Positions 1 to 64,000 are shown, counted from the stretch's first letter. The stretch: 64,000 nucleotides of DNA from a bacterium (GCA_963693055.1 OY843751.1:1984001-2048000); one strand, 5' to 3'. Numbers and translations are program-made. Notes: generated from the sequence alone by a model not told the origin.

Positions 1-2288
1 AGTATTTCACCTTTGCTTGTTTCAAGTATAATGATATCCTTTTGATCAGGTTCATATGTGCGTGTATTTTTTTTAATACTTGAACGAATTTGTATCTTTT
101 TCCAGGGGCTTTCCAGTTTTAATGTGCCGCCATATAGCGAAGTGATTTTTATTTTATCAACGTCATTGCTTTTATCTGCCGATACCAAAAAGCCACCTTG
201 TGCGCGTAAATTTGTAAAAGATGCGGACTGGTCATCAGGCAATGCGGGGAACACGCGGATGATATCCTTTACGCTTTGCAGAAGTAGTTCGGATATTGCG
301 ATGCCGGTTCCGAATTGTTCGGTATAGTGGCCATTATCGTTAAACCGATGGTGCGGTTCCAATCGGTTCAGAGTCATAGTACCGTTTGGACGATAACGGG
401 CAAGGATTTCATCATTAATCCATTGTTCTGTATCTTTCATGCCAAGACGGGCTTTTGCAACAGCTATCATAATGGTGGCATTGTTGCCGTTCCATTCCAT
501 ATTTTGTATGGTGCGTTCAAAAATTTGTTTTTCATTTTCCGATGACCACCAGGTAACAATGTCACTTGGGAATACCGGGGTTATGGGCACGGGAATGTTG
601 TACAACATGGGTTCTGCGTTTTCAACATCCACAACTACCGGTGAATCCTTTCCGTATTTGGGATAATCCGGCAGACGTTCAAGACAGGCTTTAAAGCGTG
701 TAACCAAATTGGGGTCAGTATTCAGGATCTCAGCTCCTTCAATGGCTGCATTGAGCGTATAACGGACCATGGAAATGTCAAAAGTGCAATTGTAGTTATA
801 TTTCAAGTATTTTGTCCAGCCATGATGTTCCGGTGAGACGGAAGGTCCCAGTTCGATGGTTTCATCACCCGGACACTGGTCAATAAAATCCGCGTAAAAC
901 AGGGCTGTTTCCCGTATGGCGGGATAGACTCTGTTTTTCAAGAGCTCAATATCAGGATCATATTTATAATGCCACCACATGGGCTGTACACTGAAACCGT
1001 TGACGCCAATTGTTAACCCCCAGGTGTGATGAATGTATTGTCTGCCGTTACGGCTTTTACATAGTTCAGGATTCGCGGGTTCATAAGCATACAAAACATG
1101 GGGATAATATGCGCCGTTGATGTTATATACCTGTTTTGCGAGCCATTTTGCGCGGTCCAGATATTCAAACATGAGCCGGTCATAGGGTTCACATAATTCT
1201 GTGTGGTTGGCGGCAAAGGCGGCCCAGTAGGTCTGTTGAATGTTATAATTGGTGTGGTAATCGCCATGCCATTGCGGGGTATCGTTGACGAGCCCTGCAT
1301 ATAGCCCGGTGGATTGTACCCCGGGTTTGCTAACACATCGCAGAAAATAGAGCGAACGGTACCAGGTATCTTGCAGCAATTTGTTTTCAATTTTGATACC
1401 ACTTGCGGACCAAAAATTGTCCCAAATTTGTTCATGCTCTTTTATCATTTTTTTATGATTTATTTCAAGTGTTTGCAAGGCAAGCGAGATCGCCTCCTGC
1501 AGGTAATTTTCTGATTCAAGAGAGGTTACAATGGATACTGTTTTTTGTGAAGGAGATGAAGCTGCCGCAACTGCGAACTGCATGCCGGGCCAGTCCAAAT
1601 CTCCGGGAATGCTCTGGGTAAGCCATATAACGCCATCAGTTGTTCCGGATTGAGCAGGAGGGAGTCCTTTTGATTTGATCGCTTCAAGTTTGATACTGCC
1701 CTCGCCATTGATGAGAAAAACATTATTTTGTGCAAGTGCCCGTACCTCTGCCAGTGTTTCAATATCCATATCAACCATCCTGACCCTTGCTTTTCGGATA
1801 TCCAGGTCTGCACCTGCATGCAGATTGCCCGATGCATTGTCGGGAGTGAGGATAACCCGCGCGCATTGGCGGGGACAGGGATATGCATTGGTATGATAGC
1901 TGTCTTCATGAGGCCAGGTGGTGCCTTCCGGAAGCACTGCAGCACGGTTGACATTTTTAATGGGAAAGCCGGTATCAGATTTACCCAGCTTTTTGATGAG
2001 ATCGAGCGTGGGGATGGGGGGATCGTTTTTTGTCTCTACACGGGCGTCCCATACATCGTTTTTGGTGAGGTTCATGAGAATAGACGCACTGTCTGAATAA
2101 ACGAGCGCACTAATATCGCCGTTGCCAATGATCAGAGAACCATCCAGGATGTTATCAGGATTCTCTACAACGATTACCGCATCATTTAATGCCTGGCTAT
2201 AGGGGATTGAGGTTCCGTTTTTGTTTGTACAATTTACAAGAATAGTGCAAAAAAATAGCAATATTAAAGTTCTGATTTTGTTCTTCAT
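1..2288 (-). CDS. GH95-like glycoside hydrolase (alpha-L-fucosidase 2 family), 3' end runs off the window
   Basis: Not in the ORF track because it has no stop in the window. Manual translation from ATG 2288 stays open: signal-like MKNKIRTLILLFFCTILVNC, IIGNGD, WHGDYHTNYNIQQTYW, GPSVSPEH, LLLQS..IIRVFPALP, NLRAQGGFLVSA. Confidence 0.8.
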   Translation of the reverse strand, partial: MKNKIRTLILLFFCTILVNCTNKNGTSIPYSQALNDAVIVVENPDNILDGSLIIGNGDISALVYSDSASILMNLTKNDVWDARVETKNDPPIPTLDLIKKLGKSDTGFPIKNVNRAAVLPEGTTWPHEDSYHTNAYPCPRQCARVILTPDNASGNLHAGADLDIRKARVRMVDMDIETLAEVRALAQNNVFLINGEGSIKLEAIKSKGLPPAQSGTTDGVIWLTQSIPGDLDWPGMQFAVAAASSPSQKTVSIVTSLESENYLQEAISLALQTLEINHKKMIKEHEQIWDNFWSASGIKIENKLLQDTWYRSLYFLRCVSKPGVQSTGLYAGLVNDTPQWHGDYHTNYNIQQTYWAAFAANHTELCEPYDRLMFEYLDRAKWLAKQVYNINGAYYPHVLYAYEPANPELCKSRNGRQYIHHTWGLTIGVNGFSVQPMWWHYKYDPDIELLKNRVYPAIRETALFYADFIDQCPGDETIELGPSVSPEHHGWTKYLKYNYNCTFDISMVRYTLNAAIEGAEILNTDPNLVTRFKACLERLPDYPKYGKDSPVVVDVENAEPMLYNIPVPITPVFPSDIVTWWSSENEKQIFERTIQNMEWNGNNATIMIAVAKARLGMKDTEQWINDEILARYRPNGTMTLNRLEPHHRFNDNGHYTEQFGTGIAISELLLQSVKDIIRVFPALPDDQSASFTNLRAQGGFLVSADKSNDVDKIKITSLYGGTLKLESPWKKIQIRSSIKKNTRTYEPDQKDIIILETSKGEI

Positions 2289-2380
2289 GGCATTCCCATT
2301 CATAGCTGATGGATATAATAAACATTTGTTGAATTCAAATGTTCAGAGTTACTACTTGAATAATTAGGGTTGTTGAAACT

Positions 2381-2406
2381 CAAAAGCAGGAAATTTCCTG
2401 CTTTTG
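2381..2406. terminator. Perfect palindrome, probable terminator or stabilising hairpin after the 2450..3967 gene
   Basis: caaaagcaggaaa/tttcctgcttttg. Confidence 0.5.
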
Positions 2407-2449
2407 GGTTGAATTCAATCTGGTTGCAGCCTATGGCTTGAGGGATATG

Positions 2450-3967
2450 TTATGCTTCTTCAACAACTTTCCAGCCAACCTTGTCGGCAAGGGCATAAGC
2501 CTGTTTTTTCAGATCACCGTAAAATGTTACACGGTGCCAGCCCCACGTGCCCCATTGGGTGAACAGTTTTTCCATGTCACCCACAGGTTCCGCGCAGAGT
2601 TTGGTACGGCAGGCGCGGTCATCTGGATCATTGTCTACAGCTACAGCCTGGTGCAACAGGATCTCGTTACGTTCCGGTTCCAGTTGCATACTTGTGGTAA
2701 GGTAACCTGTAGGCATAATGGATCTTACTGCAGCGCCTTTTCTGTCTTCCGAGTGGTTCATAATGTCGTATGGATTCTTACTTCCCTGGGGACCAAATGC
2801 CTTGTTAGACGCAACACAGTGCGCGTAAATGATTTGACCTTTTGCTGTATCAATTACCGGATCCGAGATATATCCGGGTCTTCCTTTGGTCAATGTCGTA
2901 AAGGTAACCATGGTTGCAGTTGATCGGGTATCACACTCGCAGGCGCCTATGAATCCTTCGTTATTTAACTGGTGAAATCCCAGGCAGGGGTAAGCGTGTA
3001 TGTGACCACCGTAGAAACCACCCAGACAATTGATGGTGATTGCATTTGCGTTATGCTTTTTCAATACATCTTTCATACCCAGATAGAATGCAGCTGAATT
3101 GATGATGGTTTTTTCAGGTACGTCAATTATATTCTCTGCGTCATTCATCCAGCGTTTTGCGATTTCTCTGGATTCGTCCTTGTCTGCTCTTTCCCAGGCA
3201 CGATTTACTTCACTGAATGCTACCCGTTCCATGGGTATGCCCATAATGGGATCAGCCGGACCGGATTCCTGATTACGGATGGCAAGGATCTTGGACTCGC
3301 CCAATTGTTTTACCCATTCGTCAGTGTTGAGCGTTTCAAATTCATCCTTGGCATAGGTTGCGCCAGAAGGGGGCTTTGTATTTTTAATACGAACTTTTGC
3401 AACATTGGCAGCAAAATTTTGAGCAGTGCTGTTGCCAAAACATTTGACTGATTTCACCAGATCGCTTATATCGGAAGAGGAAACGAACCCGAGGTTGGGG
3501 GTACCTTTTTCCATAAAACGGCCGATATAGACTAAAAATCCACCACTACCGCCAAATTGAAAATCGGCATACAAGGTGGGTTTGCCGCTTGCGGCTATGG
3601 TTTGCACCACCTTGTTCCAACAGTTCATCTGATAGACCAGATATCCGTCAATGGCCTGGTTTTCATCTGCTTTTAAGAGCTTTTCAGCTTCTTCAGGGCC
3701 GGTTGCCATGGACGAAACAAATTCGAAATGGGGAATCTCTTTTTGTAACGTACCGGTTATACGTTCCATATGGGGATTAAAATCAAATCCTATATTGGGC
3801 CAATCCGGTTTTTCCTGAACTGGTGAATGCAATGAATAAATAATATGGATTTTCTTTTTCTCTTTGGAACAGGATGCCAGGGGAGCCGCCGCACAGAAAG
3901 CGGCACAACCAGCGCAGCGCCCCATAAAAGCCCGCCGGTCAAGGATGGAACTGTTGTTAAAACTCAT
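2450..3967 (-). CDS. Tat-exported L-fucose/L-arabinose isomerase-like protein
   Basis: DRRAFMG twin-arginine motif with lipobox-like LASC; AITINCL, PCLG, ACECD, YAHC and WHRVTFYGD motifs resemble the FucI/AraA-like family. Confidence 0.65.
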   Translation of the reverse strand: MSFNNSSILDRRAFMGRCAGCAAFCAAAPLASCSKEKKKIHIIYSLHSPVQEKPDWPNIGFDFNPHMERITGTLQKEIPHFEFVSSMATGPEEAEKLLKADENQAIDGYLVYQMNCWNKVVQTIAASGKPTLYADFQFGGSGGFLVYIGRFMEKGTPNLGFVSSSDISDLVKSVKCFGNSTAQNFAANVAKVRIKNTKPPSGATYAKDEFETLNTDEWVKQLGESKILAIRNQESGPADPIMGIPMERVAFSEVNRAWERADKDESREIAKRWMNDAENIIDVPEKTIINSAAFYLGMKDVLKKHNANAITINCLGGFYGGHIHAYPCLGFHQLNNEGFIGACECDTRSTATMVTFTTLTKGRPGYISDPVIDTAKGQIIYAHCVASNKAFGPQGSKNPYDIMNHSEDRKGAAVRSIMPTGYLTTSMQLEPERNEILLHQAVAVDNDPDDRACRTKLCAEPVGDMEKLFTQWGTWGWHRVTFYGDLKKQAYALADKVGWKVVEEA

Positions 3968-4135
3968 GCACTTCTCCTTAAATTTAAATATATATGAAAA
4001 CAGGATTTTTAAAGCATGGTTATAATATGAATATGTATAGGCAGAGGAGAATAATATATAACTAAATATAGTTAATATTTTTATAAAGGCAAGGGGAAAT
4101 GTTAGTGTTGCAGAGTGAAATTGTTGAGTTTCTTT

Positions 4136-4900
4136 TTATTTTTCTAATAGATTGTCTCTATTGCAATTGAGATCTATTCTAACATTTTTTTTGTTCAATA
4201 AATCCATGAATTCGTAAAAATTATTATTTAAAATGAAATCTACTTCTTCCTGGTAGATTGGAAAAAGTTGAAGAAAGTAAATTGTTTTTTCTTTATCGAT
4301 TTCCAATTCGAAAAAATCTTGGCCAAATGGTGTAGCTAAAATTAGCAACATGGTGTTCAATTTTGTGTTAACAGAAAATGGTATTGGAGGATTCCCATTA
4401 GGTATTGTATGTCCATCAAATATCCAAGTATTGTATTCATGCGGGAAATGTGCCAATCGATTCAATTGATCAACAGGCCAGAGATTTTCCTCAGCATTAT
4501 TATCGTTCGATAAATCCCATGATTTTGGTAATATCATCATTATTTCAATATATTTAAATTTTTCAGCTCCTTCTGGTGTATTCATTGGCAGTTCACTCAT
4601 TCCTGATGTTATTAATATTTTGTATGGATATTTTGAAGGATTAAAATAATGAACATCAATATGAACAGTATTACTTTCAAATTCATGATATACAAATTCA
4701 GGTTCACCAAAGAATTTCTCTGCATGAATTATAATTTTTTCTATTAGTTTATGATTCCCCACAATTAATGTGGAATCTTTTCTGATATCATTTGCTGCAT
4801 GTATTACAGTTTTATGTTCTATTTCTTTAGAGAAACAGCCTTTTTCGATAAACAAAAAGAACAATATTGCAAAAATAAAATATTTCTTCATCTTTTTCAT
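4136..4900 (-). CDS. Suppressor-of-fused (SUFU) domain protein
   Basis: HIDVH, LITSGMSELPM, LAHFPHEYNTWIFDGHTIPNG, FLQLFPIYQEE. Confidence 0.8.
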   Translation of the reverse strand: MKKMKKYFIFAILFFLFIEKGCFSKEIEHKTVIHAANDIRKDSTLIVGNHKLIEKIIIHAEKFFGEPEFVYHEFESNTVHIDVHYFNPSKYPYKILITSGMSELPMNTPEGAEKFKYIEIMMILPKSWDLSNDNNAEENLWPVDQLNRLAHFPHEYNTWIFDGHTIPNGNPPIPFSVNTKLNTMLLILATPFGQDFFELEIDKEKTIYFLQLFPIYQEEVDFILNNNFYEFMDLLNKKNVRIDLNCNRDNLLEK

Positions 4901-4952
4901 TAGCCAGGATTCATAAAAGTTAATTTGGTTGATTTTTATTTTTTAAAAAAAT

Positions 4953-5936
4953 CTAGATCCTTTGACCTGATATTTTTTTACTCCATTCATTAGGAGGAAA
5001 CGCAAAAGATTCGTTTTTCCATGAACGGGCAATTCCAATATCATAACCGCTCATTAATACGATTACAATGGAATTGATATCATTGATGTTTGTATATTTT
5101 TCCATCACTACCGATGCTGATCGTATTGCGAGTTCTTCATTGTCAATTGTTTGATTATTTTGGATGATCTTGACTTGAATATAGTCTGTTCTGTTATTAA
5201 AATTTTGAGAAAATCCTTTCATTACATAAATAAATGGATTTTTTTCATTTTCAATTAATTGATTTTGAATTTCCATTAAATTAGAAATTGTTTCATTTTG
5301 GGTTGAAATATTTTTAGTAATATAATTTGCTAAAAGTGTTGCTGTAAACAGAAAAATGATCATAATTTTATGCACTCGCCATAATGCAGGGACTATATTT
5401 GAAAAATTGTTTTTTTCTTTTACTACTAAAGTTTTTGCCAACAAATCATGCAACGATTGTCTGGTTTTTCTGTTAAATATGTATAGATAGATTATAGTAC
5501 TGCCAGTTCCAAATAATACCAAATTTATCAAATATCCTGCGGGTGATTGGAGTAGACTGTTTGGTAATAATGCACCATTTAAAAACCAGGGTATTGTTAT
5601 AATTACACTACGTAATAGTGATTTGGGAAACGAAATCAGGTTGCCGTTATAATCCGTAATCTTGAGTTTTAATAGCATTTTCCCAAGTGTTTGTCCTTTA
5701 CCAATATTACTGTTCAATATCGAGAAATAAATTGTTGTAATAGTAAAGCCAATGAGTTTACCCCATGCGCCAGCTTTTATTAACCACTCTTGAAATATAC
5801 CTCCTATTATTATACCGAAAATTCCAAGAACGAGAACGTCAATGATAAGCGCGAAAATTCTAATCCAAAATCCGGCAAAAGTTATGTTATTTTCCTTTGT
5901 TGTTTCATTAATATGCTCGTTGGATTGATATTCCAT
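4953..5936 (-). CDS. RDD family membrane protein
   Basis: AGFWIRIFALIID, GQTLGKMLLKLKI, RQSLHDLLAKTLVV. Confidence 0.9.
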   Translation of the reverse strand: MEYQSNEHINETTKENNITFAGFWIRIFALIIDVLVLGIFGIIIGGIFQEWLIKAGAWGKLIGFTITTIYFSILNSNIGKGQTLGKMLLKLKITDYNGNLISFPKSLLRSVIITIPWFLNGALLPNSLLQSPAGYLINLVLFGTGSTIIYLYIFNRKTRQSLHDLLAKTLVVKEKNNFSNIVPALWRVHKIMIIFLFTATLLANYITKNISTQNETISNLMEIQNQLIENEKNPFIYVMKGFSQNFNNRTDYIQVKIIQNNQTIDNEELAIRSASVVMEKYTNINDINSIVIVLMSGYDIGIARSWKNESFAFPPNEWSKKISGQRI

Positions 5937-6137
5937 AGTCGTCCCTTTTGAATATTACGGATGCGAAAGATTGTTTTGAAATTAAATGGTTCCCCTGATT
6001 TAAAAAAGGAATATTTGAAATTTAAAAAAAAACTGGATATTGTCAATAATGATTTTGGTTCAAGGTGATTTTAAATAGAAAAAATTAGAGTTTGTAAGGA
6101 AATATGAAAGGTATTTATATAAACCATTTTCTAATTT

Positions 6138-6890
6138 TTATTCTATCGGCTCACCACTTTCCAATACCTGGAGTACTTTATCATCATTGACTTTAATCTG
6201 CCAAGTATGCATGTGTATACAGCCTGAAGGACAATCTCCCCAGCCATATGAAAAGAGGTATGTCCTTGTTTTACCTGCATCTACCAAAACTGGATTTGGA
6301 ATAAAAGAATAAGCACTGTTAATACTTGTATAATTGAATTCGTTTGTTTGTTCTAAAAGATTGATTGGAACATTTAGATTCATTGGTATAGGTGATAATA
6401 GTTCAAAGGTATAAAGATCTGAAAAAAACATTTCAATTTCTACAACTTTTAGGTTGAATTGTTTGATCACATTATCAATTTTTTTAATACCTGATTCTTG
6501 TTTACCGTTAAGCCAGTTTTTTACCCAGATTTTATTTGTATCGACAGCAACTAAACTTTCTGTAAGATATTTTGAATCAGAAAAATGCATAGCTCTGGAA
6601 TATTTAATAAAATTGGTGTCTATTTTGGAAATTATAGAGTATATAGTAATAAAGTCATTGTAATGTTTTTGTACATTATCCTCATCTAGCCAGGGCATGG
6701 TATTGTAAATCGTTTCATTTTTTTGCATTATCTCGAATTCCATATTTTGTGCATCAGAATATAGAATGGCTTTTAATGAATCCGAGAGAAGAGAGTCATT
6801 GCTATATGATTGGATTTCTTCCGGATCAACTGAATGGTTAGTGCAGGAAATAATAATCAGTAGCAGTAGTAAATAAAGCATTTTGTTCAT
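6138..6890 (-). CDS. Lipoprotein of unknown function with GWGDCPSGC motif (paralog 1)
   Basis: Lipobox IISC; shares VAVDTNKIWVKNWLN and YGWGDCPSGCI with the next gene. Confidence 0.75.
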   Translation of the reverse strand: MNKMLYLLLLLIIISCTNHSVDPEEIQSYSNDSLLSDSLKAILYSDAQNMEFEIMQKNETIYNTMPWLDEDNVQKHYNDFITIYSIISKIDTNFIKYSRAMHFSDSKYLTESLVAVDTNKIWVKNWLNGKQESGIKKIDNVIKQFNLKVVEIEMFFSDLYTFELLSPIPMNLNVPINLLEQTNEFNYTSINSAYSFIPNPVLVDAGKTRTYLFSYGWGDCPSGCIHMHTWQIKVNDDKVLQVLESGEPIE

Positions 6891-6914
6891 GTTAATTCCT
6901 ATAGATAAAAAAGA

Positions 6915-7679
6915 TTATTCCAACGCATCGCCATATTCGATATTCAGGGAAATCTGTTCGCCTTTTACTTTGATTTCCCAGGTGTGTTGATAAATGCAGC
7001 CGGAAGGGCAGTCACCCCATCCGTATTTGAAAATATAATTTTTGTAATCTTGATTGCCCTGCATAGAAATGCTGCTCCAATCGGGATGTCTTGCCGGAAT
7101 TTCGGCATAGAGAAATTCATCGGTTGCTGATAATTTTTCAGCTAATAATCTATTATTTATGGGATTTGCAGATGTTAAAGTGAAATTGTAGCGATTTTTA
7201 GATCCATTGCTTTCAAGAATATCCAGTTCATAATTGTAGATGATTGAATCAATACCGGCAATGTCTGCAATCTTTTTGTCGTTTAACCAGTTTTTAACCC
7301 ATATTTTGTTTGTATCAACAGCGACATGTATTTGTCTTATACCATAGTGGTAATGATTATGGATGCGAGTAATGTTATCAAGAAACCTTTTGTTGATCTT
7401 GTAACTGGATTGATAAATATTTATCAGGTCATTATAATACTGACCAATGTTGAATTCGTCTAGTACTGCTGAGCTTGATAGAGTATGTTCTTTGTCTGCT
7501 TGCCTCATGTATTCAATATACACCGCATCGTTATAATACAATTGGCGTGTAGAATCATTGAGGGGAATAATATCGGATGCAGATAAATTGTTGGGTTCCG
7601 GGTTGGTAGAATTTTGGTTACATGCCAGGTATAATAGTAATAAAATAAAAAAATGAATTTTTCGCATTACAACCCCCAC
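6915..7679 (-). CDS. Lipoprotein of unknown function with GWGDCPSGC motif (paralog 2)
   Basis: Lipobox YLAC; same conserved blocks as 6138..6890. Confidence 0.75.
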   Translation of the reverse strand: MGVVMRKIHFFILLLLYLACNQNSTNPEPNNLSASDIIPLNDSTRQLYYNDAVYIEYMRQADKEHTLSSSAVLDEFNIGQYYNDLINIYQSSYKINKRFLDNITRIHNHYHYGIRQIHVAVDTNKIWVKNWLNDKKIADIAGIDSIIYNYELDILESNGSKNRYNFTLTSANPINNRLLAEKLSATDEFLYAEIPARHPDWSSISMQGNQDYKNYIFKYGWGDCPSGCIYQHTWEIKVKGEQISLNIEYGDALE

Positions 7680-7780
7680 GTATTTTAGTTTACATGTTAT
7701 CTTTTAAACTTTTCTGTAATTCTTTTGTTCCCTGCTTAAGGTGCACTTTATATTTTATTTAAAAGGTAGCTTTTAAAGAT

Positions 7781-9040
7781 TTATTCTCCTTTCTTTTTCT
7801 GCCAGTAATTGGCCAGCATCGACCCGGTGGCATTCATCCAGGGACCCCAGATTGCAGGTGCCAGTGCGGTATTGGCAGAGTTGAGCACCGTCATTGCCAA
7901 ACCGGATGCCATGCCGCTGTTTTGCATGCCCACTTCGAACGCAATGGTGCGGCAGATTTGGGTGTCCTGGCGGGCCGCGCGGGCAATCCAGTATCCCAGA
8001 ATATAGCCCATAAAATTATGAATTATTGATGTTGCTATCAACAGCATGCCAACGGACATTAGCTTTTCGCTGGACCGTGCGGTGATGATGGCAATAATAA
8101 GACAAATACCCAGCATAGAGATGAACGGCAGAGCCCTGTCCATCCAGTTTGAAGGACTTTTGAGCCAGATACCAATAACCAGTTTGAGCAGGGCAGTGGA
8201 CGCAATCAGCGCGAATCCCAAAATTAATCCGCCTTTCAGCGGCAGTATGACTCCAAAGACGGCAGGATTTATAAAGATGCAGATCAATGACAATACAAAT
8301 CCGGTCAATGCTATCAGTGCAAGCGGCAATGCCCGGTTATAGATTTTAGATTTGCTGTACAAGATCTTGTTGGCGATTAATCCTGCAACAATGGGCACGA
8401 TGATCATATTCAAAATGGATAACATCATGGCGGTAAAATTAATGGGCACCATTTTGCCGGCAAGGGTTTTCATGAGAAACGGGGTCATAATAGGAGACAA
8501 TAGCGTTGAAAAGGATGTCATGGTCACAGAAAGGGCAACATTACCACCGGCAATATATACCATCAGATTCGAGGCTACACCCCCGGGGCAAGAACCTACC
8601 AGTACCACACCCGCGGCAATTTCCGGTTCCAATCCGAACAACAGCGCGATTGATATACCCAACAGCGGCATAATGCTGTATTGCAAAAACAGACCGATAA
8701 ACACAGGGATTGGCATTTTAATGACACGGGAGAAGTCTTTAACATTCAGGGTTGTACCCATACCAAACATGATGATCTGGATTAGCGGTACAATCAAGAG
8801 TCCCAGGTTGAATCCGAACCAGTTCCCAAACAGCCCCGGCCACACCAAGGACGCGATTACGAAGACGAGCACCCAAATGGTAAACGTAAAATTTTTCAAC
8901 ACAGGATGTGATCTGAAATAAAGACTCATGGATATAAACATAAAGACCAGTGTATAACCCATGTATGCTGTTTGTCCGGTAATCCATAATCCAAGCGATA
9001 GTAATAATAAAAACGCGGCCACATATCCGAGTTGTTTCAT
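7781..9040 (-). CDS. Bile acid:sodium symporter (BASS/SBF) family transporter
   Basis: IMFGMGTTL, GSCPGGVASN, GNVALSVTMT, TIAFEVGMQNSG. Confidence 0.92.
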   Translation of the reverse strand: MKQLGYVAAFLLLLSLGLWITGQTAYMGYTLVFMFISMSLYFRSHPVLKNFTFTIWVLVFVIASLVWPGLFGNWFGFNLGLLIVPLIQIIMFGMGTTLNVKDFSRVIKMPIPVFIGLFLQYSIMPLLGISIALLFGLEPEIAAGVVLVGSCPGGVASNLMVYIAGGNVALSVTMTSFSTLLSPIMTPFLMKTLAGKMVPINFTAMMLSILNMIIVPIVAGLIANKILYSKSKIYNRALPLALIALTGFVLSLICIFINPAVFGVILPLKGGLILGFALIASTALLKLVIGIWLKSPSNWMDRALPFISMLGICLIIAIITARSSEKLMSVGMLLIATSIIHNFMGYILGYWIARAARQDTQICRTIAFEVGMQNSGMASGLAMTVLNSANTALAPAIWGPWMNATGSMLANYWQKKKGE

Positions 9041-9136
9041 ATTATGTCCTGTTTTGAGGGAATATTTGGGTTCATTTTTTTAAAAAAGTATGTAAATAAA
9101 ATACAATGAAAAAGGGGGGATTGCAAGCGTAGAATT

Positions 9137-9172
9137 AAAAAAAGCCGCTTTGGAAAAAGTCCTCAAAGCGGC
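9137..9172 (-). terminator. Rho-independent terminator of the btuB-like operon
   Basis: gccgctttg/caaagcggc stem with an A-run on + (U-run on -), just after the stop at 9181. Confidence 0.7.
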
Positions 9173-9180
9173 CCGAGTTT

Positions 9181-10566
9181 TTAACGTATCAATGTCATTT
9201 TACGTATTGTTTTGGTGTTACCTGCACACAATTCGTAATAATAGATTCCGCTTGCTACGGGTGATTGGTTTGCATCACAACCGTTCCACTCGATTTGGTA
9301 AGAACCAGCGGATTGTGTTTGATGTACCAGCGTATTGATTCGTTGTCCCATATTGTTGTATATGGACAATTCTACATTTGATTGCTGCGTAATGGAATAA
9401 CTGAGGGTGGTTGTAGGATTAAAAGGATTGGGATAGTTTTGGGCCAATTCAATTGTTGCCGGAATTTGGGATTGTGGATGTATTCCTGTGGGATCACCAT
9501 CAATGGCTTCCAGAATTCCCAAGTCTTTGGTACCATTGCCTATTACATCCGATTCCCAGATTATAGTATCCTGTTGAACATCCAGTTTTTGTACATGGCC
9601 GTCACCACCCCATTCTTTCATATAGGGAACCCAGACCACATCCAGCGAATTATCATAGAATAACCGCTGCAAATTGGGACCAACAAGAATGGGATTTGAT
9701 GCATCTCGCAATGCTGTACCTGTATTGGCATCATATGAGCAGATATAACCATTCACACCATCACCCCAGGCTGGGCAATATCCCTTGCCATCTACAGTAA
9801 TCACCAGATCACCGGGGGTAAAGGGAGTGGTATGTTCAGCGTCATGCCAGCCAAAATCCACTGTATCCACAGCGGCGGGGGTGTTTTGATTATCACCCGT
9901 ATGAAGATCAATAATCACTACAGAGCCGGCTGTGGTTGCATAATCACCGGTGCAAACCACATTTAATCGTCCATCCGGGGCTATTGCAACATCTTGAGCG
10001 TTGACTGGCGTGTTAACTGTATGGATTACCATATCATTTTCCGCATCGATAATTGAAACAGAGGATTGTTCATAAGGCATTCCCCAGCCCGCGTAACCGG
10101 TATTGGTCACAAACGCTTGACCGTCTTTGCACAAAATTCCTTCAGGCGCTACACCTACTGCAATATTGCCTGTAACCGTACCCGTTGCAAGGTCAATTAC
10201 AGAAACCGTGTTGGCAACATAGTTTGTAACATAGGCTTTATCTGAATCCGGGAACGCGATAGCCCAGGGATTACTACCTTCAGCCAGAGCAATGGTTTGA
10301 ACAACCTGATTGTTTTGCTGCGGATCAATGATCATAATATCATCAGTACCGGAATTGACGATATAGATTAAATCATTAAAAACTACCAACTGATTCGGCA
10401 TTTGTCCGGTTGTCACAATATTAGACTGGATACTCCAATCATCCATTGACATGGATGATACCGTTTCAGCGGATTCGTTCAGCGTATAAAGTGTTCTAGG
10501 AATGCCTGCAAATGCACATGTGTATAAAAGCAGAATCATAAACAACAGACATCTTTTGGGGTACAT
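9181..10566 (-). CDS. YncE/BtuG-like beta-propeller with C-terminal FlgD-Ig/T9SS-type sorting domain; probable cobalamin-binding protein
   Basis: YVTN-type repeats (AYVTNYVANTVSVIDL, AFVTNTG); C-terminal LAQNYPNPFNP...WNG...ASGIYY; directly downstream of a B12-riboswitch-controlled receptor. Confidence 0.75.
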   Translation of the reverse strand: MYPKRCLLFMILLLYTCAFAGIPRTLYTLNESAETVSSMSMDDWSIQSNIVTTGQMPNQLVVFNDLIYIVNSGTDDIMIIDPQQNNQVVQTIALAEGSNPWAIAFPDSDKAYVTNYVANTVSVIDLATGTVTGNIAVGVAPEGILCKDGQAFVTNTGYAGWGMPYEQSSVSIIDAENDMVIHTVNTPVNAQDVAIAPDGRLNVVCTGDYATTAGSVVIIDLHTGDNQNTPAAVDTVDFGWHDAEHTTPFTPGDLVITVDGKGYCPAWGDGVNGYICSYDANTGTALRDASNPILVGPNLQRLFYDNSLDVVWVPYMKEWGGDGHVQKLDVQQDTIIWESDVIGNGTKDLGILEAIDGDPTGIHPQSQIPATIELAQNYPNPFNPTTTLSYSITQQSNVELSIYNNMGQRINTLVHQTQSAGSYQIEWNGCDANQSPVASGIYYYELCAGNTKTIRKMTLIR

Positions 10567-10585
10567 GTTCCCTCCTTTTAAGAGA

Positions 10586-12868
10586 TTAATAGTTCACTAC
10601 CAGACCCAATCGCCACTCTCGTCCGGTCATTGGCATGTCCCGAATGGTTTCATAACAGCTATTGGATATATTATAAATTGAAAATTTGAGAATCAGTGTT
10701 GTTTTTAAAATATCTTGTGTAATTGAGCCATTGAGGTCCCATACCTCATAAGGATCCAACCAACGGGTATTGGCATCATTCACAAATCGCTTACCCACTT
10801 GACGAAAATTGAGCCCCAGATCTATATTGTAAAAATGTCCGGTAATTGTGCCTTTAAATGTTTTTTGAGGCCGATAGGGAATGATCTTGTTGCGGGTGGT
10901 TTGGTTATCACTTTTATTGAGAGGGTCCAGCTCTGAATAGCTGACATTCAAATGAAACCAATCATTGGGCGTATTCATTGAGACCAGATATTCTGTGCCA
11001 GAGATTTCCGCGTGCGTGTTGTACGGACTGAATACTTCAAAGCTTCCCAGACGCCATACAATCAGATTGTCGATTTGGTTTTTAAATGTACTGAATTCCA
11101 TTCTTAATGTGAAAGGATTGAAAAATTCCAAACCTGCACCTGTTTCGGTTTGAATGCTTTTTTCAGGGAGCAGGTCAGGATTTCCGTCAATGCGAACGTC
11201 CTGGTAAAACAGGTCCGCAAAAGTGGGCACCCGAAACGTGTGTGCATAACCGGATTTGATGTAAATGCGTTTTTCATTTCCCGCAGAAATGCGGCTATTT
11301 ATTGCTGGTCCCCAATGTTCATCAATTCGTTCATCATCATAACCCGAACTTTTACTGTGTCGGGTATCATAACGTAGGGAAGGAGAGATGCTCCATTTTA
11401 TCTGCTTACGGATTGGAATATTGATTTGTGGATTTATATAAAATCCATGAGCGGTTTCATTCGCCTGTTGTTTTGTGGGATTCAATACCGTCATCAGGTT
11501 TTCATTGTCGTATTGCTGTTTTCTAAAAGTATGCCCTGTTGTAAAATCGAGCCAGGAGTAGGGATTTGTGTTGAATTCGCTGTTGACAATAGTTTGATCA
11601 AGGGTGTATTGATAATGATATTGCGGATAGCGTTTGTATTTCAACTCTACATCATCCGGATATAGATTGTGGTTCTCGGTAACGGTTTCCATATATCTCG
11701 GTTGTATTTTGAGATTAAAGTGCTGGTGGTTTAATTGATAATCCAGTCCCCAGCCGGTTTGATTGTATTGAATTCTTGCATAGGGAGTCCAGCCGTCAAT
11801 TTTACCGGGTATGCCCCGATCAGAATCCATATTTTGGAATTGTAGTGCCAGATTGTGGTTTTTTATCTGATAGCCGGTACGCAGAAACAGATTCTGAGTT
11901 TGAATGTCTGCATTCATCCGGTCTTCATGGATGGTTTGATTATCCGAATTTTTATATTCATAAGGATAATTTCCATCGCTGACATTGTATTGATATGTGG
12001 CGATATAGTTCCAGTTTTTGATTCGACCTGAAACCGAAGGCGAGATGCTGTTGTATCCCCAGGCACCGGTGCGGTATTCCAGGTGCAGGTTATTTTTAAT
12101 GTTTTTACGGGTGATAATGTTTACAGCACCGGCGAGCGCACCAGTACCAAATCGGCTGGCGCTTGTACCCTTGTGGATCTCTATTTTTTCAATCATGTTG
12201 ACCGGGACCACAGATAAATCGGCATCCCCACTGGATTGATTGTTCAGGGGGACCCCATCCAGCAATACCAATACCTGGTTGCTCTGGCTGCCGCGTATGG
12301 ATATTTTTTTTGCTCCGCTGCCGCTTTCGTCTGTTATTTCAATTCCGGGTACCTGTGCAATTAACTCGGCGGCATTTTCAGCAGTTTTATTTGTCGTTTC
12401 ATCTATTCGGATCGACCAGACATCAATACCCGGTGAGTCGGTCCATTTTTCAGCATTAATATTTACATCCGGCATGGTTAGAATACGGGGCACTAGCCGG
12501 ATGTCTATTTGTATGGCTTGATCTTTTAATACATGTAAATCATAACGGGTTTGTTTTTCATAGGCGATATGTTCAAATGACAGAGAATAGGTACCTTCAA
12601 GCAGGTTCTTGATCTTAAAATGTCCCTGCCGGTTTGTAATGGTGCCGGTCCCGCTGTTTTGAATAGATATATTAACCCCTTGAACGGGCATGCCCGTTTT
12701 TATATCGGTTACTGTACCCTGTATCTTGATGTCTGATTGGGAATAGAGATGTGTAGAAAATAACAATATCGCAGCAATACTTGCGAGAATTGTTATTTTT
12801 GAGAAAAGTAATTTGAACAAGCAGAATACACCTTTGTGTATCCTGTTTGTGGGATTCACGGATTCCAA
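10586..12868 (-). CDS. btuB: TonB-dependent receptor, probable vitamin B12 transporter (BtuB-like)
   Basis: CarboxypepD_reg-like N-terminus; plug motifs ISIRGS..QVLVLLDGVPLN and IEKIEIHKG..GALAGAVNIIT; GNPDLLPEKS; cobalamin riboswitch upstream. Confidence 0.8.
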   Translation of the reverse strand: MESVNPTNRIHKGVFCLFKLLFSKITILASIAAILLFSTHLYSQSDIKIQGTVTDIKTGMPVQGVNISIQNSGTGTITNRQGHFKIKNLLEGTYSLSFEHIAYEKQTRYDLHVLKDQAIQIDIRLVPRILTMPDVNINAEKWTDSPGIDVWSIRIDETTNKTAENAAELIAQVPGIEITDESGSGAKKISIRGSQSNQVLVLLDGVPLNNQSSGDADLSVVPVNMIEKIEIHKGTSASRFGTGALAGAVNIITRKNIKNNLHLEYRTGAWGYNSISPSVSGRIKNWNYIATYQYNVSDGNYPYEYKNSDNQTIHEDRMNADIQTQNLFLRTGYQIKNHNLALQFQNMDSDRGIPGKIDGWTPYARIQYNQTGWGLDYQLNHQHFNLKIQPRYMETVTENHNLYPDDVELKYKRYPQYHYQYTLDQTIVNSEFNTNPYSWLDFTTGHTFRKQQYDNENLMTVLNPTKQQANETAHGFYINPQINIPIRKQIKWSISPSLRYDTRHSKSSGYDDERIDEHWGPAINSRISAGNEKRIYIKSGYAHTFRVPTFADLFYQDVRIDGNPDLLPEKSIQTETGAGLEFFNPFTLRMEFSTFKNQIDNLIVWRLGSFEVFSPYNTHAEISGTEYLVSMNTPNDWFHLNVSYSELDPLNKSDNQTTRNKIIPYRPQKTFKGTITGHFYNIDLGLNFRQVGKRFVNDANTRWLDPYEVWDLNGSITQDILKTTLILKFSIYNISNSCYETIRDMPMTGREWRLGLVVNY

Positions 12869-12939
12869 ACCTCACCCTCGAAGGTTGAAAATGAAAGCAG
12901 AAAGGCTGTACTGCAAAATGGATTAGATGATGGCCTTTC

Positions 12940-13115
12940 CGACGGCAGGTCTCCTGGCTTGGATTTTATGCCTACTCACCGCACCTTCCCACCTTATGCT
13001 TTCAGGCAGTGGCTGGGTCTAAAGACCGATTGCGGCTTTGGTTATCCTTACAGTAGCGGGGCTGCAACGGATTTGCACCGTTTTCCCTATTATCCCTTTC
13101 GGGCACCGTTATGTC
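12940..13115 (-). ncRNA. Cobalamin (AdoCbl) riboswitch
   Basis: Minus strand reads ggtgccc..aatagggaaaacggtgcaaatccgttgcagcccccgctactgtaa...gccactg...gggaagg...aagccaggagacctgcc, i.e. the B12 box and other hallmark elements, upstream of a TonB-dependent receptor. Confidence 0.95.
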
Positions 13116-13254
13116 TGTTTAATGTAATTATTTTTTTCGAGAATGCAAATGTTTTTAAATTGGGATAATCGCAGAAATTGTTTGATAAAGTTATTATTTT
13201 TATTATCTTGAATATTCTTATATTAATTCAACTAAAATAGTCTTTTGGGAAAAT

Positions 13255-13440
13255 ATGGAAAAAGAAAACCGGATTACACCCGAATCGATAATACCTCAGG
13301 TTGAGAACCGTTCATTTGAAACATTTGAATCCTTTTATGATAGTATCCCTTATGAGGGTTCTTTGGGTATTCTTGCTTTAGGTGCAATGGGGGTGATGGC
13401 CTGGCGAAAAAAACGCGCGGATATAGATAAAAAAGATTGA
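13255..13440 (+). CDS. 61-aa peptide consisting of an acidic leader and a PEP-CTERM-like transmembrane tail
   Basis: IPYEGSLGILALGAMGVMAWRKKR; its stop overlaps the start of the next gene (TTGA at 13437-13440). Confidence 0.7.
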   Translation: MEKENRITPESIIPQVENRSFETFESFYDSIPYEGSLGILALGAMGVMAWRKKRADIDKKD

Positions 13441-15461
13441 GAGGCCAGTTGATGGGAAAACGACTAGCTAAAAAAGTATTGCTGATTGGATGGGACGCCG
13501 CGGATTGGAAGATTATCAATCCATTGTTAGATAACGGGCAAATGCCAGCCTTGGAAAGTCTTGTAAATAATGGCGTAATGGGCAATATTGCCACCCTGGA
13601 CCCACCCATGTCGCCTATGCTTTGGACATCCATTGCAACCGGCAAGCATGCGGACAAGCATGGCATATTGAATTTTACTGAACCCTCACCCCAATCTGCC
13701 GGTATACGACCGGTTTCAGTATCCTCACGTAAAGTTAAAGCTATTTGGAATATTCTAACTCAGGAAAACTATAAAACCCATGTGGTTGGCTGGTGGCCCA
13801 GTCATCCTGCGGAACCGATAAATGGGACCTGTATATCCAACTTTTATCAACGCGCGCATGCCCCCATTGACAAGCCCTGGCCCATGAGACCCGGTACCGT
13901 TTATCCTAAAAGTAGGGAAAAGCTGTTTGATCAACTGCGCGTACATCCGCAGGAGCTCACGGAGGCACATATTCTTCCATTTGTACCGGATGCCGCAAAA
14001 ATTGATCAGGAAAAAGACAAGCGCCTAGAGTCTCTTGCTAAAATTATTGCGGATTGTTCAAGCATCCATTCAGCGGCAACGTGGATGTTGGAGAACGAAG
14101 AATGGGATTTTATGGCAGTCTATTATGACGCCATTGACCATTTTTGTCATGGCTTTATGAATTTTCATCCCCCACGTATGCCGAATGTTCCTGAGGAGTT
14201 GTTTGAGCTTTACAAAGGTGTTGTTACGGGTGGATATCTTTTTCATGACATGATGTTATCGCGTCTGTTACAGCTTGCCGGAGATGATGTGACGGTAATA
14301 CTGGTTTCCGACCACGGCTTTCACTCGGACCATCTACGTCCATTGTCTATCCCCAAAGAGCCGGCGGGGCCGGCATGGCAACACCGTTCTTATGGTGTTG
14401 TATGTATGAAAGGACCGCATATTCAGAAGGATGAAAGAATTTACGGCGCCAATCTGCTTGACATTACCCCAACACTTTTGACACTGTATGGCCTACCTAT
14501 TGGGAAAGATATGGATGGCAAACCGCTGGTACAATCTTTTGACAAGCCTGTTGAACCCGAATACATTCCATCCTGGGAAGAGGTCAAAGGTGAATGCGGA
14601 ATGCTGCCTGAAAATGTACAGCAAGACCCCTATGCGGAACAGGAAGCCATGGAACAGCTTATTGCCCTGGGTTATGTTGAAAAGCCAGGAGATGATCAGC
14701 AAAAAGCCATTGAGCAGACATTGAACGAGTCCCAGTTTTATCTTGCAAGGGTATACATGAATAAAAATATGTATCATGACGCCTTGCCGATTCTGGAAAA
14801 ATTGTATGAAAATCATTCAGATCAAACACGCTTTGCTTTTCATTTGGCTAAATGTTACCAGGTGCTTGGCCGGAATATCAGTGCGCGTAAGGTAGTGGAA
14901 AAAGTAATTGCCGATAATGATAAATACAGTCCGCAGTTTGATTTGTTATTGGGCTCTTTAGCCTTGGCTGATAAAGATTACCAATCTGCGCTTGAATTTT
15001 TGTTAAAAGCAGAAAAAACTCAGCCTCGCCTGCCTGTGCTGCATCAGCAGATCGGGCAGACCTATCTGAAAATGGGCAAGATTGAAGATGCTGAGCGCGC
15101 ATACACGAAAGCGCTGGAGATTGATCCTGACAGTCATATTGCCAATGATGGTATGGCCATGGTCTATCTGCGTCAACGTCGTAACGAAGACGCTGCGTCA
15201 TTTGCATTGAATGCCATTGGTTTAATCTATCATTATCCTATTGCACATTATCACCTGGGGCTGGCATTGACGCGTCTGGAAATGTATGAACGCGCGGCAG
15301 AAGCATTTGAGGTCAGTGCTGTGATTGTACCAGGGTTTAAAAGTGCCCATAGAATGCTGAAATACCTGTATCAGCGTAAACTGAATATGAGCGACAAGGC
15401 GGCAAAACACCAGGTAATTCTTGATGAGATCAATGCAAAACAGGCGGAGAAATTTTTATGA
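13437..15461 (+). CDS. Alkaline-phosphatase-superfamily (type I phosphodiesterase/NPP-like) enzyme with C-terminal TPR repeats
   Basis: VLLIGWDAADW, PPMSPMLWTSIATGK, SDHGF, LLDITPTLL, EQLIALGY, followed by TPR-like helices (AYTKALEIDP). Confidence 0.85.
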   Translation: MRGQLMGKRLAKKVLLIGWDAADWKIINPLLDNGQMPALESLVNNGVMGNIATLDPPMSPMLWTSIATGKHADKHGILNFTEPSPQSAGIRPVSVSSRKVKAIWNILTQENYKTHVVGWWPSHPAEPINGTCISNFYQRAHAPIDKPWPMRPGTVYPKSREKLFDQLRVHPQELTEAHILPFVPDAAKIDQEKDKRLESLAKIIADCSSIHSAATWMLENEEWDFMAVYYDAIDHFCHGFMNFHPPRMPNVPEELFELYKGVVTGGYLFHDMMLSRLLQLAGDDVTVILVSDHGFHSDHLRPLSIPKEPAGPAWQHRSYGVVCMKGPHIQKDERIYGANLLDITPTLLTLYGLPIGKDMDGKPLVQSFDKPVEPEYIPSWEEVKGECGMLPENVQQDPYAEQEAMEQLIALGYVEKPGDDQQKAIEQTLNESQFYLARVYMNKNMYHDALPILEKLYENHSDQTRFAFHLAKCYQVLGRNISARKVVEKVIADNDKYSPQFDLLLGSLALADKDYQSALEFLLKAEKTQPRLPVLHQQIGQTYLKMGKIEDAERAYTKALEIDPDSHIANDGMAMVYLRQRRNEDAASFALNAIGLIYHYPIAHYHLGLALTRLEMYERAAEAFEVSAVIVPGFKSAHRMLKYLYQRKLNMSDKAAKHQVILDEINAKQAEKFL

Positions 15462-16018
15462 TAACGATTGTTTCAGGTTTGCCGCGCTCAGGTACTTCGT
15501 TGATGATGCAAATGCTTGAAAAAGGGGGGATGGACGTTTTAACCGATGGAAAGCGCAAGGCAGATGAGAATAATCAGCGGGGATACTATGAATATGAAAA
15601 AGTAAAAAGTCTTCGTACAAACAATGAATGGCTAAAGAATACTGATGGGAAGGCGATTAAGATTATTGCCCAGTTGCTTCCGTATGTACCCCCAAAAGTG
15701 GAATTCAAAGTTATTTATATGGTGCGACCCATTGAAGAGGTGATTCAGTCCCAACGGAAAATGATCAAAAATCTTGGTAATCAAGGCGCAAGCCTGAGTG
15801 ATGAAGATTTGACCAAGGTTTTTTCAGTACAAACCAACCGTGTGCAAACCTGGTTAGCTATGAACAAGGTTGATTGTTTGTTTATGTTTTTCCCGGAAAT
15901 TCTACATAATCCACTTGAAAAGGCCAATGAGGTTAGTACTTTTCTGGGTACTGAATTGAATACGGATTTGATGGCCACAGTTGTGGATAAAAGCTTGTGG
16001 CATGAAAAAATAGTATAA
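15458..16018 (+). CDS. Sulfotransferase family protein
   Basis: PAPS-binding loop IVSGLPRSGTSLMMQML; N.RGYYE; MVRPIEEVIQSQ; ATGA overlap with the previous gene. Confidence 0.85.
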   Translation: MITIVSGLPRSGTSLMMQMLEKGGMDVLTDGKRKADENNQRGYYEYEKVKSLRTNNEWLKNTDGKAIKIIAQLLPYVPPKVEFKVIYMVRPIEEVIQSQRKMIKNLGNQGASLSDEDLTKVFSVQTNRVQTWLAMNKVDCLFMFFPEILHNPLEKANEVSTFLGTELNTDLMATVVDKSLWHEKIV

Positions 16019-16158
16019 ATGTATCATGTGCCCATATTTTCTTAATCGATTAATAAGAAAATACTAAAAATTCACGTGCAAGACTTGATTTATTTAATTA
16101 AAATCAATATCATTTTATTTCCAATTTGAATAATTTTTTCGATATCGGAGGCAGATAT

Positions 16159-17301
16159 ATGAAAACGCAGTTAGACAAGCGTATTGCAGGGTATTCTGCA
16201 TTGGCAGCAGCCATGTTAACCGGGGCTCAGGGAAAAGCTGAAATAATAAAATATTCTTCAGGAGCTGTCATTAACTCTAATGGTCAAAGTGTAAATTTGG
16301 ATTTTGACAAAATTGATGGTGACGATTTGAATTTATTCCTTTTTTCCAGTACTTTTGCAAAATCTTTTCAAGTAAAAAATTTAGATAATGATTCCGGTGG
16401 TGCTTTTTTAGCTGCAACATTCGGAATCTATGTAAATGCATTTGCTTTGAATCAGAGTAGCAGTATTGGTACAGATAATGCAAATTGGATTGCAGGAAGA
16501 AACGGGATAGGTTTTTTGTGCTACAGCTCTACGGGGTACTGGAACAATCAAAGCAATAAATATTTGGGTGTCAGGTTTGATATAAGCGGGCAAACACATT
16601 ATGGTTGGGTGAAAATGTCTTGTGACGGTACGTCTTTGACTATTCATGAATATGCTTATGAAAATACCCCCAATACAGGTTTTGATGGGCCTCTACCGGT
16701 TGAATTGTCCCTTTTTACAGCAAAATCTGTCAATGGTGCAATAAACCTGAGCTGGACCACCCAAAACGAGATCGATAACCTGGGCTTTATACTTGAACGC
16801 CGATTAAATGATGATACTGAATGGGAAACCATTGCCAGTTACAAAACCCACTCGGAACTAGCCGGGCAGGGTAACAAGAATACACCTACGGATTACCATT
16901 ATGCTGATAGCAATGTCTTTATCGGCAACACTTATGTTTATCGTTTGTCGGATTTGGATGTCAAGGGTGAAATTCATTCCAAACGAGAGATACAGGTAGA
17001 GGCAACCGATGCGGTTGTTCCAGAATCAACCGAGCTGCTTTCCGCGTATCCCAATCCTTTTAATCCCGGTACCAAGGTACAGTATCAACTCGAGTCAGAT
17101 GCGGAGGTAATGCTGAGCGTTGTTGATATAACCGGCCGTACAATCCGCACAATCGTTAATGATAAACAACAGGCGGGTCGTTATGAGTTTGCCTGGGATG
17201 GTAATGACCAGTCCGGCAATTCATCCCCCAGCGGAGTTTACCTACTTTTTCTAAAAGCCGGCAATCTCACCAAAACTCAAAAAGTGACACGTCTGCGATA
17301 A
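16159..17301 (+). CDS. Exported protein with THYGW domain, LPVEL motif and FlgD-Ig/T9SS-type C-terminal domain (paralog 1)
   Basis: GGAGG SD before ATG 16159; MKTQLDKRIAGYSALAAA signal; RFDISGQTHYGWV; PLPVELS; AYPNPFNP. Confidence 0.85.
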   Translation: MKTQLDKRIAGYSALAAAMLTGAQGKAEIIKYSSGAVINSNGQSVNLDFDKIDGDDLNLFLFSSTFAKSFQVKNLDNDSGGAFLAATFGIYVNAFALNQSSSIGTDNANWIAGRNGIGFLCYSSTGYWNNQSNKYLGVRFDISGQTHYGWVKMSCDGTSLTIHEYAYENTPNTGFDGPLPVELSLFTAKSVNGAINLSWTTQNEIDNLGFILERRLNDDTEWETIASYKTHSELAGQGNKNTPTDYHYADSNVFIGNTYVYRLSDLDVKGEIHSKREIQVEATDAVVPESTELLSAYPNPFNPGTKVQYQLESDAEVMLSVVDITGRTIRTIVNDKQQAGRYEFAWDGNDQSGNSSPSGVYLLFLKAGNLTKTQKVTRLR

Positions 17302-17323
17302 TACATTCTGCAAATATATGACA

Positions 17324-17348
17324 TGACCGGGACTAAAAGTCCTGGTCA
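17324..17348 (+). terminator. Hairpin after paralog 1
   Basis: tgaccgggact/agtcctggtca; weak U-tract. Confidence 0.45.
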
Positions 17349-17469
17349 GGGTCTATTTCTTTTGCCTTTAATGTTGTGAATTTTATTCAATAAATCCCTT
17401 GCATTATAATGGAATAATTAATATAATATTAAATTCATATGTATTTCCAAATTTCAAGGAGGGAGTTGG

Positions 17470-18642
17470 ATGAAACCGCAATTGGATAAACGAATTGCAG
17501 GGTATTCTGCATTGGCAGCAGCAATGTTAACCGGGGCACAGGGTAAGGCTGAAATATTGAAATACACATCTGGGGCAGTTCTTAATACCAACGGTCAGAT
17601 TCAAGGTTTAGACTTTGACCAGGTTGGAGGTGATGGTAACGATCTACGATTTTTATGCTATTCTGATGCTTTTACCAAAAAATTCGAAGTACAAAATCTG
17701 GATTTCCCTGATAGCGGCGCCTTTTTAGGATTGCTTTCCGGTCCTTATGTTCTTCCTTTTGCTTTGAATTATTCAAGCAGTATACGTACCAACAGTGTTG
17801 CATGGAACGCCGGTGCTATAGGAGTTGGAATGCTAAATTATAGATGTTTTTCAACTGCAATTACTTATAGTTATGGCTTCTGGGGAAATAAATCCAATAA
17901 ATATATGGGTGTAAGGTTTGATATTAGCGGACAAACACATTACGGTTGGGTGAAAATGTCGTGTAATGGAACGTCGCTCACTATACACGAGTATGCTTAT
18001 GAATCAGTTGCCAATACCGGAATTGATGCTCCACTTCCCGTCAAGCTATCTTTATTTACGGCAGAGTCTGTTAAAAATGCAATTCAGGTAAAATGGACAA
18101 CCCAAAGTGAAGAAGATAATTTGGGCTTTGTTTTGGAGCGCCGGTTGGATTCAGAAACCGAATGGACAACTATAGCTAGTTATCAGACTCATGATGAATT
18201 AAACGGTCAGGAAAATAGTACAAATCAAACAGATTATCAATTCAACGATTCTGATGTATATGCAGGCCATACGTATCATTATCGTTTGTCAGATGTGGAT
18301 GTAAATGGGAATTCCAATTTTCGTAATGAAATTCAGGTCGATGCTACAAACCTGGTTGCACCCAGCGAAACTGAACTGGTGTCTGCATATCCCAATCCTT
18401 TTAATCCGGGAACTACAATACAATACAAGCTGGAATTAGATGATTTTGTAACACTGAGCGTGGTTGATATAACCGGTCGAACGGTTCGTACGTTAGTCAA
18501 AGAAAACCAGCAAGCAGGTCAATATTCATTTGCATGGGATGGAAACGATAATAATGGCAATTCATCTCCCAGTGGTATTTACATGCTGGTATTGCGCAGT
18601 GGGCAGGTTACACGCACTCTAAAAATTACTAGATTACGATAA
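17470..18642 (+). CDS. Exported protein with THYGW domain and FlgD-Ig/T9SS-type C-terminal domain (paralog 2)
   Basis: AAGGAGG SD; signal nearly identical to paralog 1; RFDISGQTHYGWV; PLPVKLS; AYPNPFNP. Confidence 0.85.
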   Translation: MKPQLDKRIAGYSALAAAMLTGAQGKAEILKYTSGAVLNTNGQIQGLDFDQVGGDGNDLRFLCYSDAFTKKFEVQNLDFPDSGAFLGLLSGPYVLPFALNYSSSIRTNSVAWNAGAIGVGMLNYRCFSTAITYSYGFWGNKSNKYMGVRFDISGQTHYGWVKMSCNGTSLTIHEYAYESVANTGIDAPLPVKLSLFTAESVKNAIQVKWTTQSEEDNLGFVLERRLDSETEWTTIASYQTHDELNGQENSTNQTDYQFNDSDVYAGHTYHYRLSDVDVNGNSNFRNEIQVDATNLVAPSETELVSAYPNPFNPGTTIQYKLELDDFVTLSVVDITGRTVRTLVKENQQAGQYSFAWDGNDNNGNSSPSGIYMLVLRSGQVTRTLKITRLR

Positions 18643-18660
18643 ATTTTTTATAAATATTTT

Positions 18661-18699
18661 AGTCCGGCCTGGAATTTTCATTTCAGACCGGATTTTTTT
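18661..18699 (+). terminator. Rho-independent terminator
   Basis: agtccggcctggaat/atttcagaccggatt followed by a T-run. Confidence 0.7.
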
Positions 18700-18888
18700 A
18701 TAATTACCTACCGTTATAAATTTCCTAAACTTTTAGTCGCACTATCCTCGTTTTTTATCTTTTATTGTACTTGATGTTTTTTTTTGGTGTAGTTTCTGCT
18801 ACTCTATAAGTGGCTGTTTATTATTTAGTAATGTTGTAATTATTCAGCGTAAACAAGCTTGTATATTGACCCCGTTAATGGAGGTAAA

Positions 18889-20100
18889 ATGAAAAAAATC
18901 TGGATAGCTCTATTTTTTACACTGTGTTTCTCTTCAATTGTTATTGCACAATCGTCAGAATTTGGTATTAAATTTACCGGTTTTGTTAAAACCGATGTCA
19001 TGTTTGATTCCCGCCAGACGGTTACTGCACGAGAGGGACATTTTCTACTTTATCCTGCCGGTGAAGATCTGGATGTGAATGGAGAAGATGCAAATGCGCA
19101 ACCCAATCTCAATATGCTAGCAATACAAACCCGGCTCAAGGGAGCTATCACAGGTCCGGACGCATTTGGGGCCAAAACATCCGGTTTAATTGAGGCTGCA
19201 TTTTTTGGTCATTCCAATGCGGATGTTAATGGTTTTCGTTTGCGGCATGCTTTTTTAACCCTGGCTTGGGAAAAAAACACACTTTTGGTTGGACAATTTT
19301 GGCATCCCATGTTTGTGACGGGTTGTTTTCCTGGTACAGTTTCTTTTAATACCGGTGTACCTTTTCAACCCTTTTCCCGTAATCCTCAGGTTCGTCTAAC
19401 TCATACAACTGGTGCTATATCACTTTTGGCTGCAGCAGTGTCTCAAAGAGATTTTACCAGTTCGGGTCCCGATGGTGCAGGGTCTCAATATTTAAGAAAT
19501 GCAGCTGTTCCAAATCTACATGGGCAACTTTTAATCAGTGCTGATAAAGTGCTTTTGGGTGCAGGTGTGGACTGGAAAATGTTAAAGCCGAGATTGAAAA
19601 CACCACTGAATTATGTGTCTGACGAAACAGTTTCTGGTGTGTCTGTAATGGGTTTTGCAAAATTCAAATTACCCAAAGCAGAATGGAAGATTTATGGTGT
19701 TTACGGACAAAATCTAACTGATATGGTTATGCTTAGTGGTTATGCTGTTAACAGCATAGATGCTGCAACCGCGCAGGAAAGCTATATACCTACGGATGTT
19801 ATGTCTGTTTGGACTGATTTTTCAACCGGTACTACAATCGCTTATGGCTGTTTTGCCGCCTATACTCAAAATCAGGGTGCTGGTGAAAATATTGGCAGCT
19901 TTTGGGGGAGAGGTTCGAATATTGATAATATATATCGCATTTCTCCACGAATTATGTGGAACTCTGGTAAAACCCGTTTTGCTGCCGAAGTTGAATATAC
20001 CGCAGCCGCATATGGCACGGCTGACAAGCAGGGTAAAGTTCAGGATGCTGAATATGTAAATAATTTGAGATTGTTATTAGCCGCTTATTATTTCTTTTAA
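18889..20100 (+). CDS. Outer-membrane beta-barrel porin (DcaP-like)
   Basis: GGAGGT SD before ATG 18889; signal peptide; GFVKTD, FRLRHAF, LLVGQFW, RNPQVR; terminal YYFF beta-signal. Confidence 0.75.
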   Translation: MKKIWIALFFTLCFSSIVIAQSSEFGIKFTGFVKTDVMFDSRQTVTAREGHFLLYPAGEDLDVNGEDANAQPNLNMLAIQTRLKGAITGPDAFGAKTSGLIEAAFFGHSNADVNGFRLRHAFLTLAWEKNTLLVGQFWHPMFVTGCFPGTVSFNTGVPFQPFSRNPQVRLTHTTGAISLLAAAVSQRDFTSSGPDGAGSQYLRNAAVPNLHGQLLISADKVLLGAGVDWKMLKPRLKTPLNYVSDETVSGVSVMGFAKFKLPKAEWKIYGVYGQNLTDMVMLSGYAVNSIDAATAQESYIPTDVMSVWTDFSTGTTIAYGCFAAYTQNQGAGENIGSFWGRGSNIDNIYRISPRIMWNSGKTRFAAEVEYTAAAYGTADKQGKVQDAEYVNNLRLLLAAYYFF

Positions 20101-20101
20101 T

Positions 20102-20138
20102 AAAAAAAGGTCCCCGGATTTTTTCGGGGACCTTTTTA
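20102..20138. terminator. Bidirectional terminator between convergent genes
   Basis: aaaaaaaggtccccgga-ttt-ttcggggaccttttt. Confidence 0.85.
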
Positions 20139-21671
20139 AAAACGATACCCCAAATCCGTGTAAATACGGTGCCCAAACGTTACATCTCCCCATTCGTACT
20201 CGTAATTCGTTGTTATATAAAATGATGCAGGCAATTCAATTTGTGTGTTAAATTGTAACCATTGACTGTTTCGTTTCAATCCGGATGTTTGATATTCGTA
20301 ATTATAGCTGCCATATCCCAAAGATATATAGTGACCATTTTTCAAATATTTACCTAGTGTAACAGATGGGTGAACACCCCGGGTGTACAAATTTGAGAAT
20401 CCTGAAAAACGGAGTGATAATCTCATTCTTTTTATAAATAGATTGTTTTTATATATACCCAATGAATATGACGTTGTGGTATTTTCATCACTCTTTTTAC
20501 GTAAACCGTAATTTCCAAAGATACGAGTGTCCTTTGTCCACTTGAAATTGATATTACCACGTAATCCTTGTCTGAATGCATCATCAAACAGACTGTCAGC
20601 AACTGACAAGAGTTCATAGGTGTAATAATTTTTATAATTGTTATAAGAGAGTCCGGCTGTGAGCTTTTCTGAGATATTCATACTTGCATTTAAATACAGG
20701 TTGGACAAGCTCACCGTTGATTGGTTTTTTTCTTCTTTCCGCCAATCCCGATTTATATCAAGCTCCATACGTTGATAAAAATACCATCCCTTGTAAGCGT
20801 TTATGCTGCTTTGCAGGTAAACAAATTCTCTGCTCACTATAGAATCATGATATTCACCGGCTGCTGCAAGTGTAACCTCGTATTTTGTTCCTGTAAAATC
20901 GCCCCTGTTGTAGTTGATAAATGTACCATATTTTTGCAGTGAGGTTTGAAAAGATGAATACTGCCATTGAGGTTGAGTACCGGCAAAAGCTCCCAGTTTC
21001 AGATTTTTGAATGTATTGTATTGCAAATTTAATCCGTCAATATACCCCAAGCCACTAAATATATGTGAAATGATTCTGCCGACTTTGTAATTGAGTGTTG
21101 AATTGGGATTGTCATAGGAAAAGGATACCTCATATAAACGGTTACGCCATTCTGTCTCCGGGGTTGTGGAATTATAACGCCTGCTCCTTTGATTGTATCT
21201 GGATCGAAGTTTGATGTTCAGGTTATAATCCCGGTCCCATAATTGTTTGACTTTGAGCTTGAATCTGACCGCGGGTTGTTTGAAATCGTTGTTATATGTT
21301 GAGATATCATTAAATTGATAGTGTTGAAAAACAAGATAACCGCTGTATCTGGTTTTACTGATTGTTTTAGTTTTTGGTTTTTCAGGATTATCAATTCTTA
21401 CCTGGTTTCCTTTACGTAATTCTGTCGAATTTTCAAGAATTCGGCACGTAGCAGAGTTTTTTGAAATATGTGTAATCTCTAATTTTGAAATCATTTCATC
21501 ATTTCTTGAAGCGGTGAGAATATCTCCCAAAACAAGCCCTTTTTCAGTACCCGCGTTAATTACAATCTGATCGTTACTAATATCCTGTATTGTTGCATAA
21601 TCCTGAGCATACAGATTTAAGCTTGGTATCAACAAAATGATAATGATCAAAATGTTTTTGCTTCTAATCAT
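20136..21671 (-). CDS. Outer-membrane beta-barrel partner of the multiheme cytochrome (porin-cytochrome complex type)
   Basis: Probable start ATG 21671 overlaps the cytochrome stop; signal peptide MIRSKNILIIIILL..LYAQ; small N-terminal beta domain (VINAGTEKGL..GD); amphipathic strands; ends YTDLGYRF. Confidence 0.7.
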   Translation of the reverse strand: MIRSKNILIIIILLIPSLNLYAQDYATIQDISNDQIVINAGTEKGLVLGDILTASRNDEMISKLEITHISKNSATCRILENSTELRKGNQVRIDNPEKPKTKTISKTRYSGYLVFQHYQFNDISTYNNDFKQPAVRFKLKVKQLWDRDYNLNIKLRSRYNQRSRRYNSTTPETEWRNRLYEVSFSYDNPNSTLNYKVGRIISHIFSGLGYIDGLNLQYNTFKNLKLGAFAGTQPQWQYSSFQTSLQKYGTFINYNRGDFTGTKYEVTLAAAGEYHDSIVSREFVYLQSSINAYKGWYFYQRMELDINRDWRKEEKNQSTVSLSNLYLNASMNISEKLTAGLSYNNYKNYYTYELLSVADSLFDDAFRQGLRGNINFKWTKDTRIFGNYGLRKKSDENTTTSYSLGIYKNNLFIKRMRLSLRFSGFSNLYTRGVHPSVTLGKYLKNGHYISLGYGSYNYEYQTSGLKRNSQWLQFNTQIELPASFYITTNYEYEWGDVTFGHRIYTDLGYRF

Positions 21672-24600
21672 CTTCAGCATACCCCCTGGGGTGACATGCA
21701 TAACATGCAGAGCTTTCATAAACATATCCACTTTCGTCATCATGTATATCATCCATTTTGACTCTGGTATGTTCGTGACAATTAATGCATTCAAATTGTG
21801 AATAATCATTTGTTGCTACATGGCAATTGTTGCAGGTATTCCATTCACCGGCATGTTCTCCAGAATAAATTGGAAAGTATTGTCTGTCATGGTCCCAATT
21901 TGCCGGCCGCCAGGCCGAGGTGTTGTGACAGCTATTACAGGTTGTTGGGAAATGAGCTGCGCTGTGATTTGGATTGTTGGTGCCATTATAATCATCCATA
22001 TGGCAGGAATAACAATCTGTGGGTGTATTGTCGTATCCGCTGCTATGACAATCTGAGCAGTCCGCATTTAGATGTGCACCGGTTAGTGTAAATGATGTTG
22101 TCGTATGATCAAAAAATGCCGGAATCCATCCATTTATGGAATGGCAGTCCGTACACTCGTGGCTGAAATTGTTACTGACATGATTGGGATCGGTCACGGA
22201 TTCAAAATCAGTTTGATGGCAACTGTAACACTCGGTTGGGATGTTGGTATAGCCCGTACTGTGACAATCAATACAATTGGCTGATGTGTGTGCGCCTTCC
22301 AACGGAAACAAGGTGGCAGCGTGATCAAACTGCGCGGGAGAGAATGCGTTCATACTGTGGCAGTCCGTACACTCGTGGCTGAAATTGTTACTGATATGAT
22401 TGGGATCGGTAACGGATTCAAAATCAGTTTGATGGCAGCTATAGCATTCGATTGGAATGTTGGTATAGCCTGTGGAATGGCAATCGATACAGTTGACCGT
22501 AGTGTGCGCACCTTCCAACGGAAACAAGGTGGCAGCGTGATCAAACTGCGTGGGAGAGAATGCGTTCATGCTGTGACAATCCAGACACTCGTGGCTGAAA
22601 TTGTTACTGACATGATTGGGATCGGTAACGGATTCAAAATCAGTTTGATGACAGCTGTAACATTCAGTGGGTATATTTGTATATCCTGTACTGTGACAAT
22701 CAATACAATTGGCTGATGTATGCGCCCCTTCCAGTGGAAACAGGGTGGTTGCATGATCAAACTGCGCGGGAGTAAAGGCACTCATGCTGTGACAATCCGT
22801 ACACTCGTGGCTGAAATTGTTGATGGCATGATTAGGGTCCGTAACAGATTCAAAATCCGCCTGATGACAGCTGTAGCATTCAGTCGGAATGTTGCTATAG
22901 CCCGTACTGTGACAATCGATACAACTGGCTGATGTATGCGCCCCTTCCAGTGGAAACAGGGTGGTTGCATGATCAAACTGCGCAGGAGAAAAAGCATTCA
23001 TACTGTGACAATCCAGACACTCGTGGCTGAAATTGTTGGTGACGTGATTGGGGTCTGAAACAGATTCAAAATCTGCTTGGTGACAGCTGAAACATTCGGT
23101 AGGAATATTGGTATAGCCCGTACTGTGACAATCAATACAATTGGCTGATGTATGTGCGCCTTCCAACGGGAACAAGGTGGCTGCGTGATCAAACTGAGCG
23201 GGAGAGAATGCGTTCATACTGTGACAGTCTGAACAAATATGACTGAAATTGTTGGTGACGTGATTGGGTTCCGTAACAGATTCAAAATCCGCCTGATGAC
23301 AGCTGTAGCATTCAGTCGGAATGTTGCTATAGCCCGTACTGTGACAATCAATACAATTGGCTGATGTGTGTGCACCTTCCAACGGAAACAAGGTGGCAGC
23401 GTGATCAAACTGAGCGGGAGAGAATGCGTTCATACTGTGACAGTCTGAACAAATATGACTGAAATTGTTGGTGACGTGATTGGGTTCCGTAACAGATTCA
23501 AAATCGGTTTGGTGACAGCTGTAGCATTCAGTGGGTATATTTGTATATCCTGTACTGTGGCAATCAATACAATTGGCTGATGTATGTGCGCCTTCCAGCG
23601 GAAACAAGGTGGCTGCGTGATCAAACTGAGCGGGAGAGAATGCGTTCATACTGTGACAGTCTGAACAAATATGACTGAAATTGTTGGTGACATGATTGGG
23701 CTCAGTCACGGATTCAAAATCAGTTTGGTGACAGCTGTAGCATTCAGTCGGAATGTTGCTATAGCCCGTACTGTGACAATCGATACAATTGACTGATGTA
23801 TGTGCGCCTTCCAGCGGGAACAAGGTGGCTGCGTGATCAAACTGAGCGGGAGAGAATGCGTTCATACTGTGACAGTCCGAACACTCGTGGCTAAAATTGT
23901 TACTGACATGATTGGGCTCAGTCACGGATTCAAAATCAGTTTGATGGCAGCTATAGCATTCGGTTGGTATGTTGATATATCCTGTTGAATGACAATCGAT
24001 ACAATTGGCTGATGTATGTGCGCCTTCCAACGGGAACAAGGTTGTCGCGTGGTCAAATTGCGCCGGAGAAAAAGCATTCATGCTGTGGCAATCCGAACAC
24101 TCGTGGCTGAAATTGTTGGTGACATGATTGGGATCTGAAACAGATTCAAAATCGGTTTGATGGCAGCTATAGCATTCGGGTTTTGTTGCGTTATATCCCA
24201 GAGTATGACAATCACTACAGGATGCGTTCTTGTGTGCACCGTCCAGGCTGAATCCGGTGATTAAATGGTCAAACTGGATAGGATCCCAATTGTTCACGGA
24301 ATGGCATGTCAGGCAGTTTTTGTCAAAATTATTCGCAACATGGTTGGGATCTATTATGTTTGTAAAATCATTAATATGACAATCATAGCATTCCTGTGCA
24401 AGGCCGGTCAACTGATTATTTACATGGCATTCAGTACATTCAAGCGTTGTATGTACACCTAAAAGAGTAAAACCACTGACTTGAGAATGATCAAACTGTG
24501 ACCGGTCCCAGCTTGAAGCCGAATGACATGTTTCACAGAGTGTTGGAAAACCCAATACAGAGTGGTTTGGATTCTGTGTTTCCATATAGTCATTTTGATG

Positions 24601-25317
24601 ACAGGTAAAACAATCAGCGGATTGCTGTGAATAAACACCGGTATGACAATCACTGCACTGCTGATTGTGGGGACCCGTTAGGCCAAAGTTTGCAGTATGT
24701 TCAAAACGTGCCGAATTCCAACTCATGTCTTCTATATAATGACAGGATTGACAATCCAGGCTAAATCCGGCAAGTTTATGGTCAGGATTATCTGTTGTGT
24801 TATAATCATTCAAATGGCAGCCAAAACATTCAACGGGTGTGGTTTTGTATTGAATGCGCTGTTCTTTGTAATGGCAGGCCTCACAGTCCAACTGTTTATG
24901 TGCCCCGGTTAATGGATAATTAAACTCGTTATGTAAATGTCGCATACGTGTATAATTGATCCAATTGTCTGGAGTGTGGCAATTTTCACATTCTGTCCCC
25001 AGTTCACCATGATGTATGTCTGTATGACAGTTGAAGCAATGTTTGTCATTCTTTTCAAATACAAGGTCTGAATGGCATGTTTTACAATGCAGAGAGTTGT
25101 GTTTCCCTTTTAGTGAAAATCCGGTTTCCTGTTCATGATTGAATTCAATGTTTTGAGGATCAACTTGCCAGCTTTCATCTGTATGGCACAGTTCGCAATC
25201 CATTTCAAATTCATCACTGTGGGGATATTCAGCATCCTCTTGTGATAAAATAATGGTAAATTGACATAATAATGAAATAACAAGCATCAGGAATACAAAA
25301 CTGTATTTGATTTTCAC
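21664..25317 (-). CDS. Giant multiheme c-type cytochrome (49 CxxCH motifs)
   Basis: 49 CxxCH counted by hand; probable GTG start at 25317 after AAGGA; Sec signal; 72-aa triheme repeats. Confidence 0.93.
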   Translation of the reverse strand: MKIKYSFVFLMLVISLLCQFTIILSQEDAEYPHSDEFEMDCELCHTDESWQVDPQNIEFNHEQETGFSLKGKHNSLHCKTCHSDLVFEKNDKHCFNCHTDIHHGELGTECENCHTPDNWINYTRMRHLHNEFNYPLTGAHKQLDCEACHYKEQRIQYKTTPVECFGCHLNDYNTTDNPDHKLAGFSLDCQSCHYIEDMSWNSARFEHTANFGLTGPHNQQCSDCHTGVYSQQSADCFTCHQNDYMETQNPNHSVLGFPTLCETCHSASSWDRSQFDHSQVSGFTLLGVHTTLECTECHVNNQLTGLAQECYDCHINDFTNIIDPNHVANNFDKNCLTCHSVNNWDPIQFDHLITGFSLDGAHKNASCSDCHTLGYNATKPECYSCHQTDFESVSDPNHVTNNFSHECSDCHSMNAFSPAQFDHATTLFPLEGAHTSANCIDCHSTGYINIPTECYSCHQTDFESVTEPNHVSNNFSHECSDCHSMNAFSPAQFDHAATLFPLEGAHTSVNCIDCHSTGYSNIPTECYSCHQTDFESVTEPNHVTNNFSHICSDCHSMNAFSPAQFDHAATLFPLEGAHTSANCIDCHSTGYTNIPTECYSCHQTDFESVTEPNHVTNNFSHICSDCHSMNAFSPAQFDHAATLFPLEGAHTSANCIDCHSTGYSNIPTECYSCHQADFESVTEPNHVTNNFSHICSDCHSMNAFSPAQFDHAATLFPLEGAHTSANCIDCHSTGYTNIPTECFSCHQADFESVSDPNHVTNNFSHECLDCHSMNAFSPAQFDHATTLFPLEGAHTSASCIDCHSTGYSNIPTECYSCHQADFESVTDPNHAINNFSHECTDCHSMSAFTPAQFDHATTLFPLEGAHTSANCIDCHSTGYTNIPTECYSCHQTDFESVTDPNHVSNNFSHECLDCHSMNAFSPTQFDHAATLFPLEGAHTTVNCIDCHSTGYTNIPIECYSCHQTDFESVTDPNHISNNFSHECTDCHSMNAFSPAQFDHAATLFPLEGAHTSANCIDCHSTGYTNIPTECYSCHQTDFESVTDPNHVSNNFSHECTDCHSINGWIPAFFDHTTTSFTLTGAHLNADCSDCHSSGYDNTPTDCYSCHMDDYNGTNNPNHSAAHFPTTCNSCHNTSAWRPANWDHDRQYFPIYSGEHAGEWNTCNNCHVATNDYSQFECINCHEHTRVKMDDIHDDESGYVYESSACYACHPRGYAEDD
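22114..24057 (-). repeat. Nine near-identical intragenic 216-bp (72-aa) tandem repeats, with more diverged copies on both sides
   Basis: FDHAxTLFPLEGAHTSxxCIDCH...CYSCH...PNH...CxDCH unit recurring every 216 bp. Confidence 0.95.
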
Positions 25318-25614
25318 TTTTGTTTCCTTTATTTGGTGATCAACATGAATTATAATAAAAGCGCGGAATAGAAGTAAAGACAAGAGGGGGATAGTTGTAG
25401 TAACATGTTGATATTTATATATTAAGGTTGATTAAGGCCCAAAATGGTTTTTATGAATATATTCTTTTCTAAATGTCATTCACTATATATAATTATAGTA
25501 CAAACTTGATACCGTTAAAAGAAAAAAACACAATATTAAAAGGGGGTGTAGAAAATTACGACTGTACTTGTAAGGATGAGAGTGTGTGGGGTGTTACCTG
25601 AATTTGACAGGATT

Positions 25615-26985
25615 TCATAATAACTCTTTGGGAAATACTGCCTTGGCAACACGCAATACATTCAGTCCTAATATCTTTTCTATATCCTGATCACTGTAAC
25701 CACGCTGAACCAGCCCAACTGTAAACAGGGGACGATTGGTCCATGCGGTTGATTGGCGCATGTGTGGTTTTTCAACATAATCAAAAGGAGGCCAGAGCGC
25801 TTCCCAGCGGGTACGTGAGCGTAACTTCCAGTTCAGAGGTAGTTTGCTCTCTTCTTTGTCCGCGTTAGGTGAATGATATCCTAAATCTGTCGCAATTGAA
25901 ACATGATCACTGCCAAATTTTTTAACCATATAATCGATATGGTCAAGCATTGCGGTAATATCGCCGGTTCCACCAAGAAACCGGGGGATAGCACATATCC
26001 CCATTAATCCGCCCTTGTCCACAATGGCTTTGATAACATTATCGGGTTTGCAGCGATAATGCGGATGAAGCGCATGGCATGCCGAATGACTCGCGACTAT
26101 GGGTTTGTCTGAGATTTGCGCTGCTTCAAGGGATGTATTAAATCCACTATGTGCCACATCAATAATTACGCCCACCCGGTTCATTTCTTTTACAACCAGT
26201 CTGCCAAAATCACTTAGTCCCGCGTTGCTTGACTCTCCACAGCCATCACCAATCATGTTTCGGCGATTATAAGTGAGGTGCATCATCCGGATGCCCAGTT
26301 GAAAAAACAAGCGAATGTATAGCAAGGCTTCATCTGTATATTTTAACTTATCCGGCATGGGCACACCATTGCCGCTAAAGTATAAACAATGCGAGTTATC
26401 TTTGCCTGCTTTTTCAATATCGTTTGGGGTAACCGCTTTGGGCAAGAAATTAGGCAGCATATCGGTGAGAAACGTAAAATTTGATAAGCGTTGTAACAGT
26501 GTTGTGATATTGTTGCTTTCTTCGCCGGCATTTTGAAAAACACAATTAATTCCTGCAGCTTTCCAGGCTTTTATAAATTGTTTGCGTTCATTCATATCTA
26601 TAATGCAATTTGTACGCTGCTGGTCTTCTATTTTTATACCAAGCTCGGTTGATGTTCCGCCCTCATCAATCAATTTCCTGATCTCGTCTCCGTTGATTGC
26701 AGAATAGGGACTAAAGCCATAGCCTTCTATAACAAGTGAATTACGGTGCAGCTCCATGCCGTGTTCGTAATCTTTTTTTGACGGTTTCAGTATATTCATT
26801 GCAACATTGCGGAGATTTTGGATATATGGATTACTTGCCACACGATCAATGTCTATGTCTGTGTCTATTCCGGCTGATGGGGAGTTTATGGGATTCTCTG
26901 CTTTGGCTTGTATGCCGGCAGGAATGAGTGGCAATGCCGCGCTGGATGCAAGAAATTGTCTGCGGTTGATTGGATTTTTGATCAT
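25615..26985 (-). CDS. Membrane dipeptidase (peptidase M19) family protein with Tat signal
   Basis: NRRQFL; LGIRMMHLTYN, GLSDFGRLVVKEMNRVGVIIDVAH, ASHS, HIDY, KILGLN. Confidence 0.88.
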   Translation of the reverse strand: MIKNPINRRQFLASSAALPLIPAGIQAKAENPINSPSAGIDTDIDIDRVASNPYIQNLRNVAMNILKPSKKDYEHGMELHRNSLVIEGYGFSPYSAINGDEIRKLIDEGGTSTELGIKIEDQQRTNCIIDMNERKQFIKAWKAAGINCVFQNAGEESNNITTLLQRLSNFTFLTDMLPNFLPKAVTPNDIEKAGKDNSHCLYFSGNGVPMPDKLKYTDEALLYIRLFFQLGIRMMHLTYNRRNMIGDGCGESSNAGLSDFGRLVVKEMNRVGVIIDVAHSGFNTSLEAAQISDKPIVASHSACHALHPHYRCKPDNVIKAIVDKGGLMGICAIPRFLGGTGDITAMLDHIDYMVKKFGSDHVSIATDLGYHSPNADKEESKLPLNWKLRSRTRWEALWPPFDYVEKPHMRQSTAWTNRPLFTVGLVQRGYSDQDIEKILGLNVLRVAKAVFPKELL

Positions 26986-27062
26986 AGTATTGACCCTGTC
27001 AATTTATGGTGATTGTGTCTATTGGAAAATATACACAATCGAGAACAGGATCAAGTGTTTTT

Positions 27063-28328
27063 TCAGGCAGGCTCTTTTACAAACCAAAGTTTAAGAGTAA
27101 AATAGGTATACAAGATCAAACCGAGGTATAAACCAAACAAAATCACCTGGTTACTGTTGGTATAGTGGTAAGCAATTTTAGCATAGGCGAATGGGAACAA
27201 TTGCCCAACAATAGTAATGCTCCACAACAGCCATGCACCGATTGAATTTTCACTGCGGATATATTTAAAAGCGATGATAATGGGCACAAACAGCATGAAA
27301 AAGTAGTGCATCCATGCGATGGGTGCGGTAATGATTTGTAAAATAATCAGTTGCGCAACGATTATATCATAATGCCCGTCCAGTTTTTTTCTGGCTCGGT
27401 AAACACTGATGAAAAATAATGAAAAAAGAAGGATGGAAATCAATGTTGATGTTACAGAAACCCATGCCGGTGTTTGATACATGTACCATTGTTTCACGGA
27501 ATCGAGAGTCATTGTTGTGCGCATGAGATACGCGCGAATGCTGTGGTTTCCATATCCCGTCAGGGTAATGCTGCTGATCTGCTGGATCCGTTCCAGAAAA
27601 TTGAGGTGGCTTTGCCAGCCTGCCAGCAATAAACTGGTAATACCCAATAAAGCACCACCCGTCAATGCGCCCCACAATGCCCGCATTCTTTTTTTAATCA
27701 TCCAGTAAAATAATATGATAATTGGAGTAATTTTAATGGCAATGGGAAATGCCATAACCATTCCGCCAATAAACGGTTTGTTTTTATGATCAAGATATAA
27801 TCCCAGAATCAATAAGAAAAATAAAATAGGGTGGGTCTGCATTAAAAACAGGGTATACCTAAAGGGCATAGTTAGCGAAAAGATAATTAAAAACAGCATT
27901 AAAGGTATGGGTTCCAGAAATTCAGGCGCCCACATTTTAAATGACAACAATATAGAGCCCAACAGTGATAAAAGGATAATGATATGAAAAATGTGTGTAA
28001 ATTCAGGGTATTGTAAATGTTTAACCAATGGCTGTAGTAATCCGGCCCACAAAGGAATTTGCACATATGGGTGCAAAACGTCCATACCGCACTCGGATTC
28101 CTCAGCAATCTGGTCCCACAGCTCATCATCCTGTTCAGGATACTGGTTTTTATCATAACTGTACAGGTGGTCTATTTCGCCTTTTAATAGTATTTTTGAA
28201 CCAATGTATCCGCTGGCAAGGTCCTGACCTTTAGAGTGCCAGTCATAAAACAGATTTATGCCAAACCATCCGGCAATGATCAATGCAATTAAAAGGTACT
28301 GGGACTGTTGCTTACCACTGTTTTTCAT
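27063..28328 (-). CDS. Glycosyltransferase family 87 (GT-C, DUF2029-like) membrane protein
   Basis: QDLASGY, PYVQIP, IAIKITP, NHS, PIAWMHY; many TM helices; probable start MKNSG. Confidence 0.75.
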   Translation of the reverse strand: MKNSGKQQSQYLLIALIIAGWFGINLFYDWHSKGQDLASGYIGSKILLKGEIDHLYSYDKNQYPEQDDELWDQIAEESECGMDVLHPYVQIPLWAGLLQPLVKHLQYPEFTHIFHIIILLSLLGSILLSFKMWAPEFLEPIPLMLFLIIFSLTMPFRYTLFLMQTHPILFFLLILGLYLDHKNKPFIGGMVMAFPIAIKITPIIILFYWMIKKRMRALWGALTGGALLGITSLLLAGWQSHLNFLERIQQISSITLTGYGNHSIRAYLMRTTMTLDSVKQWYMYQTPAWVSVTSTLISILLFSLFFISVYRARKKLDGHYDIIVAQLIILQIITAPIAWMHYFFMLFVPIIIAFKYIRSENSIGAWLLWSITIVGQLFPFAYAKIAYHYTNSNQVILFGLYLGLILYTYFTLKLWFVKEPA

Positions 28329-28473
28329 CTTGTAACCACCTGATTTTTTTACATTGAATAGTCTTAAACAGGGTTGCAATTTTTAGACCAGGCAAATCTT
28401 TTTGTTCCCAAACAAAAACCTTTTGCATTGTATATGAAAAAATTATTATAATATAATAGAGGAGGAATTGATC

Positions 28474-29751
28474 ATGGCACACAGAACACTACGCAATGGA
28501 TACTCGCAATTTTCTGAACGTATCAATCGTTTTCCCCAGGGAGCTCCCACATCAGAATCCTTGTTTAAAATACTTCAAGTATTAATGAGTGAAAAAGAAG
28601 CTTCATTGCTGGCTCAAATACCTATCAAACCTTTTACTGTTGATAAAGCCGCAAAAATCTGGAAGATATCCCAGGCAGAGTCCCAAAAAATTCTGGAAGA
28701 ACTTGCCGGTAGAGCAATATTGCTTGATATTGAAGTGAATGGCGAGTCTACCTATGTACTGCCGCCGCCCATGGCAGGATTTTTCGAGTTTTCTATGATG
28801 CGTATTCGTGATGACATTGATCAAAAATTACTGGGCAAGTTGTTTTACCAGTATCTGAATGTGGAAGAAGAATTTGTCAGAGATTTGTTTACCGATGGCG
28901 AAACCCAGCTTGGTCGAACATTTGTGAATGAAGATGCCTTGCCAAATACAGACGCCCTGTATGTGCTCGATTATGAGCGCGCAACCCATGTGATTGAATC
29001 CGCATCTCACATGGGCGTTGGCGTGTGTTATTGCCGTCATAAAATGGAGCACATGGACCGCGCCTGTGATGCACCCCAGGATATCTGCATGACCTTTAAC
29101 GGATCGGCTGAATCTTTGATCAAGCATGGGCATGCCCGGCAGGTGGACAAGGTAGAAGGACTTGAACTGCTTTATAAAGCGTGGGAACATAATCTGGTCC
29201 AATTTGGGGAAAATGTGCGCGAGAGTGTCAACTTTATCTGCAACTGTTGCGGCTGCTGCTGCGAGGCCATGATAGCCCAGCGCAAATTTGCGGTGATGAA
29301 TCCCATCCATACCACCAATTTTTTGCCTGTAGTAAATGAACAGGCCTGTACCGGATGCGGCAAATGTGTAACCGCTTGTCCGGTTGAGGCCATGACCATG
29401 ATCTCTGCAAACGACCCGCACAAACCCAAGCGCAAGATTGCCAAAGTGGATAATGATACCTGCCTGGGTTGTGGTGTTTGTGTGCGGGTATGCAAAGACG
29501 CCCTGTCTTTAAAACCCCGTGAAAAACGGGTCATCACACCCTTGAATGGAGCGCATAAAGCCGTGGTAATGGCGATTGAACGGGGTAAATTACAGGACCT
29601 GATTTTTGATAATCATGCTCTATGGAGTCACAGGGCCATGGCTGCGATTTTGGGTGTATTGGTTAAATTGCCACCTGTCAAACAAACCCTGGCCAATGAA
29701 CAGATTAAATCCCGCTATTTAGAAGCGCTGATCAAGCGGATGGGATATTGA
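28474..29751 (+). CDS. 4Fe-4S dicluster domain-containing protein
   Basis: CYCRH, ICNCCGCCC, CTGCGKCVTACP, CLGCGVCVRVC; GAGGAGG SD. Confidence 0.88.
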   Translation: MAHRTLRNGYSQFSERINRFPQGAPTSESLFKILQVLMSEKEASLLAQIPIKPFTVDKAAKIWKISQAESQKILEELAGRAILLDIEVNGESTYVLPPPMAGFFEFSMMRIRDDIDQKLLGKLFYQYLNVEEEFVRDLFTDGETQLGRTFVNEDALPNTDALYVLDYERATHVIESASHMGVGVCYCRHKMEHMDRACDAPQDICMTFNGSAESLIKHGHARQVDKVEGLELLYKAWEHNLVQFGENVRESVNFICNCCGCCCEAMIAQRKFAVMNPIHTTNFLPVVNEQACTGCGKCVTACPVEAMTMISANDPHKPKRKIAKVDNDTCLGCGVCVRVCKDALSLKPREKRVITPLNGAHKAVVMAIERGKLQDLIFDNHALWSHRAMAAILGVLVKLPPVKQTLANEQIKSRYLEALIKRMGY

Positions 29752-30048
29752 TTTAAAAGTAATTTACTTGCCTATCATTTGAAATTTATAATGTCTCTCG
29801 TTTTGGAGGGTGTAGTGAAACCTGCAAAATGGGCTGGCAGGCACGTTTTCGTTGGAGCTGGCGTCCAGGTAATGAAGTGCTGCTGGTCTATAATTCAACC
29901 CTGCTTGATCCCCTCGAAAATCGCGAAAACACCGAAAGCAGCACCCGCTTCAAGATCAATTATAATTACAGGTTTTGAGGGAAAAGGTTTTATTGATTAG
30001 CGTTAGTTACAATTATTATTTTTCTATTCAATTGATTGGTTTTATATA

Positions 30049-31074
30049 TTATGCTGTGTGTTTTGGTGGTTTATTTTTCTTTAATTCTTGTTCCAGTTTT
30101 TTAAATTCCAGCATATCTTGTTCATCTGCAATTTGTGCAGCAAAGGCTTTCCTTTTATGATCGAATTTGTCGTATATTGATCGTACTATCTTTTCCATTT
30201 CAGCGTTTGAAATACTTCCAGAGTGGTTTAAAATCTTTTTTTCATTCAATTCTAATATTTTATCAACGTTTTCTTTCCAAAAGCCAACTGTAAGGTCCTG
30301 TCGGTTTTTAGCTCTTAATTCGGCTGTTTCTAAAAATACAACAACAAAGCGGTTGAGGCTGTCCATTTCATCTTTTGTCAAATAGTTTTTAGCAATAAAA
30401 ATATCTTGTTTTCGAACAATTGAGCCTTTCCAGCTTGTTAAGTTCATATTGGACTTTTTTTCATCAGCTCGGTTTACAATAATTTCAGCAGCTGTGTATC
30501 CGGTGATGGCATAAAGGAATTTGTTTTGTGTTTCGGCATAAAACATTTGAGTTGCTTTATCTGTGCTATCATAATCACTACAAAGAGAAAAGAGATCTTT
30601 TAATTTTTGATAAAATCGTTTTTCAGAAGCCCGGATATCACGTATTCGTTCCAAAAGTTCATCAAAGTAATCCGGCCTGCCATCAGGATTTTTTAGACGA
30701 TCAGCATCGATTAAAAATCCTTTTATCAAATACTCTTTAAGATTTTGATTTGCCCACAATCTGAATTGTGTTCCGCGTTTGCTGCGTACCCGGAAACCTA
30801 TTGCCAGGACCATTTCGAGTGAGTAAAATGTGACGTTATATTGTTTGCCATCTGTGGCAGTTGTAAAGTAATTCTTTACAACTGAATTTTCCTTTAACTC
30901 TTTTTCTTTCAATATGTTATCTATGTGCTGACCAATATTTTGCTTGGAGGTGTCAAAAAGTTCTGCGATTTGGTTTTGGTTCATCCATACGCTACCTTCT
31001 TTTGCATAAAGTGTTACGGAACTTTTGCCATCCACAGTATTGTATATTATAATATTTGTGTTTTTTTCATTCAT
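30049..31074 (-). CDS. rhuM: RhuM-family (virulence RhuM / DNA-binding) protein
   Basis: VWMNQNQIAELF, AIGFRVRSKRGTQFR.WA, DYFDELLERIRDIRASEKRFYQK, IAKNYL. Confidence 0.9.
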   Translation of the reverse strand: MNEKNTNIIIYNTVDGKSSVTLYAKEGSVWMNQNQIAELFDTSKQNIGQHIDNILKEKELKENSVVKNYFTTATDGKQYNVTFYSLEMVLAIGFRVRSKRGTQFRLWANQNLKEYLIKGFLIDADRLKNPDGRPDYFDELLERIRDIRASEKRFYQKLKDLFSLCSDYDSTDKATQMFYAETQNKFLYAITGYTAAEIIVNRADEKKSNMNLTSWKGSIVRKQDIFIAKNYLTKDEMDSLNRFVVVFLETAELRAKNRQDLTVGFWKENVDKILELNEKKILNHSGSISNAEMEKIVRSIYDKFDHKRKAFAAQIADEQDMLEFKKLEQELKKNKPPKHTA

Positions 31075-31199
31075 CGTTCCTGTACCATTTCTTTGATCAA
31101 AGTGAGAATATAAACTAGTTTTTTAATTACTGTTGTGAAGAAAATTATTTCGTTGAAATTGATCATTTCGAGATATTCACCGATTGAATATTTTCAAAT

Positions 31200-31662
31200 T
31201 TTAATTTTTTTCTACACCGGCATAACCTTCACTATATCCGCATCCCTATCCATAACTGTCATTTAGGTCACCAGTGATTTTTACATAGCAAAAATCACAA
31301 CGTCCAAAAACATCATAATATACATAACAGTATAAATATAAATATGAACCTTTAAATGGGACTATTGTATGTTCAGCAAAATTTAAACAAATATCACAAC
31401 ACGCCTTGGATTCTTATAATTTTGTCATCTCAAGCAACAGACACAAAATCTCCATTTACAAATTTTGTAATATTAGCATCACCTGGATTTTTAAGAATTA
31501 ATGATTAATGTTCAACCACTAGTCTCGCTTAAAAAACAATTCTATTACAGTATAAAAGTGAATAATAGAATATTTGGGATTGGGTTCCAATTCCTCAATA
31601 GCTTTTTTCAAATAATCAATTGCATTTTGAGTTATACTTTGAAAATGTTCAGACGAGTTCAA
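31200..31662 (-). pseudogene. Decayed gene with HEPN-like N-terminus and Cys-rich (Zn-ribbon-like) C-terminus
   Basis: GGAGG + TTG 31662 gives MNSSEHFQSITQNAIDYLKKAIEELEPNPKYSIIHFYTVIELFFK; after a frameshift RLVVEH*SLILKNPGDANITKFVNGDFVSV; then CCDIC..RCDFC..GDLNDSY and GCGYSEG in shifted frames. Confidence 0.6.
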
Positions 31663-32098
31663 TTGGCCTCCTTTTTATGGTTCTGGTAATTAATTTTATC
31701 CAAAGTAGTTCACTTGTTTTAACATCTTTAATGTGCGGCCAGCCTTCGGATTGAACAATTGATTTATTATCTTGAGAAATGTTATGATACTCGTATTCAA
31801 ATTCATGTATGGTCGTAATGAGGGGCGTGATACTATTTAGGTCAACGTAAAAACAATAGGGTAACTCTGAGGCATAGTTATCATCATTCTTCCTTATCCC
31901 GGTTGTTGATATTGCCAAATAGCAAAGAATACCTTCATATGAAAATACAAGTTTTTCACCCTCTGCAAATTCTTCCTCTGCAATTCTTTTTTTAGTTATC
32001 CTGAATCTCCCTTTTTCTTCGGGTAAAGTTTTTTCAAAATGATTTTGAACATCTTTAAAAGTATTAAAAAACTGTGTACTTAATTTGATGATTCGCAT
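31649..32098 (-). CDS. Hypothetical protein
   Basis: Open frame with probable start MRIIKLS after AAGGGTGG; no confident family. Confidence 0.6.
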   Translation of the reverse strand: MRIIKLSTQFFNTFKDVQNHFEKTLPEEKGRFRITKKRIAEEEFAEGEKLVFSYEGILCYLAISTTGIRKNDDNYASELPYCFYVDLNSITPLITTIHEFEYEYHNISQDNKSIVQSEGWPHIKDVKTSELLWIKLITRTIKRRPIELV

Positions 32099-32277
32099 AA
32101 TCCACCCTTTATTTTTTTGTAATTGTCCCACATTGCAATATAAAAATTTATAATTAAATATCTATAAAAAAATCAAGATTTTCTCGCGTGTAAAAAATTG
32201 TAGCTCCTGGAATGAGCACATAAACCCGTTTGTCTAATGGCCAGAGAGGGTAAGAAATGTGTTGAAAGGAGAGCACA

Positions 32278-32736
32278 ATGAAAAAGATGTTTAAATTTAT
32301 TATTCCGTTGACATTGATTGGCGCCGCGCTGGGATTCACCCTCATGAAACCTTTTTTATTGTTTGGAAATGTTTGTTTCTCTCAGCCGGGTGGTAGAACA
32401 GGTGGTCCTGGTGGCCCAGGTAAGCCAACTGATGAACAGATTAAAGGACGAGTAAAAGAAATGGCAGAATCTGTTGACTTGTCAAATGAACAGGTTGAAA
32501 AAATTGTTGTTATACAAAAAGAACATTTTGAATCCATGTATGAAATAATGCTAAATTCATCATGTGATCGTTCTAAAATGCGTGAAACAATGGACAAGAT
32601 GTTTGAAGAAATGAATACGAAAATTAAAGCAGTAATGACAGACCAACAATATAAAAAATATCAGGAATATGAGAAAAGCCATCGTAGAGGTCCGGGAGGA
32701 CCTGGTGGTGGAGGTGAGCCTCCATCACAAAGATGA
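32278..32736 (+). CDS. Spy/CpxP-like (LTxxQ) periplasmic helical protein
   Basis: Signal peptide; LSNEQ and MTDQQYKKY motifs; Met/Gly-rich termini; AAGGAG SD. Confidence 0.7.
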   Translation: MKKMFKFIIPLTLIGAALGFTLMKPFLLFGNVCFSQPGGRTGGPGGPGKPTDEQIKGRVKEMAESVDLSNEQVEKIVVIQKEHFESMYEIMLNSSCDRSKMRETMDKMFEEMNTKIKAVMTDQQYKKYQEYEKSHRRGPGGPGGGGEPPSQR

Positions 32737-32747
32737 TGCCCCACATA

Positions 32748-32807
32748 GTGCTGATACCTCCTGCATCAGTGCAAACCGTGAGGTTGTGATGTCTCCCGGG
32801 CTTTTTT
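32748..32807 (+). ncRNA. 3'UTR RNA element: anti-SD-loop hairpin + terminator (copy A)
   Basis: gtgctgat-ACCTCCTGC-atcagtgc, then ccgtgag..ctcccgg-gc-tttttt. Confidence 0.55.
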
Positions 32808-32869
32808 AAATGTTTACAAAAAATTATTTTGATTTTACATATTTTTGTTGTAATTTATATAGTATAATA

Positions 32870-32999
32870 CTGCTTATTTATATTAAAAAATGGTATCGGT
32901 TGGCGAATGTGGACGCTATTAAGACTGGACCATATAAAAAAACGCTAATACCTCCTTCATTAGCGTTAACCGGGAGTTTCTTTTCTCCCGGTTTTTTTT
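32870..32999 (+). ncRNA. Candidate stand-alone sRNA: 5' hairpin + anti-SD-loop hairpin + terminator (copy B)
   Basis: atggt..accat stem (32890-32933); aacgctaat-ACCTCCTTC-attagcgtt; aaccgggag..ctcccggtt-tttttt; TATAAT at 32863. Confidence 0.6.
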
Positions 33000-33072
33000 G
33001 TCTTCCTCTAAACTTACTTTATGAATAATAAAAATGTTTATATTGTTAAATATATATATAATAAAAGGGGGT

Positions 33073-35001
33073 ATGATGAAATCCAGTCTTGTAGTATTTT
33101 TATTATTTTCAATTACATTTTCACTTTATGCACAAAAAGATTATCAATTTACCGGCGGGGTATTGTCTGAAAATCAAGCTTCGTACAATATAATATTCTA
33201 CGATCTATCTCTTGAAATAATGCCTGATTCACAATTTATATGTGGTTCAAATAAAATACATCTTTTTATAGAATCACCCATTGATGAAATACAACTAAAT
33301 TTAGATTCTTATCTAACTGTTGATTCTGTATCAATTGAATATGACCTTGAAAAGTCAATCCTTGATTATTGGCACATTGTTTCATCGTTATTTGTTTATT
33401 TGCCAAAAACATTTAATACCGGTGAATCACTCGTTATTAAAGTGTTTTATCATGGAAATCCCAGAATCGCACAAAATCCGCCATGGATTGGGGGATTTTC
33501 ATGGGAACAAACCCATTCAGGTGATCCTTGGGTTGGAGTAACATGCCAGAATGAAGGAGCCGATGTATGGTGGCCATGTAAAGATCACCCATCTGATGAA
33601 CCGGATTCTATGGCAATAAACTTGACTTTTTCCGGAGATTTGGAATGTATTAGTAATGGTATTTTATTGAATCAAACCTTGAATCCAAATGGGACCAAAA
33701 CCAATCATTGGTTTGTTCCTTCACCTATAAATAATTATGTTGTTTCTTTTTATCTCGCTCCTTATTTAAATTTAAATACAGATTATACTAGTGTTAATGG
33801 GGCAACCATTCCATTAACACTGTGGTATCTTGAACAGGAAAGTCAAAATGCCGAAAAACTTTTTCCATATTTATTAGAGCATGTCCAATTTCTTGAGAAT
33901 TTATTGGGTCCGTATCCTTTCTATGATCAAAAGTTGAGTGTTGTTCAATCCAGCTACCTGGGTATGGAGCATCAGACAGTTATTGCTTATGGTGATTTTG
34001 ATGAAACTGATGACCATATAATCCAGTTGCATGAATTGTCTCACGAGTGGTGGGGAAATCTGGTTACCGTATCAGACTGGAAAGATATCTGGTTACATGA
34101 AGGATTTGCAACTTATATGGAATGGTTATATTTGGAGGAAAAATATGGATTGAATAGAGTTAGGCAGGTAATTAATGATTATTCAAGATTTTATGATAAT
34201 GTAGAGCCTATTGTCTTTCAAGAACCCAAATCGTTAACTGTTTTAAATTTATTTGATACATATAAAAAAGGTGCAAATGTTTTACATACATTACGGTATC
34301 TATTGGGAAAGGAAGAACTGCTTTCCATATGTAAAACATTTCTCTATCCTGATTCTGTCATTCACAATGATCATATTGAATGCCGGTTGGTAACTGTTGA
34401 GGAATTTACTGATCTTGTTGAAAAAAGTGTTAACAGGGATCTGGATTGGTTTTTCAATGCATATCTATACAAGGCTGAATTGCCTGTCCTTTATGTGAAT
34501 TATTTTGATTATAACCTGGAATTGTATTGGAATTCAAAAGAACAGCCTAATTTTTTTATGCCTGTAGATATTGTTTTAAATAGAATAGATACTGTTACAG
34601 TAGATTTGTCTTCGGGGTATGCTTTGATTGATATTATGCCATCTGATTTAATATCAATTGATCCATACAAGTGGGTTTTAAAAAATGTAGTTAAAGGTGA
34701 CTATAGAACGGATATTCAATCACAATCCAATGAAATTAATAGTTTTGTATTAAATCAAAATTATCCAAATCCATTCAATCCAAATACCAACATCTCATTT
34801 TCATTACCCAGAAGAACACAAGTTCGTCTCGAGATTTCTAATATAGTGGGGCAATGTATTGCAGTTTTAACAGACCAATACTATGATGCTGGTCATTATT
34901 CTATTCCATGGAATGGTATGTCGTTCCCCAGTGGGATTTATTTTTATACTATTACAACTGACACCCACAAGGTTACACGTAAAATGGTACTGATTGAATA
35001 G
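33073..35001 (+). CDS. M1 family aminopeptidase with T9SS-type C-terminal domain
   Basis: YLGMEH, HELSHEWWGN, WLHEGFATY, YKKGA; C-terminal LNQNYPNPFNP. Confidence 0.92.
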   Translation: MMKSSLVVFLLFSITFSLYAQKDYQFTGGVLSENQASYNIIFYDLSLEIMPDSQFICGSNKIHLFIESPIDEIQLNLDSYLTVDSVSIEYDLEKSILDYWHIVSSLFVYLPKTFNTGESLVIKVFYHGNPRIAQNPPWIGGFSWEQTHSGDPWVGVTCQNEGADVWWPCKDHPSDEPDSMAINLTFSGDLECISNGILLNQTLNPNGTKTNHWFVPSPINNYVVSFYLAPYLNLNTDYTSVNGATIPLTLWYLEQESQNAEKLFPYLLEHVQFLENLLGPYPFYDQKLSVVQSSYLGMEHQTVIAYGDFDETDDHIIQLHELSHEWWGNLVTVSDWKDIWLHEGFATYMEWLYLEEKYGLNRVRQVINDYSRFYDNVEPIVFQEPKSLTVLNLFDTYKKGANVLHTLRYLLGKEELLSICKTFLYPDSVIHNDHIECRLVTVEEFTDLVEKSVNRDLDWFFNAYLYKAELPVLYVNYFDYNLELYWNSKEQPNFFMPVDIVLNRIDTVTVDLSSGYALIDIMPSDLISIDPYKWVLKNVVKGDYRTDIQSQSNEINSFVLNQNYPNPFNPNTNISFSLPRRTQVRLEISNIVGQCIAVLTDQYYDAGHYSIPWNGMSFPSGIYFYTITTDTHKVTRKMVLIE

Positions 35002-35088
35002 CAGTTGAATTGCATTTAACCATCCGATTTTTGAAATATTTGGTTCATATTTTCAATTATATATACATGTATGTATTTAGGAGGAAAT

Positions 35089-36150
35089 ATGGCTAATCAA
35101 AATATTGATCGTCGAACTTTTATTGGTGCAAGCATTGCTTCTACAGCGGGAATTGCAATGAATACTGCGATTGCTGCCCAAGATAAAAAAGTAAAACCCG
35201 GACAAAAACGTGTAACTGAACATCCTTATAATCCCAGAACACACAAGGCAATGCCAACTCGTAATTTAGGAAAAACCGGATATCAAGTAGGTATTTATAG
35301 CCTTGGTGGACAGGCAACTTTGGAAAAACCGGGAACAGAGCATGAATCCGAGCAGATTGTAAACCGAGCTATAGATTTGGGTATTAACTATATAGATACA
35401 GCAGCCGCTTATGGAAAGGGTATTAGCGAAACGAATATAGGTCGTGTTTTAAAGTACAGGCGGGATGAAGTATTTCTTGCTTCTAAAACTCATGACCGAA
35501 GTTACGATGGTTCTATGAAATTATTGGAAAAGAGTTTAAAGTAGCTCCAGACAGATCATCTCGATGTTTGGCAGTTACATAATGTAAAACGACAAGATGA
35601 ACTGGACCAGATATTTGCCAAAGATGGTGCAATTAAGGCCCTTGAAAAAGCAATTGATGAAGGAATGGTTCGTTTTCCCGGTATAACCGGACATTATGAA
35701 CCGCTTGTATTAGGAAGGGCGTTAGAGTCTTATGATTTTGCAACCATACTCATGGCAATTAATGCTGCGGATGTACATTATCTCAGTTTCAAGAATTATT
35801 TACTTCCCCTTGCACAGGAAAAGGGAATAGGTATTATTGGGATGAAATTGGCTACACGAGGCAGACTGTTATCAACCTGGACACCTCCACCGCTTGAAGA
35901 ACAGCCCGAGCGCATGCGTACGTCCAAACCCGGTGCTGTAACAATGAAAGAATCCCTTTATTACAATTTTTCACTACCACTCAGTACTAATATTGTTGGT
36001 GTGGATAATGTAAAACAATTGGAAGAAAATGTGAAATGGGCATCTGAATTTTCTCCTTTAAATGAAAAACAGCTGGCTGAATTAGAGGTAAAAACATTAC
36101 CGGTTGTAAGACAGGGGCTATATTTTAGACGTTGGGATATAGGAGCATGA
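35089..36150 (+). pseudogene. Tat-signal aldo/keto reductase interrupted by one in-frame TAG (35542-35544)
   Basis: DRRTFIG; GINYIDTAAAYG, FLASK, LEKSLK*LQTDHLDVWQLH; the frame continues without further stops to GIIGMK and TGA 36150. Confidence 0.8.
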
Positions 36151-36161
36151 CTTTTTTATGG

Positions 36162-36190
36162 GCCCGGTGTTAAATTACCGGGCTTTTTTT
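36162..36190 (+). terminator. Rho-independent terminator
   Basis: gcccggt/accgggc followed by T7. Confidence 0.8.
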
Positions 36191-36881
36191 AATACTCTAT
36201 AGGTTGAGGATCATATTCATATTTTTCTCTCCATCTCATTGGTACATCCGCACGGTTATCATAAAATCCACTTTCCCAGTATCCTTTGACGGATTCGCTG
36301 GTTAATTCCAGTTGATTTACCCATTTTGCCCATTTGTATCCGATCTTGCCAAAGTTAATTAATCTTAATGGATATTCATCATTGGGTGCTAACGGATTAC
36401 CGTTAACTTTGAACGCTAACATTGCATTGTATTTTAAAAGATAAGCAAGCGGCAACGATGTTGTATAATCATCAACACAATGGAAAAGTACATGTGCCGC
36501 ATCTTGTTTGATTCCTGCCATATCTAATAAGGATTTGATAGATACCCCTTCCCATTGTCCCCAAACTTCCCAACCTTCCACGCAATACATGATTATAGTA
36601 TCTGATTTAACAGATTTCATATTCTGTATCTGCTGCCAATTTAATGAAATTGTTGAATCAACAAGTCCTGTAATGGTGAGGGTAAATGTGTTCATGTCTA
36701 TTACCGGTACGCCAAAAACACTGCGTTCAGGACCGTTTTCTGCTTTTACTATATATTCTTTAAAAGGATTTTTATTTCCAGTACCTTCAGGAGCGGTTGT
36801 ATTGTTGTCAGATAATGGCTTTTCATCCTCACAGTATATGAGAAAGACAATAAATAAAAGAAATATATGTTTAATTTGCAT
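36189..36881 (-). CDS. Molybdopterin-dependent oxidoreductase (sulfite oxidase/MsrP-like), probable lipoprotein
   Basis: YCVEGW, WEGV, DDYTTSLPL, YPLRL, GYKWAKWV, GYWE. Confidence 0.88.
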   Translation of the reverse strand: MQIKHIFLLFIVFLIYCEDEKPLSDNNTTAPEGTGNKNPFKEYIVKAENGPERSVFGVPVIDMNTFTLTITGLVDSTISLNWQQIQNMKSVKSDTIIMYCVEGWEVWGQWEGVSIKSLLDMAGIKQDAAHVLFHCVDDYTTSLPLAYLLKYNAMLAFKVNGNPLAPNDEYPLRLINFGKIGYKWAKWVNQLELTSESVKGYWESGFYDNRADVPMRWREKYEYDPQPIEY

Positions 36882-37028
36882 TTTTCTTACTCCATCGAAC
36901 AAAGCTTATATAACAATTCAACAGTGCTTTTTAGTCCTGTATTGAACTTTTGCTTGTTTAAAACAAAAAATCCCCTATATTGAATTTATTGCGTAATGTT
37001 ACAGTTAACAGGAGAAAAGGGAGGAGTA

Positions 37029-38396
37029 ATGAACAAGGGTTTTAAGATATCTGTATTGGTTATAATTATTATCATGTTTTTGTCGATTTTGGGTTGTCAA
37101 AAAGCACAACCGCCTAAAGATTATCTCCAGGAAAGCAAAGCGGATTTTGATGCACGTATGCAGTGGTGGAAAGAAGCCCGTTTTGGTATGTTCATCCATT
37201 GGGGCTTGTATGCAATTCCTGCCGGTACATACAATGGCGAACAAATTGGTGGCCTTGGTGAGTGGATCCAGAATAGTGCAAGTATCCCTGCACAAGAGTA
37301 TGAAAAATATGCCCCCCAGTTTAATCCCATCAAATATGATGCGAATGAATGGGTCCGTATGGCCAAAGAAGCTGGCATGAAATACATTGTTATAACATCT
37401 AAGCATCATGATGGATTTTGTTTATGGGATTCTAAATTGACAGAATGGGACGTAATGGATGCAACTCCCTTTAAACGGGATATATTAAAAGAATTGAAAC
37501 AGGCATGTGATGCCCAGGATATCAAATTATGTTTTTATCATTCCATCATGGATTGGCACCATCCTGATGCACAGGCACCCTTTTATCCGGAATTCAATAA
37601 TACCAAAAAGACCAATCCCAATTTCCCCAAATATGTTGAAAATTACATGAAACCTCAATTAAAAGAGTTGGTAGATAATTACGGAAAACTGGGAATTATG
37701 TGGTTTGATGGTGAGTGGATTGGTGATTATACCTCTCCAATGGGTAAAGATGTTTATAATTATGTTAGAAATTTACAGCCAGATATTATTGTGAATAACC
37801 GTGTTGACAAAGGCCGTCAGGGTATGAAAGGTCAAAATAAAGAAGGTGATTTTGCAGGTGATTATGGTACACCGGAGCAAGAAATTCCGGACACCGGTTT
37901 GCCAGGTGTAGAATGGGAAAGCTGTATGACCATGAATGATACCTGGGGATTTAAATCTTTTGACCATAATTGGAAATCAACTGAAATTTTGGTCAGAAAT
38001 TTAATTGATATAGCTTCCAAAGGTGGAAATTATTTGTTAAACATTGGTCCCAAAGCCGATGGTACTTTTCCTGAAGCTAGTATTCAAAGACTTGCAGAAA
38101 TTGGTGAGTGGATGAATGTATATGGAGAATCCATTTATGGCACCATGGCGAGTCCTGTAGAAAAACCTGAATGGGGCAGATATACCCAAAAGGAAGGTAA
38201 ACTGTACGCACATGTTTTTGAATGGCCTAAATCAAGGAAACTGGTTGTTCCTGTAAAAAGTAATGTTTCCAAAGTATATGAACTCTCTACTCCTGAAACT
38301 GCATTGAATTTCAAAGTTTCAGGTGACGAGTGTGTAATTAATTTACCCCGTAAAGCGTTTAATAAAATAGCATCAGTAATTGTAGTTGAATATTAA
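37029..38396 (+). CDS. Alpha-L-fucosidase (GH29), lipoprotein
   Basis: EARFGMFIHWG, TSKHHDGF, MWFDGEW, WESCMTMNDTWG, KGGNYLLNIGP. Confidence 0.95.
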   Translation: MNKGFKISVLVIIIIMFLSILGCQKAQPPKDYLQESKADFDARMQWWKEARFGMFIHWGLYAIPAGTYNGEQIGGLGEWIQNSASIPAQEYEKYAPQFNPIKYDANEWVRMAKEAGMKYIVITSKHHDGFCLWDSKLTEWDVMDATPFKRDILKELKQACDAQDIKLCFYHSIMDWHHPDAQAPFYPEFNNTKKTNPNFPKYVENYMKPQLKELVDNYGKLGIMWFDGEWIGDYTSPMGKDVYNYVRNLQPDIIVNNRVDKGRQGMKGQNKEGDFAGDYGTPEQEIPDTGLPGVEWESCMTMNDTWGFKSFDHNWKSTEILVRNLIDIASKGGNYLLNIGPKADGTFPEASIQRLAEIGEWMNVYGESIYGTMASPVEKPEWGRYTQKEGKLYAHVFEWPKSRKLVVPVKSNVSKVYELSTPETALNFKVSGDECVINLPRKAFNKIASVIVVEY

Positions 38397-38442
38397 TTTA
38401 TGATGCGGTATTCTTGCCGCATTTTAATTTTTGAGAAGTCTT

Positions 38443-38886
38443 ATGAGAAAAGTTTACTTTTTAATAGTTATTGCATTTATTGAAGGTGTTGTTATGAGTA
38501 ATAGTATAAAGCCCAAGGCAGCTGTTGCAAAATATAAATCCGTATTACCTGAATATACAATTGAAAATTGTGTTTCACAATTTACCCGAGATAAAGCCGT
38601 TACCACAGATAAAGGATTTTATTACTGGTTTGTTGAAAAAAAGTTTACTAGTAATCTGAATGTAAAAATGTCAGAGGTGGGTGGCAATTCAGCTAATCAT
38701 CCCCCTCATGTGCATAATGAAGCCGAAGTGTTTTATATTCTTGAAGGTACAGCAAAATTCTATTTGAATGGTGAGTCAACAACTGCTGGTCCAAACAGTA
38801 CTTTTTATTGTCCACCAGATATACCACATGGAATAAGCAATGCAGGTGACGGACCCTTGAGATATTTGGTTATAAAAAATAACTGA
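38443..38886 (+). CDS. Cupin domain protein
   Basis: HPPHVHNEAEVFYILEG..PHGISN. Confidence 0.85.
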   Translation: MRKVYFLIVIAFIEGVVMSNSIKPKAAVAKYKSVLPEYTIENCVSQFTRDKAVTTDKGFYYWFVEKKFTSNLNVKMSEVGGNSANHPPHVHNEAEVFYILEGTAKFYLNGESTTAGPNSTFYCPPDIPHGISNAGDGPLRYLVIKNN

Positions 38887-38897
38887 TCAAGAGGGAA

Positions 38898-39899
38898 TTG
38901 TTGAACGCATTTGAAAGGTTTCATAACCGCATTCAAGGACTGGCTGTAGATCGTGTGCCTAATTTTAATATAATGATGGCGTTTGCTGCTCATTATATCA
39001 ACAAAAACTTGTCCAGCTATTATCTTGATTATCGGGTGCTTTGTGAAGCAAATTTAGCTGTTGCTAAGGACTTTGGTATTGATATCTTGCAGGCTATATC
39101 AGATCCCTATCGGGAAGCCCATGATCTGGGGGCAAAGATAGAATTCCCGGAGGATGGTCTGCCTGTTTCGCGCGTGCCGTTGCTTTTAGAAAAATCTGAT
39201 TTGAAAAAGTTGAAAATTGTCAGGCCTGAAGACGGTAAACGTATGCATGATCGTTTGCTGGCAATTCGCAAGTTTCGTGAAAAAGCTGGAGGAGAAATTC
39301 CAATATTGGGATGGGTTGAAGGAGCACTCGCTGAGGCTGCGGACTTGAGGGGTGTAAACCAGCTTATGATAGATTTGTATGAAGATCCTGCATGGGTATT
39401 AGAACTGCTAGGATTTTGTGTAGAACAGGCCAAAGTTTTTGCCAAGGCACAGGTTGAGGCAGGTGCAGATATTGTTGGCTTGGGTGATGCAGTTGCATCA
39501 CAAATTTCACCGGATATGTATTGTCAGTTTGCACTGCCATATGAGCAACAGATATTTGCTACAATAAAAAATTATGGAGCAATACCTAGATTACATATCT
39601 GCGGAAATACCACGCAAATTTTAACCGCCATGAAAGATAGTGGAGCAGATATTATTGATTTAGACTGGATGGTTAGTTTAAAAGACGCGATAAATATTTA
39701 TGGTAAGCATCCTATAGTTTGTGGTAATATTGATCCGGTAGCCGTATTGTTAAATGGATCTGTCGATCTGGTCAAAAAGAAAACGAGAAATAGTTTGCAA
39801 ATGGGTGGAGATTTTTGTATACACATGGCAGGTTGTGAAATACCAGATCATACTCCTGTTAAAAATTTATATGCTCAGGCAGAAATGTTAAGAGTTTAA
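38898..39899 (+). CDS. Uroporphyrinogen decarboxylase-fold methyltransferase (MtaA/CmuA-like)
   Basis: DRVP, EAHDLGA, DLRG, AGADIVGLGD, LHICGNT, GNIDPV, GCEIP. Confidence 0.85.
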   Translation: MLNAFERFHNRIQGLAVDRVPNFNIMMAFAAHYINKNLSSYYLDYRVLCEANLAVAKDFGIDILQAISDPYREAHDLGAKIEFPEDGLPVSRVPLLLEKSDLKKLKIVRPEDGKRMHDRLLAIRKFREKAGGEIPILGWVEGALAEAADLRGVNQLMIDLYEDPAWVLELLGFCVEQAKVFAKAQVEAGADIVGLGDAVASQISPDMYCQFALPYEQQIFATIKNYGAIPRLHICGNTTQILTAMKDSGADIIDLDWMVSLKDAINIYGKHPIVCGNIDPVAVLLNGSVDLVKKKTRNSLQMGGDFCIHMAGCEIPDHTPVKNLYAQAEMLRV

Positions 39900-39930
39900 T
39901 GGAAAATGATAATTAAAATTGGAATCGTTT

Positions 39931-40821
39931 ATGAGTGCAATTAAAGATTTATTACAAAAAAAGAAAATTCTTGTTTCTGATGGTGCCTGGGGCACCTTTT
40001 TGATAGCAAAAGGCCTTAAACCAGGAGAATGCCCCGAAGTCTGGAACCTTGAGCGTCCTGACGATGTGCAGACAATTCCTGCTGCTTATTTTGATGCGGG
40101 TGCTGACATGGTATTAACCAACAGTTTTGGTGCCAGTCCCTTCAAGCTTGATCATTTTGGTTTAGCAGACAAAACATTCGAAATTAATAAAGCTGCTGCC
40201 GAGATATCCAAACGAGCGGCGGGTACAGGTCAATTGGTTTTAGGTTCCGTAGGCCCTACCGGTGTGATTTTGATGATGGGACAGGTTAGTCCGGATGAAC
40301 TCTATGATGGTTTTGCAAAACAGGTTACCGGTCTTGCCGCAGGCGGTGTGGATGCGATCTGTATTGAAACCATGTCCGCACTGGATGAAGCAGAGCAAGC
40401 ATTAAAAGCAGTTAGAGAAAACACCGATCTTGAAGTTGTTACTACCTTTACTTTTGAAGAGACGGTTGATGGTGATTTTAGGACGATGATGGGTGTTTCA
40501 CCGGAAGATATGATTAATGCTTTATCTGCTTATAATATTGATGTAATTGGTACAAATTGCGGAAATGGTATGAAGCAGATGTTGGGTATAGTTGAACGAA
40601 TTAAAAAAGCTGCACCTGATACTCCAATACTTGTTCATGCAAATGCCGGCAAACCCGTAATTGACGATGCAGGTAAAACGGTTTTTCCTGAATCTCCTCA
40701 GGAGATGGCTGAACTGGTTACACCCATATTAAAAGCTGGTGCATCGATTGTAGGTGGATGCTGTGGTACTACTCCCGAGCATATTAATCAAATACGTAAA
40801 GTTGTGGAACAATATAAATGA
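39931..40821 (+). CDS. Homocysteine S-methyltransferase domain (stand-alone MetH N-terminal module)
   Basis: SDGAWGT, AGADMVLTNSFG, IETM, GTNCG, ANAG.P, GGCCGTTPEHI. Confidence 0.92.
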   Translation: MSAIKDLLQKKKILVSDGAWGTFLIAKGLKPGECPEVWNLERPDDVQTIPAAYFDAGADMVLTNSFGASPFKLDHFGLADKTFEINKAAAEISKRAAGTGQLVLGSVGPTGVILMMGQVSPDELYDGFAKQVTGLAAGGVDAICIETMSALDEAEQALKAVRENTDLEVVTTFTFEETVDGDFRTMMGVSPEDMINALSAYNIDVIGTNCGNGMKQMLGIVERIKKAAPDTPILVHANAGKPVIDDAGKTVFPESPQEMAELVTPILKAGASIVGGCCGTTPEHINQIRKVVEQYK

Positions 40822-41525
40822 CCGATTCTATTTTTAATAATGATATTTTGTCAGTATCCATTTCAACTGACGAGATCAAAGTTGATCCTGAAAAAATTGA
40901 AACCTTTTTGGGGTATCCCAAAGACCAGGCACCTGATTTTATCAAGGAAAGCATTACAGATATCATTAAATCATCTCGCGAGTATATTCAAATAACAGCA
41001 GGGTATACAATTCGTCCGGTTGTGAGGGGAGAAGACAAGTCCTTTCTCACAATTGGAAACAAAGCGTTTAATACAGGTAAAATTATTTCAGCTCAAATGA
41101 ACAGAGCAGAGTATGCTGCATTTTTTTTGTGTACCATAGGGCCTGATCTCGAAAACTGGGTGAAAAAACTCAGTGAAGAAGGAGAAATTATGTCCAGCTT
41201 TATAGCTGATCATGTTGCTTCCGAATCTGTAGAAAAGGTTGTTGATGTTTTGAATGATAAATTGAAAATTGATTTGGAATCAAAAGGATATGGCGCAACC
41301 TATCCCTTTAGTCCAGGGTATTGTGGATGGCATGTTTCTGAACAACCCATGTTGTTTTCATTTTTCCCGGAAAATCCATTTGGTATCAAATTGAGTGATT
41401 CACATTTAATGATCCCTATGAAATCCGTTAGTGGTATTATTGGCATTGGGCGTGAAGCCAAACAACGTGTTTATCCTTGCAAAATTTGTACATTCAAAGA
41501 GTGTTATAAAAACCAACAAAAGTGA
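40818..41525 (+). CDS. Vitamin B12-dependent methionine synthase activation domain protein
   Basis: FLCTIG, FSPGYCGW, MIPMKSVSGIIG, C-terminal CKIC..C; ATGA overlap. Confidence 0.88.
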   Translation: MTDSIFNNDILSVSISTDEIKVDPEKIETFLGYPKDQAPDFIKESITDIIKSSREYIQITAGYTIRPVVRGEDKSFLTIGNKAFNTGKIISAQMNRAEYAAFFLCTIGPDLENWVKKLSEEGEIMSSFIADHVASESVEKVVDVLNDKLKIDLESKGYGATYPFSPGYCGWHVSEQPMLFSFFPENPFGIKLSDSHLMIPMKSVSGIIGIGREAKQRVYPCKICTFKECYKNQQK

Positions 41526-41573
41526 TAAAATATTTTTTTACTTGCAATTCATTATTTTTTTTCTTTAATTAAA

Positions 41574-41589
41574 TCGAACGTTCGTTCGA
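41574..41589. promoter_or_regulatory. Palindromic TetR-type operator
   Basis: TCGAACG-TT-CGTTCGA just downstream of TTGCAA-N16-TTTAAT and upstream of the TetR start. Confidence 0.7.
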
Positions 41590-41606
41590 AATAATTCAGG
41601 GCTTTC

Positions 41607-42248
41607 ATGTACAATAATGATCTACGAGAAAAAATTCTAAACACGGCTATCCGTTTGTTTGCTAAACAGGGTTATAATGCTACAGGAGTGCGTCAGATTA
41701 CCAAAGAGGCTGATACTACTGTTTCTATGGTCAGTTATTATTTTGGTTCAAAAGAAGGAATTCTTCAGGAAATTATTGATGATTATTTTAGAAAAATTCA
41801 ACCCTTTGTTGATACTGCATTCAAAGATACAACTAGTCATGAAATGATGATAAGGAATTTTGTTAATAATTATTTAACAATAATCAAAGATTATCCTGAT
41901 CAGGTGCGCATTGTCAACCACGAGTTGGCTTTTGGTAATAGTAAAGTTGAAGATCTGCGTACTGAACATGTTAAAAGACATCAGAATAAAATTCAAGATT
42001 TTATACAAACTGATACTCAAGTCAATAAAGATATAGAATATGAAATGACCATCCTTTGGAGTGCACTTATGGGGATGGTTGTTTATCCGGTTATGCTGAA
42101 ACCTATCTATAGCAAAATATTTTTAGATACTGATCAGGAATTCATGGATCGTTTTGTAGATATAATCACCACAATGGCATTGAATGGAATGCAGCCGTTA
42201 TTAGAAAAAATGATGTCAATGCATGATGTAATGCATTCAAATTCTTAA
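41607..42248 (+). CDS. TetR/AcrR family transcriptional regulator
   Basis: ILNTAIRLFAKQGYNATGVRQITKEA..YYFGSKEGI. Confidence 0.93.
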   Translation: MYNNDLREKILNTAIRLFAKQGYNATGVRQITKEADTTVSMVSYYFGSKEGILQEIIDDYFRKIQPFVDTAFKDTTSHEMMIRNFVNNYLTIIKDYPDQVRIVNHELAFGNSKVEDLRTEHVKRHQNKIQDFIQTDTQVNKDIEYEMTILWSALMGMVVYPVMLKPIYSKIFLDTDQEFMDRFVDIITTMALNGMQPLLEKMMSMHDVMHSNS

Positions 42249-42309
42249 AAACACCACGTCCCATGGTGTCTTACAGGCCGGTTAAAAAAAATATTTTTTT
42301 AGCCGGCTC

Positions 42310-43092
42310 TTATTTTTGGGGATGTAATGTTAGCCAGAACCTCAGGTTTTTATCGCCGGGAGTGGCAATATCTTTAAACATGGAGAACCACCCATTTTTT
42401 TCTCCACCCCAACCAAAATTCAGATGTACCATGAATTTATCATTTTCAAATCGATACCCATCAATAACAACTGCGTGCCCGCTTCCTTTAACATCCATGT
42501 TTCTATAGTAGAAAAAAACAGGGTTACCCAACTCAATCTCATGTATAACCAGATTTCTGATTTTTCTTTTACCTTGTAGTAATCCTTTATACTGCAAATA
42601 GAGCTGTGCTTTAACAGGTAAATGTTTTTCTATAATTTTTTTGGAGGGCATCATGGTCATGTATCTTCCTCTTCCAAAATCTTTTTGAACAACTAGAGCA
42701 GACGCATAACAATATTCGGCAATTTGTTGTGAAATACTGTCCGGAGTATCCTTTTTAATCTGATCGGCAAAGTTATCCCAAATGATTGTAAAATCCGATA
42801 AATTTTCATCTATTTCATATCCTTTAGAACACGTGTATTTTACTTTGCCGTGAGGTATCAATTTATGATGATACATTATCTGTGCAAGAGCGGTTGACCA
42901 GCAACCCATTGTATTGCTTTCTGGCTCTGGTGTAAATGCAGCATAGGGACCGCTTCCCGTCCAGTTTGTAGATAGTAAAACGGTATTTTCTCTGTGATTA
43001 GGAGAGGGAGAGTAAAAAGGAAGGTTTGAATACAGGGTGTAAATTAAAACAATTGCAACAAGAATGATAATTGAATATTTGATGGTTTTCAT
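42310..43092 (-). CDS. C10 family (streptopain-like) cysteine peptidase, lacking an obvious propeptide
   Basis: GCWSTALAQIM, GHAVVIDGY, HLNFGWGG. Confidence 0.85.
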   Translation of the reverse strand: MKTIKYSIIILVAIVLIYTLYSNLPFYSPSPNHRENTVLLSTNWTGSGPYAAFTPEPESNTMGCWSTALAQIMYHHKLIPHGKVKYTCSKGYEIDENLSDFTIIWDNFADQIKKDTPDSISQQIAEYCYASALVVQKDFGRGRYMTMMPSKKIIEKHLPVKAQLYLQYKGLLQGKRKIRNLVIHEIELGNPVFFYYRNMDVKGSGHAVVIDGYRFENDKFMVHLNFGWGGEKNGWFSMFKDIATPGDKNLRFWLTLHPQK

Positions 43093-43126
43093 AGCAGTTC
43101 CGTATTTAAAGTGGTTTGTTGTAATA

Positions 43127-43154
43127 CATACGGAACATCATTGTTTCTGTTACA
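43127..43154 (-). promoter_or_regulatory. ECF-sigma-like promoter for the C10 peptidase
   Basis: Minus strand TGTAAC-N16-CGTATG. Confidence 0.45.
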
Positions 43155-43188
43155 AAAAAATACCCGCTTTTAATAAATAAAAGCGGGT
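43154..43188 (-). terminator. Rho-independent terminator after the GH172 gene
   Basis: acccgctttta/taaaagcgggt with an A-run on +. Confidence 0.75.
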
Positions 43189-43206
43189 TGATTGATTATA
43201 TGTCGA

Positions 43207-44364
43207 TTATTGAATTTCTAAATAATCCTTGTCTGGCAGCTCTGGGAATTTCGCATGTGGCTCTTGTTGATACCAGAAAGCGACAGAAGAGATATCATCC
43301 TGAAGAGGTAAATATCTGCCACCGCTTCTCCAACCAAGAGCCTGCATGGTAACTTTGAGGTTTTTATCAAAACGAACCGGATCTGTTATATGCCAACGAT
43401 ACAAACCGAAACGGGTTTGTGATTTGCGCAAAGGTTCTGTATCCGCTTTTACGACATAAAATCCAGCATAAGGAGTTGTGTATTCCCGATATTCTTTGAC
43501 ACCATCTTCACGAAGCGCTGAAAATCCATACGAACCACAGAAATAGTCTTCAGTACCGGTACCGCAGATGGTTGGAAATTGTTTATCACCATCCATGAAA
43601 AATTTAATTTCACCTTCACCCCACCAGCTGTTATTATTAGAACCCCAGGCCATATATGTACCTACAAAATGACCTTTACCTTTAACACCATCCAGAATAG
43701 TAAAATCTTCTTTATATGGCAAGGGATTGGTTCTGCGGAATTGCGCGTGAAAATATGCTGCATCATCAGATATTTCTGTGAGTGTGTAATTGATTTGAAA
43801 ATACAATTTCATTCTTTTGTCATCAAGATTAGTCATTGTGATTTTGCATTTTTTACGAAAAGGCATGATCCAATAAGAATTAAAGGCACTGCCAGGATTT
43901 ACACATACCGGTATTGAAGATATATGTTTATATGTCTTCCACCCCTGGCAAAAGAAATCACCAACAGGGACTTCAACAGAGGGTTCTGTTTCATCATCAT
44001 AATAGATTCGAATAATTGAGAATCTCCAATCACCAGTTGGTGTCATCCAAATTTGTTGAATAGCACCGGGACCTTCTATGTCAGCCAGTGTAAAGGTTTG
44101 TTTAGATTCAATATGAATATAGGGATTTACTTTCCATCCTTGTCCCAAATCTCTAGCAGCTTTTGCGGCTGTACCTTCTTCAAGGGTTGCCATGCCGCCT
44201 TTACCTTTCTCGCCGGTTAAATTTTCAGGACTAATGGAACGGGTTTTGGCATTAGACAATAATGTCAGATCACCCAAATTAGATGACAATCCATTAAATG
44301 ATTGGGCCTGTACAAACCCAATTGTAAATACCAACAATAACAATACTGTGATTCTAACTCTCAT
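43207..44364 (-). CDS. DUF2961 / GH172 glycoside hydrolase
   Basis: RSISPENLTGEKGKGG, PSVEVPVGDFF, WWGEGEIKFF, GTGTEDYF, DDISSVAFWYQ. Confidence 0.92.
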   Translation of the reverse strand: MRVRITVLLLLVFTIGFVQAQSFNGLSSNLGDLTLLSNAKTRSISPENLTGEKGKGGMATLEEGTAAKAARDLGQGWKVNPYIHIESKQTFTLADIEGPGAIQQIWMTPTGDWRFSIIRIYYDDETEPSVEVPVGDFFCQGWKTYKHISSIPVCVNPGSAFNSYWIMPFRKKCKITMTNLDDKRMKLYFQINYTLTEISDDAAYFHAQFRRTNPLPYKEDFTILDGVKGKGHFVGTYMAWGSNNNSWWGEGEIKFFMDGDKQFPTICGTGTEDYFCGSYGFSALREDGVKEYREYTTPYAGFYVVKADTEPLRKSQTRFGLYRWHITDPVRFDKNLKVTMQALGWRSGGRYLPLQDDISSVAFWYQQEPHAKFPELPDKDYLEIQ

Positions 44365-44396
44365 AACTTCCTCCGTTATTTTTTTATTATGATTGC

Positions 44397-45128
44397 TTAA
44401 GACCAGATTGTTTTTGCTCTGCACAATTCGCTATTGTCACTTTTACGTTTCAGACTGTGCAGTATTTCTCCATTTCCATTGTAACTGTACATCGTGTTTA
44501 TGGTATCGTTTTGTAATGCTTCATTAATAAAGTTAATTTCCAACTCTAAAAGTTGATGCTTTTTACAAAAGTCAGGATCCAGTGCATTTACTATATATTC
44601 AATATATTTTACATTGTTAACATGTCCGTTCACATCCAAATCAGTAAAGGTTACAGGTTGTGAAAAAGTATGTTCAAGATTGTCCATAGGTGAGATTTTA
44701 GCCGCATAGTCATCTAAAGCTTTTTCAGGATGAAGCGGCCTCTCTGCAAGATAAGTATCAATTCTTTGAGGACGTCTCGAGTCGAGGTTGATAACCAACC
44801 AGGTAGTTGTTGCTCTGCCAATGGTCTCGTTATCACTGTTTTCTATTTTAAAATCACGATAAAAGAACATTCTATCCATTCCGGAAGGCCATGTATGTAC
44901 GGTTATGCTATCTCCCCATTTGGGATATTTTTGTAAAGAAATTCTTTGTCTTGCCAGCACCCAGGCGAGATTTTGCTTAACCAGGTGACTGAAACCCAAC
45001 TCCAGATGTTCGGCATGGTTCCATGCTGTCTCTTGTAAATAATTACTAATTGCTGGAATTGTAGCATTGCTGTTTATATCAGCTTCATAAGAATGTATTT
45101 TAAATTCATTTTGCCATATCAACTTCAT
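44397..45128 (-). CDS. Acyl-ACP thioesterase
   Basis: YLQETAWNHA, WVLARQ, YPKWGD, DLDVNGHVNNVKY. Confidence 0.9.
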   Translation of the reverse strand: MKLIWQNEFKIHSYEADINSNATIPAISNYLQETAWNHAEHLELGFSHLVKQNLAWVLARQRISLQKYPKWGDSITVHTWPSGMDRMFFYRDFKIENSDNETIGRATTTWLVINLDSRRPQRIDTYLAERPLHPEKALDDYAAKISPMDNLEHTFSQPVTFTDLDVNGHVNNVKYIEYIVNALDPDFCKKHQLLELEINFINEALQNDTINTMYSYNGNGEILHSLKRKSDNSELCRAKTIWS

Positions 45129-45145
45129 ATGATTATCCTGTATTC

Positions 45146-47065
45146 TTAGTTTTCGTAGGGAATCCAAACTGTCATTTCACCAGCTCCGCGATGCGCCCAT
45201 GAATAATAGGGGATTGCTGTTAATAGTTGGTCTTTACCATCTTTGGTTTTCGCAGGACCTGATATTGTGTGAATACCTCTCAAAAGTTCAGGTCTTTCAT
45301 TCGAGATAAAATGGGTATCCTTTGGAATAACGAGCTTTCTTGCCAGATTATTATTGTCTGCCCATTCTATACAATAGACCAGGGGACCGCGTTGCAGTGC
45401 TATTTTATTTTCATTTTCTTTAACTTTGATGTTGCTCTTGATTTTTCTCACCGGCATTTGTAGATAAAGGCTTATATTATCACCTTTTTGCCAGGTTCTT
45501 GTAATAATTGCATATCCGTTTTCAACTGTATAATTGATAAAGCAATTATTAACCTTGATTTCTGGTGCAAGAATTCTCTTTTCTTTGAAATTGTACAAGT
45601 CTCCTGGTACGGGACTGTTCATAGACCATCCGGGGATTCGAAATGCAATTGTAAACAGTTTGTTTTCATTCGGTTCAATTGTGTAATTAATAAATCCATT
45701 CCATGGATAATCTGATTCTTGTTTTACAGTAATTGAATTGTCTGGCAATTCCAGCTTTGCCGTGCTCGCAATAAATAGATTGCTGTAAATAGTGTCATTT
45801 CTAACGGCATACATATAACCTGGCAGCGATGGCAAAAATCTTGCTACATTTACCGGACAGCAAGCACAATCAAACCATGGACTTCTTTTATGATATCCAT
45901 CAGATTCCAAAGGGTTGGGGTAAAAGAATTCATTTCCATCTAATGAAACACCAGACAAAAATCCGTTATATAAAGTGCGTTCAAACACATCTATATATTT
46001 TGCATCGCCATGCAGTAAAAACATGCGATAGTTCCATAGCATATTGGCAATTGCTGCACATGTTTCGTTATATGCTGAAAGATTTGGGAGTTCATAATCT
46101 TCACCAAAGGATTCTCCACTATAACGTGAACCAATTCCGCCGGTGATATAAAGTTTGGTATATACAGTGTTTTGCCAGATTTTGTTCAATGCTTGAATAT
46201 ATTCAGGATCTCCGGTCAGTGCAGCTGCATCGGCCATGCCGGAATACATATATGCTGCTCGTACCGCGTGGCCTGTTGGACGGTCCTGTTCAATAACAGG
46301 GATATGGTCCTGGCAATATTCTCCATAAAGTTCATGGTTTTCGCTTTGCCCACGTTGATCAAGAAAGAATTTTGCAAGTTCCAGGTAATCATTATTGCCG
46401 GTTATTCTGTAAAGTTTAAACAGGCCTATTTCTATTTCCTGGTGACCCGGAACATCGTATCGTTTACCGGGGCCAAATACTGAATATATCAAATCTGCGT
46501 TTTTAATAGCAACATCAAGTAAAGTCTTTTTACCCGTTGCCTGATAATGAGCAACAGCGGCTTCGTACATATGGCCCACATTATAGAGCTCGTGACTATG
46601 AACAAGATATGACCATCTAACGTCTCCGGCTTCTTTTGCAGGTTTATTCGGATTTATTGTTCGTGTGGTATAAAGATATCCATCATCTTCCTGGGCTGCT
46701 GCAATTTTGACAATTAGATCATCAAGGTACTTGGCGAGTTCAGGATCAGGATGTAAAGCCAGCGAGTATGACGCACCTTCAATAACTTTGAAAACATCAG
46801 AATCATTAAATCGAATGCCTTCAAATTCACCGTCTAAAAGTTTACCTGCTTTGCTGAAATTATCAATTCTGCCGGTTTCCTCACATTTTTTAAAATCATA
46901 AGGGATAGTAACCGTACGATTGGTTTCCAGACGGGGATTCCAAAAGTTATCAGTCAATTGGACTCGGTAAAATTCCACAGGTTGAATTGGGTAATCAGAT
47001 TTCAGAGAATGTGAACAGTTTAAGGATATTAGAAGCACTATTCCAAACCTGAATAATTTTAACAT
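45146..47065 (-). CDS. GH127 beta-L-arabinofuranosidase family protein
   Basis: FNDSDVFK, HELYNVGH, GHAVRA, YNETCA, WFDCACCP, RGPLVYC. Confidence 0.95.
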   Translation of the reverse strand: MLKLFRFGIVLLISLNCSHSLKSDYPIQPVEFYRVQLTDNFWNPRLETNRTVTIPYDFKKCEETGRIDNFSKAGKLLDGEFEGIRFNDSDVFKVIEGASYSLALHPDPELAKYLDDLIVKIAAAQEDDGYLYTTRTINPNKPAKEAGDVRWSYLVHSHELYNVGHMYEAAVAHYQATGKKTLLDVAIKNADLIYSVFGPGKRYDVPGHQEIEIGLFKLYRITGNNDYLELAKFFLDQRGQSENHELYGEYCQDHIPVIEQDRPTGHAVRAAYMYSGMADAAALTGDPEYIQALNKIWQNTVYTKLYITGGIGSRYSGESFGEDYELPNLSAYNETCAAIANMLWNYRMFLLHGDAKYIDVFERTLYNGFLSGVSLDGNEFFYPNPLESDGYHKRSPWFDCACCPVNVARFLPSLPGYMYAVRNDTIYSNLFIASTAKLELPDNSITVKQESDYPWNGFINYTIEPNENKLFTIAFRIPGWSMNSPVPGDLYNFKEKRILAPEIKVNNCFINYTVENGYAIITRTWQKGDNISLYLQMPVRKIKSNIKVKENENKIALQRGPLVYCIEWADNNNLARKLVIPKDTHFISNERPELLRGIHTISGPAKTKDGKDQLLTAIPYYSWAHRGAGEMTVWIPYEN

Positions 47066-47187
47066 AAGTTCTCCTGTCAATCTGTGGTTAAATATACAAT
47101 ATTGTGTGTCATTGCGCAAGATTTTATATTTGAATATAAAAACGAATGGCCCAATTGCTTTAGGGCCATTCATATTTATTATTGTTA

Positions 47188-47679
47188 TTATTTTTTTATG
47201 CCTGGTTCAGAGGCACCATAATTAACGATTTTGTTTTCACCATGAGCATTGTAAAACGTATTGCCTTCACTTACCCAGGCTTTAAAGCCGCCGTCAATAT
47301 CTTTAATATTTTTATATCCCAATTTTTCCAATGATTGCACTGAAAGACTGCTTCTGCCACCTGAACGACAATACAGAATCATTTCAGCATCCGGATCATC
47401 AGTCAAAGATGTAACTCCCCACTCAATTTTTCCACGAGGTATCCATTTTGCACCTGCTAAATGACCGGCATCGTATTCAGCTTTGGTTCTGACATCAATC
47501 AGGTAAAATTTTTCATCACTTTTCATTTTTTTGCTCAGATCAGATGGAGAAATATGCGAAATTGATGATTTTGTTTCTTTTACCAGTTCGTCAAGTTCCT
47601 CTTTTGGTGATGCAAAAACAAAGTTACTCAGATAAAGAAAGAAAAATATTGTTATTGTCAATGTGGATAGCTTTTTCAT
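47188..47679 (-). CDS. Exported rhodanese-like domain protein
   Basis: LIDVR..EYDAGHLAGA, YCRSGGRS, GGFKAW; signal peptide. Confidence 0.92.
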   Translation of the reverse strand: MKKLSTLTITIFFFLYLSNFVFASPKEELDELVKETKSSISHISPSDLSKKMKSDEKFYLIDVRTKAEYDAGHLAGAKWIPRGKIEWGVTSLTDDPDAEMILYCRSGGRSSLSVQSLEKLGYKNIKDIDGGFKAWVSEGNTFYNAHGENKIVNYGASEPGIKK

Positions 47680-47704
47680 TATAAAAACTCCATTTGTGAA
47701 TTAT

Positions 47705-48229
47705 TTACTGATTTATCATTTTCCACATCCATTGTGCTGCAACAAGTGCAGGTGATAAAAGCAGGCATCCTGTTGCTGCAACTATACTGATATGGGTAAT
47801 ACTGTATATGTTTGAATGTAATAGTTCATAATAATAATATAAACTTGTCAAGAGCACTAAAAGATTGACTAAAACAATACGAATTGATTGTTTATTTAAA
47901 TTTATTAGTTGAATTAGATGAGCAATGGTGTGAAATGTAAAAACACCTGTCATGGCAATAAACAAGTTTAATAATATTGTATTGTTCGGATTTCGGATGG
48001 AAAAAAAAGAAATCGAAGAGAAAATAATAAACTCTGTAATAATTGCAAACTTGAATTCACCAAGGGATATATCAAAAGATTGCAAAAGTATTTGTTTTAG
48101 CTGGTTATTATTTGCAATTTCAGGGATTTTGTGCTTGTTGTTATCCAGCCATAAGCGTATTTCAAGCATCTCTTCTACATCATGTAATATGAAAAGAAAG
48201 GGGAGTATACTGGTAATAATTTTAAGCAT
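47705..48229 (-). CDS. HXXEE domain membrane protein
   Basis: FILHDVEE, H..AH; TM helices. Confidence 0.75.
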   Translation of the reverse strand: MLKIITSILPFLFILHDVEEMLEIRLWLDNNKHKIPEIANNNQLKQILLQSFDISLGEFKFAIITEFIIFSSISFFSIRNPNNTILLNLFIAMTGVFTFHTIAHLIQLINLNKQSIRIVLVNLLVLLTSLYYYYELLHSNIYSITHISIVAATGCLLLSPALVAAQWMWKMINQ

Positions 48230-48234
48230 AATGA

Positions 48235-48972
48235 TTATTTTATTAAATTGAATAATTGAGTTAAAATTTCTGTTGCTTTGCCTTTTAAAAATATATCTGT
48301 TATTGTATTTGTAAATGCAGAAGGTTCTGCGTTTATTTCAATTATTGTGCTTCCTTTATCTTTCGCTTGGTAAGGAATATAACAAGCCGGCATTACTTCT
48401 CCTGTTGTTCCAATTACCAATACCACATCTGCAAGTTCTGCCTGAATAAAGGATTCATCATTAACGTGCGAAGGAATCATTTCACCAAAGAAAATAAAGT
48501 CTGGCTTTAATAGACCACCGCAGACAGGGCAAGCGGGGGGGAGTAGATCCAGACTAACATCAGGCTGTCTTGATTTTTTCAGGCAGTTTTGACATTCAAA
48601 GCGTTTTGTTGTTCCGTGAAATTCAAGAACGTTTTTACTGCCGGCATCCTGATGAAGGTTGTCAATATTTTGAGTGATTATGGATTTTATAATTCCTTTT
48701 TTTTCAAGTTCAGCTAGTTTGATATGAGCTGCATTGGGCTTTGCGTTGCCCATAAATTCGTAAAATATAGTATATATTTTTTCCCATGATTCTTTGGGGT
48801 GCGTATTAAAAAAGTCGAGTTCCAGGCAAGTAGGGTCATACTTTGACCATAATCCATCCGGACCTCTAAAAGGAGGTATCCCACTTTCTACTGAAATTCC
48901 TGCTCCTGTAAAAACAATGCAATGTTTGGATGCTGTAATGAACTTTGCTGCTTTTTGAATATCGTTCTGCAT
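48235..48972 (-). CDS. cobB: NAD-dependent protein deacylase (Sir2 family)
   Basis: FTGAGISVESGIP.FRG, ITQNIDNLHQDAG, HG, CxxC..CxxC, KPDFIFFGE. Confidence 0.93.
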   Translation of the reverse strand: MQNDIQKAAKFITASKHCIVFTGAGISVESGIPPFRGPDGLWSKYDPTCLELDFFNTHPKESWEKIYTIFYEFMGNAKPNAAHIKLAELEKKGIIKSIITQNIDNLHQDAGSKNVLEFHGTTKRFECQNCLKKSRQPDVSLDLLPPACPVCGGLLKPDFIFFGEMIPSHVNDESFIQAELADVVLVIGTTGEVMPACYIPYQAKDKGSTIIEINAEPSAFTNTITDIFLKGKATEILTQLFNLIK

Positions 48973-49231
48973 TATTGATCTTTCATTTGTATCAAAGAAT
49001 TTACAAATAATCTGCCAACAATACAAAAAGTATATTTCTAATAAAAATAGCTCCCAAATGATGGATTGGGAGCTATAGGAGGAGGATTGCAAGGAAAATA
49101 AACATCAATTGTTTTACATTAATTGCTGTTTTGAATTAGTAACAGTATAATAGACTCATATCTTCCCGGTTTTTTTAGGATTTTTCCTGGAATAAATTTT
49201 CTTGAATACGTATTGTTAATTAATAAAGTAG

Positions 49232-50092
49232 ATGTGTTTTATGATTATAATAAAGTTCCCACTATGGGGAGTATTGGGTTTTGTTTTAATGATTACCGGT
49301 TGGGCTTTTAACTGGTTTTTACCTGGAATGCGCTCACATCTCTTTTTTTTCCCCCTTTGGCTTGGATATTGTTTGGTAATTGATGCCTGGGTTTTTGTTC
49401 GCAAGGGTACATCGCTTTATTTTAGATCTGTACCACATTATATATGTTTATTTCTTATTTCTGCTCCGGTATGGTGGCTCTTTGAGTTGATCAACTGGAG
49501 AATGCAAAACTGGTTTTACCTGGGGCGTGAATCATTTACGGATTTACAATATTTTATTTTTGCCAGTATCAATTTTTCAACAGTAATTCCAGCGGTCTTT
49601 GGAACTGCTGAACTTGTAGGCTCGTTTCGATGGGTGAAAACTTTAAAACAAGGGCCTGCGATTCAATCCACGTTACGTTTAACTGTTTCATTATTATTGG
49701 CTGGTATGTCTGGCTTTCTTTTGTTAATGCTTTGGCCGCGTTATTTCTATCCCTTTGCCTGGGTTTCTTTGTATTTGGTTTTTGAATCTTTAAATGTATG
49801 GATGGGAAGACGTTCCTTATTGTATTATTTAAAAACGGGAGACTGGAGACCGGTCATCTCTTTAGCTCTTGGATGTTTGATTACCGGTTTCTTTTGGGAG
49901 TTTTGGAATTATTATTCTTATCCCAAATGGATTTATCATGTGCCCTTTGTTGATTTTTTGCATGTTTTTGAGATGCCAATTCTTGGATTTTTGGGATACA
50001 TTCCTTTTTCATTCGAATTGTTTGTAATCTATCATTTTATTGAAAGCATTTTTAACCGTTTTACAAACAAATCTTTTATAAATATTGTTTAA
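49232..50092 (+). CDS. Conserved-looking multi-pass membrane protein of unknown function
   Basis: Hydrophobic, with duplicated WWLFE..N..W.Y / GFFWEFWNY..W.Y motifs and FEMPILG. Confidence 0.75.
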   Translation: MCFMIIIKFPLWGVLGFVLMITGWAFNWFLPGMRSHLFFFPLWLGYCLVIDAWVFVRKGTSLYFRSVPHYICLFLISAPVWWLFELINWRMQNWFYLGRESFTDLQYFIFASINFSTVIPAVFGTAELVGSFRWVKTLKQGPAIQSTLRLTVSLLLAGMSGFLLLMLWPRYFYPFAWVSLYLVFESLNVWMGRRSLLYYLKTGDWRPVISLALGCLITGFFWEFWNYYSYPKWIYHVPFVDFLHVFEMPILGFLGYIPFSFELFVIYHFIESIFNRFTNKSFINIV

Positions 50093-50185
50093 GAAGAATA
50101 ATCTTTTTAAATTTGTTTCTAGTTGAACTTTTTTTTTGCAATCTTCCCAGTATCCTGAAACTAGATTCTATTATTAAGAGGTTTT

Positions 50186-50845
50186 ATGAGCATCATCAAT
50201 GATATGACAAATGATCCAATTAAGCAGGAGATTATGGAACAGCGTGTATATGAAATGTTAATTAATATGCAGCAACGTCGTTCTGTAAGAAAATTTTCCT
50301 CAACGCCAGTACCTGTGAATATTATAAAAAATTGCATTAGGGTTGCTGCATCTGCTCCCAGTGGGGCCAATCAACAACCCTGGCATTTTGTAGTTGTTAC
50401 GGATCCTTTAATAAAGAAACAGATACGAACAGAAGCAGAAAAAATTGAATATGATTTTTATACCCGGACTGCTCCGCAATCATGGTTAGATGCCCTGAAA
50501 CCCTTTGGAACCAATTTTGAAAAGCCCTTTCTTGAGGAAGCCCCTTTTTTAATTATATTATTTATGAAAAAATATGACTTGAAATCTGATGGAACCATTG
50601 TTAGACATTATTACCCTTTAGAATCTGCAAGTATATCTTTGGGTATGCTTTTAACAGCCATTCATACCGCCGGCCTTTCATCACTCGTTTATACACCCGC
50701 CAAAATGGGATTCCTGAAATCCCTTCTTAATCGTCCTGAAAACGAAAAAGCATTATCTATTGTTGTTGCAGGATTTCCGAATCCTGATTTTGATCAACCA
50801 TTAATATCAAAAAAACCATTGAATGAATTTGTAACTTTAATTTAA
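50186..50845 (+). CDS. Nitroreductase family, iodotyrosine deiodinase-like
   Basis: RRSVRKFS, APSGANQQPWHF, EAEKIEYDFY..W...L..FGT...KPFLEEAP. Confidence 0.8.
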   Translation: MSIINDMTNDPIKQEIMEQRVYEMLINMQQRRSVRKFSSTPVPVNIIKNCIRVAASAPSGANQQPWHFVVVTDPLIKKQIRTEAEKIEYDFYTRTAPQSWLDALKPFGTNFEKPFLEEAPFLIILFMKKYDLKSDGTIVRHYYPLESASISLGMLLTAIHTAGLSSLVYTPAKMGFLKSLLNRPENEKALSIVVAGFPNPDFDQPLISKKPLNEFVTLI

Positions 50846-51000
50846 AGTGTTATTTAATATTTTGGAATGGTTTATGCTTATGTTTTTTTACTTGTTTAGG
50901 AGATTTTATAATTCTGCTAGAAAACAAAATAAATAATAATCTTGATCTGCCAATTGTCCATACTAGTGCAGAAAATAGACGTAAAATTATACACAGTAAT

Positions 51001-53289
51001 TTGATGATGGGCAAGTTACTTGGTCTTGAAGTCATTCCATTAAACCTGTATTATCAGGACTGGATATTTAAGGACGATGTACATAAAATTTCCAGTTGTA
51101 TCAATAACCTTACTTTAGATCACAATGAATTTGAGATTGATTATCGTATTATAGCTCATGATGGGAAAATTATACATGTTGTTGAAAAGGGTAATTGTAT
51201 TTTTACTGATGACAATAAACCCGATCATATACAATCTGTTATTCTAGATATCTCTTTTGTTAATAATGATAATTCAGATTTTTATAGCCCCCTTGAATTA
51301 AATAGAAAATTATTATCTCAGGTACTTGAAAGTACTACAATTCCAAAATTTATTATAGATACCAATCACCGGGTATTTTATTGGAATCAACCGTGTGAAA
51401 GACTTACAGGTGTTTCTGCAAATGATATGCTGGGTACCAAAGGCCATTGGAGTCTTTTTTATGGCAAGCATCGACCAGTTTTAATTGATTTAATGTTAAA
51501 AAAAGATCCCAGTAAAGATATTAAAGAGTGGTATGGGGACAAAATAAAACCTTCTTCATTGATGCAGGACGCTTATGAAGGTGAAGATTTTTTCCCAAGA
51601 TTAGGCGAAAATGGGTTATGGCTTCATTTTGTTGCAATGCCTATCAAAGATGAACAAGGTAATATTGTTGGTGCTTTTGAAACTATTCAAGATATGACCG
51701 AACACTATAATAATTTGAACCAGATCAAATTGAGTGAAGAACGTTTTAGATATCTCTTTGAAAATGCAAATGATATAATATATACACATGATTTGTCAGG
51801 TCTACTAACATCGGTTAACCCGCTGGGCGTTGAACTGTTTGGATATAGTTATGATGAGATAATTGGCATGCCTATATCTCAACTAGTAGATGCCTCTTAT
51901 TTAACTGAAGCGAGACAAATGCTGCAGCGAAAAGTAGACGGAGAAATGACAACAGGGCCATATGAATTATTGACTGTTAGTAAAAGTGGTGAAGCAATTT
52001 GGTTGGAAGTTAACTCTCGTTTGCTTAAACAGGATGGACTGCCAAAGGAAATTCAAGGTATTGCAAGAAATATTACAGATAGAAAAAAAAGCGAAATGCT
52101 TTTGCATGTATTAAACCGCGCTTCACATGCAATGATGAAGCAATTAAGCAAAAAAGATATTTTTGATCATCTTACAACATTGTTGTTAGAGATGGGTTAT
52201 AATACAATGTTGTTTAAATGTGATGATGAAGGGAAAAATGCATTTCTTGATTATTATGGTTTTGAAGATAATCGCTTAGTAATGGTTGAATCATTATTAA
52301 AAATTGACGCAAAAAAGTTTCGTCTGTCAATTAATGATGTTTCCATGCTTAACAAAGTTTATTATAATCGAAAAAGTTTATTTTGTGACAATGTATCGGC
52401 CATGTTGAAACAAATGTTACCCAAGAAAATGCATTTATTTATTCCTCAGCTAATAAAATTGATGAAAGTTAACCAGTTTATTGCTGCCCCTGTTATTGTA
52501 AATAATGCTGTTGTAGGTGTTTTTTGTGTGTTAAGTAACGAGTTGTTTAAACAAGATGTGCCGGCAATTTCTGCTTTTGCAAATCAAATGGCCACTGCAC
52601 TGAATAATGCAAGTTTGTATGAAAAAATTCAACAAGAGTTAAATGACAGAATAAAAGCTGAAAAGATTATAGAAGAATCATTAACAGAAAAAGAAGTATT
52701 ATTAAAAGAAATCCATCATCGGGTTAAAAATAATTTACAAATTATACTCAGTCTTTTAAATCTGCAATCCCGAAAATTAACGGACAAGCAATCTCTTGAA
52801 TCATTTCAGGTTGCAAAAAACAGAGTACATTCTCTTGCACTGGTGCATGAACGTTTATATCAAAGCCAGGATTTTGTTAATATTGATTTCCGGGAGTATA
52901 TTATTTCTGTTGTTCAGCATTTGTTTTATTCCTATGAAATTACAGGCAAGATAGAACTTGATGTGAATGTAACGGATATACAGTTAGATATTGATAATGC
53001 CATCCCCTGCGGATTATTAATCAATGAACTGGTTACCAATTCGTTAAAACATGCTTTTCCTGCAGGCAGGAAAGGAAAGATTCAAATCAGTTTAAAGGCG
53101 GATTCATTTGGAACAAAAGAACTTGTTGTATCAGATGATGGTGTTGGCTTTTCTTTAGATCTCGATCATGAAAAATCTGATACATTGGGTATGAATTTAA
53201 TACGCGTATTAACCCGACAGTTAAATGGTAGCTTTGACATTGAAAATGTTGAAGGAACAAGGTTTGTTTGTAACTTTACCGGGGTTTAA
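51001..53289 (+). CDS. PAS/GAF sensor histidine kinase (HisKA_2 type)
   Basis: Multiple PAS/PAC, GAF; LLKEIHHRVKNNLQ, NELVTNSLKHAF, DDGVG; true start may lie upstream. Confidence 0.92.
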   Translation: MMMGKLLGLEVIPLNLYYQDWIFKDDVHKISSCINNLTLDHNEFEIDYRIIAHDGKIIHVVEKGNCIFTDDNKPDHIQSVILDISFVNNDNSDFYSPLELNRKLLSQVLESTTIPKFIIDTNHRVFYWNQPCERLTGVSANDMLGTKGHWSLFYGKHRPVLIDLMLKKDPSKDIKEWYGDKIKPSSLMQDAYEGEDFFPRLGENGLWLHFVAMPIKDEQGNIVGAFETIQDMTEHYNNLNQIKLSEERFRYLFENANDIIYTHDLSGLLTSVNPLGVELFGYSYDEIIGMPISQLVDASYLTEARQMLQRKVDGEMTTGPYELLTVSKSGEAIWLEVNSRLLKQDGLPKEIQGIARNITDRKKSEMLLHVLNRASHAMMKQLSKKDIFDHLTTLLLEMGYNTMLFKCDDEGKNAFLDYYGFEDNRLVMVESLLKIDAKKFRLSINDVSMLNKVYYNRKSLFCDNVSAMLKQMLPKKMHLFIPQLIKLMKVNQFIAAPVIVNNAVVGVFCVLSNELFKQDVPAISAFANQMATALNNASLYEKIQQELNDRIKAEKIIEESLTEKEVLLKEIHHRVKNNLQIILSLLNLQSRKLTDKQSLESFQVAKNRVHSLALVHERLYQSQDFVNIDFREYIISVVQHLFYSYEITGKIELDVNVTDIQLDIDNAIPCGLLINELVTNSLKHAFPAGRKGKIQISLKADSFGTKELVVSDDGVGFSLDLDHEKSDTLGMNLIRVLTRQLNGSFDIENVEGTRFVCNFTGV

Positions 53290-53363
53290 GGTTTTTTAAT
53301 TTATGGAACTTTTTGCGTTTTTTATTTGTTATTATATATAATTACCAAATTAAGGGGATTAAT

Positions 53364-53888
53364 ATGAAACGCATTCTTGCCGTATTGTTTTTAATTATAG
53401 CAGCATGTTCTACAAGTAAATCACCGACTGAACCCGTTGATTCTGATACTTTTGCAATTTACTTGACAAAAGACTCCCTGACTATATCTCAGGCCCTTGA
53501 ACGTGGAATTGAAAACATTCAATTAGCAGAACAGCCTTTATTAACAATCAATGATATTCAACACTATGATTTTGATAATCATTATATTGTTCTAAAAGAA
53601 AACAGAAAACCCGATTTTTTTGATCTTTCAATGAAATCAGAGGCCCAATTTTATAACAAGGCATTTGTAGTTGTTGCCTTTGATGAACCGGTATATATTG
53701 GCGGGTTCTATGCTTATGTCATGTCATATTTCCCTTCTTGTCCTACCATTACTATTGGAATTGGAACTGATAATGATATTGCTAAAAACGCCTTTCGCAT
53801 ACAAAAACAAAGTTTTGATAATGGCCCGGATGAAAGAAATGACGAACGTATTCGCAAGGCCTTGTTGGTTTCTGGTCTTTTTGAATAG
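53364..53888 (+). CDS. Lipoprotein of unknown function
   Basis: MKRILAVLFLIIAAC lipobox; AAGGGG SD. Confidence 0.75.
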   Translation: MKRILAVLFLIIAACSTSKSPTEPVDSDTFAIYLTKDSLTISQALERGIENIQLAEQPLLTINDIQHYDFDNHYIVLKENRKPDFFDLSMKSEAQFYNKAFVVVAFDEPVYIGGFYAYVMSYFPSCPTITIGIGTDNDIAKNAFRIQKQSFDNGPDERNDERIRKALLVSGLFE

Positions 53889-53926
53889 TTTTTCAGTATA
53901 TCGCATAACCATAAAGGGGATTAACC

Positions 53927-54577
53927 GTGTTTAAAAAGATAATGTTATTTGTATTGTTGTTGATTTCTGGTTTCCAGTGTACAACCAATAAGGATCCGTT
54001 CAGCTCTAATATTGCAGAACCGGACACAGTCATTGACCGTAAACCCAATATTTATATCTATCCTCCAAGTGCTTGTGATATGACGTTGGCATTGTCCTTT
54101 CCCAAAGGGGGGCGTGTTACTGTTTCTGATCCTCCATACATAAATGGATGGTCATTTCATGTTGAGCCTTCGGGTTTGATTGATAACCAATATCGCTATC
54201 TGTATTATGAATCTGCTATTCCTGCAATAACTCAACCTGATGGATGGATTGTCAAGCGTTCATCTTTGAACGATTTTTTTGTGCAAAACATGCAGGCCTA
54301 TGGTTTTAATTCAACAGAGATAAAAGATTTTTTAGATTATTGGATTCCTCTGCTCAATGATCATTCTTATTATAAAATATGTCCGGTCTATACTGATCTG
54401 ATCGAACAGTATGTCAAATTTGAATTGTCAGTCATCCCCAACAGTGTGCTTCGTGTTGTTTACTTGATAGAAGGATTAAACGAAAACGAGCTGGTTAAGA
54501 TTCAAGAACCCGTAATTCCACTGTTTACGAGAAGCGGCTTTACTATAGTGGAATGGGGTGTGATTTATTCCGATTAA
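53927..54577 (+). CDS. Lipoprotein, KPxIYxYP...EWG family (paralog 1)
   Basis: GFQC; KPNIYIYP, YLYYE, DFLDYW, VEWGV. Confidence 0.8.
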   Translation: MFKKIMLFVLLLISGFQCTTNKDPFSSNIAEPDTVIDRKPNIYIYPPSACDMTLALSFPKGGRVTVSDPPYINGWSFHVEPSGLIDNQYRYLYYESAIPAITQPDGWIVKRSSLNDFFVQNMQAYGFNSTEIKDFLDYWIPLLNDHSYYKICPVYTDLIEQYVKFELSVIPNSVLRVVYLIEGLNENELVKIQEPVIPLFTRSGFTIVEWGVIYSD

Positions 54578-54592
54578 CCATTAGGGGGATTT

Positions 54593-55237
54593 ATGATGAA
54601 AAAGAACATGTTGTTGATCTTGATTCTATTTTCAGGATTTCAATGTACAACCAACAAAGATCCGGTTAGCACAAATACAACAGATACCGATACGCTCAAG
54701 GTTTATAAACCCAATATTTATCTGTATCCTCAAACTATTACAGATGTTTCCGTAAAACTGAATTTTCCCATGGGTGGCAGGGTTACTGTCTCAGTGCCTG
54801 AATATAATCAAGGTTGGGACGTAACTATATCATCTGATGGTATGATTGATGGTACATATGGGTATCTATTTTACGAATGTAATTTACCGTATTTTTCTGT
54901 TGAACAAAAATGGATTGTCTCTCATGATAGTTTAGAATCCTTTTTTGTTGATAATATGACAGCTTTTGGATTCAATGATTCTGAGATTCATGATTTTACT
55001 GTCTATTGGATGACTCGACTGCCTGAATATGATTACTATAAAATTTCCCCTCTTATGTCTCCCGAATTAGATTCTTATGTAGAGTTACAAATAGTGCCCG
55101 AACCGGATTCTGTATTACGACTGTTTTATGTAATTGCCCCAGCTTTAGAATTCTCAGAATCTGATCAAATTCAGATTCCACAATTTACAAGGGCAGGATT
55201 CTCAGTAGCCGAGTGGGGTGTAATTTTAATGCAGTAA
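54593..55237 (+). CDS. Lipoprotein, KPxIYxYP...EWG family (paralog 2)
   Basis: GFQC; KPNIYLYP, YLFYE, AEWGV. Confidence 0.8.
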   Translation: MMKKNMLLILILFSGFQCTTNKDPVSTNTTDTDTLKVYKPNIYLYPQTITDVSVKLNFPMGGRVTVSVPEYNQGWDVTISSDGMIDGTYGYLFYECNLPYFSVEQKWIVSHDSLESFFVDNMTAFGFNDSEIHDFTVYWMTRLPEYDYYKISPLMSPELDSYVELQIVPEPDSVLRLFYVIAPALEFSESDQIQIPQFTRAGFSVAEWGVILMQ

Positions 55238-55346
55238 TATTCTGACAATTTTTTTAATGCTTCGAAATAATCCCCGAATATGAAATATTTAATTGTCATT
55301 TCACTGTTAATATTTGTAAATCACCTTAATTTTAGAGGAGGAAGAT

Positions 55347-55709
55347 ATGCGCCCACATATCGATCAAACTTCTTTTGGGTGGATTACTATCGAAGGGGAA
55401 GCTTTTAATCATGATATTAATATCAACTTACATGGACATGTGCTGAAAAGGAAAAAGCGTCTTTCAAAAGAAATTTATGGTACTTCTCATAATATATCCA
55501 AACCCGAAGCAGAAGCAATGTATGAATATGGTGCCGAGTCAGTAATTATTGGCTGCGGACAATATGGACTTGCAAAATTATCTGATGAAGCAGATCAGTT
55601 TTTTAAAGAACAACATTGTAACGTTAGTATTCTCCCTACACCTCAGGCCGTCAAAGTTTGGAATGATATACACGGAAGAGTAATTGGTATGTTTCACGTT
55701 ACATGTTGA
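55347..55709 (+). CDS. Mth938-like (DUF498) domain protein
   Basis: FGWITIEG, VIIGCGQYG, LPTPQAV, FHVTC; GAGGAGG SD. Confidence 0.88.
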   Translation: MRPHIDQTSFGWITIEGEAFNHDININLHGHVLKRKKRLSKEIYGTSHNISKPEAEAMYEYGAESVIIGCGQYGLAKLSDEADQFFKEQHCNVSILPTPQAVKVWNDIHGRVIGMFHVTC

Positions 55710-55795
55710 AAGGGTGTAACGAATAGATGGATTTTAAAATATCTTGTACCTTTAAAACGTTTTGTGCTATACAATATGTTAAATAAAGGTGCGTG

Positions 55796-56080
55796 ATGAA
55801 TTATTATTTTCGTCTTTTCTTGTTCTTGCCTGCTTTGAATAATCTACAACTTGCTTTTCCTGATACCATTCAGGATTCTACACCCCATATTTTTTGATTT
55901 ACAATCGCTATAATTCATGATGGTACGGCTTTGTGGATGACAGATGACAAAGCCAATGTATTGGCATGTATTGATCTTACAAATGGTGAGGTAGTATGTG
56001 CCATTTAAGGTTACGGATACTTTCCTGTCGGAACCGAGTGAGCATTATGTATTTGTAGTCTGTTGATTCGTTACAGATAA
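55796..56080 (+). pseudogene. Decayed N-terminal fragment of an exported beta-propeller protein
   Basis: MNYYFRLFLFLPALNNLQLAFP..F*FTIAIIHDGTALWMTDDKANVLACIDLTNGEVVCAI*GYGYFPVG with several in-frame stops. Confidence 0.5.
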
Positions 56081-56322
56081 AGTATTTCTATTTGATCTCT
56101 CACAAAATCCATTTAGAAAGAGTTTTGGTGTGGGAACAGGTAGAATCATAGCGATGCATTGGGATACTTGAAATTTAAAACAAATTAAGATTAAAAAAAA
56201 GTATGGCTTTTTGTCATTAAACTCGTTATTTTTTAGCTGGTAACTGGTTAATATCCGGATGCTTGTTCCTTGGGTTCATATTACAACCATTATCCAATCC
56301 AATAAATCCTTTAGGAGGGAAA

Positions 56323-58053
56323 ATGTTAGAGTATACAGAGAGAATCGATCCGTTTACCGGAGAGATGTATGTGCAGGTACCATTCAAGGGCTTATTTTTA
56401 ACTGAACATCCTATCTATAACAAAGGTACTGCATTTCCGGAAAATGAGCGCTATTCTCTGGGACTGTGTGGCTTGCTGCCGGATGGTGTGTCTTCATTAG
56501 AATTGCAAAAGCAGCGTACCTATGCTAATTTTTGCACAAAACCGGACGCCCTGGAAAAATATATTTATATGATATCGCTTCAGGACAGAAACGAAACTTT
56601 ATTTTACAGTCTGCTATTAGACCATCTCGAAGAAATGCTGCCTATTGTATACACGCCGACTGTTGGTCAGGCTTGTCAAAGATTCAGCCATTTGTACAGA
56701 AGACGTAGAGGCATTTATGTGTCTGTGCATAACATTCACCATGTAGACGAGATCTTGAAAAATGCTTCATTTAGCAATATTTCTCTGATTGTTGCAACTG
56801 ACGGAGAACGCATTCTTGGTTTGGGTGATCAGGGAGCCGGCGGTATGGGAATTCCTATAGGCAAGATCAGTCTTTATATTGCCGCGGCGGGTTTACACCC
56901 GGCGTATACACTGCCGGTAATGCTGGATGTGGGCACCAATAACGAAACATTACTGGAAGATCCGCTTTATATCGGTGTGAGACAAAAACGTTTGACCGGT
57001 GATGCCTATGACGCATTTATAGAACAATTTGTCGCCGCTGTGCGCAGACGTTTTCCGCGTGCCCTTTTGCAATGGGAAGATATTGGTAAAAATAATGCGT
57101 TCCGCGTACTGGACCGCTACCAGGAGCGTATTACATCTTTTAATGATGATATTCAGGGAACCGGATCTGTCGCATTGAGTGTTTTTCTGTCAGCAATGAA
57201 AATTAAAAAGCAAAAACTAGGTGATCAAAAAATTGTTATTTTTGGACAGGGACAAGCAGGGCTGGGCATAGCCCGACAACTTGTTGCCGGAATGATAGCT
57301 GAAGGCTTGAGTGAGCAGGAAGCCAGAGACAGGATATTTGGTATAGATAAAGACGGTCTTTTGGTTGAGGGGATGGAAGTTACAGCAGAACAGGAATTCC
57401 TGTTAAAATCCCGAGCAATGGTTGGAGAATGGAAACTTTTAAATCCCAATAAAATTACCTTGTTAGACACAATCAAGAATACAGGTGCCACTGCATTAAT
57501 TGGTGTTACCGGACAAACCGGTGCGTTTGATGAAACGATTTTAAAACAATTGTCTGAAAATTCTGATCTGCCTTTGATCATGCCCTTGTCTAATCCCACT
57601 GCCAAAACTGAATGCGTGCCCGAGACTGCCATTAAAGCCACGTATGGTAATTGTTTGATCGCTACCGGCAGTCCGTTTGCTCCCGTAGAGTATAATGGTA
57701 AATCGCATATAGTTTCGCAGTGTAATAATCTGTATATCTTTCCGGGAGTAGGACTCGGTGCGCTGGTTTCAGGTACTCCCAAAGTCACAAACGAGATGTT
57801 TATTGCAGCATCCCGTGCGTTGAGCGATATGCTTACCCAAGCTGAACTGGATTCCGGCAGACTGCTGCCGCAAATCGACCAGATACGTCAGGTATCAGAA
57901 AATGTGGCAGTCGCAGTTGCGGTTGAAGCGCGGGACAGTGAACTCGGTCTGCGCAAAGATGAAGACGAACTCCGTAAAATGGTTAAACAGGCCATGTGGC
58001 AGCCGCAGTATTTGCCATACCGTTATAAAAGACAAGATGGTGAATTGTACTAG
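56323..58053 (+). CDS. maeA: NAD-dependent malic enzyme
   Basis: YNKGTAF, PIVYTPTVG, TDGERILGLGDQG, QWED, FNDDIQGTG, PLSNPT, QCNNLYIFPG; AGGAGG SD. Confidence 0.95.
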   Translation: MLEYTERIDPFTGEMYVQVPFKGLFLTEHPIYNKGTAFPENERYSLGLCGLLPDGVSSLELQKQRTYANFCTKPDALEKYIYMISLQDRNETLFYSLLLDHLEEMLPIVYTPTVGQACQRFSHLYRRRRGIYVSVHNIHHVDEILKNASFSNISLIVATDGERILGLGDQGAGGMGIPIGKISLYIAAAGLHPAYTLPVMLDVGTNNETLLEDPLYIGVRQKRLTGDAYDAFIEQFVAAVRRRFPRALLQWEDIGKNNAFRVLDRYQERITSFNDDIQGTGSVALSVFLSAMKIKKQKLGDQKIVIFGQGQAGLGIARQLVAGMIAEGLSEQEARDRIFGIDKDGLLVEGMEVTAEQEFLLKSRAMVGEWKLLNPNKITLLDTIKNTGATALIGVTGQTGAFDETILKQLSENSDLPLIMPLSNPTAKTECVPETAIKATYGNCLIATGSPFAPVEYNGKSHIVSQCNNLYIFPGVGLGALVSGTPKVTNEMFIAASRALSDMLTQAELDSGRLLPQIDQIRQVSENVAVAVAVEARDSELGLRKDEDELRKMVKQAMWQPQYLPYRYKRQDGELY

Positions 58054-58088
58054 AGATTAAAATCCATACAAAATGTAATAGGAATAGA

Positions 58089-58120
58089 TATTAGCCTGGC
58101 ATAAAAGTGCCAGGCTAATA
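58089..58120. terminator. Perfect 13-bp hairpin after the malic enzyme gene
   Basis: tattagcctggca-taaaag-tgccaggctaata. Confidence 0.65.
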
Positions 58121-58254
58121 CTGAGCCAATTGAGGGATTTTTTATCATTAACAAGAATGTTAAAATCAGAGTCTGGGTTTTCATTGCGTTCATTTGTATT
58201 GGCCCATATTTATCCAGACGCAGTCTTTATCTTGCCAATGTATCAAATTATCAT

Positions 58255-58572
58255 GTGTCTGAATATTCTAAATCTAAAATAAAAAGTGCAGCTTTCAGGC
58301 CCAATCGATTTGTGAATGTTTCAGAATTAGATATTCAACAGAGATTTAAACTTTGTGATTCTATTGATATTATTGATAATATTCAATATGATAAAATTGG
58401 GTTTTATACTCCTTATTTTCAAACTGAAATTATTCAAATTGGAATGTATGCAAAATTGGAAAATATAACAATTGCCGGCGAAGAAAGTGTGAGTTGGGAA
58501 GAACATTATATATGGACCCCCTGGAAATGGTATAATTTACGTTTCTTTTCAAGAATGACAGGGTGTGCATAG
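58255..58572 (+). CDS. Hypothetical protein (frame open upstream to about 58105)
   Basis: 105-aa ORF; the upstream in-frame extension encodes a signal-anchor-like stretch. Confidence 0.45.
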   Translation: MSEYSKSKIKSAAFRPNRFVNVSELDIQQRFKLCDSIDIIDNIQYDKIGFYTPYFQTEIIQIGMYAKLENITIAGEESVSWEEHYIWTPWKWYNLRFFSRMTGCA

Positions 58573-58622
58573 AGCTAATTCATAGTTGGCAATATTCATA
58601 AATTACTAACCAGGAAAACAAG

Positions 58623-60044
58623 ATGGAACGCAGAGAATTCTTTTCATCTGGATTGTTAATGGGAATAGGAACCTTGCCGGCAAGTTACGGGATCGCAGGA
58701 GAGGTTAAGTCCTCTACAAATGAGCTGTTGGATGTAATACTTACCATGCCTAATTTTTGTAGTCACGAGCATTGGGGCAGTGTTGCATCCATCGGTAATA
58801 ACAAAAATGGATATCTTGCCGATTTCAAACCCGGTGCGTTACCTTCAAAAAAGACAAACCTGGTTGATCTGATTATCGATCCCTATATGACTGGGAATTT
58901 GCACAACAATGGTATTTCTCCGGATAAAATTGTACTGGATAATGGGACCAAAGCTGATATCTTTCCACTGGCGCAAAAGAATAGTGCCGGGTGTGTACCC
59001 TTGCTCCGAAAAATCCTTGCTCCACAACAGTTCACCGGTATTTATATGTGCTTGCGGGAGGGAGTACGGTTTGCTTATGATATGGATATCCATGAAATGG
59101 ATGCTGACCTGTTTCGTCAAACCAGTCAAACTGTTGCCGCAAATTATGCCGATTTGTTCGGTTGGTACAAGAGACTTATGGAAAAAGCACATTTTACCCG
59201 GCTGATACGTCCTGTTCATCCCGAGTTTTATTTTTCAACCAATACTATGCAGGCTGCCGCAGAAATGGCCTTTACCGATACGGTTTTGCGTATTGATCCG
59301 TTATTAGACATGTATAAAGATTCTGAAAGAAGGCAAAATCTAACCCGGTTAACCGGAGTAGAGCCTGTGGATGCGGCATCATGGCGGTTGTTTCTTGAAA
59401 AGATATTTCAAGCGGCAAGCGATAGAGAGGCTGTAGGCATCAAACAGCTGCAGGCTTATCGTCGCGATCTGGATTTTGCAGTACATGAGGACTCTGATAT
59501 AAAGTTTGATGGTGCCTCAACAAAAGAAGAAAAAATCTTTTTTAAAGACTGGGTTGTAAATGAATGTTGCAAACTGGCAGATGATTTGAACTGGCCGCAT
59601 CAGGTGCATGTGGGTACCGACAATATGCCCCATTCAAACCCGTTACCATTGGCTGCATTGGCCCGCAGATATAGAAATCAAAAGATTGTCATGCTCCATT
59701 GCTGGCCGTTTTTACAGGAATCCGCGTATCTTGCCAAGAAGCACCCCAATATCTATATCGACATTTGTTGGCAGCCCATTCTGAATCCCGAGTTTCTGGT
59801 ACAGTCACTCGGACTCTGGTTGAACTATGTTCCCCTGAACAAGATCACCATGGGCAATGACGCCACATCCATCGAAATGGCGGTAGGATCGTCAATACTT
59901 GCAAAGCATATACTCGCTTCTGTGCTGGACCGTTTTGGCGCAAATAGCAATATTGAGAAAAATCAACTATTACAAACAGCGCTTGATTTTCTACACAACA
60001 ATGCGGTACATATTTATAAAGTCGGTAATGTTAAATTTATTTAG
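58623..60044 (+). CDS. Amidohydrolase family protein with Tat-like signal
   Basis: ERREFF; CSHEH, QVHVG, MLHCWPF, NIYIDICW, MGND. Confidence 0.85.
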   Translation: MERREFFSSGLLMGIGTLPASYGIAGEVKSSTNELLDVILTMPNFCSHEHWGSVASIGNNKNGYLADFKPGALPSKKTNLVDLIIDPYMTGNLHNNGISPDKIVLDNGTKADIFPLAQKNSAGCVPLLRKILAPQQFTGIYMCLREGVRFAYDMDIHEMDADLFRQTSQTVAANYADLFGWYKRLMEKAHFTRLIRPVHPEFYFSTNTMQAAAEMAFTDTVLRIDPLLDMYKDSERRQNLTRLTGVEPVDAASWRLFLEKIFQAASDREAVGIKQLQAYRRDLDFAVHEDSDIKFDGASTKEEKIFFKDWVVNECCKLADDLNWPHQVHVGTDNMPHSNPLPLAALARRYRNQKIVMLHCWPFLQESAYLAKKHPNIYIDICWQPILNPEFLVQSLGLWLNYVPLNKITMGNDATSIEMAVGSSILAKHILASVLDRFGANSNIEKNQLLQTALDFLHNNAVHIYKVGNVKFI

Positions 60045-60060
60045 ATTTCTGGTTCTCAAC

Positions 60061-60763
60061 TAACCACGAAATACGCGAAACAACACGGAAACAAATTTTA
60101 AATATCCTTTTTGATTTTTTAATGTAAGTAGTAAAAATGTGATCATTTAATTTTATTTAATAACCAATATTCATTCTGAACAACTGGAAAATGAATAAAA
60201 AGGGGGAGAAATGTCGTTAATATACGGGGCTGAGAGTTATAAAGTTCTTGGTGCATGTTTTGAAGTGTATACTGAATTGGGATGTGGTTTCTTGGAAGCA
60301 GTGTATCAGGAGAGTCTGGAATTAGAATTGAAAATGCAAGGGATTCCTTTTTTGTCACAGCAAGGGATCGATATCCATTATAAAAACCAAAAACTTTTTC
60401 AAAAATATATACCTGATTTTATTTGTTTTTCCAAGATAATTCTTGAAATCAAGGCAGTAAAAGAGTTGTCCGATATTCATCGAGCTCAGTTGATAAATTC
60501 CTTAAAAATAACAGGATATAAAGTTGGTTATCTTGTAAACTTTAGTCATTATCCTAAATTAGAGTATGAAAGAATGGTGTACACTTGATTATGGACAAGA
60601 AGAAAATGATTGATCATATAACCACAATAATTAGGTCTAGCATTGGAAAAATATTAATAATAAGTGTAAGATTTAATTTTAGGATAATCCAGTCTTAAAT
60701 TTGAGATTTAAATTTACAAAAAATTAGTAAATTTTCCCGTGTGTTTAGTGTATTCCGTTGTTA
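60061..60763. repeat. Imperfect ~35-bp inverted repeats (60061-60098 and 60729-60763) flanking the GxxExxY gene
   Basis: Left taaccacgaaatacgcgaaacaacacggaaa versus reverse complement of right taacaacggaatacactaaacacacgggaaa. Confidence 0.65.
60211..60588 (+). CDS. GxxExxY protein (PD-(D/E)XK nuclease-like)
   Basis: LGCGFLEAVYQE, PDF, ILEIKA, AQLINSL, GYLVNF. Confidence 0.95.
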   Translation: MSLIYGAESYKVLGACFEVYTELGCGFLEAVYQESLELELKMQGIPFLSQQGIDIHYKNQKLFQKYIPDFICFSKIILEIKAVKELSDIHRAQLINSLKITGYKVGYLVNFSHYPKLEYERMVYT

Positions 60764-60933
60764 AACTTTTTTTATGTTTTCTTTGCGTTTAGTAGAAAAT
60801 TGATAGATTATATAATGTCTAACTGTTTGTTTTTGATTGTTTTCGTAGCATAATTTATTCTCTTGCATTTTTTGATGAAATCTTGTTATTTAATTTAAAT
60901 TAATACTACACTTGTTTAGTAAAGGGATTTTCT

Positions 60934-62253
60934 ATGAAGCGTAAGTTAATATTTGTTGTGTTGATTTTGGGTATATTTTGTTTTGATTTATTCGCCGGGG
61001 AATACTTTACGCCCATGTTCAACGGACAAGATCTCTCCGGATGGGTGAATGTCAACTGTGCACCAGAAACCTGGACTGTTGAAGACGGTATGATCAAATG
61101 TACCGGGTTGCCAATAGGAGTATTGCGAACTGAACAAATGTATGAAAATTTTATCATGGAACTGGACTATAAGCATATGCAGGAAAAAGGCAATGCCGGT
61201 GTGTTTATCCATTCTGCTCCATTGCCGGTAACGGGCAAGCCCTTTACCAAATCTCACGAAATTCAGATTCTCGACGGTCGCTATACGGAAAATTATACCA
61301 GCGACGGAGATATCTTTTCAATCCAGGGCGCGTTTATGGTGCCGAATCCCATCCATCCTAACGGTTGGATGCGCTCATTGCCGCAGGAGCGACGTGCGAA
61401 TCCGGTAGGCGAGTGGAACCATTATCGCATTGAGAGCAGAGACGGTACAGTAACCCTGGCTGTTAATGGCAAGGTTGTAACCCGTGCATATGATTTGAAT
61501 CCTCGCAAAGGTTATATTTGTCTGGAAGCTGAGGGAGCTTTGATCTATTTTCGTGATGTCAAGATCATGGAACTGCCGGGTACGAATCCCCCTCAGGATG
61601 TTATTGCAGAATCTGACAATGGATTTGTTTCTCTGTTTACAGGACTTGATCTGCGCGGTTGGAAACAGGTCCCCGGCAATAAAGACCACTGGCTTGTCAA
61701 AGACGGAGTGATTGTCTATGATGGTAAAAGTGAGGCAGAGGGAGAAGACAAACATCTGTGGACAGAAAAATCTTATGGTAATTTTATATTCATGGTAGAC
61801 TGGCGTCAGCCCATGGAGCCTTTTGTTGATAATGTACCGGTTATTTTACCTGATGGATCTACCCTTAAGGATGAAAAGGGCAAAGAAATCACGATACCGG
61901 TCAAAGATGCTGGCGACAGTGGCATATACATTCGTGGACATTCAAAGAATCAAATCAATATCTGGAACTGGCCGGTAGGTTCGGGTGAGATTTGGGGATA
62001 TCGTACTGATCAGTCCATGCCGCCACATATAAGACGAGATGCTACTCCGATAGTAAATGCTGATAATCCCATTGGCAAATGGAACCGGTTTGTAATAACC
62101 GTAATAGATGAAACAGTATCCGTTGAGCTTAATGGCGTTACGGTTATCCGAAATGCACATCTTCCGGGTATGGCGAAAACAGGGCCAATTGCATTACAGC
62201 ATCATGGAGACCCGATCGAGTTTACCAATATTTATATCAAGGAATTAAAATAA
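60934..62253 (+). CDS. Tandem DUF1080 (3-keto-disaccharide hydrolase-like) protein
   Basis: Two copies of FxGxDLxGW; GEWNHY/GKWNRF; GPIALQHHG. Confidence 0.92.
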   Translation: MKRKLIFVVLILGIFCFDLFAGEYFTPMFNGQDLSGWVNVNCAPETWTVEDGMIKCTGLPIGVLRTEQMYENFIMELDYKHMQEKGNAGVFIHSAPLPVTGKPFTKSHEIQILDGRYTENYTSDGDIFSIQGAFMVPNPIHPNGWMRSLPQERRANPVGEWNHYRIESRDGTVTLAVNGKVVTRAYDLNPRKGYICLEAEGALIYFRDVKIMELPGTNPPQDVIAESDNGFVSLFTGLDLRGWKQVPGNKDHWLVKDGVIVYDGKSEAEGEDKHLWTEKSYGNFIFMVDWRQPMEPFVDNVPVILPDGSTLKDEKGKEITIPVKDAGDSGIYIRGHSKNQINIWNWPVGSGEIWGYRTDQSMPPHIRRDATPIVNADNPIGKWNRFVITVIDETVSVELNGVTVIRNAHLPGMAKTGPIALQHHGDPIEFTNIYIKELK

Positions 62254-62275
62254 TACAAATATACAGGAGGTTGTG

Positions 62276-63541
62276 ATGGAGTCCAAAATCACACGCAGAG
62301 AATTTATAGGAACAACCGCTGCGGCGGGTGCCGGACTGACAATGGCGTGCAGTTCCAGCAGTGTAAGCAGTTATAAAAGGATTATTGGTGCAAATGACCG
62401 TATATCAATTGGAATTATTGGATGCGGCAGCAGAGGGACTGAAGCGCACATGCCGGGAATACAAAAACATGTTGAAGAAATGAATTTTGAAGTCACAGCT
62501 GTTTGTGATCCTTATCGTGTTGCAAGGGAAAAAGCCAATTCACTTGCAAAAGAATGGTATGGCAGAGATACCCGTCAGTTTGTTTCTCATCTCGATTTGT
62601 TGGCATTAAAAGATGTTGACGCGGTTATGATTGCTTCCTGTGACCACCAGCATGCTACACATTTATTAAATGCCGCCAAAGCCGGCAAGGACATGTATAC
62701 AGAAAAACCGCTTGGCATGGATTTTAAAACCGTTAAAAAGGCTGTCAAGGCAGTAAAAGACGCAGGTTCCATTTGCCAGGTAGGAACGCAATTACGAAGC
62801 ATGGCATCATTTACCGGGTGTAAAGAGTTGTACAAATCCGGCAAATTGGGTAAAGTGAGTCGTGTAGAACAAAACCGCAATACCGGTCGGCCCTATTGGT
62901 ATTCTTATATCAAGGATGTAAAAAAACAAGATCTCGATTGGAAAGAGTTTTTGTTCAATCGTCCCTTTCGTCCATTTGATCCTGTTCAGCACTCTGCCTG
63001 GTATGGATATCGTGATTTTTCTGATGGCCCGGTCCCACAATGGGGTGTTCACTATTTGGATTTGGTGCATTATATAACCGGAACCAGTTTCCCGGAAAGC
63101 TGTGTGTGTTTGGGTACCACATCTACCTGGAAAGATGAACATCATTTTGATGTTCCGGATAATATAGAAGCAACATGGATTTACCCTGAAGGTTTTATGG
63201 TACATTATTCTACCAACTGTGGCAACAGCTTTGGAAATACTTTTAAAATTTATGGTGACCAGGGTGTATTAAAGATGGACCATTGGAGCGAACCCGTACT
63301 TACCGCAGAAGGAGGTACCCAAAATAAAGGTGTTATCAGGGGAGAGCAACCAGTAGAAGGTATTGAACGGCCCGATCATTTTTTAAACTGGTTACAGTGT
63401 TTACGGTCAAAGGAAACACCGCATGCATCTATTGATACAGGACTACAGCATATGGTAGCAGTGGAAATGGCAAGAATGTCATTAGATGAAGGTAAAAAGA
63501 CTGTATTTGATAAGGATAAATTAAAAGTAAAAACTGCCTAA
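62276..63541 (+). CDS. Gfo/Idh/MocA family oxidoreductase with Tat signal
   Basis: TRREFIG; IGIIGCGSRG, YTEKP, QVGTQLRS, WGVHYLD. Confidence 0.93.
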   Translation: MESKITRREFIGTTAAAGAGLTMACSSSSVSSYKRIIGANDRISIGIIGCGSRGTEAHMPGIQKHVEEMNFEVTAVCDPYRVAREKANSLAKEWYGRDTRQFVSHLDLLALKDVDAVMIASCDHQHATHLLNAAKAGKDMYTEKPLGMDFKTVKKAVKAVKDAGSICQVGTQLRSMASFTGCKELYKSGKLGKVSRVEQNRNTGRPYWYSYIKDVKKQDLDWKEFLFNRPFRPFDPVQHSAWYGYRDFSDGPVPQWGVHYLDLVHYITGTSFPESCVCLGTTSTWKDEHHFDVPDNIEATWIYPEGFMVHYSTNCGNSFGNTFKIYGDQGVLKMDHWSEPVLTAEGGTQNKGVIRGEQPVEGIERPDHFLNWLQCLRSKETPHASIDTGLQHMVAVEMARMSLDEGKKTVFDKDKLKVKTA

Positions 63542-63560
63542 ATACTATCCTATATATAAT

Positions 63561-63597
63561 AAAAAACCCGGTTGTCAAATGAGAACCGGGTTTTTTT
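63561..63597. terminator. Bidirectional terminator
   Basis: aaaaaacccggtt..aaccgggttttttt between convergent genes. Confidence 0.88.
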
Positions 63598-63613
63598 ATA
63601 ATCAATATATAAT

Positions 63614-64000
63614 CTAGATCGAATCAAAATGTTCCTGGAAATTGGCTGCTGATTTTAAATCTTCGATCATGGTTTCATAAGTTTCCTGGCGTTTGGTTTG
63701 TTTCAAACGAGCTTCAAGTTCGGTTTTAACTTCGTCAAGAGGTTTGGTCTCATTTTTACGGTCCATAACTTTGATGATATGATAACCATATTGGGTTTCA
63801 ACCAGATCACTGATAGAGCCAATTGGCAGATCAAAAGATGCATCTTCAAAAGGTTTAACCATGCGACCTCTACCAAAGTCTTCATATAAACCGCCATTGT
63901 CTTTTGAACCTGGATCTTCAGAATATTCTTTTGCAAGTGCGGCAAAATCTTCACCATCTTTTGCGCGTTTCAGAATTTCTTCAGCTTTACCTTTTACTTC
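63614..64000 (-). CDS. PpiC/parvulin-type peptidyl-prolyl isomerase (PrsA/SurA-like), 5' end outside the window
   Basis: DFAALAKEYSEDPGSKDNGG..GRMVKPFEDASF..VETQYGYHIIK. Confidence 0.92.
   Translation of the reverse strand, partial: EVKGKAEEILKRAKDGEDFAALAKEYSEDPGSKDNGGLYEDFGRGRMVKPFEDASFDLPIGSISDLVETQYGYHIIKVMDRKNETKPLDEVKTELEARLKQTKRQETYETMIEDLKSAANFQEHFDSI

What the first reader, a model, noticed from the sequence alone, without database searches (positions are those of the whole stretch)
13255..18642. Candidate undescribed protein-modification/export cassette: orphan PEP-CTERM-like peptide, AlkP-TPR enzyme, sulfotransferase and twin exported proteins
Seen: five co-directional genes, the first three translationally coupled (TTGA and ATGA overlaps). 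They encode a 61-aa peptide, a phosphodiesterase/sulfatase-superfamily enzyme fused to TPRs with no signal peptide, a PAPS-dependent sulfotransferase, and two paralogous secreted proteins. Established: AlkP-superfamily enzymes transfer or remove phospho/sulfo groups, and TPRs bind peptides. Inference: this is a dedicated sulfation/phospho-ester modification system whose substrates are the small peptide and/or the two exported proteins. From memory, the LxKRxxxYSxxA signal with a THYGW...YAYE domain resembles proteins that end in PEP-CTERM in other phyla. Here that domain carries LPVEL + YPNPFNP instead, while a PEP-CTERM-like tail survives as a separate gene.
Basis: partly seen in the sequence, partly recalled or inferred. 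Interest (0 to 1): 0.85.

Follow-up and report, generated by a model that had tools for sequence, protein, structure and literature searches.

The report
Leader-guided tailoring of exported proteins
Bacteria of several phyla keep a phosphodiesterase-type enzyme and a sulfotransferase together with exported proteins that have a special tyrosine-containing signal peptide and with a short conserved helix (those proteins' tail in some phyla, a separate micro-protein here), which likely forms an undescribed system for chemically tagging proteins before export.

Summary
All five genes are real, and neither linkage nor co-occurrence refuted the cassette. Only four parts recur around the enzyme across phyla: an NPP/PafA-type AlkP-TPR enzyme with an intact two-metal site, a PAPS sulfotransferase (often fused), exported 'YGW'-domain proteins, and an LGxLAxG..WR helix. 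That helix is the C-terminal tail of YGW proteins in Acidobacteriota and Planctomycetota. Where YGW proteins end in a T9SS-type CTD, as here, it is a micro-gene or is fused to the enzymes. The YGW domain does occur without the enzyme (16 of 810 sampled genomes), but 13 of those 16 lack the LxxYxxxA leader typical of enzyme-linked copies. So the leader tracks the enzyme, not the domain. Likely mechanism (0.45): leader-guided tagging, probably sulfation, before export, with the helix as enzyme partner rather than substrate. Binding and chemistry are untested. Corrections: the enzyme probably starts at ATG 13452, so there is no TTGA overlap, and it is not a formylglycine sulfatase. My literature searches found no description. 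This scan noted the same system four times before on other DNA.

The parts
13255..13440 (+). 61-aa micro-protein carrying the LGxLAxG-x6-WR helix (residues about 31-53); free-standing form of the tail of YGW proteins in other phyla
   Evidence: only copy in the genome; PF07589 below cut-off
13452..15461 (+). AlkP-TPR enzyme, 669 aa from ATG 13452 (ORF finder start TTG 13437): NPP/PafA-type domain (D20, S59, D234, H238, D292, H293, H316, numbered from 13437) plus a TPR superhelix; no signal peptide seen
   Evidence: single copy
15458..16018 (+). PAPS-dependent sulfotransferase, 186 aa (GLPRSGTS loop and R90/S98 invariant in 28 sequences); fused to the enzyme in many homologs
16159..17301 (+). 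Exported protein 1, 380 aa: LxxYxxxA leader (about 1-28), YGW domain (about 29-178), LPVEL/Ig-like linker, T9SS type A CTD
17324..17348 (+). Terminator-like hairpin between the two exported genes
   Evidence: consensus match only
17470..18642 (+). Exported protein 2, 390 aa; paralog of protein 1 (65% identity) with the same leader and architecture
18661..18700 (+). Hairpin plus T-run closing the cassette (likely intrinsic terminator)
   Evidence: fold -16.4 kcal/mol; not flagged by the scan

Best explanation
This is a conserved four-part gene set that likely tags a family of exported proteins in the cytoplasm, probably by sulfation, before they are secreted. Shown: the enzyme has no signal peptide and an intact NPP/PafA-type two-metal site; the sulfotransferase keeps its PAPS motifs and is often fused to it; enzyme-linked YGW proteins carry an Ala/Gly-rich LxxYxxxA leader; and the LGxLAxG..WR helix is the YGW proteins' own tail, a separate micro-protein, or an N-terminal fusion to either enzyme. 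Inferred step 1: the TPR arm binds the leader helix of the pre-protein and holds it in the cytoplasm. Inferred step 2: the short helix docks on the enzyme as a required partner or membrane-side anchor, which is why it survived as its own gene where the cargo ends in a T9SS-type CTD. Inferred step 3: the sulfotransferase moves sulfate from PAPS to a hydroxyl of the pre-protein, most simply the leader Tyr, because only the leader differs between linked and unlinked copies. Inferred step 4 (least certain): the NPP domain hydrolyses the nucleotide by-product, or adds or removes a phospho-ester through Ser59. Inferred step 5: Sec, signal peptidase and, here, T9SS export the product. Odds: one functional system 0.95; leader-bearing proteins are its targets 0.65; whole chain with sulfation 0.45.
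For: Neighbourhoods: in the clustering of 82 loci, enzyme, YGW and free sulfotransferase were the only clusters in more than 8 loci (79, 52, 16). Of 80 GTDB loci, 52 have a YGW gene within 10 kb and the sulfotransferase is fused in 34 and near in 18. 24 of 26 genomes without an adjacent copy have YGW genes elsewhere, up to 40. Co-occurrence in 810 sampled genomes, centres excluded (75/76, 114/115): enzyme in 29, and 28 of these have a YGW gene (follow-ups; one rests on unpublished G221). 13 of 16 YGW-only genomes lack the leader. Leader L/Y/A in 81/96/92% of 118 enzyme-linked rows; mature domain not different from 11 unlinked rows. In this genome the leader occurs on these two proteins only (26 bits against 10 for the next of 9778 frames). 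Tail: 99 of 99 tail-bearing proteins of 200 aa or more carry the YGW domain; 14 of 15 tail hits in three Acidobacteriota genomes end YGW ORFs; four tail-enzyme fusions sit on separate branches; no exosortase here; 61 of 84 tails have a charged residue inside the would-be membrane span. Seven catalytic residues are invariant in 113-114 of 114 sequences; best folds PafA and NPP at Z 25-27. APS kinase is present; SprA and PorV are present.
Against: No chemistry or expression data. The sulfotransferase is missing within 10 kb in 28 of 80 loci, although found in 5 of 5 Acidobacteriota genomes searched whole. No tail was found near the enzyme in 27 of 80 loci: 21 Acidobacteriota, 4 Bacteroidota (L028, L029, L033, L085), L037 and L092; none either at G509. 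Leader exceptions: 19 of 99 tail-bearing proteins miss the LxxY pattern (some truncated, 5 with a Tyr-less leader), G509 and L094 have atypical leaders, and G524 has the leader but no enzyme, sulfotransferase or tail was found. G821 has the enzyme without a detected YGW gene. A modified leader would be cut off on export, so its purpose is unexplained. The leader profile was built from enzyme-linked genes, so its positive counts are partly circular. Related genomes are not independent.
Confidence: 0.45

Rival explanations
1. Export switch or peptide sensing. The leader (or the signal peptide released from it) is a ligand or a reversibly marked tag for the TPR enzyme: the sulfotransferase writes, the AlkP domain erases or hydrolyses a nucleotide messenger, and the output is the timing of export or a signal, not a decorated surface protein.
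For: All enzyme-linked information lies in the leader and none in the mature domain. A transferase and a hydrolase-type domain are fused in 49 of 120 homologs. TPR-regulated phosphatases that bind short peptides (Rap/Phr) are recalled, not tested.
Against: No regulator, exporter or peptidase recurs in the neighbourhoods. One enzyme serves up to 40 paralogs with varied leaders, which fits processing better than signalling.
Confidence: 0.25
2. Chaperone or sorting factor. The TPR protein and the helix escort weakly hydrophobic pre-proteins to Sec, while both catalytic domains work on a small molecule, lipid or glycan (for example a sulfated anchor or envelope polymer).
For: Leaders are Ala/Gly-rich (0.46 against 0.14) and poor in Leu/Phe/Ile (0.13 against 0.35). 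The best PDB sequence matches of the sulfotransferase are small-molecule SULT enzymes. G905 keeps a catalytically degenerate enzyme beside a leader-bearing gene.
Against: No glycosyltransferase or lipid gene recurs nearby. The cargo uses several different anchors (PEP-CTERM, degenerate tail, T9SS CTD) with the same enzyme. Catalytic residues are invariant in the other 113-114 of 114 sequences.
Confidence: 0.17
3. The micro-protein or tail is itself the substrate (one of the first reader's options), modified on the Ser/Thr just before LGxLA and acting as a RaxX-like peptide or anchor.
For: Ser or Thr precedes the motif in 35 of 38 aligned tails. A ~60-aa ORF next to a sulfotransferase mirrors raxX-raxST (PMC6637879, abstract seen).
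Against: The most conserved residues are L, G, L, A, G, W and R. The peptide is fused to the enzymes four times. No signal peptide or exporter was seen. It does not explain the leader correlation.
Confidence: 0.1
4. No functional link: the genes are co-inherited neighbours.
For: YGW proteins exist without the enzyme (16 of 810 genomes) and as modules of large proteins.
Against: Genome-level co-occurrence holds when the genes are unlinked. The leader dichotomy, the fusions and the presence in many phyla at about 48-74% identity all point to selection.
Confidence: 0.03

Closest known systems
PEP-CTERM / exosortase sorting (TIGR02595, PF07589; PMC1569441 and bioRxiv 10.1101/2023.06.07.544157, keyword passages seen)
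   Same: The helix is a PEP-CTERM variant: YGW homologs L065, L066 and L094 pass TIGR02595; motif, hydrophobic stretch, basic cluster; paralog families of up to 40 per genome.
   Different: Here it is a free-standing 61-aa gene in a genome with no exosortase. It is often too polar for a membrane span, specific to one cargo family and linked to a cytoplasmic enzyme.
RaxX / RaxST tyrosine sulfation of Xanthomonas (PMC6637879 abstract and outline seen; PMC11143521 keyword passages seen)
   Same: Cytoplasmic PAPS sulfotransferase acting before leader removal and export; ~60-aa ORF nearby; a conserved Tyr.
   Different: The conserved Tyr is in the signal peptide of a 220-400-aa Sec-type protein. 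No type I exporter. Added NPP-TPR partner. The sulfotransferase matches TPST structures only in the P-loop.
KxYKxGKxW signal peptide / accessory Sec / GtfAB glycosylation of serine-rich repeat proteins (recalled; two searches gave listings only)
   Same: A specialised signal peptide that co-occurs with dedicated cytoplasmic tailoring enzymes acting before export.
   Different: Different chemistry and hosts. No accessory translocon recurs nearby. A second, C-terminal or detached element is involved.
NPP / PafA phosphoesterases of the alkaline-phosphatase superfamily (5too, 5udy, 7mw8)
   Same: Fold (Z 25.9-26.8, rmsd 2.7-3.5, 268-329 aligned) and metal-ligand pattern.
   Different: Ser in place of the usual Thr nucleophile (recalled for NPP; PafA T79 in the 5too title); cytoplasmic; TPR and sulfotransferase attached; 14-19% identity; substrate unknown.
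HmuY-family beta fold (3h8t, 8b6a)
   Same: Best structural match of the YGW domain (Z 8.0, rmsd 3.4, 122 aligned; six related entries at Z 7.0-8.0 above the rest at 5.5 or less).
   Different: Z is in the range that may reflect a common arrangement. 10-13% identity; no haem ligand tested. A lead only.

Membership tests
PEP-CTERM sorting signal (window peptide) | PEP signature motif and HMM cut-off | tested here: not met
   IPYEG instead of PEP; PF07589 15.3 bits against 20.7; TIGR02595 not listed. TIGR03501 GlyGly-CTERM 15.7 against 15.5 is marginal.
PEP-CTERM sorting signal (window peptide) | Transmembrane helix followed by a basic cluster | tested here: inconclusive
   Basic cluster present; best 19-residue hydropathy only 1.32; 61 of 84 homologous tails have a charged residue inside.
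PEP-CTERM sorting signal (window peptide) | At the C-terminus of a signal-peptide-bearing protein | tested here: not met
   Free 61-aa ORF; met only in cis-tail homologs.
PEP-CTERM sorting signal (window peptide) | Exosortase in the genome | tested here: not met
   PF09721: 0 matches in G000, 100% complete; present in 10 of 10 other enzyme-bearing genomes searched.
NPP/PafA-type AlkP phosphoesterase | Two-metal ligands (D, DxxxH, DH, H) and Ser/Thr nucleophile | tested here: met
   D20, S59, D234, H238, D292, H293, H316 in 113-114 of 114; roles assigned by recalled NPP motif spacing, not by a metal-bound structure.
NPP/PafA-type AlkP phosphoesterase | Fold | tested here: met
   Model pLDDT 93; PafA and NPP Z 25-27.
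NPP/PafA-type AlkP phosphoesterase | Catalytic activity and substrate | not testable with these tools
   Needs an assay.
Formylglycine sulfatase | (C/S)xPxR motif (recalled) | tested here: not met
   S59-P-M-L-W at the nucleophile position; PF00884 matches only the first 105 of 301 positions.
PAPS-dependent sulfotransferase | 5'-PSB loop and 3'-PB R-x7-S motif; Pfam cut-off | tested here: met
   GLPRSGTS, R90 and S98 invariant in 28 of 28 (motif names recalled); PF00685 and PF13469 above cut-off; APS kinase in the genome.
Tyrosylprotein sulfotransferase (TPST/RaxST type) | Similarity beyond the PAPS loop; peptide-Tyr specificity | tested here: inconclusive
   TPST1/2 match only profile positions 2-21; SULT1 enzymes score higher. 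RaxST itself was not compared.
T9SS type A cargo | N-terminal signal, CTD above cut-off, T9SS in the genome | tested here: met
   TIGR04183 33.5 and 38.8 against 23; SprA and PorV above cut-off. Actual secretion was not tested.
Sulfatyrotide RiPP (RaxX type) | Precursor with a conserved core Tyr plus a linked peptidase-ABC exporter | tested here: not met
   No conserved Tyr in the micro-protein; no exporter among recurring neighbours.

The most novel reading that the evidence does not exclude
A new class of export-coupled modification: a cleavable signal peptide is itself the recognised, and possibly sulfated, element, and a C-terminal sorting helix has become an obligatory enzyme cofactor that bacteria keep as a micro-gene, or fuse to the enzyme, once the cargo uses another secretion route. 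It would act on much of an unnamed domain family of over 11,000 sequence clusters.
Probability: 0.35. Interest if true: 0.88.

Novelty: new variant of a known kind. Interest (0 to 1): 0.72.

Why it matters
The sulfated bacterial peptides named in the papers I opened are RaxX, methanobactins and sulfonated lanthipeptides (PMC11143521 passages). This system spans Bacteroidota, Acidobacteriota, Planctomycetota and others (about 2000 GTDB stretches estimated). It would add a widespread tailoring pathway for surface proteins of soil, sediment and aquatic bacteria. It also shows a protein-sorting signal persisting as a separate gene or enzyme fusion where its cargo uses a different secretion tag. 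The leader and the helix give simple markers to annotate an unnamed family (11,202 clusters at E up to 1e-10; no Pfam or NCBIfam model), and the hypothesis is testable with four small genes.

Tried and rejected
Complex prediction (enzyme + YGW domain + peptide) was not available: queue full; nothing was folded. Leader-tail covariation in 139 cis sequences (effective number 71) gave no interpretable signal; the top pairs involve the Tyr column fixed by selection. The idea that the tail mimics the enzyme's own LIALGY helix or the leader: no profile match. PDB sequence search with the AlkP domain: 0 hits. Foldseek with the YGW model: no match at E up to 0.001. ESM Atlas: unnamed clusters for YGW (one IPTL-CTERM set at 0.75, a lead only) and generic PF01663 clusters for the enzyme. 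Promoter and terminator counts were near the shuffled expectation (25 against 18.0; 7 against 5.8). The Acidobacteriota phylum sample (150 genomes) held no ortholog apart from the centre and was not searched with YGW, so it is not in the 810 count. The phylum sample around G329 was nearly uninformative (0 enzyme, 1 YGW in 200). Rejected readings: formylglycine sulfatase; working PEP-CTERM signal; TTGA coupling; YGW domain as the specificity element. Literature searches with no description of the system: 0 papers; 1, listing only, on Acetobacteraceae genomes; 0. Only open-licence PMC and bioRxiv are covered, and no supplements were opened.
Full report
OBSERVATION. The window lies in a one-contig 6.5-Mb genome. 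Peptide, enzyme and sulfotransferase are single-copy, and the N-terminal domain of the exported proteins has exactly two copies. The LPVEL-Ig-CTD end is generic, with about 220 hits. The enzyme more likely starts at ATG 13452 than at TTG 13437: GAGAGG lies 7 nt upstream, homologs begin there and the stored protein is 669 aa. The ATGA overlap with the sulfotransferase is real. Hairpins follow each exported gene.

THE ENZYMES. The AlkP-TPR protein has at least 7927 relatives among 7999 candidates scored. 49 of the best 120 carry the sulfotransferase as a C-terminal fusion. D20, S59, D234, H238, D292, H293 and H316 are invariant in 113-114 of 114 sequences; their assignment as metal ligands and nucleophile uses NPP motif spacing from memory. 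The model (pLDDT 93) matches PafA and NPP enzymes at Z 25-27 and sulfatases at up to Z 24, and there is no (C/S)xPxR motif. It is therefore a phosphoesterase-type, not a formylglycine sulfatase-type, site. No hydrophobic N-terminal segment was seen. The sulfotransferase keeps GLPRSGTS and R90/S98 in 28 of 28 sequences. Its best PDB sequence matches are cytosolic SULT enzymes, with TPST matching only the P-loop, so its acceptor cannot be read from sequence. APS kinase is present in 5 of 5 genomes tested, including this one.

NEIGHBOURHOODS. I fetched the best 80 of 582 confirmed GTDB loci (scan stopped early, about 2000 estimated). They come from Bacteroidota, Chlorobiota, Acidobacteriota, Planctomycetota, Chloroflexota, Thermodesulfobacteriota, Nitrospirota, Pseudomonadota and others. 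Clustering ORFs of 82 loci gave only three families in more than 8 loci: the enzyme (79), the YGW proteins (52) and the free sulfotransferase (16). No exosortase, exporter or glycosyltransferase recurs. Per locus: YGW gene within 10 kb in 52 of 80; sulfotransferase fused 34, near 18, none 28; tail as a separate ORF 32, at the end of a YGW protein 16, PEP-like by a rough pattern 3, fused to an enzyme 2, none 27. Many loci are cut by contig ends. Of 26 genomes chosen because no YGW gene was adjacent, 24 have 1-40 copies elsewhere. The sulfotransferase was found in 5 of 5 Acidobacteriota genomes searched whole.

THE PEPTIDE IS THE CARGO'S TAIL. Its motif LGxLAxG-x6-WR ends YGW proteins in Acidobacteriota, Planctomycetota and Pseudomonadota, sometimes as a true PEP-CTERM. 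In the 32 loci with a separate peptide (28 Bacteroidota or Chlorobiota, 3 unnamed bacteria, 1 Desulfobacterales), no YGW gene carries the tail; these end in CTD-like or other domains. Three cis loci (L031, L035, L081) also gave a hit on a short frame, which look like gene fragments. A database search with the tail alone listed the best 120 of 355 hits. All 99 new hits of 200 aa or more carry the YGW core at 12 bits or more, and one further hit was a tail-enzyme fusion. In three Acidobacteriota genomes, 14 of 15 tail hits end YGW ORFs. The tail is fused N-terminally to the AlkP enzyme in L030, L121 and L131 and to the sulfotransferase in L090. These four lie on separate branches of a quick, unrooted tree. 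This genome has no exosortase, and 61 of 84 tails have a charged residue within the would-be membrane span. I infer that the helix now serves the enzymes rather than a sortase. The direction (cis first, detached later) is inferred from the PEP-CTERM likeness, not shown.

THE LEADER, NOT THE DOMAIN, TRACKS THE ENZYME. The same genome samples were searched with enzyme and YGW queries, centre genomes excluded. Relatives: 2 of 40 have the enzyme and the same 2 have YGW. Order of G054: enzyme 4 of 120, YGW 3; the fourth, unpublished G221, has one next to the enzyme. Class of G041: enzyme 20 of 250, YGW 31, both 18; the 2 enzyme-only genomes have an adjacent YGW gene. Phylum of G329: 0 and 1 of 200. 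Phylum of G327: 3 and 4 of 200, both 2. In total 28 of 29 enzyme genomes have a YGW gene; G821 is the exception, with the enzyme on a 4-kb contig. Thirteen of them have ordinary signal peptides or other N-termini. The other three have the LxxY leader: G464 beside a split enzyme gene and a tail peptide, G905 beside a homolog that has lost six of seven catalytic residues, and G524 on a 2.6-kb contig with no enzyme, sulfotransferase or tail found. Among 118 enzyme-linked rows the leader L, Y and A are 81, 96 and 92% conserved, while mature-domain positions and Tyr/Ser/Thr content do not differ from 11 unlinked rows. The linked leaders are Ala/Gly-rich and Leu/Phe/Ile-poor (79 linked and 12 unlinked rows parsed). 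Caveats: the profile was built on linked genes; only 9-26 candidates per genome were scored in the large samples; genomes are incomplete and related; G509, L094 and 5 tail-bearing proteins have Tyr-less leaders.

THE CARGO. The YGW domain has no Pfam or NCBIfam model but 18,916 representative clusters at E up to 0.001 and 11,202 at 1e-10. It is predicted as a beta domain with a weak HmuY-like match (Z 8.0), a conserved DLNxDG loop (possible Ca site, recalled) and a variable middle. It also occurs inside large proteins with ordinary signals. SprA and PorV homologs here make T9SS export plausible.

MECHANISM. Shown: gene linkage, motif conservation, fusions and the leader dichotomy. Inferred: TPR binding of the leader; the helix as docking partner; PAPS-dependent sulfation before export, most simply on the leader Tyr; and an NPP role in by-product hydrolysis or phospho-ester transfer (0.45 overall). 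The main rivals are an export switch or peptide sensor (0.25), a chaperone with small-molecule chemistry (0.17) and the micro-protein as substrate (0.10). Why a cleavable leader would be modified is the open weak point.

KNOWN SYSTEMS AND NOVELTY. It works like RaxST/RaxX (abstract of PMC6637879, passages of PMC11143521) and, from memory, like KxYKxGKxW-linked glycosylation, and it borrows a PEP-CTERM element (passages of PMC1569441 and bioRxiv 2023.06.07.544157). It fails the membership tests for a PEP-CTERM signal and for a RaxX-type RiPP. Nine literature searches showed no description in the held open-access library; I saw listings and abstract starts, not full texts or supplements. After I had fixed my reading, the scan's index returned four earlier notes on the same system in other genomes. 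They agree with it and are not independent evidence; one mentions a predicted peptide-enzyme binding that I could not check. Verdict: real, widespread and apparently undescribed; new variant of a known kind; interest 0.72.

Noticed in passing
window 12927-13125 (-), 10586-12868 (-), 9181-10566 (-): Cobalamin riboswitch (RF00174, 104.9 bits) ahead of a TonB-dependent receptor and a YVTN beta-propeller with a T9SS CTD: a likely B12 uptake unit, divergent from the cassette.
   Followed up: partly
window 21664-25383 (-) and 20136-21809 (-): 1239-aa protein with 49 CxxCH motifs in tandem repeats, overlapping a 557-aa protein with no NCBIfam match: a possible very large multihaem cytochrome with a porin-like partner.
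   Followed up: no
window 18859-20100 (+): Secreted-looking 403-aa protein ending in an aromatic residue, with no Pfam or NCBIfam match; possibly a porin. Not a recurring neighbour of the enzyme.
   Followed up: no
G000, whole genome: The LPVEL-Ig-CTD C-terminal module has about 220 tblastn hits and PorV-like genes give 11 matches: a very large T9SS-type cargo repertoire.
   Followed up: no
L097 (G004:C36): The cassette is decaying in a same-family genome: enzyme in three pieces, adjacent YGW gene with a Tyr-less leader and a broken end; a second YGW gene elsewhere keeps the leader.
   Followed up: partly
L157:1870-3081 (G905): Enzyme homolog with six of seven catalytic residues replaced, directly downstream of a leader-bearing YGW/PEP-CTERM gene: a possible pseudo-enzyme that keeps a binding role.
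   Followed up: partly
G088, G104, G171, G183, G195 and five more: A second, more distant AlkP subfamily (32-40% identity, frames of 765-1242 aa, up to 4 copies) in 10 of 150 Acidobacteriota genomes; partners not examined.
   Followed up: no
P0256, P0257, P0259, P0264, P0267, P0291, P0307: Large proteins (1284-3498 aa) with 4-5 matched YGW stretches; those with a readable N-terminus have ordinary signal peptides.
   Followed up: no
P0160, P0180, P0189, P0211, P0213: Tail-bearing YGW proteins whose leader is split by an insertion after the LxxY motif.
   Followed up: no
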